Positions 1-64,000 of a DNA stretch of 64,000 nucleotides are shown here, piece after piece (within the stretch, counting starts at the first letter, position 1; the number at the start of each line of letters is the position of its first letter). This stretch comes from Spizellomyces punctatus DAOM BR117 (taxonomy: Eukaryota). Location: the NCBI GenBank assembly GCA_000182565.2, contig KQ257455.1, one strand, 5' to 3'. A model generated the notes under the pieces. That model had not been told where the DNA came from. It saw only the letters and a program-made list of their open reading frames with translations, and did not search any database. The position numbers and the translations under genes are program-made.

Positions 1-3000
1 AGCTTTGTCGCGGTCCTTCCCTGGAGCATTCGTACGAAGAGACGACTGCGGGATGATATTGGTATCTTCGGGTTTGGAGATGCCATTGACATCACGTTCT
101 TTGCCTCCTCCGTTCTCCATAGCACTACCGCCATTGATGCATGAGGGGCTGATCGCCTTTCTCTCCTGCACGTTTGCCGGTGGTGGGATTTGCGGGGCAA
201 GTTTTACCGTGAATTCTGCACTTTCACCCGGCTGCAGGCTTCCTCGGCACGGGAGGACACTGATTGGTAATGTGGAATGATCGAGTAGGAGGGTCGGATC
301 CCGTTGTTGCTCGGGAGTTACGAGTCTAAGGTCACTTGGAGATCGCGCTTCCCACTCGGCGATGGAACACAAGTCAATGATTTGGGGCACACCAAACTCA
401 AATTCAATAGCACACTCCTCCTCCTCGTCCTCGTTGCTCGCATGTCGTAGCCCTTCTGGCTCGCGAGAAGATGTCTCGAGTTTCAATCTCTTGCTCCACA
501 CGCGACGCTTGATCTCGGCATTTTTTCGTCGTCTTTCTTCTTCACCCGTCCACTCGCGTATAATTCTCAGCTTTTCTTCCCCAACACTCCCGTAGGCAAT
601 TGGCGCAATGGTAACCATGCCGTGCTCCCGATTGAATCGTAAAGGTGGGCATACTGCACTGCCCCGACAATGAATGACAGTGTGCTTGGTCTGCTCAATG
701 CTCACTTGATGACATGTTATGCTCATATTGTCATACGTGCGACCCTCCTCCAGATCGGTAAGCTGTGGAGCAAACTTTATTGGCACGAGAGTGGTCAACT
801 CAGCCGGTAGGCTGATTTCACCATTGGCCCCGTCAATCGTTAGCGCATTAGGGTGTGAAGATAGAAATCGCAAGGTTTGGGAAAGCAATGATCGGTTGAT
901 GATTTGTAAATGAATAATCTTTGGTGGTTCATAAATCGAGCATGTCCCAAAGTCAACGTTGAGCGTTCTCTCAAGACTGTCACCATGAAGTGTTCCAGGA
1001 ACTTTAAGTTCAACGTCTGTCGTAGTTAACCTACCCTGCAGAGTAACTCTCAGCTTGTATGTGATGCCTTCGGCGACGTATGCTAAGCCAAGTGGAATTA
1101 CAAAGCCGGCCTTCTGTCGGCTTCCAAGTTCGCGGTATGCGCTCCGCGACGGTTTGATTTTTATCTGGAGATGGAACGGTATACTCAGAGGTTGTAAAAA
1201 TGCCAACCTTGGAGAGATCTCAACTTCCCCGAGAGTCGGTATTGTCATTAGTAAACTGTCAGGACGCCCCACATCCTTTGCGGAGGCGGCTGAAACGGTC
1301 TTCTTCGTCCCGCGGTTAATGTCCTCGGTAGAGTGTCCTTCAAGTTGCTCTTGCTCAATACGTTCTGATTCGTCGGGACCTGTCACAAGAAGCTTCACCG
1401 CGTATCGTCCGGCATTTTGAAGTACAACGCTACGCCGATATGATTGATCAACAATGCATAACCCAAAATCCACGTTCGCCTTGTCAAGGGTCACCGGGGG
1501 TAAGCCGATCGTTCCATCGCATCGTATTCTTATCGGTTCTACGCCGAGCTCCTCATCAAAAAAGATTGCAAATGTGGCACCTTCCGACGTTTTTACTCTT
1601 GCTGCAAGACCTTGTGGTGGACTGAACCTAATCTGGATGCTGCACGAACTATATGAACCGAGGAAAAAATCGTCATCGTCATCCTCCGTAGTTACTAGTT
1701 GGAACAGCGGTATGGTGGTATCGTCTTCCTCTAGGATGGCATTATCCTGGTCCTGTATGTGATCAATCCGAAACGTGCCTGGAATGGCGCCGTTGTTTGA
1801 CACTTGGATGCGACGGGTGATAGTGCCTCCAACCAAGCAGGTTCCAAAGTGGATCAGTACCCGTCGAGGCCCTATTTCTTGCGCTAGATGCGCGGAGGAT
1901 TTCTTCTGCGCGACAAGTTTGCCTTCATTTCCCGTTTCATTTCCTTCGGAATCATCTAACACTTCTTCTGGGGAATTATATCTGTCTCTGCCAACACAAA
2001 GGTTGACTGCCTTCGCAACTCCTGCGTCATCGCCACTCACGCTTGTTATGAGTGGCACAAATCTCTTTTTCCTGCAGCCCAGCTTAATCACAAACTCTCC
2101 TCCATACTCCACCAGAAATTTCAAGAATCCGTCTAAATCGTCGTCCATACGATGCTTCGGAGTAAATGTAAGTATGATCTCACATGTTTTGCCAGCGCTC
2201 ATACGACCGCCTGGTCCAGAGGGTCCCCATTGTACAGCAAAAAACTCGCTTAAGCTCGTATCTAGGGGAAGCATCTTAATGGCATTGGTGCGACAGGATG
2301 TGTTGGTTATTGTAACGCGTTTGACATAGGAAGTAGGAGATATGGCATCGTAGTCTTCAAACACGACGGCTGCAGGCGATGCGGTGAAAGGTGGTATTCC
2401 AGGAAGAAGCTGAGCATGCTTTATTCTATCGGCGACATTTGACGTACTATGTTTTATTACGTGACGAGGTGGTGGAAGTGGGACACGTTTGAGTTTTTCT
2501 GGAGACTCTGACTGAATTACTGAATCCAGCAAACGTCTCTTTGCGTGCACTGATGTTGGCAACAACCGCTCGCTTGAAATATGTTGACGTTGCATCACTT
2601 CCAACGGTCCATTTGCTAAATGCTTCAGCCCTCTTGCTTTCCTTTGTACGGTCCAGCAGACATCAGGTGCGTTCCATCCTACTTCCTTTGCCCGCTGCTT
2701 CTGCTTCATTCCCACCATATCCCGTTCCAGTTTACGTCTCCTGGCTTCTTCTCCCTTCAGTCTCTGCAGAATATTTGAATATCGCTCATCATATTGCTTC
2801 TGCAATCTTTCCTCCTCTTTTTGCGCTCTCATATACTTCTGCTGTATCATCTTTTGTATGCTTTCTACGGTGCTCTCCATGTTGCCCCCTTCATTGTTTT
2901 CCTTCTGTACTGGGGCTCGAACGATATGTTGCCTGATTCCTATGATCTCTCTTGTTAGCTCCTTCATAGCGCGTTCTCGCTGTTCCTTCTGTCGTTGTAG

Positions 3001-4710
3001 CTCCTCAGCTCTTATACGCCTACTTTGGTGAATGTCGGACACGGTTTCTCGCAACCTGCTTCGCAATCGCCGTCGAGCGGCAGATATTTTCCTCTGCTGC
3101 TGCTCTTCGTTTGTCTGCAGTTCGGCTTGAATCTCAAGGTGCTGCAGATGCCGCTTTTCCTCAGCGATCTTATGTCGTGCGAGCTTCCTGTCCCGCAAGA
3201 TTTGCATCCACTTGTTTAGAACGACTTTCTCAGCCGCATCCATAACATCGGATTCATGTACCTTCTCGTCCAACGACCGGAGACGGTCCTGTTCGACCAG
3301 TAAAGTAAGATAGACATGCTGTAGCTTAAGCATAGCATCTTCCAGCACAGGTAGCCGGGAGGACGCTTCGGCCAGTACCATTTGATGGTGCTTATAATCT
3401 GCTACCAGTTGCTTGTAGCGCGGGAACAGGTTGAGTACCGGGTCGCAGGGCAAAACAAACGCAGAATCGTCACTGGTCGAATGCTTGCCTTCGGAACGAG
3501 TGCCTTCTTGCGGATGGTCGACAGCCCCTTTTGCATGTAGCTGGAGATTGGTGGACGGCAGACGCTTATCCACCTGCCATGTGTGAGCCTCTTTAGCGAA
3601 GCTTGTGATAGCCTTCTCCAGCTGAGGGATCTCCAACTTTGATTTCGTGTGAATTGTCTAAGATCAGACAACATAGGAACTGTCAGACATATTGAGTGAT
3701 GCTACGGATTTGCGCAGGAAAAGCTTCTGAGTACCTACTCGAAGATCAGCAATCTCTTCCTCTAATCTCCTGTACTCGGCCTCCTTTTCTAACACTGCAC
3801 GATCTCTCTTTGCAATCTTTCGCCTTATGGTTGCTTTCTCCTTTATTATCCGCATCTCTTCCTTTCCTCTAAAGAGACGCAGTCCTCCATCGGTCCAGCG
3901 TCTCTGTAAAACCCATCGTTCATAAGCTATTCGCTCTTTCAATGTCATCGCGCTCAGAACATCCAGGGCCTCCGTAAGGGGGTTCTGTAAGCACCAGGCC
4001 CCTTCATGCGACTCTCCCTCGACGGAATATCCAAATCCTTCGGAAGGTACCGGTGGTGGAGCAAAGCAATATCCGGGGAAAAGCATGCTATCCATCATTT
4101 GCCTCTCATTTGCGGATATCGGTGCGCTTGCACCTCCGGATTGGGAGGACAATATGCTTTGTTTTGACGACAATGACTTACTCATGATTGAAGCCCACAT
4201 GTTTGGCTGGTCCTGCCGGTTCGGTATATTTATCTGATCCATGTAAGTCTCATTACTCTTTGCGTTTGTAGGCAAGTTGCTGAAGGACTGGAAACTTCGA
4301 AGTGGTTGCGGCACTACGGTTTCGGTTGCACTTAGCAGAGAAGACGTGGATTGGGAGACAGACGGCCGTCCTATCGGTAATGTTAACTTCGCCGACGCTT
4401 TCAACAGGTCCGGTCGTATCAAGCCAGTTTGCCCAAATCGCTCATCAATAGAATTCGTTTGCAGAGCTTCCGTCTCATTCGGAGCCTGTAGGTTGTCCGC
4501 CTTGATCTCATTGCTGTTACTTCCAAAGGTGGCGGTTGTAATTGGGGCTTCAGTCAGAGCATTTGCATTGCCATTTGGCACTTCTTCCTTAGTAATACCA
4601 GAATTTTCCGTCTTGCTATCGCCTCCTGATATCGGGCTCTCCTTACTAGCTGACCAGTGCTCCCCTTTGTGGCTTTTGCGATGCTTAACGGCCGGTGATC
4701 TGCTGGCCAT
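1..4710 (-). CDS. CFAP74: CFAP74-like cilia/flagella-associated protein (coiled coil plus ASH/Ig-like domains); 3' end runs off the window
   Basis: The 3664-4710 ORF splices via an 81-nt GTAGGT...CTGAC...TAG intron (3738-3658) into a long frame continuing toward position 1. It contains a charged coiled coil, then PFTASPAAVVFEDYD...YVKRVTITNTS...FFAVQWDPSGPGGRMSAGKTCEIILTFTP, resembling the first ASH domain of CFAP74 as recalled. Confidence 0.72.
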
Positions 4711-5006
4711 GACGTAGCAAACGACCAGAGTTCACTGGCGAAGCACTTGATCGTATCCTAGTCTTTTAGGATAGTGGTCGCCTGTGTAATGTTGAACACG
4801 ATGTTGACGTTGTGCTGCTTAGATGCTACATCAAGGGACATAACTCCGAATTACATAAGCAAGGTCAAACTTCCCCACCCCTACTACCAGCACAATTGAC
4901 GCATTCTTTTCTACATATGTTGACAACCTGGCACTAACTACACTATGTTTTAATATTGCAGATCTACACTGACTACTATAGAAAACATGCATTCACTACA
5001 TAACGT

Positions 5007-6432
5007 CTACAACATAATCCTTTCTGGTTGCCCTCCTGATAACCCCAGCTCTCCAATTCGTGTACTCATACCAATACTGGCTACACCTTCTACATCGCAG
5101 GTCAGCAAATTATTCACGTCCATCCTCATGCGCAATATTATATCGCCCATCAAGATAGCCGTGAATAAGAGAACAGGTAAACACCACAAGATCTGTCCAA
5201 TGATGACGCCTTTTAACCCACGCCCTTTGGACAAGTGACCACCCAATATCCAGATGCCATGTATCAGAGAGCCGACACAAGTCCAAGCAACGAAGAGTAA
5301 CGGGAGAAGATGATACTCGATCAATAGCAAACATCGAAACGGAATTGATGCTCCAATGATGAGGCAAATCTCGCAAACCAGAAGAGCAAACAAGGCGTGT
5401 GAGAGCGATAGTTTCGCTTCCGTCAAAAGCTTCAGAATCGTCTCTTTTATCATGAGATCTAGCATTCTGGCACCTTCGACCGCACAGGATGTTATAAGGA
5501 AATGAAAGAAACACATTTTGATGTCTGGAGCACGACATACCTGAAACCACCGCAACTATGACCTGGACTGGCGGCGAGGAGATATTAATACCAGGGCGTG
5601 CCATCAAAGCCATGAGCAAAGCGTTCGCAGCGTTTACGATAGTTCTGCCCCATGGTGACTGCAGGAAGTTGGCGATGGTATCCCTGTAAGTGCAAAAAGG
5701 TGAGAAATTGCAATAAAAAAGGACCAGGTTGCATCAATATGTAACACTAAACTACCTGGACGGAACAGTTTGCATACAGCACCAGTAAACGTACGCAAGT
5801 GGTTGTATGGCTGGGTACGCTAGAACGAACGTTAACGGCTGCTGTTGTGACAATAGCTAAGAACATCATCTAAATATACCTTGAGTACGAAGCTTTATAC
5901 CGTCTTTCGCTCTCAACTCTTCGAGAGGGATGCCATCCCGCGTTAATGGCTTAAAAATGCCATCCACGTACAAGAAATTGTTTGGACCCAGTCCCAAGGT
6001 CTCCAGAGATATTGCGTGTTGACTGGGCAGCTCCACCATGACGCCATTCAGCTCAATTCGCACCGGATCCTCCTCGTGATCAGGCAAATGAATAGATGCA
6101 AGCTCGATAGACTCCTGACAATCACTATAAGCACCCGTCTCAATCAAGTCCCAGGTCGCCTGCAGCTCTTCTACAAATGGAGGCTCCGTATCGAGCTCTG
6201 CGGCGGTACCGGCTACGCTTGGGGGTGGTAGCGGTGCTGGCTGCCTCGCCTGGACCGCCTCCACCGGACCATGAAAATGGTCCGGTGTGCGCTTACGTAT
6301 TGGATAGGATGGACGCGATGAGCGATTCGTGTGTAGATGGGGAGCAACAGCCATGCAATAGTACACCACCCAAATTGAGGTGGCAAAGCCGAGGCAGAAT
6401 ATACCTGAACCAAACAAGACAAGAAACTCCAT
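5007..6432 (-). CDS. Hypothetical multi-pass membrane protein, 4 exons
   Basis: ORFs 5866-6513, 5110-5619 and 5007-5555 join in frame through three GT-AG introns (...RTQ/AYPAIQ...VPS/RDTIANF...VVS/GARMLD...). N-terminal and C-terminal hydrophobic segments. Start codon uncertain. Confidence 0.6.
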
Positions 6433-6780
6433 CAGAATGGATCTAGATACAACTCGGATGCACCCACTCGGGGAATATTGAGAATATAACAACTTACGTT
6501 TGCAAAGAGGCAAATATTACACTACTGGAGTATGAGGTTTAGGTTTTGGTGGTTGTTTTTAGTGGTATGAGGAGGGTAATGGAAGAAAAACGCCCCGACG
6601 ACGACGACGACGACCGGCCTTTGATAACTCCCAAGTTGCGGACCACTGCACAGCCACGCGTTAAACAACGTTGACGACATGTCCATTTCGGGCCTAAGTG
6701 GGTTAGGCGACGCGCGAGGACATTGCGCTTGCTGGAGGATATTCAACCAACTTTAAATCAAGAGCGCTTTCATTTGAACG

Positions 6781-7120
6781 TTTACATCCTTGTAACCTTA
6801 ACCCCGTTCTTGTCCAGCGGGAGCGCTTCTAGGGTAACCAGTCTTCTGCAACGGGAAGAAACGGCTGCGGTGACTTTTTCAGAACGACCGCGTAGGTGAT
6901 GGTGGGTCGGTAGTGTCGCTCGAGCGCTGGTTGGCGGAAGAAGGTGGTTTGGAGGTGGATGGGTATGGGGAGCGAAGCTGTTGGTTAGCGTAAGAAGAAC
7001 GCGTGGATCGGGGAGAGGGGCGCGAAGCTTTTACAAGTTGGGGTCGACGTGTAGGGATGACATGTGGTTTTGTGAGCTGGAGGCTGGGCATTTGATAGGG
7101 CGATGACCGGGCCTGGTGAG
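6781..7120 (-). CDS. Possible small spliced gene (3' exons only)
   Basis: Branch/acceptor GCTAACCAACAG near 6980, followed by an open exon ending ...LVTLEALPLDKNGVKVTRM*. The 5' end is unresolved. Confidence 0.3.
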
Positions 7121-7564
7121 TACAAGTAGAGATTTCCATCAGTCTCGTTTCTGTGTATATGTGCACATGTTGATGGTCTACTTGATTGTGTATAATATCG
7201 TGCAACGAGTGATGAAGTCTTATAAAATCATACTAACATAAATGTCGAAAAAGTGTAACGAAAATTACATCTGGAAGCAAAGAGCAGGAAGAAGACAAAG
7301 CACGGAACCCTTCAGACAAACATACTGGGTCCCGTTAGGGCCTCATTGATGAAGCTGTCGTTGCATGATACGGCTCTAGACGAAGCATGTATCTACACCA
7401 AATTCCTGAATAAATATAAGGGCAGACATGCAAAGTTTATTATTAATCCTCGCCATCAACGTATGTACACAGTATCGAGGGGTATAATGTCGAAAAAAAC
7501 CAAAGAAAAAACATCAAGCGAACAACGCGCAGTGAAGTCCTCTACTACAACATACACCAGTAGG

Positions 7565-8413
7565 TCAATCTTCTGAAATATTAACGGTCCTGATTGGAAT
7601 TTGTGCCGGTATTAGGGACGGGTCAATAAACTCATGGGATATCTCGTACAGGGTGTCCGTGAAGAAAAAGAACGAGTGCAGCGTGATGGAGAGGTTGACC
7701 TTTGAAAGATATGCAGCGGCAAACTTTACGATGCCAATACTTTGGCAGATCCCAAGAGCCCACTCCACCAAGCACATGATGATGGAACATATAATGCAGC
7801 GCATGTAGATCGTGCCTATAAATCGCTTCTTGGACTTGTCCCCGTCTAATGCGGACTTGGTAGCGATGACTTTGTGCAAGATGATAAAGTCGGTGGTGTT
7901 GGATAAAATCAGCGTCACGAACGAGAGGGTTAAGAGGGTAATTCTCAACTCTTTCGCAAACGATGGCGTGTCAATGATCGGCGTTGTCCACAGGTCCATG
8001 TCTGGGACGTCGCGGAAGAAGAAATAAAATTCCAAGACGCAGAGTACAAGCCATCCGCAACCAGCAACGTAGTAGACGGCAACGGGCATGTTCGGCAGCA
8101 CACTTCTTAGGCGTCTCACCGTGATCAAGTTCAGAAATGTTCGATGGGTCAAGTCTCGTAACGGGGTTGAAAACATCATTATGTTGTATACCAAGATAGA
8201 ACCCCCTGCCACAGCCCAATTGATGTTGAACCAACTGATAGAAGCATCCATGATCAACCCCAAGTACGCAACGAGCCACAGCACCCGGATCGTCCCTTTC
8301 AGCTTGAGTGCCGGCAAGGAGATGAACATGTACAGACAGTCCATAAGGACTGCACCGACGCAAAAGCTCGCGGCAAGACGCTCGAGGATAAGAACGGTCG
8401 CGGGATTAAGCAT
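7565..8413 (-). CDS. Multi-pass (about 6-7 TM) membrane protein, GPCR-like topology
   Basis: 282 aa intronless ORF with about 6-7 hydrophobic segments; shares motifs with 51975-52814. Confidence 0.7.
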   Translation of the reverse strand: MLNPATVLILERLAASFCVGAVLMDCLYMFISLPALKLKGTIRVLWLVAYLGLIMDASISWFNINWAVAGGSILVYNIMMFSTPLRDLTHRTFLNLITVRRLRSVLPNMPVAVYYVAGCGWLVLCVLEFYFFFRDVPDMDLWTTPIIDTPSFAKELRITLLTLSFVTLILSNTTDFIILHKVIATKSALDGDKSKKRFIGTIYMRCIICSIIMCLVEWALGICQSIGIVKFAAAYLSKVNLSITLHSFFFFTDTLYEISHEFIDPSLIPAQIPIRTVNISED

Positions 8414-10777
8414 ATGGTCCTACAGAAAGTAGCAACCGGCGACAAGCTTGTCTGGGAGACAAGAGTAGCTGACCAAGTCGTTATATATTCAGCACATCTT
8501 CTAACCCAATGGGCCCTTGTCCCGAGAACTGGGCTCCTACAGCCGTTTGCGTGCTTAACAGATTGGCGATGGTTTATTATTAGCATCTTTTTCCAACATT
8601 TGAATTAACCAGTATATAAGCCAATGTAGGAATGCTTGTTTGCCATTGCACAAACGGACCAGTCCGGAGCCACGCCCCTCCGTGAACAAGGGATGGATCC
8701 AAGGGCTCAACATTTCAGCATGTTACCACATTTAGTTCCAAAATAAGGGTCAGATTAGGGATAATATGCATACCCGTGTTCGACAGAAGGATTTGCTTGC
8801 GCATCTGACCATGGTGAACAAAAGTGGAACTTCCGTCAATGAACCCGCGACGCCCAGAAAGGTGACGTTGGAGCGGGGCTTGTGTGCACGGTATGATTGT
8901 CGCTGCTTGCTGTTTTAGTCGCTGCTGGTAGGATGACGTTGCTGGATGCTCGGGACGTTTGGTACATAATAAAAGTGTGGGTTTGGGAATGCTGGAAAAT
9001 GTATAACAAACAAAGCAAACATTATTTACATTAATACTTGCCGGGATATCTCCTGCCTCTGATCGTTTACGGATATTTATTCAGCTACCCAACTTTTGCA
9101 ACCGGCGACAACCTCCATATGCATAGACAAACGTATTAATGGCGCGGCATGAATTGCAGCCCAACGTCATTGGATCATTCGGTCGCTGTGCACCCATATG
9201 CCGTAACAATAAAGCCTCTTTTTCAGGAACGATCCAGAAAGCCGTATTCTGGTACAAAGGAAGCGACACGACAGCTTGTTGATTAGCAATGGTCAAGACG
9301 CAGATTTCCCCAAGTGTCCCAGCCCATAAACTTTTGAGTTGCCTCAAAATACCGCTGCTTTCCTCCAACATAATTGCACCCACTTTTTCACACAAGCCCT
9401 GCATTGGTCCCGGGGCTTTTGCATCTGGATTGAAGCTTCGATGCCCTGTACTGGCCAATCTTGACCAGAATTGGCTTGCAATCCACATTATTGGTGAGAT
9501 ACACTGTAATGAGCGCAAATTGCAGAACGAGACGCTGAGACGCCAGGTGTTCGCTGCTCTCTTTTCTGGACAGAATAAGGCATCTTTGGTTGGGACACAG
9601 TCTACAATTGCACACCCCAGAATCCATTTTATGATCATTGTCATTTAAGTGGCAACATCCAATTGAGGCAAAATCTTGGACACTGAGCCTTCAATTTGTA
9701 GCATGCCGGGCTGGGACATTGGATGCATGTTGACCACAGCAACCAACTATCGGTGGCAAATCAACAGCAATTGTCTCACAATGATGTTGCAACACTTTAA
9801 GAACAATGGTAACTAACTCAAATGCTGGATCGCACTGCTTGCCCATCATTGCTGCTGCTCTTCCTGAGCCCTTTTGAGCAAGTAGAGACATCACTGCAGC
9901 AGAGAGCAAATCATTGGGAGCAACCTTATTTTCCATAGTCACCTACCAAATATCTCATGCACAAATAAATGAACTGACAATGTGCTTTGCTCAACTCTGA
10001 AAGCACATGAATTGGACTGCCCAATCCACAAAGACATCAAAATTATGAATGGTTGCTCACACCACCACTTGATGGTGCTGCCTTTGAGGAAGAGTTTGGA
10101 TAGCTCTCTCACAGATGATCCTTTTTACAGGGACCTGCTGCCAGGGGTTTGGGAAAACTTCACCCTCCTGCAGCTGTGTACCACTTGATTACACTTTTTT
10201 TTATGCTTTAAAACTCTGCAAACCTCTCTGCTGTCAAGTGATTGGATCACTCTCTTGGAAAAAGAGCTAGGTGCAGTCTTGCTTCTACAGCAGATAGATT
10301 GTACAGTGCCATCCTTATCCAGCCAAACTGGTACAGCTGAGAGGCCATTCACCTCTGCTTCATAATCCATTCCTCAGCAGAAGGCAAGGGCCATTTGCCA
10401 GCTAATTTACAGGAATCACAGCTTCTAACTTGCCATTGGACTATCACAAAGACATTTTCTGATTTCATGCATTTTTGTGGATACACAGGATAGCAAGGAA
10501 GAGAAGGCAATGTATGGCACAATGATACAGAGGTACCTACCACCATCAACCAGTCAATAATCCCCAAGATGTAGGTTGGAATGGATTGATTCAATTGAAT
10601 GTGAATATCTTTACAGTCATATTAGCTTCACCATGAAAGGGTGCACATTGCTTAATGGTGTAGTACAAGTGACTTTCATATAAATGTTAGTAAGCCTCAT
10701 TGGCACAGTCATCCTGTTTGAAAGACCACCACACAACTGCATCTGTGGCCATGAATGGCACTGGACTTTGATGACAG

Positions 10778-11349
10778 TGTAACGGATTTTTTGTTGGTAG
10801 ACTACGGTAAAGACAACTTGGGTCTCCTAGCAGGTTGTGTGGGTGTCTGTACTAGGAATCGTAGTCTCCAAATCCTTTCTTTGGGCATCGGTAGTGACTT
10901 GAGGGCGAGAGGCAAGGAGAGTTGGTTAGTTGTGAACCGAGCAGGATTTAGAGGCTTCAGTGCAGGTGATCAGGCCATTGAAGTGCTCTGTTAGGTTCCT
11001 GTTAACCTAGGATTGGGGTTGAGAAGCTAGTTGTGGGGATTTTTTGTCACTACGGCTTCTGGCCGCCGACTTATTTTATTGAATTCCTCTTTTTATACAA
11101 GAATATGCTACGGTAACGTCTACACTAGTTTCTGTAGCCTTCATTAGGGTGGCGGCATCCGATCTTCCCATCTCAGACCATCACCATGATCGATCATGGC
11201 TGCATAACATATCCTTCACGCTGCGCTGGTGTAGCCCAGAACCGAGCTTGATCTTAGGGGTTTCGAAGCTTAGGTTACAATTGCGGAAACCTCAATCATG
11301 GTCACCTGATGCCTTTGAGCAAACCGGTTTATCAGAGTCATTTGCTACA
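10778..11349 (-). repeat. 3' LTR of Gypsy-1
   Basis: Direct repeat of 19040-19611; preceded on the minus strand by a polypurine tract at ~11350-11360. Confidence 0.95.
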
Positions 11350-11406
11350 TCCCCCCTTCGAAAAAGAAGGTTTGGCAACTCGTCTGTGAGTGTCTGAACC
11401 TCGCTT

Positions 11407-14400
11407 CTACCATGACGCAACTGGATAGTCGTCGTCAGCTTCAAGGCTGTCTTCATTGATCATCCAGATTATGGTAGCGTGCCCCATGACGTTCGTGCAG
11501 AACCAAATTTGGTCAGTGGCTTCTGGAGCCAGGGTTCCAGGTGTCCTGGAACCGTTGGCTTGGGTTATGTAGAGGGCTGTGAACATCTCTGCGGCCCTTT
11601 TCAAGTTAACCGCTCGAAAGTGGTAATAGGCGTGCTCCCGATGTTTGGGACGGAGCTGCTCTTCTGTGGTTTCAGCTGCATTGGCTAGCTTTAACAACAC
11701 TGCTCTCGCGGCTTCAATGGCTATGTCCGCGAAATCGTGGGCCTCGCGATCAGGCCAGAGGGTGAAGCAGGCCGTTTTGGGGTTTCCGGCCGCATGTTGA
11801 GGGACCCCAGCGTCAAGCCAGGCAGCGCAGGGTACGTCCCGTAATCTCTTGCCTATCTTTTTTGCATCGGCAACGATACTGACAGCAGCTTGACCGCCGT
11901 CGGAAGCCCTACTGTAGGGCTCCGCGATATGCATCATGAGGGGCTGGCTCGTGGCGTAAGGCTTCAAAGCCCCGTCAACCACCCAATCTTCACCACGATA
12001 GTGTTCAAGGGTTTTGTTTGGGTCTTCATACAACTCACGAATCCAAACTTCGACCCAGGTGGCCATGGCTGCTCCGAGCTGCTCGATAGAGTTCTCGGCA
12101 GCGAAGGCGTCGCTTACTTCTGACCAGGGATAGCCTTCCTCAAGGGTAGAGAGGATGCTGACTCCTTGTTGTCCTCGGATATCGGTGGTCATGGTGTTGG
12201 AAATGAAAGCTTTTGTTTCGGTGTCGATAGAAAGGGTTTGCGAAGCAGAGTGATTGTGTAAGGGAAGTAGTTCGTTGGTAGTTGAAGATGAAAAAAGAGG
12301 GGGGGCAAGCAGGGGCGCCCTTTTAAGGTCGTCACCAGCTGATTTTGACAGCTCGGACATGCATAAGCGTGATCGGGAGGCTTGGTGTGGCGTTCTTGAC
12401 TGGTAAGGTAAGCCACGCGAAACTGGTTTTCTTTCTGGTGAGAGGGCATGATTATCACGTGAGCTATCGTCCGGATAAACCGCGAAGCATTGGTGGTCAG
12501 AAGCGTAAGCCGTATCTTCCGGGGCATTGCCTGCAAGGCTGACTACCAAAGAGTCCTCTACTAGCACGCTAGTGGGGGCTCTGGATCTCCAGTACTCTTC
12601 TAAGGCTTTGGAAGCCTCTGTTAGGGCTTCCTCTGGTTCCCAGGTATCCTCATGGGGTGGGTATCCGGACCAACGTATTCGAAATTGACATTTTCCGCGC
12701 CTGGTTTGATGGTCTACTATCGCTTCCACTTCAAACTTGCCCTCTGAAGCGTCGGAATCCTCTGCTTGTGCTTCCGCGACCTTTTCCTCAGTTTTGGCAT
12801 CGACAGGCTTCTGGTATGGACGTAATTTCGATATGTGAAACCATGGATGAAGTCATCTCATCTTGTCTGGCAGTTTTAACTCGTAGTTGTCGCGGAGAGG
12901 GTTACAGTCGGTCACCGTGACTGGTCCCAGCCATTTCGGAGCGATCTTGGACTCATACCCTGCTAGGTTTTTTGTGCTCAGAAGCACCTTATCTCCTCTC
13001 CGGAACTCCAAATGTCATCGCAATAAATCATAATATCTTTTCTGCGAATCCTGGGCTTTGATCATCAGATCTCAGATAAGGATGTTTAGGTCGCCGAGGT
13101 GTTTACAGAGCTCTTCCGCATCTGCATTTCTGGTTTCTGACGGCCTTTCGATGATATCCGCCAGTGGATTGTGGGGCTCATAGCCTAGGTCCATTCTGAA
13201 TCGCATCATTTTTGTCACCTCGTGTACCGTATCGTTGATAATGAATTCCGCAACCAGAAGAAAGGTGTCCCAGTCGTCTAATTGGGTGTTGACCATTGTG
13301 GTAAGGACCTGCAAGACCGTTGCGTTGTCTCTCTCTGATTGTCCATCACCTTGAGGGTGGTAGGCTGTGGTGAGCTCTTGATTAATCTTTAGGTTTTTGC
13401 AGACCTCCTGCCAAAATCGACTCGTAAACTTGGGGTTGCAGTCCGAGATAATAGTCTCCGGAATGCCATGCAATGGGACGTAGTGTTCTATAAAGAGTTC
13501 CATGACCTGAATAGCTGTCGCGGTGCTCTTGAGGGGCCATACGTGGATCCTCTTTGAGCATTTACATGCTATTAGCCAAAAGGCGTCGTACCCTCTGGAA
13601 GTAAGTGGGAGCTTGGTTATGAAGTCAGTCGTGATGAATGTCCAGCGTCCCGGAGCTGGTGGTATGGGTTTCAGCAACCCCGGAATCAGTTGCAGTACCC
13701 TTTTTGAGCGTTGACAGATTTCACATCCTGCGCAGTGTTTTCTGAAAGTTTGTGCCATCTTTGGCCACCAGACTTGTGCTGCGGCTCTGGCGTAGGTTCT
13801 TTCGAATCCGAAGTGTCCTCCCCCCTCATGAAAAAGCTTGCGCACCTCGGGGGTGCAAGCAGGGGGCACGTAGAGGCGCCAAAGGTCTTCGGAGACTGAA
13901 AAACGGTGCCACAGCAGGTTATCTGCATGTTGCCAGTCCTGAAGAAAGTGCGCGTCAGCTGTAGTGTAGGTGTCGGGGCTGGTCTCCCATAGGAGCGTGC
14001 GGGCCTGTTGGGCTATGGGGTGGAGCTGGCCGGTGAGGCCAGTGCGGATGGCGGCAATGAGTGCAGGCTGTAATGCCAGACAGAAGGCGGCATCTGCCAG
14101 TGTCGAGGAAGGTGCGAGAGCCGCTGGTGTGGTGCGCAGCCGTCGTCTTCCACGTTCCGCCACCCATATTTGGGTCGCGGTGGAGCAGAGGAGGGTTTCC
14201 GCTCCTAGTAGCCGTGAAAGTGTATCAGCGACAATGTGAAAACGTCCTGGTTTGTGAACGATTGTCATCCATTAAGACCAGTAACTAAGATCGAGGGCCC
14301 AGCGGAGAAGCTTATGGTTCTCGCCTTTGTATTTAGCGAGCCACAAAAGAGCTCGGTGATCGGTAATGACTGTGAAAGGCAGGCCTTCGAGGTATGGGCG

Positions 14401-17400
14401 GAGTTTTCCGAGGCCCCAAATGAGGCATCTGGCCTCGAGTTCGACAGGGGGGGCCTTCTTTTCCGAGGTGGTGGTGCCTCGGGAATGGTAGCACAGCGGG
14501 TGTTTAGAAGCATCCGGCTGTAACTGTTCGAGCATGACATTAAACGCTGTGTAGGAAGCGTCACTGTGAAGGGTGTAGGGGAACCCTTTTCTGGGTGCCG
14601 CAAGCACTGGAGCTGTTGTCAGAGCCTGCTTGGTGGCTGCGAAGGCAGAGTTTCGGGAATCGGTCCATGAAACTTCACGCTTCACGATAAATCTGCGCAG
14701 ACCTTGGTCGGGGCGCTTGCGAGCAAGGCGTCCGACACAAAAGGGGTCAATGGGCAAGTCCGCCAACGATGATTGGCGTAGATTGACCACCGGTAGGTCT
14801 GAGGAGCTAGATTTCGGATGTTGCGAAACCTCAAATCAGGCTCCAGTGGCTGTGATTGTAGGGGCCACCGCCGTGTCGAGCATGGATGGTGAATTGAGCT
14901 TTTCAGCGCCTTTCTTTGGGTCAGCGCGACCCTTTTTAAGGTCTTGGTATTCGCGAACGCCCTCTTGGATAGCGTCTTGCAGGGGTCGGACGAGTTCCGT
15001 GTAGTGGGGGATGAATTGGGCGTGGAACCCTAGGAGACCCACGAAGGACCATAGGTCACCTATGAATTTGGGTCATGGCCAATCGACTATGGTTGCAACC
15101 TTGTCTGGATCGGTAGCGAGACCCTGAGAGGAGGCAACGAAACCGAGAGCCGTGAGCTGGTGAAAGAGCCATTGACACTTGTCAAGTCTTAGGGTGAGTT
15201 TGGCTCTGGAAAAGCGGTCGAGCCAGTCCGCGATGGCGTCTAGGGCTTCCGCGGCTGTCTCCGCTCGTGTGTGGATATCATTGACGAAGTTGTTGATATT
15301 TCACCATTTGGAGGGACCCAAGGTGTCATCCATCACCCGACAGAAGTGCGAAGGGGCAGTCTTGGGTCCGAAGGGCATAAAGAGTGGTTCGTAGATGCCG
15401 TCATGGAGTCTGATCGCGAGCCATTTGCGTACCGATGCATCGGTGATGGCGATTTGGTAAAATCCTTTGTTTGCGTCACCTCCCGATATGTATCGGAATG
15501 GGACTGCAATGATCCAGTTCAGGATGTCGAGCATGATGGGAAAGGGATATGGGTCCCAGGCCATGCAGTCGTTGGCTCGGCGATAGTCGAAGGCTACCTG
15601 CGGGGGTTTGTCTGTGTAGCGAATGATAACAGGATCGCTGGCGAAGGTTACTTTGGTGGTTCGTTTCCACCTCTGAAGCCCCATCATGGTGTCTTGCTCC
15701 ATCTCGAGGGCTGTCTGCTCCAACAGAGAGTACGACCGTGGCCTCGAAAGGGGTGGCGGAGCCGAGATAAATCGAGGCGCATAAGGAATCTTGGTGTAGT
15801 TCCCTATGAGATGACCCTCATAGCTGAAGGCTTGATGGAAGTGTCGTAGAATGTTGATTAGGGCCCAGACCATGGGTTTGGGTCGCTTGAGATCGACGTG
15901 GAAATGTTCCGCGTCTTTTAATTGGGCTTTGAAGGCCCCTGGAGCCCTCTCCGTAGAGTCGAGGTTCCATTTGTTCCGAAGTGTCTGCCATTCTTCTTTG
16001 GAAATGTTCTCTTCGGGGTCCGCAACTGAATTATGGGTTGCGGTGGACAGTTTGAGGCCTAACGGGGCCGTTGAGCTAGCAGCAGTGGCCTCAAGAGGGT
16101 TTTCGATGAGAAAAGTTTGGGCTGCCATGTGCGTCTGTCCCGTGATTAACATGGTTAATCTAGACTTCTGAGCTTTGGCTTTGGTCAGCCGTGGCATTGA
16201 CACATCCTTCATGAATTCACCCTGCTTGGTCTTGTATGGCATGCCGCACATGTGATCAGTGTCCAGCTCATCCATTATGGAGCAAGGGATAAGGATGTCC
16301 GGATTCTTGAGCGTCACCACGAAACTGGGTAACGGGGGTTCCTGAACCAAGGTTTGGAGTTTCAAATGTCCCAGAACGTCGTTGGCTAGGATGATGAGAG
16401 GTTTCCCATATGCAATGACTCGGAAATAGGCACGGAAAGTCAGGTATTCTCCTCTGTGGCCTCTGAGGGAAGTTTCGAGGCATACTGTCTTGGTAGATGA
16501 GATACGTCCACCAATGCCTTTGAAAGCCATCGTTTCTGCATCCTGCAAATCAGTTTCGGAGAACAGAAGGCCCTGGTACGTGTCGGAAACCAGAGACTCG
16601 CAGGCTCCTGTGTCTAGTACCACAGGTGCCCAGAGCTGAGCGATGACGGCTAGCGTCCAGCAAGGCTGTGTTTGGGTCTTGGTCTGGCTTTTGAGTACAT
16701 CGCCTAAATCTACCGAGTAGAAGGCATTGATGGAAGGCACCGCGACCTCGAAATGGGGCGCGATGTCATTAATTGTTGCTTCCATAGCCTTGATCGCACT
16801 CTCAAAGTGCTCTCTAGATTTGTTGTTTTGTGGTTTTGTTGTTTTATTCTGGCGAGCAACTTGTTTGATAGCCAGCATGACTATACGCGTCCGTTCGCTC
16901 TCTTCGTGTCTTTGGAGACGTGGATGGTCTTTAACGTGCAGAAATTTGGGGTTTCCGCGATGATAATAATAGTCTGAGCGAATGATATTGCCTGTCAGGA
17001 GAAATGCCACCAGTTGCAGGTTGGCGTAAGAATCAAAGATAACAGGATCTTCGGAGCTCCACATCAAGAATTTCTCACGCTCATCGAGCCTTATCCAGGC
17101 AAGGAGGATCAAATGAGGGGTACCGTCTTCTCGGACTTTTCACAGGATTCGATCCTTGTCAGCTTCAGCTGCAGCAGCGATGTAGAGGTGGTGGGAACTC
17201 CACGCGACTGCGTAGGGGTCGTTCCCGAGGTGCCCGGCGCCTCGCTTCAGTTCTTTGGCGAAGAAGCTGAGCACGCGGGGGTTGTTGCCCATCATCAGAG
17301 CCACTTGCGGGGTGCCCCAGATGATGGCTATGTTGTCCCAGACTTGGTCCCAGCCCTGCGTGGGCGTGCGGGGGTCCTCTTCCTTAGTCTCCGTGACCTC

Positions 17401-18963
17401 GGAAAGAGGTGCGGTCATCAAAATTGTTGATTCTGAGTGCTTGGGTGAATGAAAGAATCTGATGGTGTGGAATCCTTGATTAGCGGCGGCTGTCCTTTCC
17501 AGTTCTGAAGCCAAAAAAAGAGTCTCGGTGGTAGCGGACGTCGAGTCCAGCTCCACTATGTAAGACTTCTTGGACTCCTGTTTGGGTTTCCAACCTGCGG
17601 GCGTGGGTGCTCCATATGGTCCTTTCTTTCCATCTTCAGGATCTTTTCGGTTCGGGTTCTGCCAGCAGAAAACATTCCAATGCTTTTTCTGACAGAATTT
17701 GCAGGGTGCTGGTGGTTCCTTGTTGGGGTCCGGAACCATCTTTTGAGGACCGTCACAACCCTTTTCGGGGTTTCCGGTTTTATGTTGAGCCGTCTGCTTA
17801 GGGCCTTTGTCGGTTCCAGTCTTTTGTGACTTCTTCTGAGCTTCAGCAGCACCGCTGTAGCAAGGGTCTCATTTTCTGGTGTCATCAGAGCCGAAATAAA
17901 GGCGCAGGAAGTCTTTTAATTTGGTCAGGTTCATGACGTTACAGGATTTGACCATGATTTGGATGTCGCTGGGCAATTGTTCGACTATTAGGTCGAAATG
18001 CTGGTCAGTGGGACATTCTATGTTTGCCCGGTCGCCGTATGCGAGGCGCTGGAGATGAGTTTTGTGGTCAATGAACACGAGAAAGCTGCGAAATTCTTTG
18101 GGGTTCACGTGGCAGCGCACATATTCAGTTTTGCACTTGGACTCGGTTAGGGGATCTCGGAACTCTCGAAGCAGTTCTTCTTTCCACCTTTTCCAGGTCC
18201 ACGAGCGAGTTTCCTGGGCTTCCAGAGTGTAAAACCAAGCGTCGGCAGGGGTTTTCTCGGCTATCATGGCTGGTAGGAGCTGTACCATCCTGGCATCCAA
18301 CGTTGCGCTAACATTTTGAAGAAGTTGGACTTTGTTGAGCCATTCTTCAACGTCTTGGTTTCTTTTGCCCATAAACTCGGGTACGTCCTTTGCTTTCAAG
18401 GAATCGACCTTGGTGTCGCTGGCCCACAGGGCCGCTGGCACTTGGATTGGAGGCACCGGACCTGAAAAACTTGGTTCGGTATGCTCCCTTGGTGTGTCCG
18501 ATGTTTCCCACGGGGTTGTGGACCGTTCTCTTGTAGCTCGTGCTATGAGAGGTTGTTCAGGCAGCAGGCGATGTGCTAGGGCTTCTAAGGCTCGTGCGAG
18601 GCGCTCATCTGCCGCTGTCTGACGTTCGGAAAGCCTATGAAGCTGTTCCGTAAGATTTTGAGTTGCCAACTGCGTTGCAGCAGTCGAGCGGGCAATGTCT
18701 TCTTTTAACGCTGCCACTTCAGAGGCCATCGTGGCCAAGTTAGGGGCTTCCGGTTTGACGGAAGTGGTCCCTGAACGCCTTGGGCATGTTGCGGGAGGGA
18801 CTTCGACATCCTCTGCAGGACCCTGACTACGAGTCTGGATCACAGGTGAGCGGCCTCGCATTGGAGAGCATTCGACCGGCATCATTCTCGGTTTCATGAA
18901 GTCTGTTTCCGAAACGAGAGAAAAGGTTTCCGAGTAGCTACCTGAGCGGATCTCGGTTTGCAC
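11407..18963 (-). pseudogene. Gypsy-1 single-frame gag-pol polyprotein (Gag, CX2CX3HX4C knuckle, MTase-like insert, PR, RT, RH, INT, chromodomain, C-terminal extension)
   Basis: ORFs starting at 18963, 17739, 17112, 15042, 14790, 14268 and 12729 share one frame and are separated only by stops (8 TGA and 1 TAA counted). Motifs: VLDTGA (PR); MPFGPKTAPSHF and FVND (RT); LHSDAS and ITDHRAL (RH); GHFG, CEIC, TDFITKLP, PQGDGQSER (INT); FEVEAI..RWSGY..TWEP (chromodomain). Confidence 0.92.
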
Positions 18964-19020
18964 AAGAGTTTCGGTACAACCGAATAAGGTTTTCAGCTGA
19001 ATTTGAGAGGGGAAGGCAGT

Positions 19021-19039
19021 TCGTCGCGCTTCTCCACCA
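19021..19039 (-). promoter_or_regulatory. Primer binding site of Gypsy-1, probably tRNA-Ala
   Basis: TGGTGGAGAAG directly after the 5' LTR, complementary to a ...CUCCACCA tRNA 3' end. Confidence 0.6.
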
Positions 19040-19611
19040 TGTAACGGATTTTTTGTTGGTAGACTATGGTAAAGACAACTTGGGTCTCCTAGCAGGTTGT
19101 GTGGGTGTCCGTACTAGGAATCGTAGTCTCCAAATCCTTTCTTTGGGTGTCGGTAGTGACTTGAGGGCGAGAGGCAAGGAGAGTCAGTTAGTTGTGAACT
19201 GAGCAGGATTTAGAGGCTTCAGTGCGGGTGATCAGGCCGTTGAAGCGCTCTGTTAGGTTCCTGTTAACCTAGGATTGGGGTTGAGAAGCTAGTTGTGGGG
19301 ATTTTTTGTCGCTATGGCTTCTGGCTGCCGACTTATTTTATTGAATTCCTCTTTTTATACAAGAATATGCTACGGTAACGTCTACACTAGTTTCTGTAGC
19401 CTTCATTAGGGTGGCGGCATCCGATCTTCCCATCTCGGACCATTGCCATGATCGATCATGGCTGCGTAACGTATCCTTCACGCTGCGCTGGTGTAGCCCA
19501 GAACCGAGCTTGATCTTAGGGGTTTCGAAGCTTAGGTTACAATTGCGGAAACCTCAATTGTGGTCACCTGATGCCTTTGAGCGAACCAGTTTATCAGAGT
19601 CGTTCGCTACA
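19040..19611 (-). repeat. 5' LTR of Gypsy-1
   Basis: Same length as the left LTR; about 24 substitutions by manual alignment. Confidence 0.95.
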
Positions 19612-20244
19612 ACAGCATATTGTTACAATAGGCAGCAGGGACAAGAAGACTAGGAAGCCTTGGGGAAAACTTGGTTATTCTATTAGAGGGGGGTGTGGCA
19701 ACACTCCCTTTTTATAGACCAAAATGCCAAGGCTTCAGTTTTATCTCTAACCAATGAAAAGACTTCTAAACTAGTGAGTCACAATGTATCCTCCTTATCT
19801 TTGCAGTAAAAATTATTTTCTGCAGCTCAGGAATGTTGGGGAAGTCAAGAAATAGGTGTTATCCTACAACTAGACTGGATGCACCTGAGAGGTGGATAGC
19901 CATGTTAGAAGCTATGCCATCGCTAGAGAATGTCTCTGTGGACTTTGTGTCAAAAGAGCAGTGAAAGAGTTATATTACAGAAAGAAAAACGGGGTCCTAA
20001 ATATAGTACAGATCACATGATGACAACCTGACTTTGACCTCTAATTTTCGGGCGCATAAAGCAACTAACTAAGAAGGTGTTTTGACAAGCTTGTAGCGCG
20101 GATTCAGGGCTTTCCAGAACCATCTTGGTCTTGTTGATAAGTTAATAACTCGCTAAGTTATTCAAGTTACCGTCCCATGGCAACTTCAATGAAATCAATC
20201 AATTAATTCCAACACTTCCCCTCGCCCAAAATTCCATTCTATTC

Positions 20245-22842
20245 TTAGGCTCTTTTGTTTGTCACATCATCCAGTGATTGAACGCCAAGTTCTGCACAAC
20301 ACTGGGTGAACCTCGGTGCAGGAATGGCCTTGGTAAGAACATCTGCAGTCATCTGTTGAGTGGGGCATCTTCTAACTGAAATCTCGCCACTCTGGATGTG
20401 TTCCCTGAGGAAATGATAGCGTATATCAATATGTTTTGTCCGTTGCGAAATCAGGGTGTTCTTTGCCAGTTCCATCGCGCCATTGTTATCCATTTTGAGC
20501 ATGGTAGGGCGTTGTTTGACTTCCAAAAACCCGAGCTCTGCTAAGAGGTTTCTCATCCAAATAACCTCTCGTGCACAATCTGATGCCGCAATATACTCTG
20601 CCTCAACTGTGGAGAGTGCTGTGCATCTCTGCTTTGAAGATTTCCAAGCAATAGCGCCACCTGATAGCTTGAGAAGCCATCCTGAGGTTGACTTCCTATC
20701 TGAGAGGTCTCCACCCCAATCTGCATCGGAATAGGCTTCCAGATTGTAGCTGTTTTGCTGATAAACAAGCCCGTAGCTTGCTGTCTTTTGCAGGTACCGA
20801 AATATCCTCTTTACGCCCATCCAGTGCATGTTTCCAGGCACCTCACAGTGCCTAGCAAGTATCCCAACTGCTGTACTGATGTCAGGTCTAGAGGCAATTG
20901 CAGCAAACATCAAGCTGCCTATTGCACTGCAGTACTTCAATTTATCTACCATGGGTTGCCTTGACCCAAGAGCCTCAAATCAAACAGAGGTATCCAGTGG
21001 GGTTGACACTGGGTTTGAGTTTTCCATCTTGAGTCTTCTGAGCACTTCACCAATGTAATGTGCTTGATCCAGGGAAAGAATGCCATGCGGTTCATCTCTG
21101 ATTACCCTTAAACCCAAGATATGGTGGATAGGGCCAAGATCCTGCATCTTAAATTGCACTGACAATGTTGGTTTGACCCAATTCATGTCCTCTTTTGACT
21201 TGGTTGCAATAACCAGATCATCAACATAAACTGCCAGTATGATGTGCCATTTGTTTATGTTTGTGCACTCATCTTTCTCATGTGGTTTCACTTCCTGAAC
21301 CTCTTCCCCTTGCCAAATGTAAACACAAGGCTCGTGCACCAGTTGTTTAAAGCTGTTTTCGAGGAGGTAGGCATGCAGGGTATGGTTCCATAGCCTTCCA
21401 GCTTGCTTCAAACTGTAGAGACCCTTCTTCAACAAGCAAACAAACTTGTCTGGTGGGTGCTCTGTTGAAATTCCTAGGGGTTGCTCCACATACAGCTCTG
21501 AATCAACCTCGCCATTCAGAAATGCTGTTGCAACATCCATTTGATCCAATAAAAGCCCATGCTCTGCTGCCAGGGCAAAGATCAGTCGCAGAGCAGGGAA
21601 GGAGATGACGTGTGAAAAGGTCTCATCATAGTCCAATCCATGGATTTGACTGTACCCTTTGGCTACAAATCTTGCTTTGTGCCTTTCTACAGTGCTGTCA
21701 GTCTTCCACTTTGTTTTATAGACCCATTTGCTGCCAATTACAGGCCTTCAAGAGGGTCTGGGGACGATTTCCCACATCCCATTTTCAACCAGTGATGCAT
21801 ATTCAGCCTCCATGGCTTGCATCCAGGCTTCTTTCTGGGGTGATTGCAGCGTGCCATTAAGTGTTTTCAGGTCTTCATGGCCGAAACCTTCTTGCTGCAT
21901 CTCCAGATCTGTGGTGGTGGTGGTGGGGGGTCCTGAAGGCATTCCTAGGTGTGCATGGAAGGCGTCAACATCATTGTTTTCTCCTTCCAAATCACTGGGG
22001 AAATGCTGCTGTTCCCAGAGGTCAAGTGCCACAGTGTCCTTGACATGCTCCAATGGCTCCCAAGTACTCTCAGTTCTGGGGTAACCCTTCCATTTGACAA
22101 GGTAGTATGTCTCGTTGCCTTGTTTATCCTCAGCAAGGATCTCCTCCACAGGGAACTCCTGCTCTTCTTCTTCCAGCAGTGAACCCATTGGTTCAGAGCA
22201 TGCGTCAGATTGCCCTTTAACTGCCTCATCAAATGCCACATCCCTAGACTCCAAGATGGTGTCATTCTGGGGATTCCACAGTCGATAACATCGTGAATTT
22301 TGCCCATAACCAACCAGAATCAACTTTGCTGATGTGGGATCCAGTTTTCCTCATAGTTGCTTCGATATTTGCATGTAGGCGACACATCCAATTGCTCTCA
22401 GATGCTCTACATTAGGGTGCGCCCCTGTCAAGGCCTCAGAGGGGGTAATCTTCCTCTTCAGCAGCGCCTTGGTCGGGCTCAAATTCCTCAAATAATTGGC
22501 AGATTCCCAGACTTCTGCCCACAGCTTCTGGGGAAGGTTATTCTCGTGCAGAATAGACTGAAACATATCCTCCAGAGTCCTGTTCAATCTCTCAGCAGCT
22601 CCATTCTGCTGGGGAGTATAGTGCATCATAGTTTGGTGGGTGATGCCCTCAGATTTGAGGTAGGCATCAAACTGGTGGTTCATAAACTCACCACCGCCAT
22701 CAGTTCTGAATGCCTTGATTGTCCTTTCAGTCAGATTCTCGATCCAGGCCTTAAATTCCTTGAACTTTTCTAGGCACAACATTGCTGATTTCGAGTTGAG
22801 ATAGAAGCATTTGCTATATCTGCTTCCAAGATCCAAGAATGT
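20245..22842 (-). pseudogene. Copia-B pol 3' part: integrase core, chromodomain, RT, RNase H
   Basis: FRTDGGGEF and PQQNGAAER (INT); FPVEEIL..YLVKWKGY..STWEP (chromodomain); KARFVAKGY, QMDVATAFLNG, VYVDD (RT); YSDADWGG, TKHIDIRYHF (RH). One frame with three TGA stops. Confidence 0.92.
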
Positions 22843-23341
22843 TATTGAAACTTAGCGCTTGGAACACTGATTTCCCGTGTAGAAATCACTTCTGAAAGAC
22901 CTAGTAATGCCTGTGGCCGCTAGTAAGACTTCTGGGTGCAGTAACTTGTGGGATAACATGCTTGTATTAATCCAGAGACGTGCAAAAGCCCCCTTTATAT
23001 AACCCAGTACATTCTCCAGCCTCCCTCCGCCTTTGTTTACTGTTTACATGCTTCAGCCCACTTGTTTACATGCTCAGCCATGCTCAGCAGTGCTCAGCAG
23101 TGCTCAGCAGCTTCAGCCATGCCTTGGCAAACATTACCTGAAGATCTAGATCATCACAAACCTTCCAGACCTTCTAAGAGTGCTTACATGATGATTTACC
23201 CCTTTAAATCATTCCCACGCGCGTCTGTGATCATTCTGATTACTCTAAGTCCAATTCCCCACGTTGTAACTTATCCACATCAGATGTGAACTGTCTATGA
23301 CATCCCAGCATGATCTCACATGATTTATAGATCATACAGCG
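22843..23341 (-). repeat. Partial Copia-A LTR ending at an assembly gap (redundant copy of 23657-24155)
   Basis: 22628-23341 is repeated starting at 23442, across the N run. Confidence 0.8.
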
Positions 23342-23656
23342 NNNNNNNNNNNNNNNNNNNNNNNNNNNNNNNNNNNNNNNNNNNNNNNNNNNNNNNNNNN
23401 NNNNNNNNNNNNNNNNNNNNNNNNNNNNNNNNNNNNNNNNNATAGTTTGGTGGGTGATGCCCTCAGATTTGAGGTAGGCATCAAACTGGTGGTTCATAAA
23501 CTCACCACCGCCATCAGTTCTGAATGCCTTGATTGTCCTTTCAGTCAGATTCTCGATCCAGGCCTTAAATTCCTTGAACTTTTCTAGGCACAACATTGCT
23601 GATTTCGAGTTGAGATAGAAGCATTTGCTATATCTGCTTCCAAGATCCAAGAATGT

Positions 23657-26352
23657 TATTGAAACTTAGCGCTTGGAACACTGATTTCCCGTGTAGAAAT
23701 CACTTCTGAAAGACCTAGTAATGCCTGTGGCCGCTAGTAAGACTTCTGGGTGCAGTAACTTGTGGGATAACATGCTTGTATTAATCCAGAGACGTGCAAA
23801 AGCCCCCTTTATATAACCCAGTACATTCTCCAGCCTCCCTCCGCCTTTGTTTACTGTTTACATGCTTCAGCCCACTTGTTTACATGCTCAGCCATGCTCA
23901 GCAGTGCTCAGCAGTGCTCAGCAGCTTCAGCCATGCCTTGGCAAACATTACCTGAAGATCTAGATCATCACAAACCTTCCAGACCTTCTAAGAGTGCTTA
24001 CATGATGATTTACCCCTTTAAATCATTCCCACGCGCGTCTGTGATCATTCTGATTACTCTAAGTCCAATTCCCCACGTTGTAACTTAGCCAAATCAGATG
24101 TGAACTGTCTAATGACATCCCAGCATGATCTCACATGATTTATAGATCATACAGCGTGGTTTAAGCCTGAATCTCAACAAGTACTTTGCCCCACCATGAC
24201 TTGGTGTCTTCATGGGCCCACACACATCACTGTGAACCACCCCCAGCAGTAGAGCTGCTCTAGCTGCTTCTCCCTTTGGAAAGGGACGCCTGGTGATCTT
24301 TCCAATGGCACAGGCTTCGCATGGTGATGTTTCTGTGTGACTCTTGACCTCCAGACCGCTTCCCAGCTGGTTCCTAGCCAAGATTTTGATGCTGTTGACG
24401 TTCAGGTGTCCTAACCTGCGATGCCAGAGGTCCAAACTCATTCCAGAGGCTATGTTTGCATGTTCTCTTGCATGAAACATGTATAGACCGCCACCTAGAG
24501 TTCCCTGGATTGCTTCCTGACCATCTGAAGTCTTGATACAGCATCCCTTGCTGCCAAACTCAACTTTGGCACCATTTTCAGTGGCTCTTCTTACTGAAAA
24601 CAAGTTCTTTTCAAGCTTGGGAACAAACCACACGTCTCTGAGGGTACAGAATCGGTTTCTGCCTGTCTCAAGTGTGATCTGGCCCTTCCCTATTGCCTGA
24701 ACTGTTCTGTTGTCCGCCAGATGGACTTGAATTGGTGACATCTCCATGTAATTGGTCATCCAATCCTTCCTGTGTGACATGTGCTGTGAAGCACCCGAGT
24801 CCACAATCCACCAGACTGCTCCCTGAGAAGTTTTGGTGTCATCTCCTGACTGAGCAAAGAATAGGAACTCATTCTGAGTTGCCTGACTGGTGCTGGCTTG
24901 ATTGGCTTGTTGTTTGGTGTCCGCCAGAAACTTCCTGCAGTCCTTCTTGAAGTGACCCTTCTTGTTGCAATAGAAGCACTTCCCTGCTATCTTCTTGGTC
25001 CCACCATGCTTGCCAACCTTCTGCCCGCCATCCCTGCTGAAAAAGGCCTTCCCTTTGCTATCTCCTTCACCCCCAGCTTCCTTCCTGCGTGTTTCTTCAT
25101 GCAAAAGCCGTGATGTGAGGAATTCCAGTGTCAGAGAATCACTCCTGGCCTCCAAAGACACCACCAGCTGTTCATAACTCTCTGGTAGGCTGTAGAGTAG
25201 GGTGATGACTTGGTCTTCTTCACTGACTGGCGCCCCAATGGCCTCCAACTGCTGAGCCATTGTCCTGACCGTGTTTATGTGTCCCAACATGCCCCCAGCG
25301 CCGTCTTCCATCTTCAGAGTGAGAAATTTCCTCCTTAGATAGAGCCTACTGGCAATTCCCTTCCTTTGGTGGATGTCACTGAGCTTTAACCAGGCCTTCT
25401 TTGCAGTTACAGCGGTCTGTACATGCATGAGTTGGGCATCACTCAGTGACAGAGCAATTACTGCCATTGCCCGCTCATCCCTTCTCCTCCAATCCTTCTC
25501 AGAGGTTCCCTCCATGCTCTCATCTCCTTCAATCACACCCCACAGCCCCTTTTCCTTCAGCAACATCGTCATTTTGAGCTTCCAGAGGTGGTAGTTCATG
25601 CCGTTGAACTTTTCCATTGTGAGTTTGGTGTCCAAGTCCGTGTTTGACATGTCTGACCTGATTTGGTGAATGGATTTGCCGTTGGGGAAGAGGTGAAATC
25701 GTCCTGGTGTGGTAGGTGGTCCAAATATGAGGTTGGGAAGAGGATAGGTCCGTCAGGAAGATGGTGTGGCCGTCAGAAAAGAGATTTGAAGCAGGAAAAT
25801 ATCAGTGATAGCTATCAGGGCTCATAACCTATTGAAACTTAGCGCTTGGAACACTGATTTCCCGTGTAGAAATCACTTCTGAAAGACCTAGTAATGCCTG
25901 TGGCCGCTAGTAAGACTTCTGGGTGCAGTAACTTGTGGGATAACACGCTTGTATTAATCCAGAGACATGCAAAAGCCCCCTTTATATAACCCAGTACATT
26001 CTCCAGCCTCCCTCCGCCTTTGTTTACTGTTTACATGCTTCAGCCCACTTGTTTACATGCTCAGCCGTGCTCAGCAGTGCTCAGCAGTGCTCAGCAGCTT
26101 CAGCCATGCCTTGGCAAACATTACCTGAAGATCTAGATCATCACAAACCTTCCAGACCTTCTAAGAGTGCTTACATGATGATTTACCCCTTTAAATCATT
26201 CCCACGCGCGTCTGTGATCATTCTGATTACTCTAAGTCCAATTCCCCACGTTGTAACTTAGCCAGATCAGATGTGAACTGTCCAATGACATCCCAGCATG
26301 ATCTCACATGATTTATAGATCATACAGCGTGGTTTAAGCCTGAATCTCAACA
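23657..26352 (-). mobile_element. Internally truncated Ty1/Copia element (Copia-A1) inserted in the Copia-B integrase
   Basis: 523-bp LTRs at 23657-24179 and 25830-26352; AATGT TSD; PBS GGTTATGAGCCCTG; carries only gag, PR and the integrase N-terminus; no PPT. Confidence 0.92.
24109..25650 (-). CDS. Copia-A Gag (UBN2-type, CCHC knuckle), protease and GAG-pre-integrase; reads into the LTR
   Basis: FNGMNYHLW, LLYSLPESY, CFYCNKKGHFKKDC, WIVDSGASQHM, LWHRRLGH, CEAC, HSDVCGP. The last ~23 aa are LTR-derived. Confidence 0.9.
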   Translation of the reverse strand: MSNTDLDTKLTMEKFNGMNYHLWKLKMTMLLKEKGLWGVIEGDESMEGTSEKDWRRRDERAMAVIALSLSDAQLMHVQTAVTAKKAWLKLSDIHQRKGIASRLYLRRKFLTLKMEDGAGGMLGHINTVRTMAQQLEAIGAPVSEEDQVITLLYSLPESYEQLVVSLEARSDSLTLEFLTSRLLHEETRRKEAGGEGDSKGKAFFSRDGGQKVGKHGGTKKIAGKCFYCNKKGHFKKDCRKFLADTKQQANQASTSQATQNEFLFFAQSGDDTKTSQGAVWWIVDSGASQHMSHRKDWMTNYMEMSPIQVHLADNRTVQAIGKGQITLETGRNRFCTLRDVWFVPKLEKNLFSVRRATENGAKVEFGSKGCCIKTSDGQEAIQGTLGGGLYMFHAREHANIASGMSLDLWHRRLGHLNVNSIKILARNQLGSGLEVKSHTETSPCEACAIGKITRRPFPKGEAARAALLLGVVHSDVCGPMKTPSHGGAKYLLRFRLKPRCMIYKSCEIMLGCH

Positions 26353-28355
26353 AATGTGAGCACATATCTGGCTCCACCAAGCGATTTGGTGCGCATTGGT
26401 CCACATATGTTGCTACATATGACCTCCAAAAGCTGGTAACTCTTCTTGGGTGATTCAGGAAAGGGCAATCGCATTTGTTTACCCTTCTGACATCCATCAC
26501 AAAGCTGGTCTTCAACCACTGCTTTGCCATCAAAATTAAGACCATCAACCATACTGGTGAGCATCTTCAAATTGCCATAACTTAAATGGCCTAAGTGCCA
26601 ATGCCACAGCTTCAGTTTCCCACCATCCTGCTTCTCAGGGCGACCCAAACCTTGGTCTTCATGCTGTACTTCAGCTCCCATCACTTGGGAGTCACAGCTC
26701 ATGCTGCCAGGGTAAGCAGCAAGCTTGTAAAGCTCCCCTTCCCTGTTTCCTGCAGCAAACAATCGCTTATCTAGATGGAATTCCACTCCTCCAGACTGCG
26801 AAAAGGTGACATCCATGCCATTGTCAATAATGGCTCTGATAGACAGAAGATTGCAGCCCAACTCTGGGGCATACAGGATGTCCTGCAACACCACCTGCCG
26901 TCGATGTTGTTGTCCTGGAGTCTCCAACTCCAGGGGGATAGTGCCAATGCCTTCTGCATTGATAACTTCATCATTTGCAAGCACAATTTGTCATGAAATG
27001 GGCCTCAGATTGACAAAGAGTTCTTTGTGGGGACTCATATGCTGGCTACAGCCCGAATTGACTATAAATTGGACCTTCTTGCTGTAAGATTGCTGTGGTA
27101 GCTTCCTGCTAATCAAAGCAATGGCTTTTGCATTGTCCTGTTGACCATCCATTTGTTTATCCACAGCCAGCTTGGCTGTACTGTCTCCCTTGGCTGTTCC
27201 AGTGGTTTGTGACCCGCTCTTCTCCTTCATGGCACATTGGTATGCAAGATGGCCTGGGTTCCCACAGGTAAAACAGGTCTTCTGCATCGTCTGCTTCTTG
27301 CCATTGGTGCCATTGGTCACCTTTCCATAGCTCTGGGAGTTGTGGGACTGTTTCTGGTCGTCATATTGGTTCGTCTTAGCCACATTGACATGAGCTTTCG
27401 TCCCCTGCTTTGACTGGTTGAATACCCATGGGTTGTTGATGTATTCCAGTCTCAAAACAGCCAATTTGAGCATCTCCATGCTGTCCAAGTTCGATGGATT
27501 TGCCTCAATGCTGGCTCTCAAATCCTTGCACAATCCTTGCAGGAATAATACCTTCATCACCTCGTCATGCAGCACTGTTGTTTGCATGGATAGATTGGTG
27601 AACTGGTCAATAAACTCGACAATGGTGAGGTTCTCTGTGTCCTGAGAGATGTTGAAAAGTCTCTCCAGAGTTTTCCTCTGGTAATCTGGGGGTGTGAAGT
27701 GCTCAAGCAGAGCCTTCCACAGCTGACTCCAAGTCCTGATTCACCTTGGATCATCCTCCTCAACCTCTGTGAGGTGGTTCCCCCAAAAAACCTCTGCAGA
27801 ATCCTTCAGCTTCAACGTGGCAACCTTCAGTTCCAGTCTGGGGGGCAGTTCTGCTATGCTGAAGTACTCTTCAAGTTTGCGCACAAACTCTAGCAGCTTA
27901 TTAGTGTTGCTACCACCATGGTAGCGAGGGACTTCTTCCCTCAAAGTCTGTAGCACCTGCTTCTCTTCCTCATGAGAGAATGTGCTCCAAGAGCCTACTG
28001 ACTTGATATCTGCATCCCTATGCCTCAAGTTCTGCTCTGGTTTGAATGGCGCCTCCTGCACCATCATAGGAAGTGTTTCTGCGGCTCTAGCTGGCTGGGT
28101 TTGGGTCCTCTGTCCCAAAACTTCCTGAATATTGTTCAGAAGCTCTCTTCTGAACATCCTCATCTCGTCCTTGAACTCCAAAAAGGACTCCTGAGTGAGG
28201 TACTGGGGCTCGTCTTGAGCTTCCAGGTAACTACTGATGTCATCGTCCTGAGCTTGCTGAGCTTCCCTTCTGGTGTGCTCTTCAATCTCCTCAAACTGAC
28301 CAGAAACAGACATCTTTCTCTTTCCCTTTTGTGCTGATGTTCTGTCCAGGGGCAT
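26353..28355 (-). pseudogene. Copia-B 5' part: Ty3/Gypsy-like Gag, zinc knuckle, Copia protease, integrase N-terminus
   Basis: Three same-frame ORFs split by TGA at 27741 and 26991. Motifs: VPRYHG..FVRKLEEYF, TWSQLWKALLEHF, FLQGLCKDLR, CFTCGNPGHLAYQC, FIVNSGCSQHM, CNLLSI, LWHWHLGH, CDGC. Confidence 0.88.
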
Positions 28356-29509
28356 CCTTTGCTTCTGGTTTCAATACACTGCTCAGTAGTTTATATTCGC
28401 GTTGTTCTCAGCTGTCTGACAGGCAACCAGGGCTCATAACCTGTTGGGGAAGTTGAGAAATAGGTGTTATCCTACAACTAGACTGGATGCACCTGAGAGG
28501 TGGATAGCCATGTTAGAAGCTATGCCATCGCTAGAGAACGTCTCTGGGGACTTTGTGTCGAAAGAGCAGTGAAAGAGTTATATTACAGAAAGAAAAATGG
28601 GGTCCTAAATATAGTACAGATCACATGATGACAACCTGATTTCGACCTCTAAGTTTTGGGCGCATAAAGCAACTAACTACAAAAGTGTTTTGACAAGCTT
28701 GTAGCGCGGATTCAGGGCTTTCTAGAACCGTCTTGGTCTTGTCAATAAGTTAATAACTCGCTAAGTTATTCAAGTTACCGTCCCATGGCAACTTCAATGA
28801 AATCAATCAATTAATTCCAACAAGGAAGGGGAATTTGTTTCAGACACATGTCTCTGATGCACATTTTGCTTTCAGGAGCATGACTTGCTTAATTTAGGTA
28901 AATCAACCTTTAGACATGCCTTCTTACTAACACTTGTTTCAGAGATGTGCACCTGCCATTTTAAGACTAAAACCCTAACCCTAACCCTAAGTCCAAACTA
29001 CTATACTACTGATACTACTAACTGACCAACTAACTAAAGACAAAGTAACTAACAGAAGAATTCTGTTACACATATCTACCATCACTCACACACATTCAGT
29101 CCTGCATAATATGGGATAGTGGAACTATATTAGGGTATATGGAATTTCATTCTTGTAAATATATGCCAGCACCTTTGGTAATTCCTCCAGACTTATACCT
29201 ATTTATCTACCTCTCCAGGCTATAACCTTGCATTAATCCTCTATAATTGGGTAAAATAATTAATATATATTATAATTTACTTCAAGACCTGAATCATGCA
29301 GAAGCTGCAGGAACCACCATGGTAGTAGGTATTTTTTATAATAATAATAATCAGTACCTAGCATCAGATTGGGGAAAACTGGGCAAGCTTACAAGGCATA
29401 GAACATATATCCACATATTATACAGGCAAGAAGATCTATATTTATCTGCAAATGGCTTCTCAAGCTGAGACTCAAGGCAGATAGCTCTGTACAGCCGCAC
29501 AAAGCAACC

Positions 29510-29691
29510 CCAGTAAATCTGAAGTGGAACTCCTTCTTGGTTGCTGTGGTGCTTTCTCTGCATCCTAAAATTTGTCACCAGTAGTTTCTGATACTGAAGA
29601 CTCTTCTGGAGTGATGCTAGATGGCCTCTTAGTTTCTCCATCTGTATGTGGCCCTTGTTCATCATCCAAAGTTTAAGCTTTCCCTCCCAGA
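29510..29691 (-). mobile_element. Degenerate fragment of a Copia-A-related INT-RT linker
   Basis: Translates as ETKRPSSITPEESSVSE, matching ETQRPSSITPDNSSASE in 32460-34307. Confidence 0.65.
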
Positions 29692-30148
29692 TATTGAGAT
29701 TCTGGCTTAAACCACGCTGTATGATCTATAAATCATGTGAGATCATGCTGGGATGTCATTAGACAGTTCACATCTGATTTGGCTAAGTTACAACGTGGGG
29801 AATTGGACTTAGGGTAATCAGAACGATCACAGACACGTGTGGGAATGATTTAAAGGGGTAAATCATCATGTAAGCACTCTTAGAAGGTCTGGAAGGTTTG
29901 TGATGATCTAGATCTTCAGGTAATGTTTGCCAAGGCATGGCTGAAGCTGCTGAGCACTGCTGAGCATGGCTGAGCATGTAAACAAGTGGGCTGAAGCATG
30001 TAAACAGTAAACAAAGGCGGAGGGAGGCTGGAGAATGTACTGGGTTATAAAAAGGGGGCTTTTGAACATCTCTGGATTAATACAAGTGTGTTATCCCACA
30101 AGTTACTGCACCCAGAAGTCTTACTAGCGGCCACAGGCATTACTAGGC
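29692..30148 (+). repeat. Copia-A LTR in the opposite orientation, 3'-truncated by the LTR-C insertion
   Basis: Reverse complement of the 523-bp LTR-A, missing about the last 55 bp. Confidence 0.9.
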
Positions 30149-30637
30149 TGTAACAGGCTAGCAGGGACAAGAAGACAACAGAAAACTAGGGAAGACTTGG
30201 TTACTCTTGTTATTTTTCTTTGAGGGGCCTCAGAGAGGTCCTCTTTTTATAGACAAAGGGGCTGACAAATGCTATATCCTAACTACCCAATCAGATCTCA
30301 CCCACATCATCCTAAACTATTTGTCAGCCTATTGCACCATTTGCAACCAATCAGAACTCATACATGTCATCCTAAACTATTTGTCAGCCTATTGCACCAT
30401 TTATAGCCAATCACAAGTGAGACAAATCATCCTAAATACACTGTGCCACTTGATTGAAAGGGGCAGATGCCAGTGTGTCAGGATACTCATCTAATTTAGC
30501 CAGAAATGGCTAAATCTGCTTATTTATCTAATTCTGGTCAAATGAATGTTGACACCATCAGCAAAGTCATGTGCCCACTAGTTTGGAACCACATCTAACC
30601 AGTATAACCATAGCACTGACAGAAGAATTCTGTCACA
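30149..30637 (-). repeat. LTR family C (489 bp) with an internal 60-bp CCAAT-containing tandem repeat
   Basis: TGTAACA...TGTCACA ends; unit ccaatcag...tcatcctaaactatttgtcagcctattgcaccattt repeated about 2.5 times at ~30287-30436. Confidence 0.8.
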
Positions 30638-32465
30638 CTTAAGGAGGCTCACATGGAACACTGGGTGGATCTTCATGGTGCTGGGGAGCTCCAGGGTGTA
30701 ATTCTGAAATTCATCCTTGGCCTTGATTCTGTAAGGTCCAAGCCAGGGGTGAAGAAGTTTCTGGGCTGGCCTCTGGGCTTCTTCTTCTGGGGTGATACCT
30801 TCTCTAGATAGCCAAACTTTGGAGCCTAGGGGGTAGCTTGGGGCCTTGCTGAGAGACTTGTTGGCTTGCTGAACTTGTCTTTCTTGGGCCAGTATCATGT
30901 TATCCTTGGCTACTTGAAGCAGTTGCTGAATATACTGGTGGAAGTCTGTTGCTTCAAGATCATTGCTTTCTCCTGGTGGTGTTGCTGGGGTCCTGGGATG
31001 CTGGCCATTCTTCAAGTAGAATGGGGTAAAGCCTGTGGTTTCTGAGATACTGTTGTTGTAGGCAAACTCAGCAAAGGGGAGAAGATCTTCCCAATTCTTC
31101 ATGTTGTACTGCAGGAAAGCTCTGAGGTAAATCTTCAAAGTCTTGATGGTTCTCTCTGCCTGTCCATTGGTCTGCTGGTGCCTTGCAGTGGCTAGGAGGG
31201 TGTTGCAGCCTAAGAGTTGCATCAAGTTGGACCAGAATGAACTGGTGAACTTGGTGTCTATGTCTGATACAATCACTTCTGGGAGGCCATGGTGCTTGAA
31301 GATGTGCTTCAAGAAGAGCAGGGCCAGGTCCTTGGCTGAGGCTTTGGTGGTGGTAGGGATGAAGTGGCCTCTCTTTGACAATCTGTCAACAATGACAAAG
31401 ATGGCATTGTGATCAGAGGAAGTCATAGGTAGGTCAGGGATCAGGTCAATGGAGATCTGGCTCCATCTGGTCTTAGGTACTGGGAGGGGCTGCAGCAAGC
31501 CTGCTGGTGGTTGCTGACTAGGTTTGCTTCTCTGGCAGGAATCACAAGACTTGACATACTTCTTAATGTCCTTGTACATCCTTGGCCAGTAGTAATGCCT
31601 TGCTAGGGCATCATGGGTCTTGGTGATGCCAAAGTGTCCAGCATATTGAGTGTCAGGGGTTTCTTGGAGTAGGCTCAACCTTAGGTCTGGGTCACTAGGA
31701 ACAAAGATCCTGTCCTGGAAATAGAGTAACCCATCTTGATGGCTGAGGTACTTGAGCCTTTGTTGCTGGTCTTCTGGTCTCCTGGGGTCATCCAAAGCTT
31801 GGATGAGCTCTTGAAGTTCTGGGTCTTCTGTGGTACTGGTCTTCAATCTCTCTTGAAGGGTGCTGGTGGTGTGGGTCACAGCATTCAACTCTGCTGTCAC
31901 CAAGGCCTTGCACTTGATGCATCTTGGGGCCAGGTCTGGTCTTCTAGACAGGATGTCTGCCACTGTGTGGAGTCTTCCTGGGCCATAGCCAATCTCAAAG
32001 TCAAAAGATTGGAAATTCATGACCCATCTGGCTTGTCTTCTGGTCAAGAAGGGCTGGTTCTGTAGCCACTTGAGGGACTGGTGGTCTGAGATAACTTTGA
32101 AGGGGGTTCCTTCCAGGTAGGGCCTCCAAACTCTGAGGGCATCATGGATGGCTAACAGCTCTTGTTCTCTGGTGTCATATCTGGTCTCTGCTGGGGCCAT
32201 CTTCCTGGAGTGGTAGGCAACTGGTCTCATGCCTTTCCCATCATCCTGTCCAAGCCATGCACCAACTGCATAGCCTGAGGCATCAGGGAAGACAGTGGTA
32301 GGCAAGGCTGGGTCAAAGGGTCTGAGTACAGGGGCTTTGGTGACCATATCCTTCAGCTGCTGAAAAGCTTTCTCCTGAGGTTCAGACCAGGTCCAGGGCT
32401 TGTCATTTCTCAACAGGTCTGTCAATGGTGCAGCTTGCTCTGCCAGGTCCTTCAGAAAGCTATGG
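30638..32465 (-). mobile_element. Ty3/Gypsy pol fragment (RT tether, RNase H, integrase to the GPY/F motif)
   Basis: ORF 30578-32425: PDASGYAVG, EQELLAI, ISDHQSL, GHFG, CDSC, IDLIPDLP, QTNGQAER, WLGPY, HPVFHVSLLK. Confidence 0.92.
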
Positions 32466-35400
32466 GTTAGCTATCCAGTGCTGATGTCCGGGGTTGGAAA
32501 GGTACTGGCTAACTGATCCAACTGCTGCTGCTATGTCTGGTCTGGTGCCCAGCATTGCATAAATGAGACTTCCAGCAGCACTTCTGAAAGGAACCCCATT
32601 CATTTCTTGCTGTTCTGCCTCAGTTTGTGGTGACATGGCCTTGGTGAGCTTCTGGCCATTCTCGAGTGGTGTGGCAACTGGTTTGCTGTTACTCATATTG
32701 AATTTCTTCAATGTTTGACCGAGGTACCGCTGTTGGGAGAGCCAGATTGACCTGTTGGCTCTGTCCCTGACCACTTGGATGCCGAGAAAATGCTCTAACT
32801 GGCCCATATCAGCCATCTTGAACCGCTTCTTGAGTTCTTCTTTGAGTTTTAACAACTCCTGGTCATCCTTTGATGCCAGAATAAGGTCATCCACATACAG
32901 GATAAGGTGGATGCCCATCTTCTTGTTGATGTACAGCCCGTGGTCTGATTCACACCTTTCAAAGCCAAGTTCTTTGAGTTGCCCATCAATGACTTTGTTC
33001 CAGGCTCTTGGAGCTTGCTTTAACCCATACAAACTCTTCTTTAGCTTGCAGACAAGTCCATTTGCCGTGGTGAAGCCTTCTGGTTGGTCCATGTAGATGT
33101 CCTCCTCAATGGTCCCATTCAAGAATGCTGTCTTGACATCCATTTGGTGAATCTCCATGTCCTTCATGGCTGCTAGTGTCAGGACTGTCCTGATGGTTGC
33201 AAACTTGACTACTGGGGCAAATGTCTCCTTGTAGTCCAGTCCTTCAACTTGGGAGTATCCTTTGGCTACCAGTCTGGCCTTGTAGCGCTCTACAGAGCCA
33301 TCTGACTTGAGTTTCAGCTTGAAAACCCACTTGCAGCCAACTGTGGATCTTCCTGGTGGTAGTTTCACTAAGTCCCATGTCTGATTCTCCATCAGAGAGT
33401 CATATTCTGCTTTGACAGCCGCCTCCCACTGTTTGGCATCATGTCTGGTCCTAGCTTCAGCCAGAGTGCTGGGTTCTTCCTGTGGAACTTCCCCAATGGT
33501 GAAGGCAAAAGCCAAATTTGACTGAGTTGGCTTTGCAATCCACCACTCTCCCGGTGGTTTGTGAAATCTGGCACTCTTCCTGCTGAGTTCTGGCACTTCC
33601 TCAGCATCCTGGAAGTCGTCCCCATCATCTTCTGATGCTGAAGAGTTGTCTGGAGTGATGCTAGATGGTCTCTGAGTCTCTTGAACCATCCCTAGTTCTT
33701 CTTGGTCATCCAAGAACGAAGGCTCCCCTCCCAGAGGCATCTGTAGCTCTTGGTCTTGCTGTGGTACACTCTGCAGTCGCTGCTGAGTGCTCCACATCAC
33801 GTTTTCATCAAAGATGATGTCCCTTGACATGACAACTTGGTTCATTTCAGGTACCCACAATCTGTAGGCCTTACTCTGAGTGCTGTAGCCGACCATGACT
33901 GCCTTCTTGGCCTTCTCATCAAGTTTTGACCGCTTTTCCTTTGGAATATGAGTGTAGGCCATGCAGCCAAACACTCTGAGGTGCTGGAGATCTGGTTTAC
34001 CGCCTGTAAACTCTTGAAATGGTGTTGATTGGTTGCTGAGTGCTGCAGTGGGGCTCCTGTTCCTGAGATAGACCGCTGTCATGATTGCCTCACCCCAGAA
34101 CTTGTAGCTGAGTCCACTGTGGTGCAGCATGCACCTTCCCATTTCCACCAGCATCCTGTTCATCCTCTCAGCAACACCATTCTGCTCTGGTGTGTAGGGG
34201 GTGCTGAATTGCTGCTGAATTCCCTTCTGTTTGCAGAATTTCTTGAATTCTTCGCCCACATACTCTCCCCCATTGTCTGATCTGAGAGTTTTGATCTTCT
34301 GCCCCATGAAGTGTTCTGTTGTCCGCCAGATGGACTTGAATTGGTGACATCTCCATGTAATTGGTCATCCAATCCTTCCTGTGTGACATGTGCTGTGAAG
34401 CACCTGAGTCCACAATCCACCAGACTGCTCCCTGAGAAGTTTTGGTGTCATCTCCTGACTGAGCAAAGAATAGGAACTCATTCTGAGTTGCCTGACTGGT
34501 GCTGGCTTGATTGGCTTGTTGTTTGGTGTCCGCCAGAAACTTCCTGCAGTCCTTCTTGAAGTGACCCTTCTTGTTGCAATAGAAGCACTTCCCTGCTATC
34601 TTCTTGGTCCCACCATGCTTGCCAACCTTCTGCCCACCATCCCTGCTGAAAAAGGCCTTCCCTTTGCTATCTCCTTCACCCCCAGCTTCCTTCCTGCGTG
34701 TTTCTTCATGCAAAAGCCGTGATGTGAGGAATTCCAGTGTCAGAGAATCACTCCTGGCCTCCAAAGACACCACCAGCTGTTCATAACTCTCTGGTAGGCT
34801 GTAGAGTAGGGTGATGACTTGGTCTTCTTCACTGACTGGCGCCCCAATGGCCTCCAACTGCTGAGCCATTGTCCTGACCGTGTTTATATGTCCCAACATG
34901 CCCCCAGTGCCGTCTTCCATCTTCAGAGTGAGAAATTTCCTCCTTAGATAGAGCCTACTGGCAATTCCTTTCCTTTGGTGGATGTCACTGAGCTTTAACC
35001 AGGCCTCTTTTGCAGTTACAGCGGTCTGTACATGCATGACTTGGGCATCACTCAGTGACAGAGCAATTACAGCCATTGCCCGCTCATCCTCTCTCCTCCA
35101 ATCCTTCTCAGAGGTTCCCTCCATGCTCTGATCACCCTCAATCACACCCCACAGCCCCTTTTCCTTCAGCAACATCATCATTTTGAACTTCCAGAGGTGG
35201 TAGTTCATGCTGTTGAACTTTTCCATTGTGAGTTTGGTGTCCAAGTCCGTGTTTGACATGTCTGAGCTGATTTGGTGAGTGGATTTGCTGTTGGGGAAGA
35301 GGTGAAATCATCCTGGTGTGGTAGGTGGTCCAAATATCAGGTTGGGAAGAGGATAGGTCCATCAGGAAGATGGTGTGGCCATCACAAAAGAGATTTGAAG

Positions 35401-35951
35401 CAGGAAAAATATCAGTGATAGCTATCAGGGCTCATAACCTATTGAACTTAGCACTTGGAACACTGATTTCCTGTGTAGAAATCACTTCTGAAAGGCCTAG
35501 TAATGCCTGTGGCCGCTAGTAAGACTTCTGGGTGCAGTAACTTGTGGGATAACACGCTTGTATTAATCCAGAGATGTTCAAAAGCCCCCTTTATATAACC
35601 CAGTACATTCTCCAGCCTCCCTCCACCTTTGTTTACTGTTTACATGCTTCAGCCCACTTGTTTACATGCTCAGCCATGCTCAGCAGTGCTCAGCAGCTTC
35701 AGCCATGCCTTGGCAAACATTACCTGATGGTCTGGATCATCACAAACCTTCCAGACCTTCTAAGAGTGCTTACATGATGATTTACCCCTTTAAATCATTC
35801 CCACATGCGTCTGTGATCATTCTGATTACTCTAAGTCCAATTCCCCACGTTGTAACTTAGCCAGATCAGATGTGAACTGTCTAATGACATTTCAGCATGA
35901 TCTCACATGATTTATAGATCATACAGCGTGGTTTAAGCCTGAATCTCAACA
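32466..35951 (-). mobile_element. Copia-A2: 5' LTR (35440-35951), PBS, gag, internal deletion, then integrase-RT; 3' end lost
   Basis: Gag is nearly identical to 24109-25650 up to LADNRT, then jumps to (M)GQKIKTLRSDNGGEY. RT motifs QMDVKTAFLNG and LYVDD. Ends abruptly at PGHQHWIA against the Gypsy fragment. Confidence 0.9.
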
Positions 35952-36390
35952 CTGCTGCTGCTATGTCTGGTCTGGTGCCCAGCACTTCATAGGTGACACT
36001 TCCAACAGCACTTCTGAAATGGACCCCATTCATTTCTTGCTGTTCTGCCTCAGTTTGTGGTGACATCGCCTTGGTGAGCTTCTGGCTGTTCTCTTGTGGT
36101 GTGGCAACTGGTTTGCTGTTGCTCATATTGAACTTTTTCAATGTTTGACTGAGGTACCACTGTTGTGAGAGCCAGATTGACCTATTGACTCTGTCCCTGA
36201 CCACTTGAATGCTGAGAAAATGCTCTAACTGGCCCATATCAGCCATCTGGAACTGCTTCTTGAGTTCTTCTTTGAGTTTTAACAACTCCTGGTCATCCTT
36301 TGAGGCCAGAATAAGGTCGTCCACATACAGGATAAGGTGGATACCCATCTTCTTGTTGATGTACAGCCCGTGGTCTGATTCACACCTCTC
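35952..36390 (-). mobile_element. Third Copia-A RT fragment bounded by two LTRs
   Basis: Diverged copy of ~32523-32960 (GIHLILYVDD...GTRPDIAAAV). Confidence 0.88.
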
Positions 36391-37007
36391 TGTTGAAAAT
36401 CAAGCTTGAAATCCTGGTGCTGTTCACACCAGTGAATTAGGGTTAGGGTTAGGGTTAGAACAGCGGGGACATTTGGGACAACTGGAAAGACTGGAACTTG
36501 GTAGCTTACTAAAGTTGTAGATATTGGTAAGCAGATTACCAAGAGTTGTGGATATATTAGTAAGGAATTGTTTCAGGGTAGTCATCAGGAGAAGTGGATC
36601 AGGTCCTGAGGTCAGTGTCCTGAAACAGGGGTTGGACTGGGTCCTAGATCAGGGAACCAGGCCAGGGAACTAGGATCAGGTAACTGGATCAGAGAACTAG
36701 GATCAGGAACTAGATCAGAGAACTAGGATCAGGAACCAAGATCAGGTATCCATATCGGGGATCTGGATGTGGGAACCAGTGAAGGGAACTGAACTGGTCT
36801 CTAGGTCAGGGAACTGTAGTTAGGGGCACCATTATGAAGTAAAATAGTTACAAAAGAAGTATGTATCAGTGCCCCCACAATGAGAATGAAGTGTTAGTGC
36901 AAAATCACCCAACACCCCATAGTTAGCACCTTGCTTGCCCAGTTTATTCCTGGCATCAGAACTCTTTTTTTGTTGTTTGAAGCAGTTTCCTAGCACAGTT
37001 TTCAATA
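36391..37007. repeat. Probable solo LTR (family D) with TTAGGG repeats and a 13-14 bp minisatellite
   Basis: Inverted termini TGTTGAAAA...TTTTCAATA; (TTAGGG)3TTAG at 36437-36458; GAACTAGGATCAG-like units at ~36635-36745; no TSD seen. Confidence 0.55.
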
Positions 37008-37111
37008 TAACCTGATAAGGAAGTGGACCCTGGAAACTATTTAAAAATGGTTTCTACATATCTGGAAAAAATGCTTTTATCAAAGAATATAGCATTTCTT
37101 ATCTGTGGAGG

Positions 37112-38749
37112 CATTTCAGTCTGGCTGCATCATTGTGAGGACTTTGGAGCATGAAAGAAACATCATCATTCCTTCATAGTTTGGGCATGATAATATAATA
37201 TAATATAATATTATAGTAATATATTCTAGGTCTCGGTTATAATATAGTATAATCTATATATATAGTATACAATTAATTGTTAATTAATTGTCAGTACCTT
37301 TAGCTTAGTAAAGTTCAGTATAATGTCCACCCAAAAGAAAAAGTACCTTATATTTTAAGGTTTTTGAAGTTACTGTTATATTACTGTAATGGTTCTAGAT
37401 AGGTGGTGGCTCCAATCTCCTATAATTTGGCTTCTGGCCCAACTTAGATCACATAGCACACCTGGTGTGAAATGAGCATCAAGGGATGTGGTCCCGTGGC
37501 AAAGGTCACATGACGCTTCAGGGATGATCTGCTCTGCTTGCTACATTACTCTATGTTTAGTTCAGATCATCAACACTTTCAGGTCCAAGCTACGTTTATA
37601 GAGTTGCCTTTCTGGCCTAGAATAACTGCCGATCCAAGCAGCGGAATTTGACTTGCTACAAAAGATATAAAAAATTGCAAAGTGGCATTCATGATATTAT
37701 CTGATTCGAACATGGTGCTCCGTTGACTGGTGGCCATTGGTTCCATAATTCCTTGAAGTCAAATCTTGAGGTGACAGCTCGACAGACTTTTGGACTAGTT
37801 TAGCGCAACTCCTTCATCTTGTTGCATGTATGCAAGAGGGTAGGAGACAAGGAACATTCAGGGGGTTTCCGTACGTCAATNNNNNNNNNNNNNNNNNNNN
37901 NNNNNNNNNNNNNNNNNNNNNNNNNNNNNNNNNNNNNNNNNNNNNNNNNNNNNNNNNNNNNNNNNNNNNNNNNNNNNNNNCATTTCAGTCTGGCTGCATC
38001 ATTGTGAGGACTTTGGAGCATGAAAGAAACATCATCATTCCTTCATAGTTTGGGCATGATAATATAATATAATATAATATTATAGTAATATATTCTAGGT
38101 CTCGGTTATAATATAGTATAATCTATATATATAGTATACAATTAATTGTTAATTAATTGTCAGTACCTTTAGCTTAGTAAAGTTCAGTATAATGTCCACC
38201 CAAAAGAAAAAGTACCTTATATTTTAAGGTTTTTGAAGTTACTGTTATATTACTGTAATGGTTCTAGATAGGTGGTGGCTCCAATCTCCTATAATTTGGC
38301 TTCTGGCCCAACTTAGATCACATAGCACACCTGGTGTGAAATGAGCATCAAGGGATGTGGTCCCGTGGCAAAGGTCACATGACGCTTCAGGGATGATCTG
38401 CTCTGCTTGCTACATTACTCTATGTTTAGTTCAGATCATCAACACTTTCAGGTCCAAGCTACGTTTATAGAGTTGCCTTTCTGGCCTAGAATAACTGCCG
38501 ATCCAAGCAGCGGAATTTGACTTGCTACAAAAGATATAAAAAATTGCAAAGTGGCATTCATGATATTATCTGATTCGAACATGGTGCTCCGTTGACTGGT
38601 GGCCATTGGTTCCATAATTCCTTGAAGTCAAATCTTGAGGTGACAGCTCGACAGACTTTTGGACTAGTTTAGCGCAACTCCTTCATCTTGTTGCATGTAT
38701 GCAAGAGGGTAGGAGACAAGGAACATTCAGGGGGTTTCCGTACGTCAAT
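37112..38749. repeat. 769-bp duplication on both sides of an N gap (37112-37880 and 37981-38749), probably assembly overlap
   Basis: The copies appear identical and terminate exactly at the gap edges. Confidence 0.85.
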
Positions 38750-39081
38750 GTCGGAGGGCTCGTGCACGCCATCTTGGTTGGGGCAATGTTCAAGTGACCT
38801 GTGACAGTGCACCCGATAACAATCGGTACGGGCAGACATCATAGAGGTAATCATGTAGCGGAAAGATGTCCATATGCTATCCATAGACGGCCAGCCGCAT
38901 TTACAGTCTTAGAGCGGTAGTGGTGGTCATTTGCGCATTGGTCAAACGGAAAAACGCTGCGAAATCAAACTCAAAAACCGTGATCGGTGGATGATTGGAT
39001 AAGCTAGCGGACACGTGTGCCCCAATCCAGTTCCGAACGTTCTCATGAACGACATTCATTTTCCTCGAACCCCATCCAACC

Positions 39082-40047
39082 ATGGTAGATCTCTCCCCAG
39101 ACCTCTGGCTCCACATTCTCTCCTACCTCCCACTAAAAGCCCTCCCCCGCCTCCTAGTCCTCTCAAAATCCTTTTCCGAACTCTTCCACCCGTCGCTCTT
39201 TTACGCCCTTAAACGGTCCGGCTCACACATCAAAATCGTCTCCAGCGACACAACACTCTTGTTACGCCCTTTTGCATTTTCCATTGCTGATAATGTCATC
39301 TCCTTCATACCCGCACGTCAGTACCGCCTTCACTCGCCGATCAAGGTCGTCCTAGAGGGATGGGAAACGGACGGCGAGGAAAAGGAGACAGGAGGAGACG
39401 ATAGGGTGTTAGCTCTGGAAATGTTTCATGTGGCCTATCGAGAAGAATTGGAAAGAATTTATTATCTGGAGGGGGAAGAATGTGTGGGTGAAGTGGATAT
39501 GGTTGTGCTGTATGACAGGGATGAGGAAGGAGTCGTGGTGCGGGAAGTGCGTGTTACACCAGGATGGATTTACATGGGATTGGGTGGACGCAAAACCCAG
39601 GTGCAGAGATCCATTCATCCAAACAGGATGAAAGCGCTCGTGGAAGTAGCGCACCAGAAAGGGCTAACGTCCTTTAATGTCCGTGCCGAGCCCGTGTTAC
39701 GGTATCTCGTCTCTGGCATGTCCCTCTCCAAAGCCGTTAGTACACTTGTGGAAGGCAATGGTCTCTGGGACAGGCGCAGTAAACTCGAACAGGCTTGCAA
39801 GGGCCGCGGGATAGATGCGAGCATATTATGGAAATATGGCCTCGCCAAACGGTTCATGGCTAAAAAGACTCGACTAGATGAAGGGGAGTTGGAGGAGACA
39901 ATTCGGAAAATGGTTGCGGTTGAAAAGTCTTTTAATGTCATGTTCTCTAGGGAGGCGGATGGGGAGGTGGAAAGGAAGGAAAGCAGAAGTAGATGGTGGT
40001 GGCCGTTTCGTGCAGGACCACCGACATTTGGAGGCGGCAGTTCATAG
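39082..40047 (+). CDS. F-box domain protein
   Basis: N-terminal LSPDLWLHILSYLPLKALPRLLVLSKSF matches the F-box pattern; 321 aa intronless. Confidence 0.75.
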   Translation: MVDLSPDLWLHILSYLPLKALPRLLVLSKSFSELFHPSLFYALKRSGSHIKIVSSDTTLLLRPFAFSIADNVISFIPARQYRLHSPIKVVLEGWETDGEEKETGGDDRVLALEMFHVAYREELERIYYLEGEECVGEVDMVVLYDRDEEGVVVREVRVTPGWIYMGLGGRKTQVQRSIHPNRMKALVEVAHQKGLTSFNVRAEPVLRYLVSGMSLSKAVSTLVEGNGLWDRRSKLEQACKGRGIDASILWKYGLAKRFMAKKTRLDEGELEETIRKMVAVEKSFNVMFSREADGEVERKESRSRWWWPFRAGPPTFGGGSS

Positions 40048-40178
40048 AGATCATTCTATTTTTGTAATCAAATATGACGTGCCTGTAGTCCAAGGCATCC
40101 ATTTGCTTTGGATACGACTACACAAAAGACTGATCCAGCGTAGATTATAAAATGCTTCATGTATTATGTATAAAGACT

Positions 40179-41540
40179 CTACAATTTTGCCTGCGGACGG
40201 AAATCCTTCATGACGGCATCGAGTTCTACAAACGAGACTTGCATGAGTACATTGGCAATACGCGATGCAACATTAGGACTCACTGGTAGCAAGCATCATG
40301 TTGCCCTTGATCTTGAGCTTGCCTTGCATGAACGCCTTTTGCCCTGCACAAACATCAAACGTGAGCAATGGCGCCAACAGCATAGTAACACGGGAAGTGA
40401 GAAGACTACGCACCATTCAACTTTCCTTGCGACAAGTCAACAAAGTCCTAGAAACGTGCATCTTTAGCCATTGCTCGATAGCATGTACATGCGACCCAAA
40501 GGTCAACGGACCTTGTCAGCAATGGAAATGGTAATGTCTGGCTTGGCGCCGGTAGTGCCAGTAGCCACACCGAGGTTGTCCTTCAAGTTGAGAGTCCAGG
40601 TCTGGACCTTACCCTCAGAGTTCTATATATGATCGACCTTCTTAGTAGCTTCTCATGACGGGTCAACAACAAAGGGGGACCTACCTTGACATCAAACTGG
40701 AAGACAGCCTTGGCCTTTTTGGCAACAGCCTCCCGTTGTTGTTGAGGAGCAGCGTCAATGCCGGCCTATTGAAAATGTTAGCACTTGCCACTCTGCCTAT
40801 CTTTAATGAACCAAAGGTACCTTGATTTGGGAGAAGATGGCCGACGACTGGAAGCCAGGAACCTCCACACCAGCGGCGGGAGGGGCGGCGGTAGCAGGGG
40901 CAGCAGCAGCTGCTGCGGGCTTGGGTGCGTTCTTTGCAGCCTTCAAGACAGTGTCTGTATGGTGTCATCACAGAGTACGACTTCCCAAAGCGCGAATCAG
41001 TTGTATGAATACCTAGTCGGGTGGCAAGCATCATCTACGAAGGAGACCTCTCAGCTTATTATTCAAAAAATAAAACATCAAAGCAAGCGAGATACATACG
41101 TTCCCCTTGACCTTCAACTTGCCAGACATGAACGCCTTTTGGCCTATCCAACGCTCAGAAATCAAATCTCAACCCGGATCCGACAACAACACGAATACAT
41201 ACCGTTCAATTTCCCACTGGCAAGGTCTTGGAAGGTGTCGTCGCTGACATTGATAACAATATCGGGTTTGCCTTCTGCTTTTCCAGCAGTGACCTTGCCT
41301 TGGTTCTTGAGCTCCAAAGTCCAGCTTTGTTCCTTGCCCTCGGCGTTCTTGACCACGAGTTCAAAGACACCGTTAACCTGCGTAGATCAAGTGAGTCTTT
41401 TTTGTCGGCACCAAAATATACCTCCATTGACAAACCTGCTTGAGTGTCTTTTTCTTTTCTGCCTCGGGGAGTCCCTCGATGCCCGCCCTGATTTGCTCAA
41501 AGACAGGGCCAGATTTGAAGCCAGGAACGTTGACAGACAT
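40179..41540 (-). CDS. Peroxisomal sterol-carrier (SCP2/POX18-like) protein with two SCP2 domains, multi-exon
   Basis: Two repeats of FxS...WTLxLK...KPDIxIxxxD..F..LAxGKLNG/QKAFMxGKLKxKGNMMLATxL joined by an Ala/Pro linker; C-terminal PTS1 AKL*. Confidence 0.85.
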
Positions 41541-41757
41541 GGTATAAAAGGTCAAGGAAAATGAAAGAAGATGGGGGCTGTACAAGGATGGTAGCTGTCC
41601 TTTTTATCTACAACCTAGATCCCCATCAAAAAGCCCAACCCACCACATGTGACTCGATCGACATGTGAGAGATTAAAATTTAGCAGTGTGACATCTGCGC
41701 ACTTTTGGAATTTCGCGTTCAAAAAGAGCAACTGCCAAGAACTTGTAAAGAAGAGAA

Positions 41758-42757
41758 ATGACGCAGGCAAAGAATGCTCAAAACGACGAGCAAGAGCAGG
41801 GCGACTGGCTCTCCACCTTGTTTGCAAATGGCGACAAAACACGTCCAGCTGCTACCGGCGACACGAGAGCATTTCACACCTCCCATCATGCCCTCCTCGG
41901 CGGCACACTGGCGGCCGTCGCGGTCGCTATCCTGGTCCATCCCCGTTCCTGGCGCCGGTACAAAACAGCAGACTACATGACCCCGCCTGTTATTCAGTCC
42001 AGGCGCAAACTGTACGGTATTTGTACCGACGTCAAGGATAATGACAACTTTCGGTTGTACCATACGCCGCTGGTGTATAGGGCTCTGGGGAAAAAAGTGC
42101 CGACAACACGAAAAGGTGCTTGTAGAGTTGTGACGCAGCTGTATAGACAGCAGTGCACTCATATAATGTTCATGTTGTCGTTTGCTGAATGTTGATCAGA
42201 GCTCCAAAACGAGACGATCCATGTGCGGTTAGCGGGGATTGACGCTCCAGAAGGTGCTCACTTTGGCATGACGGCACAGCCATTTCATGTCGAGTCCAAA
42301 GAGTGGTTATCAACACGGCTCAAAGGTCAGCGGGTGGTCATCAAGCCTTTGAGAAGAGATCACTATGGCCGAATGGTACGCGCGATCATATAAATGATTA
42401 TGAAATCTAGCAATTCAAAAAAAAGTTTTGGAAAGGTGTGCATGGCGTGGACCTACCGTCCATTCTGGCCTTTTCTGCGCAACGTTTCCTTGGACATGCT
42501 CCAAGCTGGTTATGCGACGCTCTACGAGCAAGCTGGGGCAGAATACGATGGCATGCTGCTCAAATTTCAAAAAGCTGAAATGAAGGCACGGTATGTTGTC
42601 CATTAGCCCTACGCCGTGTTCACTATTGCACAAGGCTCATGGGTGGCATTATCGGTATTTCATTTTGGCCTAAAAAAGAGCGTCAAAAAAGGGAATGTGG
42701 GGATCGAGCGAGCCCTTTGTCTCTCCTGCGCAACATAAAAAGACTCGATCACGATAA
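41758..42757 (+). CDS. LCL3: LCL3-like staphylococcal-nuclease-domain endonuclease, multi-exon
   Basis: N-terminal TM segment; VKDNDNFRLYHTP, TIHVRLAGIDAPEGAHFG, RRDHYGRMV, NVSLDMLQAGYATLYE, KKGMW...SPAQHK. Confidence 0.88.
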
Positions 42758-44184
42758 CAATGGTGGGCGACGAGCGAGCGTCAGTCCTACCGGGGCGCTT
42801 TCATTGTCCTTCTTGTTTAACGTTTGCCAACGTTACTTGAACGTCATTGCCCTTTTGACGAGGGGGTGGGAAGATCCTGACATGCGTGGGAAGATTCTGA
42901 CGGGCGTGGGAACGCGCGTGTTTCCATGCCCCTTTGGCAGAGGAACCCTTCCGTGCCTGGCCCCCCCGTTGAGAGATCTGAGATACGCTTCTTTGAAGCC
43001 ATCTTACAAGTAGAATATGGTCGTTGCCTCTGTTCAAGAACTGGACAAGATCGTTGTCGAATGCACACAAGACCAACAGATCCCAAACTGCGGCTCTATA
43101 GCTCTACGGGGATGATAAAACACGTTGCGTCTGCCTGTCTGCCTAGTGGTCTTTTTTTGCGTGCTTGTATCTTGGCTAATCAAAATATTGGATTATGCAA
43201 AAAGGGACCCTGGTCATGCGAACGAATAGCGTTTGGCGAATAAAGCCCATCTGGGGCTCGTGGTATCCCGGCTGTTTTTCGCCGCGGATTTCCTGCATGA
43301 TCCCTTCGTGACGTTTTCATTCATTGAAAAACCATGGTGGGAAAAAACATTGTTCGCGCACGTTTGGCATGGAGAACGTCATTCCGTCCCTTTTTCTTTG
43401 GCCCTAACTTTGGTTCCATTGCTTTTGGAGAGCGTTCTGCTCACGGAAAGCAGACAAGAATAAGATACAACGCTGGGTTTTCAACCGAGGGGAATCGAGG
43501 GTAGATCTGTGGACATCCGACGATTCTCCAACGCATCTCGCAAACTACCAAGGCTGGGATCTACTCTTCCTCTTCCTTATTCTGCTGATGCTAATGCTGC
43601 TGCGGCTGCTAATGCTGATGCTGACCAAACAGCGTCATCCTCCTCAACCTTTCCTGGATGACCAAAACAAACCCTAGCTGCCAAGGTAAAGCCATTCAAG
43701 GCGTTCCCCGACTCCAACAATGTTTTGCGCATTGAAAAGAGTACCTGATTTCGTATTCATCATCGTGACATGTAACAAAAAAAACCAAAAAAAAAACAAA
43801 ACAAAAAAACAATAAGATGAAAGAAAGCCCGTGGGAAACAATTAGACGGTCGCGTTCCCCTCCACTAGCTAATAATGACCATTTATGGAATATGCATGTG
43901 AATTGGAGATGCCCCCCCGGCTTGCATTCTCGCACTTATAAAAAGGAGAGACTTTCTTCCCCCCCGCTCCTCGCCCTCCACCATCTTTACACTGCAGTGT
44001 ACTTGTCATCTCCATTCCTTGTGGCGCACCATTCCTACTTTCTTTTCACTCTAGCTCCTTTCGTCTTTCTTCTCTCTTACAGTTCTTCCTCCTCGCTCTC
44101 TTCCCACACTCGCACCTCATTCCACACTTTTTCCCACCCTTTACTCAACCTTTCAACACCACGTTATCCAACTCCTTTTTAACA

Positions 44185-45288
44185 ATGGCCTCCCACAAGC
44201 AACAGCGCAAGCAAAAGAAGCAGCAACAGGCCGTCGCCACTCGTAATTCTCAAAAGGCTGCCGCTGAACGCAAAGGTGTCCCCCCTACCGAACCCAAACC
44301 TCTCAGCCGCAACGGACGCAGAAAGGCTGCTGCTCGCGCAAGAGCGAATAGTCTCCAGCAGCAAGAAGAGACAAAGATCCCCGCCATCCAAGATCCTATG
44401 AAACAGCCGGCAAGTGAGCCAATGGATCTGGAAATGAAACAAGAGTTGAACGTTCCCATCGCTCAAAACGACGAGGTGCAAAATGTCATTGAGCCTGTTA
44501 AACAGAGAGCGAATAGTCTCCAGCAGCAAGAAGAGACAAAGATGCCCGCCATCCAAGATCCTATGAAACAGCCGGCAAGTGAGCCAATGGATCTGGAAAT
44601 GAAACAAGAGTTGAACGTTCCCATCGCTCAAAACGACGAGGTGCAAAATGTCATTGAGCCTGTTGAACAGAGAGCGAATAGTCTCCAGCAGCAAGAAGAG
44701 ACAAAGATCCCCGCCATCCAAGATCCTATGAAACAGCCGGCAAGTGAGCCAATGGATCTGGAAATGAAACAAGAGTTGAACGTTCCCATCGCTCAAAACG
44801 ACGAGGTGCAAAATGTCATTGAGCCTGTTAAACAGAGAGCGAATAGTCTCCAGCAGCAAGAAGAGACAAAGATGCCCGCCATCCAAGATCCTATGAAACA
44901 GCCGGCAAGTGAGCCAATGGATCTGGAAATGAAACAAGAGTTGAACGTTCCCATCGCTCAAAACGACAAAGTCGTTGCCGCCGTGGCTCCAGCAGCGGAA
45001 CCATCTGCGAAGGGAGGCGAGATGCCTAGCCCACACCCCCTCCTGGTGCGAGCTGTGGGCGCCACTAGACCAATGGCTGCATTCGTCCACTCCCATCCGG
45101 CCCTCACCACAGCGGCTGGTGTGGGAGTCGGACTGTGCGTCCTACCACTTGTCTTGCTGACCAGTCCGATGATATTGTCGACGGCGGCGACGTACAAACT
45201 TTTGTGTCCAACGAGAGTCAAGGACACGTTACATCATTATTCGGCCAAGTTAGCGGAGGAGATCCGACGGGCAGCGCAAACTGTCTAG
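44185..45288 (+). CDS. Hypothetical protein with 55-aa tandem repeats and a C-terminal hydrophobic segment
   Basis: 367 aa ORF preceded by TATAAAA (~43937) and a pyrimidine-rich leader; ACAATGG start context. Confidence 0.75.
   Translation: MASHKQQRKQKKQQQAVATRNSQKAAAERKGVPPTEPKPLSRNGRRKAAARARANSLQQQEETKIPAIQDPMKQPASEPMDLEMKQELNVPIAQNDEVQNVIEPVKQRANSLQQQEETKMPAIQDPMKQPASEPMDLEMKQELNVPIAQNDEVQNVIEPVEQRANSLQQQEETKIPAIQDPMKQPASEPMDLEMKQELNVPIAQNDEVQNVIEPVKQRANSLQQQEETKMPAIQDPMKQPASEPMDLEMKQELNVPIAQNDKVVAAVAPAAEPSAKGGEMPSPHPLLVRAVGATRPMAAFVHSHPALTTAAGVGVGLCVLPLVLLTSPMILSTAATYKLLCPTRVKDTLHHYSAKLAEEIRRAAQTV
44341..44967 (+). repeat. 165-bp coding tandem repeat, about 3.8 copies
   Basis: Units start at 44341, 44506, 44671 and 44836. 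Confidence 0.97.
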
Positions 45289-45508
45289 AATTCTTTGTTC
45301 TTTGTTATGATTTGTTTTAATTTTGTTTTAGAATCTGTTTTGGGTTTAATGGGTTTCTTGCTATCATTATACAATACACTATCATTATTTGCACATTTTT
45401 ATTTCCATTTTGCGTGGACATGGCACGCTAATGTATATTATTTACAAATCCTGCTCCCAGCTGTACATACACGCAAAGAGTACCACGCCCGTATCTACCC
45501 AGCACGAC

Positions 45509-46174
45509 TCAGGTATCCACATCCATCAACACCGCCTGATCTTGCTCGTCTTCTTCTTTATCAGAGTCAACCACTCCACTCTCCCTTTCTGTACAAGGTG
45601 GCACCCATTTTCCCCCCGTATACAGCACAACCTGCCCCGCCCCATTCCCACCACCGACATTCCACCCCGACACGTCATCCCATCCCCAGATCTGTCTTAA
45701 CCGTCCTTCCAACCCTTCATGTACTTGAAAGGTTCCTTGATCCCACTGTACACTATTAAGAAGGGGAATACCATCCATAGGACTCGTCGCGGTCGCACCA
45801 TCTGCAGCAGCAGCCGTAGGTACAGCAGTAGTCATACTGTCACTACTACTCGTAGGAGGAGGCGGAGGAGGAGGAGGCGAATACGGTACAAGCGCCATCG
45901 ATAAGCAACGCTCGTCAGGCCCATCCAATCCCTTAGCCCTTTTGAACACCGGACTCAAAAAATCCAAATTCACAATCTCTTCATCGTGATCATCTTCTTC
46001 TCTTGCCCGCTTCCTGGGCAAACTCTCGCTCCTCACTGGTTGTTGCGACACCCTCCGCATCCCATCACAAAACCGCTTGACCGGACTGTAAAAAGCATGT
46101 TCAGCGTCGTCAAGACGTCGTTTACAGCCGTGTTGAGACATGAAGGGAGTATTGTAGGGTGCCGTCGTCGTCAT
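45509..46174 (-). CDS. Hypothetical protein
   Basis: 221 aa ORF with SPVKR/KRAR basic motifs and ALVPY/VVLY motifs. Confidence 0.65.
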   Translation of the reverse strand: MTTTAPYNTPFMSQHGCKRRLDDAEHAFYSPVKRFCDGMRRVSQQPVRSESLPRKRAREEDDHDEEIVNLDFLSPVFKRAKGLDGPDERCLSMALVPYSPPPPPPPPTSSSDSMTTAVPTAAAADGATATSPMDGIPLLNSVQWDQGTFQVHEGLEGRLRQIWGWDDVSGWNVGGGNGAGQVVLYTGGKWVPPCTERESGVVDSDKEEDEQDQAVLMDVDT

Positions 46175-46746
46175 GATGTGTGTGCTGGTAATTCAAAGGG
46201 TATCCTTCTTGTTTAAGCGGTTTTGTAGGCAGTGGGAAATGGGGGAGAAAGCGTAACGTTCGCTGGGAGGTTCTTGTGGGTTCCAACGAATTCGATGAGC
46301 AAAGCATGTGTGACTCTGGCGAGTGGCATAGTCATCGTAATGGCTTACACGGATGAAACCCAACTGATGGGTTGTGGACTGGAACTTTATTACAAACAAA
46401 ATGATGATATTGCAAGGGACGATGTGTCCTTGCCGGGATACGCATATATACAGATATTCGGATTCACTACCCTGTTCATCCATAGCCAAAAACTCGTCAC
46501 GTCCGACATCCCAACCCAACCCGACGCAAACACCGGCAAGAAACCGCAATAAACCGATACATAGAATGTCCCTTCAACTCCCGCGAGGGAGGAGAGACTC
46601 GACTCGGAAGAGTGCGTTGGTAGTCTTATTTTGCCGGAAGACGGCCGGGGTACCGTAGAGTGTGTCCAAAGAGAAAATCTCTTTTACCGTGTGCGTTCAT
46701 AAAACTCGTCTAGATCATCGTCATTTAACTACACCTCTCCTCTTCA

Positions 46747-47499
46747 TCAATCATTGGGATCAACACACTTGCTCGTCTTCAAATGTCTCCGTAATGCATC
46801 CGCTCTCGTAAACCTTTTTAAGCAGCCCTCCCCAGGACAGACATGAGCCTTAATCTTTGAATGGACTGTCTCATGCCGCTCTAAATCATGAACACGTAGA
46901 AATGTCTTTTTGCACTCGGGACACTCGAATGGCCTCGCTCTCGCAGGGTCGTGCGTCCGAAGGTGAGTCTGGAGGTTAAATTTCCTCGTGAACGACTTTG
47001 GACAGCCTGGGATGGGACAGGGGTAAATCTTTGATGGGCGTCGTCGGATCTTCGAGCGGGCAGGGGAGAGGCCTTCTAATGATGCTTCTGCTGCTGGAAC
47101 CGGTCGGACGAGGTTACTGAGGAGGACGGCGAGGTCAGGGAGGGAGACTCTGATGGTGTCGGAAGGAGTGTCCATAGCAGATGATGTAGCGTCCATGGAA
47201 CTAAATAAGGCAAGCCCCAAGCCATCTCCTTCCGAATGCAGCACAGCAGGATCCACTGACTCTTCGAACTGCCCAACCTCCTCAAACAAAGGCGTGCCAC
47301 TACTGTATTCGCTCGCCTCAAAGGCAGCCAAAGGCTCCTCTTCAGGTGTTGGGTAAAATACACCCCAATCTACATTCTTGTCGTCTATTGGGAAATCCAT
47401 CATGGGGGATGGATACCTGACCTCTTTTCCAAAAAGATCCGTACTCTCAAAGAGAGGGAAATCGAGGTCGGGCGTTTGGGGAGTGAAATCGAACGTCAT
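46747..47499 (-). CDS. C2H2 zinc-finger transcription factor (three fingers, Crz1-like finger region)
   Basis: YPCPIPGCPKSFTRKFNLQTHLRTH, FECPECKKTFLRVHDLERHETVH, CPGEGCLKRFTRADALRRH; acidic N-terminus. Start taken at MTFDF. Confidence 0.88.
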   Translation of the reverse strand: MTFDFTPQTPDLDFPLFESTDLFGKEVRYPSPMMDFPIDDKNVDWGVFYPTPEEEPLAAFEASEYSSGTPLFEEVGQFEESVDPAVLHSEGDGLGLALFSSMDATSSAMDTPSDTIRVSLPDLAVLLSNLVRPVPAAEASLEGLSPARSKIRRRPSKIYPCPIPGCPKSFTRKFNLQTHLRTHDPARARPFECPECKKTFLRVHDLERHETVHSKIKAHVCPGEGCLKRFTRADALRRHLKTSKCVDPND

Positions 47500-48097
47500 G
47501 ATAAAGCTGTGTTGGGAAATCTCGTCTTGTTGTTGTGCTTGTTCTGTGCAATTGCTCACTTTATAGTTTCCTTTAACAAAAATTCCCCCAAAAACAACAA
47601 GAAGGAAACCATTTCCCTTCCAACATCTTTTAAATCCCGCAGCGCGTCTGTGACGTTTCCGTGATCGACCAATCAGATTGCAGTGTGTCATGATGAATTA
47701 CTAAAGCTGCTCCACGTACGCGAGTAACTGCCCCACAAGTAAAATGCGCAGTGTTACGTTTTTCAACTGCTACAAATAAAAGGAGGGAGGACGACGAACG
47801 AACGACTTTTTGGATTTCGGGATTTGATTTTGCATGTGTTTTCTTGGTATGGGTCTATTGGACAGCAATGTGTTGGGCCATCATGTTCCTTTTCCAGCTT
47901 TGGGTTGCGTCAAGGGAAGAGTCATCAACGTAATCCATATATATTGCTCCTCGCTTTAACCTGCAATCAGGCTTTCTTTTTTAAATTCCTACTGCAATTA
48001 CCTAATTTAGTTTTTGGCAAGGTAATATGCTTTTATTTTCCTGTGGCCAGGGAAGCACGTTTTCAATAAAGTACACAAGAATCTTCTGCCCATAATC

Positions 48098-49669
48098 TTA
48101 AACTTTTATGTCCAAATCAGGACCATCCCATTCAGGTACAATCCTGTACGGATTAATCTGAATATGGGACATGTAATAATGCCGCTTGATGTGCATCATA
48201 TTGACGGTTTCCTTGATCTATTCCAAACACACAGATATGAAAACCTGCTGCCGACACAAGAACATCGGCTGTCGCTCACCTTTGGCGTTTGGTACACTTG
48301 TCGTGCCCACCGTAAAATGTTGGGATAATCGTGTGTAATGGTTCCCCCGTTACATTTAAAATGGGTGTGATATACCTAGAGAAAAAGATGAAAAAGTAGC
48401 ACATCCAAACAACGATAACGCGCGGTCCATACCGGATCAAACCTCACAATGGTCGTCCATAGCCTTATGTCAGCCTCCGTGAACCGATCGCCCACCAACC
48501 ATTTACGATTCGCCAAAAGGGATTCAACGCGAGCGAGACCGTCAAAAACCTTCGCATAGTTGGATTCGTAAGCAGTTTGGCTAGTTGCAAATCCAGCCTT
48601 GTACACCCTGCATCCAACTGTTGAAAGGAGCTCATCCGTAACGACGAGTCACATGCGATTTCTTACCCGTTATTGATTTGATCGTACACCCATGTATTAA
48701 CTTCATCGATTTGAGATGCAAGGTCTTTGGGGTAGTACGTTACACCGGGAGCCGTGGACCACTCGTCAAACGCCGTGTTGAGAATCCTAGGAACGTATCA
48801 GTAAATCATCCATTACATCATCCATTACCTCAAGACTGTTTTAACCTACCTGATGATCTCTGAACTCTCGTTATTTACAATGGTACCATGTTTCTTGTCC
48901 CATAGAACGGGCACAGTATCTATTATGAATACGTTAGTGCAGTTTTCCGCGCAGATCATGATATGTTACTCACAACGGCCGCTATACTCTGGGTCAGCCT
49001 TGAAATACAGCTCACGGAGGTATTGCGCCTCATTAACTGTATCTGGGACAACACCCGGAGTCTTCTCCCCGGGCAAACTACGCCAAATATGAACCTCCGC
49101 ACTCAACGAATCAAGAACATCACAAATGGGACAACTTACTCAAACCGCCATCCCCCGTCTCCCAACAGATAATGCACAACGGAGAGCCCAATCACATCCT
49201 CTAACCCCTTCAAAGCCCTTTCCAAAAGTCAGGATGAGCGTCAAAAGGAACAATGTACCAAAGAACATACCGAACAATCACCGTCCGATGCGCCCAAGGA
49301 CAGGCCCAACTGACATACAAATGGTACCGCCCAGGTTCAGCCCGAAAGGTCGCATTGGGCTCTCTAGACACTACACCACGGAAGGATGAATCCTGACTAC
49401 CAGGTACGTGAGCTATGACTTTAATATTGTAAATACAGCGGTTGAACGTACCGACGGAACTCTCCATCGTTCGATGCCCATCTAATACCAAATAGGCGTC
49501 AGCTCCCGATCCCCCGCTGTAACCTGGCCGACAGAGAGAAGCAAGAAGATGGTCCTTACTTGAAAATCGGAGCTCTATCACAACGGTGTCAATAGCATAT
49601 CCCAGTAAAGAAAAGCACGCGTTACTCTTACAAGTCCTTATTATCTTGTTTGGCAGCTCCAGCAGACAT
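48098..49669 (-). CDS. ECM4: Glutathionyl-hydroquinone reductase / omega-like GST (ECM4/YqjG family), many exons
   Basis: GRYHLYVSWACPWAHRT, TVPVLWDKK, IVNNESSEII, INNGVYKAGFA, TEADIRLWTTIVRFDPV, YYMSH..INP. Confidence 0.92.
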
Positions 49670-50048
49670 GGTTGAAAGCGTTTTCAATGACAAAAAAGCA
49701 AAGCTATGGGTCTTTACGGGGCGAAGCGAGCAGACTGTCTTGAAAATAAAAGCAGGACGAGGCCCGTAGCGGAATATCAAAACCATTTGAAAGCTGGAAG
49801 CGTCAGAAATGACCAGCACACCCGCGATCAGGTTTGTCATTGAGATTGGAATGCATTTCAATGTATCCCGGATATTGAGAAACCTGCTATGGCGTGCCTC
49901 TGATAAAGTCAGGAGAAACGGCCATGCTTGTTGTATTGGCAACGGCTTTGAGATTGGTCCATTTGCCCAAAGGTTATTTGCATGATTGCTCAGCACAAAC
50001 AAAAAGAATGAACGTCTCATCAAAGACTGATTCACGTCTATTTGGTAT

Positions 50049-51303
50049 TTATCCCAATATATCATCCAACCATTTCAAATCCTCCGCTTCTGCACTACTT
50101 GATGGCAATGTCGCTGTCCGGTTCTCATGGCTTGCAGGCTGGGGAACCGGCGGTACAGCTTCGGCGGGCTGATCAAGGTTCAGCAGCATATCCAAGTCAT
50201 CATCACATGTGGTGGGCGGAACGTGCGCTAAATTGCATAACAGAGTAAAGGACCTTGAGCACTGTTGTACAGATGCCTACAGCAGATAGCGGACTGGTCA
50301 TACCTGGCTCGCATGGGATCTGTGGTGTCAGTTGCAACTTTATGGGAGGTAGAAATGAGGACGCGCGGGATGATTGTAATGGTCCATTGTTGATCCGTTT
50401 CTCGGGGACATCAGGTCTTGCTATATTGAGAGCAGGTATCTGCACAATAGGTGGTTCGATGGTTACTGCCTTGTTGGTCTCTATGGAAATGGTCTGTACG
50501 GACGGATTTTGAGGGTTTGACTTTGGACCATGTCGACTGGCAGTTGACACTTTCACATCCACGTTACTGTCATTCGGAGGCGACAAAATCTCTTTTTCGT
50601 CCAACGAGAGTCTAACATGCAGAGGAAGACGCTTCAAAGAGGTCTCCAAGGCTTCGAAATTGATTTGGAGGAGACCGCCATACACCTTATGTCCAATTTA
50701 TGAGTCCCATTGCACCTTCTTTTAAAGCTTGATCATTTCCTTTCAGAGAGACACCCACCTCATCCATCTCTCCCCGCCCATCCGCCTCCACGTCGCCAAG
50801 CAACTCCTTCTCCTCCCGAAACTGAAAATACACGGATGAATCATACGTTTCCTCTAGTCAACCGAATTAATAATTGAGCCGGACTCATTATAACTCAACC
50901 TATGATCCTCCCACCTGCATCTCTTATCAGCCGTCTCAACTCCTCCGTCTCTCGGTCGAATCCTTCATCGGCTGCGAGTACCTCCGCTGGTGTAGGTTCG
51001 TGGTATCGATATGCATTGCTCTCAATTTTTCGTCGGGCATACTTGGACCGGGCTTTTCTCATCGCGCAGGGATTAATATGGAGTTTTGGTGACGGCGACA
51101 GCCAACAATCCCTACTCACGCCGTTCCTCCGTCTCGACTATTTGGTTAGAGTCGACATTGGTATTTGAAATCTGGTCTGCGATTCCGGCCGGTGTCTCTC
51201 CCCGTCTTGCACCTCCCTCGTCCTTTTGTGGACCGCGCGGTGGTATGCCGTGCTTGGCTTTCCAACGTTTTGACGCTTTGGCTTTGTGTTCGTCTGGGCG
51301 CAT
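50049..51303 (-). CDS. Aven-like protein, multi-exon
   Basis: KYARRKIESNAYRY, YFQFREEKE and C-terminal DLKWLDDILG* resemble the recalled Aven motifs (SRRKIxSNWDRY, FRFAEEKEW, LEDWLD). Confidence 0.6.
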
Positions 51304-51974
51304 GGTGCAGGCATGTTCAAGGTTGGTGAGTCAGCGTCCGATTGTACCACCTTAAACGTGTATGGCGCAGCAGGGCTTTGCGCTTAAGTAAACAAAACAA
51401 TCGCACTTTCAGCTTACTGGTACCGTACCTGTTCCTGAATTTAACTTTGAACGTAAATGGTGGGAACAGGGACATGATAGGATAATGTCCACTGCCACCC
51501 GACACAAACATTGAAAAGCTATTGTTATGTGATCCAAGCTACTGACTTCCGAGAATGGCGCGAGGAGGAAAAATGTTACGGGCAGGGTGCTCCATTATTG
51601 CGCACCTTATTTTGAAGCGCATATCCTGTATTTGCCGAAATCTAAAGCGAGATACACCGCGTGAAACCCGTAAACCCAAATTTCAAATTCAGGATACCTC
51701 CGGCATTCCGACAATTCTAGCTATAAACCCTGAAAACGGGTTTAGCTAGCCTTACCTAGACTATCGTACAAGCAATGTTAACAATGAGCCCTTTTTTTCA
51801 GTACCTAGCGAGGCGCTTTTCTGTGTTATGCGCAATCATCGAAATATCGGCGTATCGGCAAATGTATAAATAATGGGAGGAAAATTGACAGTGAACCTTT
51901 AGTCAGTCTCATCATTTTCGTCGTTCGCAAACCTTCACCTTTCGAAATAACTATTATTTTAGTCAACTGCTGCG

Positions 51975-52814
51975 ATGGCGATGGATGCCATTACGCAGCG
52001 TGTCATTGGAACATTCCTCGCTGGCATGGGAATGGCCTTTGTGATATGCTCCACCGTAACCTGGTCGCGAAAGTTTAACAGAAATCGAAACAAGCTTCTG
52101 CAGCTAGTAGTGCTCCTCCTTGCGTTCCTATTCAACGCTTTGATGCTAGTCGTCGCCATGGACTTTATAAAGCTGCAAATTTCAGCACGCACGACGGTTG
52201 CCGCTTTCTGCAATACCAGGATCAGCACGACCGCACAGTACATTTACATGTATTTCATGACGATACGACTGTTCTCCGTTCTAGAAGGGCGACAGCGTTT
52301 TGCTAGGGCGCTTGGCTATTTAGTGGCGGGGCTAATCGTCTGTTCGTGCCTGCTCAATGACGGGGCAAACTTTTATTCCCTCTCCCAATCGAAAATGAAC
52401 ATTGTCCTCTTCACCAACAATAAGTACTTTAATCAAATCGCCAAAGGTTCATCAACAACCGGAACCCTCCTTTACACCGTCATGCTGACCGTCACCGACA
52501 TTCTCCTCCTCACCAAAATAAAGGGAATCAAAGCAACCCTCTCCGGAGGCAAGAGCAGAGGCATGGCATCGCATCAGAGGGTGCAGATAGCCATTCTTCT
52601 CATTGCCATCTGTGGAAAGATCACAGAAAGCGTCCTAAAGATCCTCAGTATGGCGACAACGTACATGAGTCTGGATTCTTACTTTCGTGGTACGAACATG
52701 GCGATCGAGATTTGGCAGCTTGTCGAGCTGGGTGTTACAGTTCAAGATGTCATGACCCCAAAATCAGACGCAAGCAGCATTACAAGCAGGGGTGCACATC
52801 GTTCGGGGACGTGA
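51975..52814 (+). CDS. Multi-pass (about 6-7 TM) membrane protein, probable paralog of 7565-8413
   Basis: 279 aa intronless hydrophobic ORF. Confidence 0.72.
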   Translation: MAMDAITQRVIGTFLAGMGMAFVICSTVTWSRKFNRNRNKLLQLVVLLLAFLFNALMLVVAMDFIKLQISARTTVAAFCNTRISTTAQYIYMYFMTIRLFSVLEGRQRFARALGYLVAGLIVCSCLLNDGANFYSLSQSKMNIVLFTNNKYFNQIAKGSSTTGTLLYTVMLTVTDILLLTKIKGIKATLSGGKSRGMASHQRVQIAILLIAICGKITESVLKILSMATTYMSLDSYFRGTNMAIEIWQLVELGVTVQDVMTPKSDASSITSRGAHRSGT

Positions 52815-53377
52815 AAAAGTCAGAGCCATACACTTCCGTGGCACAAGACTGGTCTTCTCCACTCGGCGCCGGCCAACATACTTCAAAATCCGAGCTTGAG
52901 AAATGCAGTTTTGCAATATGTCAGAGCAAACTTTGTAATGTGCACTAAAGCTGTTAAACCTGATAGATCTGCTCGTAGTGATAAGTTCCGACCATCAGTA
53001 GCAAAAAGTGAGGAAAGAGTAACTGTAGCCCGGAATACCGTCATCTTCCTTTTTTAGTTTGTGTAAAAAAGAAAAGAATTGCTACGTTCAAGTATGAAGG
53101 TCATTTCGACCTTGGGCCGAATTGTAACATGGCAACCTTCTACATGCCAAGTAGTCTCCGCTACTTGAATGCTGCCAAACTGCTCGTATATGAGGAAAGG
53201 TTGCTAAATCTGGTCGCCGACGACGCCATAGGTAAAATCATCAAGCAAAGTTTGACAAAATTATATTGGAATGCAAATAACGTGCTAAACAAAAAATATA
53301 CTGCATGGGCTACATATCGTTCATTACCGGCAACCTATTAACCCCAGCCCACTAATGTACACGATCATGGGATCATT

Positions 53378-54753
53378 TCACTCATCTTTTGCTTTATAAG
53401 TCTCAGGTACCTGCCCCTGCAACCTTCCAAATCTCAACCCTGACAATAAGTTCCTCGCCGCGTTGTGGTGATCATAGACTCCACCATTGAAGGAATTTGT
53501 CATGTCTCGTCCCAATCCGGCTTTCAGGAACATGCGTCCACCGGGATGATGATCAATAAAGTTTTCAACATCATAGATGGTACCTTCGATAATCAAAAGC
53601 TGCTTTCCTTGGTCTTTGACTAGGGATCGGAACTCGTCAAAACTGTATTCGGGGAGGGTTTCCAGAGGAGGACCCCATTTGAGTTTTGCCTTCAATTGGG
53701 CAATTTTCTTTTCTTGCATTTGCAATCGACCTTTTTGGACCTCGTTTTCGGGGAAGACATGGAGGTTGTACGTAAGGCCAAAAAGAGAGCAGAACCAGAT
53801 CAACCATTTCGTTGGGTCGTATTGCCAAAAGAAGATGGCGTTACGGAAATCAGAAGGGAACTCGTGGTGGAAATTGTGGTAGCCCTCTCCCATGGTGATG
53901 AGCGCAGTGATAAAGTGGTCGCGAGGGGTGAAGCGATCGTCGAACGAGGTTTCGCCCAGCCAGTGAGCAAGAGAGTTTACGCAAAAGGTTGCGTGGTGAA
54001 CAAACAATAGTCGGGTGATACCAGCCCAAAAGTAGCCGCCCATCCAGTCTCCCCAGCCGATACCAGCAACCAGGGTTGGGAAGACAAATGCCATGAACAG
54101 CATGACACTAAAGGAGACGACGCTGTGTGAGACTTTTGACGAAAAGGCAAAGGAAGTATGCAAACTTACGGAATGAAGTTCTTGTGCTGCCACATGACAA
54201 TGGGATCCTTGTTCAAATCATTGATATCCACCAGTCCCCTCTTTTTGGGGTTTTCCTTGATCATCATCCATACTGCAAATCCAAATGTTGGCATAAACGA
54301 ACCAGATACAGTATATAGGATTCGGAAACTTACGTATATGCGAATGCCAGAATCCCTTGTGGGCCGAATACGGATCTCTGTCTGTGTCTGTCCATCTGTG
54401 ATGGGCACGATGGTGCCTGCTCCACCACTTGATAGAGCCTTCAGCAGCACCTGCCCCAGCAAGAGCCATAAACAACTGGTAAGGTTTTGCCGCATCATAC
54501 GATCTGTGGGACCAATATCGGTGGTACCCTGCAGGCAACAGACAAACATGTCAATAAACAGGGAGATCCATATGCCAATGCCAATGCATCACGTACCGGC
54601 AGTTATACCGAACCCAGTCGTGAAATAGTACACGATGGACCAAACGGCAGTCTTCCATGTCAAAGGCACGCAAAAGACAGTGTAAATGGCAAGTAGGGGG
54701 ATGGTCGTCAAGACGATCGTCCCCATTAGGTCGATGTCTCGCAACGAGACCAT
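53378..54753 (-). CDS. OLE1: Delta-9 acyl-CoA desaturase with fused cytochrome b5
   Basis: His boxes [36 protein letters not shown] cytochrome b5 motif; three introns; TATAAA at ~54838-54844. Confidence 0.95.
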
Positions 54754-55085
54754 GTTGAAAGTTTTCTTGTTATTGAAAGAAGGTACGGGAAATGAGATGA
54801 TGGTCTTACAAAAGGAACAAGCAGGAAGACCTCCTCACTTTATACTCCCGTCCATGTCTTGGCTTTTTTTTGCTGTCGTCATAAACCCGTCCTTCCAATC
54901 CGCTAGAACGGGCATTTCAAGGCAGAGGATAAACGGGGAATTCGGACCGCGTTGTGATTACGAGAGTCATGTATCCATATAAGGATATATAGTTGGTCCG
55001 AACACGTGTTGTGCCTGGCCTGTGTCGACTGCCAGTGGGCACGCAAGGGGAACGAATGCCACGTTCGTGTTCATCTTGGCGATTC

Positions 55086-55383
55086 CTTTTGTTCGTCGCT
55101 GATGATGGATTTTGAACTTTCTATAAAATGGAAGAATGCAACCTTGAATTCTTGGCATATCCCATCCAGCAAGAAAACCTTTGCTCGATCGCGTAGATGA
55201 TCTTGTCACAGAATGATGGCTCAATTCTCTTTTGTTCGTGGCTGACGAGTGTTGTAATGGATTTTGAACTTTCTAAAATGGAAGAATGCAACCTTGAACT
55301 CTTGGCATTTCCCATCCAGCAAGAAGAAAACCTTTGCTCGATCGCGTAGATGACCTTGTCACAGAATGATGGCTCAATTCTCG
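55086..55383. repeat. Imperfect ~150-bp intergenic tandem duplication
   Basis: atggattttgaactttct...gatggctcaattctc occurs at ~55105-55229 and ~55257-55382. Confidence 0.9.
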
Positions 55384-56136
55384 CCCTCTGGTCCGACATT
55401 GACGACGACAGCACCAACCATGATGAGTTGTTGGCACACCTCACGTCACCACCGCGTCGTTGTTGCCATGTTAACAAGTGCGGCAGGGCTAAAATGGTCC
55501 GTCTACAAACGATTCAATTAAACTGTTTCCCGTTCAGGCAAGAGGGAAAAGTAGAAAGAGCGGCTGGAACATTTGACATTCTTGTTTTATTCACCCTTTG
55601 ATGTCGAGATTAGACAAGCGCCTTTGGATCGATTCAATACAAGAGCATGCCATGGCAATGAAAATGCCATATGGACGCTGCCATGGCGGGGGGGATGAAC
55701 TCCTTCCAGTAAGCAGCTACGCAAGTGTTTGCCATACACAAACCCCTCTAATCCATCGGCCATTCCCCCAGGCTAGGAATACACTCGAAACTTACGTAAC
55801 TTGAAAGTAAAGAGACAAATTTTATAAATAAACAACAAAAAGTCGTGGAAATGAAACAATTCTGGTAAAAGGGATACAACTTGTACCGCAAATTAACAAA
55901 TTTGATGCTAGATTTGAGACACGCGATGTTGGCTTAGTTCTTAAAATGTTTAATGAAAACATTTTCTCTTGAAAGGTTTTTTGGAGACCCGACGCTCAAC
56001 GGGCGAAAAAACGACGACGACGACAACGACAAGCGGTTTTTGTTTTTGCTTCGACATTGGCAGATCAAACGGGCAGCAGCAGCAGCAGTAACAGCAACAG
56101 CACCTCATCGCCAGCGAGCTTTTCGTCTTTCCAGCA

Positions 56137-59100
56137 ATGCCCCAACATCAGCAGCGTTCGGCACCTCCCTCCCTCGTCACCACACCACCTCTCTCTCCTT
56201 CTTCTCCACACTCGTCATCCTCATCGCGACATAAACAACATGCTTCCCGACAACAGTCCGTTGCTCTTGCCCATGACATTACATCCCTCCTACTCTCCCT
56301 TCAAGGACTGGCACAGAGATTGGATCCATATTGTTCGCCTGTCTTGCACTGGGTGACTTTTGTCCTGACGTGGCAAAATAACTATGTGTCCCTGTTATGT
56401 GGTATCGCGGTGGTTGTGTGCTGCTTAAAGTGGGAGTATACGGTGCATTTGCCGTTTCTGTTGGGGATCGGTGGGCTCGGGTTTGCCTACGCAAGGAGAT
56501 TGGGTAAGTAATACATACCTCTGAGCAAAACGTGTATTGTAGTGGGCAAGTAACGAGAGTAGAAAAAAGTTGGGAATGGAGAAGAGAGCCTGTTCACCAC
56601 AACATGGCACAACGGATTCAATCCATGATTTTGTTGACTATCTACTATGCAGTCCTATGCGACCTCTTGTCACTAAACAAACTTACCTTGTCGTTGTCAC
56701 TGTTCCAGGACGAGGAGTACGCAAGCGATTTACAAATCCACAACCACCCACTGTCCCTCATTTGATTCACTACCTCATATCCGTGACGTCCACATTACAT
56801 TCGTTTGTCGATACACTAGACTCCCTGAGTTCGCTTGTCACGTTTACCCGAAAGTCGGAACGGGCGTCGCTGGGCCTATTTCGCGCGGTAATAGTTTCTT
56901 ACGTCTTGTGGCTCATTGCTACCGCAATGGTTGGGGTTCGAGGCGTATCTACTGCTTGCGGACTCCTCATCATTGCCTGGGGAAGCGAGTTTGGTCAAGT
57001 TTTACGAGAAACTGTCGCAAAACGCTTAAGCGATGTGGCAATAAGCTTGGGTATGCATGTCGAATGGATAGATGAAGACGATGACGAGGAGGATGAAAGC
57101 GAGACAAAGCGACAGAGGAAAGATTCAGTGTCAAAGTTGGCTGCGGCGGCAGCAGCGGAAGAAGCGGAGATGCTTCGAAGAGGAAGCGATGTTGCTTCAA
57201 GACACATTCTTGGCATCAGACCAGCTCCGCCATCGAGACAAAAGGCACAAGTGACTGTTCAGACAGCGCCGGCACCTGGCGCAACCGCCAAAAAGCCAGC
57301 TACAAAGACGAAAAAATCAACAAAGCCTCGTAGTCCCGCTATTCCCGGCATACCTACCACCGCTATTCCTGCTATTCCAATTACTAGAATCGTCCCTGCC
57401 AATAACGTTACTAGAGTTGAAAGACCCACCACTGTGATTACAAAGGATGTTGTGCAGCAAGAAAAGTCCTTGCCTGAGGAAGCAGCAGATGCTGCAAAAG
57501 CAGTAGAGCCATCATCCGAGCCACGCATTCCTAGTGTCACAGAAGCACCTGCCACTTCTGAAGCCGACAGTGGCCGTCCGACCTCGACTGGCAGCTCAAC
57601 GTCATCCGAGTCTGGTCAGATTGGGAAAGACTCTCGGCCACGATCAGGATCGTCCACGGATTCCGATAACCATGCTACCCGTGTACGAAACCGCCTTGCT
57701 GAAGTGGTTGCTCGTTCAGCTACGCCGAATCAAACAAAGAGTGATACCCAAGGTCTGCCAGATTCGGCCGTTGATCTTGAAGGTTCACAGAACGAAAAAG
57801 GATTGTCCGAAGCGATCTCAAAAGATACAACGGAGACCATCACCAAAGAGGAACATGTTCCAGACGAATCGAACGTTTCGGTGGATTATCACCCTGATTG
57901 GACTTTTCCCGAAGACGAGACCGACGATTTTCGCAAAGAATTGGCGGGAAGTCTACTGCGGAACAGAAAGCCCACACCTTACCATTCTCCCGAGACTTCA
58001 GAAGATTACTTTGGTCCCAGTTCAAAAGACGCTGCCAATTCTGGCTCTGTGACGCTAACCGATTCCCTTCCCCGACGACGTGCCTCTTCCTTGTCCAACC
58101 CAACTATAGGATTCTTGAGCGATGCTGATCGCAGCCACGACACCGAGCCTGAATCCGGTTCGGACACTGAAAGCTTGGACAGCGTGCCTTATCTCCGGCG
58201 TCGTCGATCATGCGACAGTGACCTGACGATCGATGCGTTGGCTGATTTCTCTAACCCTCGACGCTCCTCATATATGAACACACCTCAACCCCCTTCACGG
58301 ACCTCATCTCGCACCCGCGCTCCCTCGAATGCCTCTACACTCTCATCCGATTCGCTCTCCAGTCGCGCACGAAGTGATTCTTCGTCGACTGCGTCTGGAA
58401 CGTTGAAGAGAGACTACACTGTCCCTGCAACGTTACTGACCGATGCTGATTACACCTCCCCCATCGGCCCAAACAGCCCAACCCTTTCCAATCATTCTTC
58501 TCGATCATCCTTCCGGGGTTCAAACCGTAAAGCTCTCAGCATGATTCTCAGTTTTGAAACCTATGAAAATCAGCGATGGTGGGTAGGCGTCGGATGGGTT
58601 CCCCATCTTCTGCCCACTGAACGCGGAGCATGGACAGACCATACCGGCACGAAACACCTCCCAAAAGCGAGCTTCGATCTCCCCGAATTCCGACGTGACC
58701 AACTAGCTCAAATGAACATCAAGATTGGTTCTGAAGATTCGGGGTCTGAATTTGGGTTGGACCTCGAGCACAAGCGGTATGCATGGGATTGGGATGGGCC
58801 TTGGCAAGTAGACATGTACGGCTCCACGACAGATGAAGATGGATGGGAATATGGAGATAATTTTTGGGGAGGCTGGAAGAACCGGAGAACCCTAAAGAGA
58901 GTCGTTAGACGACGACGCTGGGTTCGGTTGGCACGGCTATTTGAGTTAGGACGAAAACGAAGCGTTACATTTGGTACCAGTATCATTTTTGAGGAGCCTG
59001 TGTTAGATATTATTGGGGAAGAAGCACACGAGCATGCAGAGGGGAATGCGGATGACGAGGAGTGGGAAACTCGATCTCCGTCTTTTGACGAGGATGAAGA

Positions 59101-59323
59101 AATGTACGATGATCGCGATGATGCCCTCGTTCCTGGCGAGGGAGAGCAAGAGCGATCAAGGATGTGGCATGATATTGCGGGCGATATAGCTGGGGTAGAC
59201 AGTACGGAAAGAGTAGACGTGCCACCAAAGCGAGCTCGAGCCACTTCTGTCCCGTCACCGTCGACCTCTACCTTTGGTCGACATGAAACCGGTCGGATAA
59301 GAAGTGGGTCTGCAGGAATATAA
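56137..59323 (+). CDS. Pex24/Pex30-family integral peroxisomal/ER protein with dysferlin domain
   Basis: Exon 1 VTFVLTWQNNYVSLL; intron ~56505-56708; C-terminal YENQRWWVGVGW...WTD...WDWDGPWQVD...DGWEYGDNFW...VRRRRWVR. Confidence 0.82.
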
Positions 59324-60502
59324 ATTTTCTTTATAGATGCGGACCTTGGTCGTAGCTCTTAGCGACATGCAGAGTGTACGGGATATTGTATTGTTATATA
59401 GACAACTTGTATTTTTTGAAAAAAAATGATCTTTCTCGCTGATCGTCTCCGTGAAGTGTGGGATGGGTTTGCGTTTGTGTTATGGACAACAGCCAGAAGC
59501 ATTGAACCTCATCACATGATCAATGAACAATCACATAGGACACCCACCATCACTGTTACCTCTCGATTTCATTCTGCTGGAACGGTGGGCGGCGTATCCA
59601 TGGATGGACATCTTGTGGCTTTCCTGTTTGGCTGTATCGTTCATGACGGGTTTGTATAGAGATTATAACATGAGATATCCGTTAAGCCATAGCTGTAGGA
59701 ACCTTATGGAGCAAAACATGTACCTGGTAAGCCAAAGGGATTTGTTTACTTGGACTCGTGTGCTATGCAGTGTCCGCAAGGTCCTATCTACTAGGGTTTC
59801 TAGATTGCAAGACTTTCCAATTGTGAAGCGCGGAATTCCAAGTAAGCCACAAAGGCAAGAACACAATGCAAGACGACATTGCAATTATTTGAGTAGTAGG
59901 AAAGATCCGTAGCAAGAGTATCCTTTGCATTCTAAAAACCCAAATAAAATATAGAAAAGCAACACAATACAAAAAACTATGCCAAATAACCCAAAACATG
60001 CACAAGAAAGCGACGGGAAAAGATGGTCCTTTCAAAAGGACAGTTCACTTGAATGAAAACCGGCAACCATGCTGAATAGCATTGCCAGCGCGTCGGGTCT
60101 CAATCATCATTTGGCCTGGTCAATAGGGAACATTGCTTTCAGAACCCTGATATGCGCGCATAGCATCTTGTAGCGTGAACACAAGGGGAGGTCAGCAATA
60201 GTTCCTCGAGTTGCACTTTGCCGCCTCTCGTTTCTTTTTGGGCAGTGTTTTGACTCCCCCGCGTGATCAACAACAGGACGTAAGTATCAGGAAAGACTCT
60301 GCAGGAGGCTTTGTGGCGGGAGGGGGCGGAAATCCCTGGGCAGCTCTGGGAGTATAAGTAGCGGGGGGAGCATATGTATGTGTTCAAAACCTACTTTTGT
60401 TGTGTTTTATACATTTTGTAAAAATCCCTCTTGGTCTTTTATTTTCTTGTGGAGCAACATCTTTAAAACCCCTAAATAACAAATAAAAGCAATAGAGAGG
60501 CC

Positions 60503-61519
60503 ATGGGCTCACAACCATTTTGGTCATCCGTCCTTCGAGCAACGCGGTTGGGAAGCGCTTCTGTCGCAACGACGAAAAAGAAATCTTCGTCGCCTTCGAG
60601 TGCGTCACCTCTCGCATCGCCAGGGCTTGCTAGGGCGAGCGTACCTAAACCAGGTACAACATTGGATATCTCGGAGCCAGCGGGGGGACTGGCACCTTTA
60701 TCATCATTGGGTTTACATTCCGACATGAAAGCTGGTCATTTCATCGCTGGGTCAGAGTCTCCACTTCTCAATGCGTCCCCTCCTTTGGCGACATTATGCC
60801 ATCCCGAGTCTGATTCTGCCACACCGGAAACATTACCAGAATCCTTTAAACCAGCACTCCATCCCGCAGTCTCCAAACTGGTCGCTTTTGAAATGGATGG
60901 TGATCTATCCACCTTGAAAAAAGCGGGAACCCCGATAAAAAGGGACCCATTCTCAGACGACGACGGATCCTCCGACACGACAGCCACACTGGAAGCCCGC
61001 CAGAGCTCGGGCTCCATTCCCGGCTCCCGTCGTGGGAGCGTCGGTAGCTCGACAGGAACCCTCTCTCGCCGTCGTGTCTCCTTTGCACCCAGTCCCTCCA
61101 TGGTCGTCAGTTTCGATGCCCGCGACGCACCCGCAAAATGCATTGAAAAGCAAATGTCCCTCCTGGACGAATCCAACTCCAAGAACCAACCGCAAGGTGG
61201 GTTGGAAGGTGCCGATTTAACGGATGGCACATCTGTCATTGCACCCGCTGCAGATGAGTTGTCCGGTCCCGCCGCTACACTAGATATGTCCAAACAAGAA
61301 GAAGAGGACGCTAGAGTCGCCGCAAAGATTCGTGCAAAGCAGATGAGGCAGTTGGAGGCTGCCAGGAAAGGATCAATACATCAGCAACAATTGTCGCAGC
61401 AGCTGCAGCAGCACCAACGGCAAGAGGAAGACAGACAGAGACGGAGCTCGTGGGCGCGCGCTTTTACGGCGAATGCGCTGGCAATGGGAGGGGGAATGGG
61501 TCCCATTATTACATTGTAG
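60503..61519 (+). CDS. Hypothetical Ser-rich protein with an RVxF (RRRVSF) PP1-docking-like motif
   Basis: 338 aa intronless ORF, low complexity, Q-rich coiled C-terminus. Confidence 0.65.
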   Translation: MGSQPFWSSVLRATRLGSASVATTKKKSSSPSSASPLASPGLARASVPKPGTTLDISEPAGGLAPLSSLGLHSDMKAGHFIAGSESPLLNASPPLATLCHPESDSATPETLPESFKPALHPAVSKLVAFEMDGDLSTLKKAGTPIKRDPFSDDDGSSDTTATLEARQSSGSIPGSRRGSVGSSTGTLSRRRVSFAPSPSMVVSFDARDAPAKCIEKQMSLLDESNSKNQPQGGLEGADLTDGTSVIAPAADELSGPAATLDMSKQEEEDARVAAKIRAKQMRQLEAARKGSIHQQQLSQQLQQHQRQEEDRQRRSSWARAFTANALAMGGGMGPIITL

Positions 61520-62060
61520 AAAGATGTCAAGGCAGGAATTTTGTCCGGGCATTGAGATGGTGGATCAGAATCTAACGTTATGTAGATTTCGCGGACATGA
61601 AAGTCCCGCCGTTTTGTTTTCATTTGCTTGCATTTATTTCATTTCATTCGCTTTTTTATTGTGTTTTTGTTTTGGGATCATGCACGGTCTTAATGAAAAA
61701 AATTGTCATCGTACAGTATTGCAAGGGTTACTTTAGGCCAGAGCTACTCTAGGGCGAAAGGGAGTAGAAGGACGGAAAGAAGAAGAAAAAGGGCTAACTT
61801 ATTCGCGATAGCCATCAGAAACCCATCTAGCTAGTAAGAAAAAAAAAAAGAAAAGTGCGATTCTAATACTGTACTACACTATACTACAAATGGTGTCCAT
61901 AAAAACTCCCCCGCAGCCGTAACAAGACCAAAAGAACAGAAAACTACATGCAAAAGGTGCGACCACCAACTGGACCTCTCGGTGCCCTCTAAAGCTTGGC
62001 TCTAATTCTTTCACATAGATGAATGACATAAGAGGTCAACCTTTATCCCGACTGACGATA

Positions 62061-63028
62061 TCAATATCCATAATGGCGTGGTGGTTGATATCCGCTGTTA
62101 CTTCCTCCATAGTCGGATCCTGGGGGCGGAGGGTACGCAGCCGGACCAGGATACGCTGCATACCCACCATACTCTGATGGTGCAGCATGCGACTGGTATG
62201 TCGCATATGTGGCAGGCATGGTGTACTGGCCGCCGTAATCCGACCTGGCGCCATACTCTGTCGCTGCATAGGCAGTTGGAACAGGAGACGGTCCCCTTCC
62301 ATTAGTATGGTTGAGTTCCATGAGGAAATTTGAGCGAGGATCTTTCTCGCCACTCCCGCCAGCAGAAGTGGAGTTGATTGGCCGGGAGGATGCATTAGAA
62401 CTGAGCGTATTTCCGTACTCGCGGGTCATCATTCTCTTACGGAAATCACCAGACGGTGCCAGGGTTGCTTTACGGAAGACATAGATTCCAAGAACCGCAG
62501 CTCCAATGGCTCCGCCTACGATACCGATGGATAAGAGGGAAATCTTGGTTGTTGACGAACTCTTGGTCTCTGCGGTCTGAGCGCCAGCTGTAGCGGTTGC
62601 GACACTGGTCGCTGTGTCAGTCACGGCCAAGGTTGGAGTGGCCCTGGAACGGGTAATGATTTGGGTGACCGGCGGAAGAGACGTGACTGGGGTAGCAGAG
62701 GAGATGGGCACTGAAACTGAGGGGACAGAGGTCTGAATTGCGGAAGTCACAATGGAACTCGGAATCGGATCAGTGGTCGAAGAAACGGACGGGATCGTCG
62801 CTGGCGATGAAATCGTTGCCGTTGTTGTTGATGAAGAAGCCCCACGACCACCGCCAAAGATATCTGTTGAAAACAACTTGGTTCACACTTCCTGACCGTC
62901 GAGAGCAAAGATATGCGCAGATACCCACCAGTAAAGATATTTCCCAGCTGAGGGTCTGCCCTCACATGGACACTGCCCACCGACAAAACCAGGGCTACCC
63001 AAGCCAACAAAGCCATTCGTCGAGCCAT
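62061..63028 (-). CDS. Mid2/Wsc-like type I membrane protein (signal peptide, Ser/Thr-rich ectodomain, one TM, Tyr/Pro-rich tail)
   Basis: MARRMALLAWVALVLSVGSVHVRA signal, short intron, S/T-rich region, TM LLSIGIVGGAIGAAVLGIYVF followed by RK. Confidence 0.78.
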
Positions 63029-64000
63029 ACCGATAGCGGCTCGTTGTCGGAGTCGCAAGGACATGGAGCGCGTAGGCTAAACCAACAAGTGTGCAGGGCA
63101 AGCAAGCAAGATACACCCCCGTCGTAGTCAACCTTGTTTCTTCAAGAGTCTGTTCTTGTTCAAATCCCTAGTTCCGTTCAAGCAGATGGGAAAGCTGATG
63201 GCCGTGAAGCCCGTTGGGAAAAAAAAGAAGGTTAACCCTTATTCCTTCCGTTCCCTCCAACGTACTTTTAGTTGCCGCAAAAAACGCGAAATGGCCGTCA
63301 GGCTCCTCCCTTTTCTGGGAAGGAGGTAATATGGCACAGTCATGCTATAATTAAACGGCCATATGAAACCAATAGTTTCAGATTCGAATCATGTCACGTG
63401 GCTATAAGTCTGATTGGAATCAGATTGAATGGATTACACTGCCTCCCGTCTTGTCCAATGTTGGAACACTTGCACACTTGCGATGGAGGGATTTGGAACG
63501 TCTTGTGCGATAAAGGTGCTGCTGATGAGCTTTCGACCAAGAGCTTTGTGTCCATCAAGAGTAGGCATAAAACTGCAATATTCATACCCTCCAGCGCACG
63601 ATTTGGCCCATGTAATTGAAACGATAATCATGTTTTGAAATGCCAACATCCAAGTAAATGTTACGCCTCAAGATATATATTCATCAAATCATCTAGTTAC
63701 TTTGATACATCCTGGCAACTATTTCACTAATGACATTGTCCCATATCCTTCGTGGTCCCTACATGTATCCTGCAATCGCTGCCCTAATCCTCACCCACCA
63801 CCGGCTGAACCTGATCGAAAGTGTCCGGCGGGGCTTTGATGACCGAGGGGTGTCTTGTCTATCATGTTGCGGCGGAATGGTTCCTCATCGTAGTCAACGA
63901 CATGTTATTCGTACCTTAATGCTGCTAGGTCCTGTGGAGACGCTGTGCGATGCTGTGTGAGAAGAACTCTGGTTTGAACGGCTGGCATTAAGGCAGTAGT

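Follow-up and report, generated by a model that had tools for sequence, protein, structure and literature searches.

A diverged DIRS-type Dam-like domain, probably non-catalytic, in the Gag-Pol of a spizellomycete chromovirus

What is a stretch resembling the Dam-like methyltransferase (MT) domain of DIRS retroelements doing between the gag zinc knuckle and the protease of a Gypsy element? The question is raised by a 64,000-nucleotide stretch of the chytrid Spizellomyces punctatus DAOM BR117 (contig KQ257455.1), hereafter the window, in which this resemblance had been noticed from the letters alone. It has three parts: whether the resemblance reflects homology, whether the domain could still methylate DNA, and whether it is still of use to the element that carries it. 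In our judgement, the stretch is probably a diverged DIRS1-type Dam-like domain that forms part of a spizellomycete chromovirus Gag-Pol, is non-catalytic and still serves the element.

The host element and its additional domain

The host is an 8.8-kb Ty3/Gypsy chromovirus on the minus strand, as are all features described below. Its borders are a 572-bp direct repeat, the 5′ LTR (19040-19611) being 95.8 % identical to its partner, the 3′ LTR (10778-11349). A single frame runs through gag, the Dam-like domain, protease (PR), reverse transcriptase (RT), RNase H, integrase (IN) and chromodomain. In translation, the gag region (17872-18729) extends from the first Met (MASEVAALKED) to an in-frame TGA at polyprotein residue 415; it is named by position only, since a Pfam search detected no gag family there. 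It is followed by the translated zinc-knuckle-like motif CKFCQKKHWNVFC (CX2CX3HX4C, 17665-17703), in which Pfam zf-CCHC is not detected and which has the same sequence in P0008, a second Spizellomyces copy of 618 aa.

Downstream, the translation displays the aspartic protease active-site motif VVLDTGA (16603-16623), kept in P0008 and in the Geranomyces relatives P0004 and P0005. The RT core (15274-15492) is a weak match (Pfam RVT_1, E 0.0041, below cut-off) and its YxDD box, read from the translation, has decayed to FVND directly after a stop. RNase H (14284-14667; Pfam RT_RNaseH_2, E 5e-24, and RT_RNaseH, E 3e-23) and an integrase composed of an H2C2 zinc domain and an rve core (13354-13869; Pfam Integrase_H2C2, E 3e-17, and rve, E 5e-8) are well recognized. 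The chromodomain follows in the pol frame (12586-12735; Pfam Chromo, E 1.5e-15) and matches HP1, CDY and MPP8 chromodomains in the PDB, with E values down to 3e-10. The open frame continues into a C-terminal tail of about 390 aa (11410-12585), for which Pfam returned nothing at E ≤ 10; PDB sequence matches were confined to the chromodomain. The LTR pair, the PR-RT-RNase H-IN domains and the chromodomain bear out the Gypsy gag-pol host proposed in the sequence-only reading. Given the divergence of its LTRs, its nine internal in-frame stops and the decayed RT box, the window copy is an old, dead insertion. Within the 64-kb window, tblastn with the domain found only the domain itself, and the 90 other ORFs of at least 110 aa gave neither a DIRS element nor a Pfam Dam match.

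The peptide that had drawn attention is exact. Minus-strand translation of 16840-17442, the only in-frame TGA (17140-17142) being written as X, reproduces it from GWDQVWDNIAIIWGTPQVALMMG to HLILLAW, in the gag-pol frame and between the knuckle-like motif and the protease. It lies 115 residues past the knuckle-like motif and about 95 residues ahead of VVLDTGA. Alignment with relatives sets its bounds at 16909-17361 (polyprotein residues 585-735), about 150 aa (151 aa as scored below). The conserved domain thus outruns the earlier description, in which the quoted peptide stopped at 17095 and the feature at 16990, the alignment reaching about 16909.

In protein databases, this domain has relatives only in Spizellomyces punctatus and Geranomyces; all are fragments of Gypsy elements, and each time the domain precedes the protease. 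A library of 1.84 billion proteins gave four matches at E ≤ 0.001. Three are genuine, all chytrid Gypsy fragments; the fourth, a bacterial repeat protein, is spurious. Against the Geranomyces proteins P0004 and P0005, phmmer gives the window copy E values of 3e-23 and 6e-20. A word-indexed search of longer proteins with the family profile returned six proteins, exclusively from Spizellomyces punctatus or Geranomyces. The same type of search gave nothing at E ≤ 10 for the profile among proteins of 81-261 aa, and no homologue of the read-through polyprotein region 560-760 among proteins of 1107-3525 aa; the ESM Atlas, queried with full-length P0005, yielded no usable match. Low-depth contigs from two sequencing runs guessed to be RNA resemble parts of the domain at 90-99 %; we do not count them as expression. 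In P0008, knuckle, domain and protease lie in one stop-free read, and the column of the TGA is occupied by Gln, Asp being found in Geranomyces. In uninterrupted relatives, the domain is co-translated with the protease.

Relationship to DIRS-type and phage Dam domains

Metagenome contigs were scanned with the pattern WGxPx(I/V/M)D(L/F)FA, yielding 120 loci, of which 39 have at least 125 aa past the motif; removal of three non-retroelement matches left the 36 DIRS-type sequences used here. RVT_1 lies upstream of the domain in 21 of the 23 longest DIRS-type ORFs. Since the set was collected by this motif, untrimmed scores against it are inflated, and values obtained after trimming everything through DLFA are given beside them.

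The 151-aa window domain scores 16.6 bits with the profile of the 36 sequences, against a maximum of 7.1 for 1000 shuffles of the same residues, and its resemblance to the DIRS-type profile exceeds chance. Most of this signal resides in the N-terminal WGxP segment: once the profile is trimmed after DLFA, the score falls to 4.0 bits, which is not significant and lies within the shuffle range (maximum 8.9). Similarly, a Spizellomyces-only profile aligned with the DIRS-type set gives an hhalign probability of 6 %.

The Geranomyces copies make the connection. The DIRS-type HMM scores P0004, P0005 and P0007 at 47.1, 42.7 and 39.6 bits over positions 2-113, and its trimmed version at 22.3, 17.1 and 14.5 bits, compared with a shuffle maximum of 8.9 (2000 shuffles, 1665 scored). 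Aligned with the 36 sequences by hhalign, the five-member family reaches 98.3 % (E 1.3e-14, 130 columns), and 93.8 % (E 1.8e-7, 105 columns) once everything through DLFA is removed. Plain tblastn of P0004 against DIRS-type loci gives E 1.5e-8 over 148 aa, and P0004 and P0005 together match dozens of these loci. On these comparisons, the family and the DIRS-type Dam-like domain are homologous, but the link runs only through the Geranomyces copies as intermediates. As the window copy alone matches the DIRS profile weakly, its own assignment is transitive.

These results bear directly on the idea that the stretch is a lineage-specific gag-protease spacer, unrelated to DIRS or Dam, whose resemblance arose by chance. 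It would account for a window copy that falls short of significance beyond the WGxP segment and for the lack of Pfam, PDB or Foldseek support. The whole-length and motif-trimmed matches of the Geranomyces homologues and the many DIRS-type loci found by tblastn largely refute it, and we consider it scarcely tenable.

The link to phage Dam is one step further. The 36 DIRS-type sequences align with 13 annotated phage Dam proteins at an hhalign probability of 97.0 % (E 8e-11), in a register that places DLFA on 'D.aA' and YAFPP on 'w.NPPY', and 19 of the 36 weakly match Pfam Dam (best E 1.6e-5). Compared directly with the 13 phage proteins, the chytrid family gives 3.9 %, not significant, and Pfam Dam (PF05869) has no match at E ≤ 10 in P0001, P0004 or P0005. 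No other Pfam family was found at this threshold in the region and its relatives, and PHROGs gave nothing useful for the five family members. PDB sequence searches returned only chance rows (E ≥ 0.13) for the single protein and the family profile, and no match for the DIRS-type profile. An AF2 model of the window peptide alone was unusable (pLDDT 40). An alignment-based model submitted to Foldseek had no match at E ≤ 0.001 in the PDB and BFVD; T4 Dam and E. coli Dam appeared at E 0.34, among acetyltransferases and other folds. The DIRS Dam-like homology initially proposed is thus upheld through the Geranomyces copies but finds no direct match to Dam, whether by hhalign or by Pfam. The expected kinship with methyltransferases is carried by the hhalign chain from the family to DIRS-type domains to phage Dam, and not by structure comparison.

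Catalytic motifs and conservation of the domain

Both hallmark motifs of the enzyme are altered in the Spizellomyces copies. According to the family alignments, WGTPQVALMM (17290-17319) is the counterpart of WGxPx(I/V)DLFA, with ALMM at the DLFA position. P0008 reads RGTPQVALMM, VALMMG being common to both copies, while Geranomyces relatives retain WG(S/L)P(L/H)IDLFAD. The (N/F)PP columns of DIRS-type and Dam domains, located by the family alignment and the hhalign register, hold AAA in both Spizellomyces copies (17167-17175 in the window) and HVH, HVA or HIH in Geranomyces. The replacement of both motifs, noticed from the beginning, is therefore real, and as it is also present in P0008, private decay of the window copy is rejected as its origin. 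Relatives with intact motifs, which had been envisaged, exist in part: DLFA is intact in Geranomyces, but the (N/F)PP triplet is missing from all five aligned members.

This triplet is otherwise strongly constrained. Among the 36 DIRS-type sequences, its second P is invariant and its first P is present in at least 90 %; the PP pair occurs in 12 of the 13 phage Dam sequences, the exception being NCPY. Because (N/F)PP is absent in all five members, and DLFA also in the Spizellomyces copies, catalysis by the domain of this family is unlikely, a loss that we infer from motifs only. The contrary explanation would be an enzyme that remains active, as a methyltransferase or in another SAM-dependent reaction, through a non-canonical active site. 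Geranomyces copies do retain the D of IDLFAD, aligned with the conserved D of phage Dam 'lD.aA', the first triplet position already tolerates change, as most DIRS-type domains of the set have FPP rather than NPP, and LTR elements carrying Dam have been reported to bear more 6mA (Fernandez-Moreno et al., bioRxiv, May 2026, doi 10.64898/2026.05.21.726589). Nevertheless, a PP pair that is nearly invariant elsewhere is absent from every family member and the Spizellomyces subfamily has lost the D as well. Moreover, according to the same preprint, no 6mA arose in E. coli even from eukaryotic Dam domains with intact motifs. We consider an active enzyme very unlikely.

If catalysis is lost, does the domain still matter? 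Between Spizellomyces and Geranomyces, identity amounts to 37.9 % in the domain (140 aa) and 48 % in the protease (83 aa), against 25-33 % in the flanking linkers, where only 18-47 residues can be aligned. Across the five aligned members, 39 columns are invariant, including the C-terminal LLTGN strand and the KVR.D.TP..IL block. In this small sample of few sequences from two genera, the domain is better conserved between genera than its flanking linkers, which suggests that it may still serve the element.

The same data weigh on a neutral relic, in which a single capture by an ancestral chytrid chromovirus was followed by loss of activity and by decay without present role. Such decay would agree with the disappearance of both hallmark motifs in the Spizellomyces subfamily and of PP in all five aligned members, with the pseudogene state of the window copy itself and with the few family members in databases. 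It agrees poorly with a domain so well conserved, in identity and in invariant columns, next to linkers that barely align. In addition, the element multiplied after the motif changes, VALMMG and AAA being found in two Spizellomyces copies, and contigs of other runs contain many copies at 90-99 % identity. One would also expect a compact retroelement to lose a useless in-frame insert of 150 aa. Taken together, a neutral relic seems unlikely to us.

We therefore favour a diverged domain retained for a function other than catalysis. A descendant of a DIRS1-type MT domain would have joined the Gag-Pol of a spizellomycete chytrid chromovirus lineage; methylation would then have been lost, the domain persisting as a pseudo-enzyme module useful to the element. 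Made within Gag-Pol, it would act on the replication intermediate or on chromatin via binding, and could either hold nucleic acid or recruit the host 6mA machinery, in a host rich in this mark. Indeed, Spizellomyces punctatus is described as having high 6mA on expressed genes, 5mC being confined to transposons (PMC12695648). The same source reports matched DNA and RNA sampling and 6mA profiling for this species, and a title in its reference list indicates that the species can be cultured and transformed, so the idea is directly testable.

Comparison with known systems

As a chromovirus, the element is ordinary in its LTRs, its PR-RT-RNase H-IN order and the HP1-type chromodomain past the integrase in the pol frame. 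It differs by the additional 150-aa Dam-like domain before the protease and by the tail of about 390 aa past the chromodomain.

With the DIRS1-like MT domain, the chytrid domain shares the N-terminal helix and WGxP, the D..xxW block, the LYA strand, the (R/K)VLxK(V/I) helix, the (L)IL(V/I) strand, the P..LP turn and the final L.A(W/F).L(S/T)G strand. In comparison with it, the chytrid family has lost (N/F)PP and the AP.WP..W block, and Spizellomyces also DLFA. The context differs too. In DIRS elements, the MT domain comes last in pol, after RT and RNase H (PMC3266345), whereas here it stands between gag knuckle and protease; DIRS are tyrosine-recombinase elements, whereas the window element has a DDE integrase. 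Phage Dam (PF05869) would be the ultimate ancestor by transitive homology. It possesses NPPY and a conserved D; the family lacks NPPY and the window copy also the D, so that, judged by these motifs, the chytrid family is not a functional member of PF05869.

The closest parallel is offered by the DAM-LTR retrotransposons, Ty3/Gypsy elements with Dam domains described in May 2026 (doi 10.64898/2026.05.21.726589). Their description means that a Gypsy host can no longer be called unusual for such a domain, as the sequence-only reading had it. The preprint presents five lineages, from green algae, an ochrophyte, ichthyosporeans, a red alga and Euglena, found by a screen at HMM E < 1e-5 and retaining Asn-Pro-Pro. 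Its authors propose that LTR elements repeatedly captured the DIRS Dam and exploit host 6mA chromatin, and they stress conservation of the pocket. The words fungi and chytrid are absent from its main text; its supplements may list fungal matches or domain positions, and the location ahead of the protease may or may not be new with respect to these elements. Common to both systems, as far as the preprint describes them, are a Ty3/Gypsy LTR element, a DIRS-type Dam-like domain and a host rich in 6mA, one of the DAM-LTR lineages being chromovirus-like. The chytrid family differs in having no Pfam Dam match at E ≤ 10 and no PP. Screens based on HMM thresholds would thus under-count such domains: even among the DIRS-type sequences, only 19 of 36 touch Pfam Dam, at E 1.6e-5 or weaker, and none of the chytrid family does.

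A bolder and, as a whole, doubtful proposal is that the family represents a sixth, fungal lineage of Dam-carrying LTR elements, missed by motif and Pfam screens, whose pre-protease pseudo-enzyme would bind the replication intermediate or recruit AMT1-type 6mA machinery. If recruitment were true, new insertions would gain the host 'active gene' mark in a genome otherwise placing 5mC on transposons. With respect to the pocket conservation stressed in the preprint, the chytrid family provides a counter-example, a domain kept in Gag-Pol across genera without the pocket. This suggests that retroelements may profit from the domain in some way other than methyl transfer, which would fit the negative activity assays that the preprint reports for motif-intact domains.

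A chromovirus and its surroundings

The Dam-like region lies in a single LTR retrotransposon on the minus strand of the window, running from 19611 down to 10778 and bordered by 572-bp direct repeats (19040-19611 and 10778-11349) that are 95.8 % identical. Its polyprotein occupies one reading frame, from 19113 down to 11410, with nine internal stop codons. On this strand, a gag-like part comes first and precedes a knuckle-like motif CX2CX3HX4C (17665-17703); the Dam-like region and, downstream of it, the protease motif VVLDTGA (16603-16623) come next, followed by a weak RVT_1 match whose reverse transcriptase (RT) YxDD box has decayed to FVND, RNase H, an integrase with H2C2 and rve, and an HP1-type chromodomain (12586-12735). 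The order protease, RT, RNase H and integrase together with the chromodomain identifies a Ty3/Gypsy chromovirus and, since every Pfam-detected domain is in one frame, no frameshift is apparent. The same open frame continues after the chromodomain into a C-terminal extension of about 390 aa (11410-12585, minus strand), which matched neither a Pfam family at E ≤ 10 nor a PDB sequence.

The window copy of the element is dead. Transitions account for most of the differences between it and related contigs, a pattern that fits 5mC deamination or a RIP-like process, 5mC being reported on the transposons of this host.

Other elements populate the window. A Ty1/Copia-type element (20983-22851, minus strand; RVT_2 E 3e-60) displays a chromodomain (Pfam Chromo, E 1.2e-12) between its integrase SH3-like domain and the RT. 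As chromodomains are characteristic of Ty3/Gypsy elements, the presence of one in a Copia element may be noteworthy. Copia and Gypsy fragments cluster at positions 19834-36400, where several repeats share 94-100 % identity (e.g. 22628-23341 with 23442-24156, and 24698-26352 with 34307-35951) and a second Gypsy pol occurs (30581-32470); this transposon-rich island adjoins a CFAP74-like gene (1-3657). Two 769-bp direct repeats, 100 % identical (37112-37880 and 37981-38749), start 869 bp apart; the interval between them showed no coding match (37112-38749).

Relatives and homology to the DIRS-type domain

The sequence-only reading had proposed a degenerate DIRS-type domain from a peptide that matches, letter for letter, the minus-strand translation of 16840-17442, with X at the TGA 17140-17142. 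Alignment with relatives gives a conserved block longer than the one quoted, about 150 residues (16909-17361), ending ...LQLVAFLLTGNIIRSDYYYHRGNPKFLHVKDHPR. The region has no match in Pfam, PHROGs or PDB sequences. When 1.84 billion representative proteins were searched in full with HMMER, four matched at E ≤ 0.001, one of which, a bacterial repeat protein, is spurious. The relatives of the domain itself are the Geranomyces proteins P0004 (E 3e-23) and P0005 (E 6e-20); another relative, P0003, is 86 % identical and begins downstream of the domain. A word-indexed search with the family profile retrieved six proteins, all hypothetical and all from Spizellomyces punctatus or Geranomyces. This assigns the window to S. 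punctatus or a near relative, in line with the chytrid source assumed by the sequence-only reading. One relative, P0008 (S. punctatus, 618 aa), encodes knuckle, domain and protease in an ORF free of interruptions; its domain shares 90 % identity with that of the window and has Gln at the TGA column. Geranomyces proteins carry WG(S/L)P(L/H)IDLFAD, then ...LLYAH(V/I)..., with the protease next.

For comparison, DIRS-type domains were collected from metagenome contigs with the degenerate DNA pattern W-G-x-P-x-(I/V/M)-D-(L/F)-F-A, which yielded at least 120 loci. Most listed loci translate as WG.P..DLFA...N.K.P.(F/Y).S...DP.A...DA....W....YAFPP..L...VL.K.......ILIAP.WP...W(F/Y)..L..L......LP....LL.Q......HP.....L.AW.LS. 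In their 23 longest ORFs, RVT_1 lies upstream of the domain in 21 and an RNase H-type match in 12, which is the DIRS pol layout (PMC3266345). Most of the collected domains carry YAFPP rather than NPP; two, with a longer C-terminal part, carry INPP (L044) and AHPP (L053). Thirty-nine listed loci extend at least 125 aa past the motif, and 36 were kept, L039, L045 and L074 being dropped because they are plainly not retroelement ORFs.

An HMM of these 36 sequences matched P0004, P0005 and P0007 (Geranomyces) at 47.1, 42.7 and 39.6 bits, with almost full coverage of the model. The five-member family aligned with the DIRS set by hhalign at 98.3 % (E 1.3e-14, 130 columns), as far as the last strand (LTAFLLTGN vs L.AW.LSG). 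Because the motif had selected the set, both tests were rerun with everything up to DLFA removed. The alignment then gave 93.8 % (E 1.8e-7, 105 columns) and the Geranomyces proteins 22.3, 17.1 and 14.5 bits, against a maximum of 8.9 for 2000 shuffles (1665 scored). Homology is thus independent of the selecting motif. The window copy reaches 16.6 bits on the full model (maximum 7.1 in 1000 shuffles) and a non-significant 4.0 bits on the trimmed one, and the two Spizellomyces sequences alone align with the DIRS set at a probability of 6 %. The original identification was therefore right, with a real but thin direct resemblance; the Geranomyces intermediates make it solid.

Structure prediction gave a low-confidence model. 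AF2 produced pLDDT 40 for the window peptide by itself, and pLDDT 53.3, pTM 0.56 and five strands with the five-sequence alignment, the core (residues 60-130) being at 58-83. Foldseek of the latter model found no PDB match below E 0.09 and, in BFVD, a best match of 0.034 with none ≤ 0.001. Taken together, the structural results may tilt slightly towards the expected fold.

Relation to Dam and catalytic state

Of the 36 DIRS-type pieces, 19 match Pfam Dam (PF05869) weakly, with a best E of 1.6e-5, and screens at Pfam thresholds probably under-count this domain. With an NPP-bearing piece, tblastn against phage genomes gave E ≥ 1 throughout; at least 16 of the 20 matches listed lie in annotated DNA (N6-adenine) methyltransferase genes, few of them independent since most are from near-identical Vibrio phages. 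Thirteen such annotated genes, sampled across the 2076 phage records that match one such gene, aligned with the DIRS set at 97.0 % (E 8e-11, 99 columns), placing DLFA on 'D.aA' and YAFPP on 'w.NPPY'. The chytrid family has no direct match to them (3.9 %). Every step of the chain from window to Geranomyces, DIRS-type domain and Dam is significant, and its ends lack a direct link.

NPPY occurs in 12 of the 13 phage proteins, the remaining one having NCPY; every sequence of the DIRS set has the second Pro, and at least 90 % have the first. In the hhalign register, both Spizellomyces copies have AAA at these columns. The replacement of the DLFA and PP positions had been noted correctly: VALMMG and AAA are common to the window and P0008, so they did not arise by decay of the window copy alone. 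Geranomyces keeps DLFA, and its triplet is HVH, HVA or HIH. With the triplet absent, and the D of DLFA, aligned with a conserved D of Dam, gone in Spizellomyces, methyl transfer by the family domain appears unlikely.

Spizellomyces and Geranomyces share 37.9 % identity over 140 aa of the domain, 48 % over 83 aa of the protease, and 25-33 % in the flanking linkers, where only 18-47 residues can be aligned. The five-member alignment has 39 invariant columns. Contigs of other sequencing runs include many related copies of the region, 90-99 % identical and differing mainly by transitions, indicating that the motif changes preceded the multiplication of the family. Conservation above that of the linkers, the invariant columns and this multiplication provide moderate evidence that the domain keeps a non-catalytic role in the element. 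This putative role could be nucleic-acid binding or recruitment of host factors.

Comparison with Dam-carrying retroelements

DIRS1-like elements carry RT, RNase H and methyltransferase in pol, the function of the last being stated as unknown (PMC3266345). A preprint posted on bioRxiv in May 2026 (doi 10.64898/2026.05.21.726589) describes DAM-LTRs, Ty3/Gypsy elements that received the DIRS Dam domain in at least four transfers. They occur in green algae, an ochrophyte, ichthyosporeans, a red alga and Euglena, and one of their lineages resembles chromoviruses. The preprint reports that DAM-LTRs favour hosts with AMT1 and 6mA, and that Dam domains expressed in E. coli produced no 6mA. In S. punctatus, expressed genes have high 6mA and 5mC is only on transposons (PMC12695648). 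A literature search for adenine methyltransferases in chromoviruses or LTR elements of chytrids or Spizellomyces turned up nothing pertinent, and the main text of the preprint contains none of the words fungi, chytrid, gag or protease. Asn-Pro-Pro is conserved in DAM-LTR domains, whereas the chytrid family is without the catalytic triplet, and its domain would miss the hmmsearch threshold (E < 1e-5) used for the preprint's screen. The element represents a fungal chromovirus lineage with a Dam-like domain ahead of the protease and the catalytic triplet lost. It adds a fungal variant to the Dam-carrying Ty3/Gypsy elements, a kind only just described.

Follow-up and report, generated by a model that had tools for sequence, protein, structure and literature searches.

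A decayed Ty1/Copia retrotransposon with a PF03732-type capsid and an HP1-like integrase chromodomain in Spizellomyces punctatus

Structure of element A and of the copy nested within it

The window, a 64-kb stretch of Spizellomyces punctatus DNA, contains an LTR retrotransposon, element A, on the minus strand at 19834-28822. All features of A and of the nested element described below lie on that strand. The 5' LTR (28442..28822, TGTTGG...CCAACA) and the 3' LTR (19834..20214) are 381 bp each and 95.5% identical, with 17 mismatches and no gaps. The TSD TTCCT was read directly on both sides, upstream at 28823..28827 and downstream at 19829..19833. A PBS, GGTTATGAGCCC, directly abuts the 5' LTR at 28430..28441, and a polypurine tract, gggcgaggggaag, precedes the 3' LTR at 20215..20227. 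The TG...CA ends, the 5-bp TSD, and the positions of PBS and PPT are those of Ty1/Copia elements. We take the PBS to be of the internal type, complementary to initiator tRNA-Met within its anticodon arm; no tRNA gene for comparison was found in the 64-kb window. Drosophila copia is likewise primed by an internal tRNAiMet fragment.

A joint at 19830->28826, representing the site without A, was present in 17 reads of read set X21 and in a contig of X1, both from the same organism. The LTRs, the TSD, and this empty site show that A was inserted as one unit, and the LTR pair and TSD bear out the original prediction that it had transposed as such. That prediction had described 19834..28822 as a single mosaic element; one LTR element is indeed present, but a nested element, a duplicate flanking a scaffold gap, and the inactivation of A had been overlooked.

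The nested element, B, is a second Copia element, internally deleted, that lies inside the A integrase (23657..26352; 2696 bp) and has its own LTRs and TSD. Comparison of its LTRs, each 523 bp, placed the 5' LTR at 26352-25830 and the 3' LTR at 24179-23657. The TSD ACATT was found upstream at 26353..26357, where the read joints share 5 bases, and downstream at 23652..23656. The PBS of B (25829-25818) is identical to that of A. An intact 547-aa ORF (25752-24112) encodes, by Pfam, a PF14223 Gag, a protease, and the integrase N-terminus. Missing from B are the integrase core, RT, RNase H, and PPT; loose read ends show that full-length B continues KYFVTFIDD. Splicing was rejected as the cause of the internal deletion, since at the junction the missing segment could neither begin with GT nor end with AG. 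Pfam found neither PF03732 nor Chromo in B, and across INT-RT its identity to A is only 36%. A joint at 22837->26353, corresponding to a copy of A without B and with an uninterrupted integrase, was recovered in 12 reads of X21 (same organism) and in a contig of X1 that is 875 nt long and has 6 differences in its 633-nt part. A was therefore struck later by the much more abundant Copia family B.

A scaffold gap of 100 N (23342-23441) is flanked by a duplicate of 715-814 bp, with 22628-23341 and 23442-24156 being 99.6% identical. The stretch 22843..23651, to which no strand is assigned, comprises a partial B LTR (22843-23341), the gap, and a repeat of the A integrase core (23442-23651). The other N gap in the window has the same pattern of duplicated flanks, and the duplicate at 22843-23651 is probably an assembly artefact. 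Without B, the duplicate, and one of the two ACATT copies, the frame of A is continuous over approximately 5.47 kb.

Coding domains and decay of element A

This frame encodes, in order, a PF03732 Gag, a CCHC knuckle, a Copia protease, a Copia integrase with SH3 domain, a chromodomain, RVT_2, and RNase H. The ORF starts at an ATG at 28355-28353, and its N-terminus (MPLD...) aligns with the start (MPLE...) of a public protein, P0009. A Pfam scan of two read-through halves of A identified the Gag capsid domain (Retrotrans_gag) at 27531..27827, with 36.8 bits against a cut-off of 24.1, a CCHC zinc knuckle at 27231..27281 (zf-CCHC, 23.9 bits), and the Copia-type protease region at 26817..27068 (Pol_BBD, 72.3 bits). 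The N-terminal part of the integrase occupies 26358..26615 and ends ...GGARYVL (gag_pre-integrs at 26615-26475, 37.9 bits). The C-terminal two thirds of the catalytic core continue TFLDLGSRY... at 22612..22842, where the match to rve is partial and, at 18.3 bits, below the cut-off. The two parts are contiguous in P0009 (SRYVLTFLDHGSGY) and in the B-free read contig. They are followed by the C-terminal SH3-like domain (SH3_retrovirus, 22219..22428, 82.1 bits) and, between integrase and RT, by an HP1-like chromodomain, EFPVEEIL...KWKGYPRTESTWEP (22009..22158; PF00385, 45.6-48 bits, cut-off 25.1). SH3_retrovirus and Chromo share one uninterrupted 200-aa ORF (22350-21751), and RVT_2 is next in frame (20995..21780, 209.2 bits) with its YVDD intact. 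The RNase H region, including the natural TAA stop at 20247-20245, spans 20245..20982; it gave no Pfam match and is colinear with the C-termini of P0009 and another public protein, P0001.

The PR-INT-RT-RH order with RVT_2 in one frame is that of a Ty1/Copia pol. The marks of a chromovirus pol (RVT_1, Integrase_H2C2, and RT-RH-INT order) were not found in A by Pfam; profiles of the RVT_1/Integrase_H2C2 type matched the Gypsy elements of the window and the Gypsy polyprotein P0002. The ordered Pfam domains thus confirm the Copia-type pol that had been predicted, the PBS adjoining the 5' LTR is probably also of Copia type as predicted, and the Chromo score of 45.6 bits confirms the canonical chromodomain after the integrase. 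The Copia-type Gag profiles PF14223, PF14227, and PF14244, which are usual in Ty1/Copia elements and not defining, did not match A even at E<=1.

The read-through frame of A is interrupted by 5 in-frame stops, all TGA, located in Gag (27743-27741), in the protease region (26993-26991), and in the SH3 domain (22353-22351), RVT_2 (21750-21748), and the RNase H region (20982-20980). Three of the 5 align to Arg in relatives, and the residues at all positions are R, R, R, G/E, and H. The active-site Asp of the protease is changed to Asn (GTC AAT TCG GGC, 27062 onward), where relatives read DSGA. The first catalytic Asp of the integrase is also changed to Asn (AGC AAC, 26417 onward), where relatives read SDxCGP. 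Both altered codons are in C-G contexts. CpG-context transitions make up 11 of the 17 LTR mismatches, and the observed/expected ratio of CpG is 0.23-0.29 in A compared to 0.75-1.03 in host ORFs. Element A is dead, and the stops and D-to-N changes all fit C-to-T deamination of CpG.

We also considered whether TGA might be translated here. A has 5 in-frame stops and the adjacent Gypsy element 8; every one of these 13 is TGA, and long ORFs double in number when TGA is read as sense. This reading was rejected because the stop positions of A match no single residue and CpG decay explains a change of CGA to TGA; moreover, host ORFs of 1219 and 926 aa, the longest two, are free of TGA.

Relatives of element A and the origin of its capsid

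Relatives were taken from the best 150 public proteins listed for a query that contained the chromodomain, so any co-occurrence of PF03732 Gag and chromodomain among them is biased. Within these 150, phmmer identified 19 proteins in which a Copia mark and a chromodomain occur together. A Pfam scan of 34 of the 150 found Chromo with a Copia mark in 17 and a PF03732 Gag with Copia pol in 7, including 4 long proteins that also had a Pfam Chromo match (P0009, P0038, P0050, and P0100); in P0073, P0091, and P0139 the chromodomain has diverged beyond what Pfam recognises at E 1e-5. A PF14223 Gag was found in 3 of the 34, none with Chromo. The single ORF of P0009 (1457 aa) follows A colinearly all the way from Gag through RNase H, with 34% identity over 557 aa (Gag, PR, and N-terminal INT) and 51% over 857 aa (INT core, chromodomain, RT, and RH). 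P0001, which carries rve, SH3, Chromo, and RVT_2, is 63% identical to A over 861 aa. A tree of RT-RH grouped A with P0001 (98/98) and then with P0009 (89/90). In this tree, a 100/100 branch puts the chromodomain-bearing P0019 on the side of the three proteins with a PF14223 Gag, so that the chromodomain-bearing proteins may not form a single clade. Word-index searches, which are weak here and no measure of rarity, found no homologues of the A Gag piece among longer proteins and only P0009 itself with its residues 100-375. A metagenome scan with P0009 yielded a short fragment and L001, an ordinary PF14223 Copia element that has no chromodomain.

Further copies of the same architecture had been sought by the original prediction, and they are present among divergent public proteins. 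This recurrence, complete in P0009, contradicts the idea of a one-off hybrid and indicates an old lineage in place of a recombinant made in this genome. We consider it probable (approximately 0.85) that A is a decayed Ty1/Copia copy in which the PF03732 capsid, the Copia PR-INT-RT-RH, the PBS of putative internal tRNAiMet type, and the HP1-like integrase chromodomain are together a shared lineage trait, with no local recombination involved.

Searched by sequence against solved structures, the A Gag matched dArc2 (E 0.00099) and neither the copia nor the Ty1 capsid. A structural model of the Gag (pLDDT 88.6) has the two-lobed CA fold of the PF03732 family and matches the capsids of dArc1/2, Ty3, PEG10, copia, and Ty1. 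Its top Foldseek matches were dArc1 and dArc2 (20% identity, E 1.6e-4). However, fold comparison gave similar values, with Z 11.3 (155 aligned) for 8vvw, the capsid of Drosophila copia, Z 10.9 (152 aligned) for that of Ty3, and Z 10.1 for Ty1 CA-CTD. The Gypsy-like Gag that had been claimed for A is thus upheld by sequence (PF03732, dArc2, and no Copia Gag profile) but not by fold, which is equally that of Drosophila copia and Ty3. For this reason an exchange between superfamilies is unproven and, if real, would be ancient.

Such an exchange at the root of the lineage, in which a Copia element would have gained a Metaviridae-type Gag and, separately, a chromovirus chromodomain, is possible, although we consider it unlikely. 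Besides the above sequence matches of the A Gag, those of its relatives to Ty3_capsid exceed the cut-off (P0139, 63.5 bits; P0100, 39.8; P0091, 38.2), and the chromodomain of P0002 is 61% identical to that of A over 28% of the query. The tie in fold argues against it, as does L001, whose ordinary PF14223 Copia Gag gives a sub-threshold PF03732 match on the same stretch; the two profiles evidently cover related proteins, and a PF03732-like Gag could therefore be ancestral. In addition, Gag is at the 5' end and the chromodomain in the middle of the element, which would require two separate captures. The chromodomain also fits HP1 about equally well (best solved-structure match, the Drosophila HP1 chromodomain, E 2.8e-9), making a host gene an equally good donor.

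It is very improbable that A is a recent chimera, made in this genome, of the resident Gypsy chromovirus and a Copia element. That chromovirus (about 10778-19611) sits 220 bp from A; however, its Gag has no significant similarity to the A Gag (E 0.11), the two chromodomains are only 30% identical, and P0009 (34-51% identity) and other divergent proteins have the same layout from Gag to RNase H. The chance that two elements were read as one, because repeats were wrongly assembled or a Gypsy fragment is nested here, is negligible. The locus does have a scaffold gap bordered on both sides by duplicated sequence, and R, a high-copy LTR, occurs five times in the window. Against this, independent contigs cover 28822-26353, which contains no gap; 12 reads and a contig run through an integrase that lacks B; both TSD pairs (TTCCT and ACATT) fit; and P0009, which comes from another source, encodes the domains in this order within a single ORF.

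Chromodomain, known systems, and significance

Chromodomain-guided integration is a textbook hallmark of Gypsy chromoviruses. Over 44 columns aligned to HP1 entry 1kna, the chromodomain of A has F, W, and Y at what we take to be the aromatic-cage positions of that structure. A cage of three aromatic residues is described for chromodomains in PMC11541908. After protease processing, the chromodomain would form the C-terminal tail of the integrase, as in Gypsy chromoviruses; an intact F/W/Y cage would be predicted to bind methylated H3K9, and the pre-integration complex could then be tethered to heterochromatin. Proposed tethering of this kind would cause new copies of A to land among silenced transposons. 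The HP1-like cage and the one insertion, in a transposon cluster, suggest that A may target heterochromatin, although one insertion does not prove an integration preference.

Ty3/Gypsy chromoviruses (for example MAGGY and Tf1; Gao et al. 2008, as cited in later papers) resemble A in having a chromodomain at the integrase C-terminus and a PF03732/Ty3-capsid-like Gag with CCHC, and tethering to H3K9-methylated chromatin would be expected of both. Their pol differs, with RT-RH-INT order and RVT_1 compared to PR-INT-RT-RH and RVT_2 in A, and with Integrase_H2C2 and SH3_Tf2-1 compared to gag_pre-integrs at the integrase N-terminus and SH3_retrovirus. The putative internal tRNAiMet type of PBS is also unlike theirs. 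Ordinary Ty1/Copia elements (Drosophila copia, family B) share with A the domain order, RVT_2, Pol_BBD, 5-bp TSD, and TG..CA LTRs, but have a PF14223 Gag and no chromodomain.

A chromodomain at the integrase C-terminus of a Copia element has been reported for CoDi-A, a diatom Ty1/Copia lineage (Llorens et al. 2009, PMC2774666), for which the authors proposed capture independent of Gypsy chromoviruses. As described there, CoDi-A shares with A the Copia order of pol domains and the placement of the chromodomain, immediately behind the integrase. The suggestion that A was possibly undescribed does not hold in view of that report; A belongs to an existing, little-described kind of chromodomain-bearing Copia element. 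Within the searched literature, in the parts of it available, a Copia chromodomain appeared only for CoDi-A and in one later citation of it (PMC11541908), and the available parts of fungal and diatom surveys (PMC3248453, PMC5445492, PMC2806351, 10.1101/2025.10.24.684338, and PMC6875170) do not mention one. The CopiaMBD elements, restricted to arthropods, are comparable Copia elements with a chromatin-reader domain, the reader being a methyl-CpG binding domain where A has a chromodomain; an integration bias toward silenced DNA was proposed for them (de Mendoza et al. 2019, PMC6673714).

Together, A and at least 19 divergent public relatives show that Copia elements with a chromodomain make up a lineage of considerable size that has a Gag type of its own. 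More tentatively, A and these relatives could represent a chromo-Copia clade outside diatoms that is old, widespread, and so far unrecognised, in which Copia took up a Metaviridae-type capsid and a histone-reading chromodomain and converged on chromovirus-like integration into H3K9- and CpG-methylated heterochromatin; we regard this as doubtful. If true, module exchange between superfamilies would be a source of new retrotransposon lineages. If the chromodomain acts as it does in chromoviruses, these elements would provide an independent test of how retrotransposons choose safe sites, and because CpG methylation of the host marks transposons, targeting, silencing, and decay could be studied jointly.

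Structure and integrity of the element

Element A, the LTR retrotransposon at 19834-28822 (minus strand), has a 381-bp direct repeat at each end, with outer limits at 28822 (5' LTR) and 19834 (3' LTR). The LTRs start with TGTTGG, finish with CCAACA, and are 95.5% identical (17 mismatches, no gaps). On the same strand, a target site duplication (TSD), TTCCT, lies beside each LTR (28827-28823 and 19833-19829), the primer binding site (PBS), GGTTATGAGCCC, directly follows the 5' LTR (28441-28430), and a purine run precedes the 3' LTR (20227-20215). The LTR pair, TSD, and PBS of the original prediction were correct when the sequence was read at both ends. A Pfam scan of A, translated in two halves with X at stops, detected Retrotrans_gag (PF03732; 36.8 bits, cut-off 24.1), zf-CCHC (23.9 bits), Pol_BBD (72.3 bits), gag_pre-integrs (37.9 bits), a partial rve match, SH3_retrovirus (82.1 bits), Chromo (45.6 bits), and RVT_2 (209.2 bits), confirming the predicted domains (Gag, CCHC, Copia pol, and chromodomain). 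Ty3_capsid scored 22.1 bits, under its cut-off of 29.1, and no Copia Gag profile in Pfam matched at E<=1. Pfam gave no match for the RNase H part, which was colinear with relatives as far as the C-terminus. The chromodomain aligned best with that of Drosophila HP1 (E 2.8e-9), with F, W, and Y of A at what we take to be the three HP1 cage positions. A is an LTR element of Copia design that integrated once and was disrupted and decayed afterwards.

A joint from 19830 to 28826, representing a site free of A, was found in 17 reads of sequencing run X21 and a contig of run X1, both from the same organism. These reads differ by one base at the middle of the TSD (19829-19833 / 28823-28827); the A-free site is therefore either a SNP allele or a paralogous flank.

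Nested insertion and decay

Five copies of a 523-bp repeat, R, are present in the window, three of them within the A interval. Two copies (26352-25830 and 24179-23657, minus strand; 99.0% identical, 5 mismatches) are the LTRs of a second Copia element, B, which has the same PBS as A (25829-25818, minus), a TSD of ACATT on both flanks (26357-26353 and 23656-23652, minus), and an intact 547-aa ORF with a PF14223 Copia Gag, CCHC, Pol_BBD, and the integrase N-terminus. Excising B and one ACATT rejoined A in frame (...GGARYVL-T-FLDLGSRY...), and the public relative P0009 is unbroken over the same integrase stretch (SRYVLTFLDHGSGY), indicating that B inserted later, into the integrase gene of A. An A copy or allele whose integrase is unbroken is shown by a joint from 22837 to 26353, present in 12 X21 reads and in an X1 contig of 875 nt, the 633-nt part of which has 6 differences. 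A 100-N scaffold gap (23342-23441) follows B on its downstream side; its flanks are 715-bp duplicates, 99.6% identical, and were read as unmerged contig ends. The other N gap of the window shows the same pattern. At that second 100-N gap (37881-37980), one 300-bp sequence is repeated exactly on either side (37112-37411 and 37981-38280). When B, one TSD copy, and the duplicate are taken out, A measures approximately 5.47 kb, with approximately 1531 codons in a single frame.

Read depth of the B family was roughly 8 to 10 times that of A. At 24179, 195 loose read ends showed that the integrase of full-length B continues KYFVTFIDD, and loose ends numbering 127 and 114 carried a PPT-like run preceding R; nested B is thus missing the entire stretch that begins with the integrase core and ends with the PPT. 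At the junction (24179/24180) the integrase stops at ...GGAKY and is followed immediately by the first base of the 3' LTR, with no PPT and only 1 nt of microhomology. Our best guess is that R had earlier inserted into the B integrase in the same orientation and that LTR-LTR recombination came next. The break is about 10 nt away from the site homologous to B's own entry point in A, a near-coincidence of the two. Another joint, 25023 to 25828 (94 X21 reads and an X1 contig, with 25024-25827 absent), indicates an abundant family-B variant with the 5' LTR and PBS fused straight to mid-Gag.

This copy of A is dead. All five of its in-frame stops are TGA, three aligning to Arg in relatives, and the protease Asp and first integrase Asp have each become Asn by G-to-A change following C. 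Across the two old elements (11410-19113 and 19834-28822), every one of the 13 in-frame stops is TGA, 8 of them in the Gypsy and 5 in A. CpG-context transitions account for 11 of the 17 LTR mismatches of A and all 24 of the neighboring Gypsy. CpG observed/expected was 0.23-0.29 in A versus 0.75-1.03 in host ORFs, and 0.17-0.29 across the Copia families of the window. The pattern fits deamination of methylated CpG; taken together, the TGA stops, CpG depletion, and LTR divergence point to transposon CpG methylation in this genome. TGA reassignment was weighed as an explanation of the stops and rejected. RNA reads of run X19 (340 mapped from approximately 6% of the run) lay mainly on LTRs and mismatched this copy; all 48 reads at 28744 did so, for example. 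Any transcripts therefore come from other copies.

Relatives and origin of the architecture

When the 200-aa SH3-chromo ORF of A served as query in an exhaustive profile search, 2912 proteins matched at E<=0.001. Of the 150 that were listed, 34 were scanned with Pfam, picked for matches over both parts or top rank. Among the matches listed, 17 of the 34 carried Chromo with a Copia mark and 7 carried a PF03732 Gag with Copia pol: P0009, P0038, P0050, and P0100 with a Pfam Chromo, and P0073, P0091, and P0139 with divergent chromodomain-like stretches only. P0054 had an entire pol with Chromo and no Gag match. The three with a PF14223 Gag all lacked Chromo. Others were one Gypsy-type protein, five chromodomain proteins without retroelement domains, and one without a match. 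By phmmer, 19 of the 150 listed carry both chromodomain and Copia mark. P0009, encoded as one ORF of 1457 aa, is colinear with A over the whole span from Gag to RNase H (identities 34% and 51%), and P0001 is 63% identical to A across 861 aa. An RT-RH tree of 16 rows grouped A with P0001 (98/98), then P0009 (89/90); its deeper branches were long and for the most part unresolved, and P0019, which bears a chromodomain, was placed separately. Family B shares only 36% identity with A, over INT-RT, and its copy at 32463-35951, unlike A, has the equivalent linker without a chromodomain.

The original prediction of a Copia/Gypsy mosaic held for the combination of Copia element and chromodomain. An origin by recombination in this genome was rejected: the same layout occurs in divergent relatives, and the resident Gypsy is too dissimilar (Gag without significant similarity to that of A, E 0.11; chromodomains 30% identical). 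Nor is the kind undescribed. According to Llorens et al. 2009 (PMC2774666), diatom CoDi-A Copia elements have integrases with a C-terminal chromodomain, then not seen in other Copia elements and proposed as an independent capture; a 2024 Ectocarpus paper (PMC11541908) cites this finding. Our literature search for chromodomain-bearing Copia returned nothing beyond these two.

The predicted Gypsy-like Gag was borne out by sequence; by fold, Copia and Ty3 capsids fit equally. PF03732 was above cut-off in A, as was Ty3_capsid in three relatives, and a sequence search of solved structures matched dArc2 (E 0.00099), with neither copia nor Ty1 capsid among its matches. For the predicted model (pLDDT 88.6), the best Foldseek matches were dArc1 and dArc2. 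Comparisons gave Z 11.3 with Drosophila copia capsid 8vvw (155 residues, rmsd 9.1), 10.9 with Ty3 capsid 6r24 (152 residues, rmsd 6.4), 10.1 with Ty1 CA-CTD (83 residues), and, as top score, 13.9 with PEG10 CTD (86 residues). The Gag of L001, an ordinary PF14223 Copia from a metagenome scan, has a sub-threshold PF03732 match over the same stretch, indicating that the two profiles describe related proteins. As judged from these profiles, a PF03732-like Gag within the Copia lineage may represent retention, not capture; a Gag exchange, if it took place, would be ancient.

Genomic setting and possible targeting

A belongs to a 26-kb cluster of transposons (approximately 10.7-36.4 kb), with a Gypsy chromovirus as its neighbor at a distance of 220 bp; this position is the sole local hint of heterochromatin targeting. 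The chromovirus (10778-19611; 572-bp LTRs, 95.8% identical) has RT_RNaseH, Integrase_H2C2, rve, and Chromo, and a Gag-region ORF without a Pfam match. A further part of the cluster, 29694-36399, holds a reverse-oriented R LTR (29694-30147), a Gypsy RNaseH-integrase fragment (30581-32470), the second family-B copy (32463-35951; PR C-terminus to mid-integrase missing), and an adjoining B-like RVT_2 fragment (35884-36399). Elsewhere, a 448-aa ORF (43942-45285) has at least three tandem copies of a 165-bp unit (44341-44970, 99% identical). A desaturase with C-terminal cytochrome b5 (53327-54769) is broken by in-frame stops, and reading through three TGAs gives a single ORF of 481 aa; the split could reflect a pseudogene, an intron, or an error. 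Other ORFs are CFAP74-like and Pex24p-family; together with the desaturase, they would suit a fungus-like eukaryote that bears a flagellum.

A is an additional chromodomain-bearing Copia, of a kind already known but little described. In Gypsy chromoviruses the chromodomain has been shown to steer integration into heterochromatin (Gao et al. 2008, as cited in later work). By analogy, the chromodomain of A would end up as the C-terminal tail of the integrase, where it may bind methylated H3K9 and so direct integration of A into heterochromatin.
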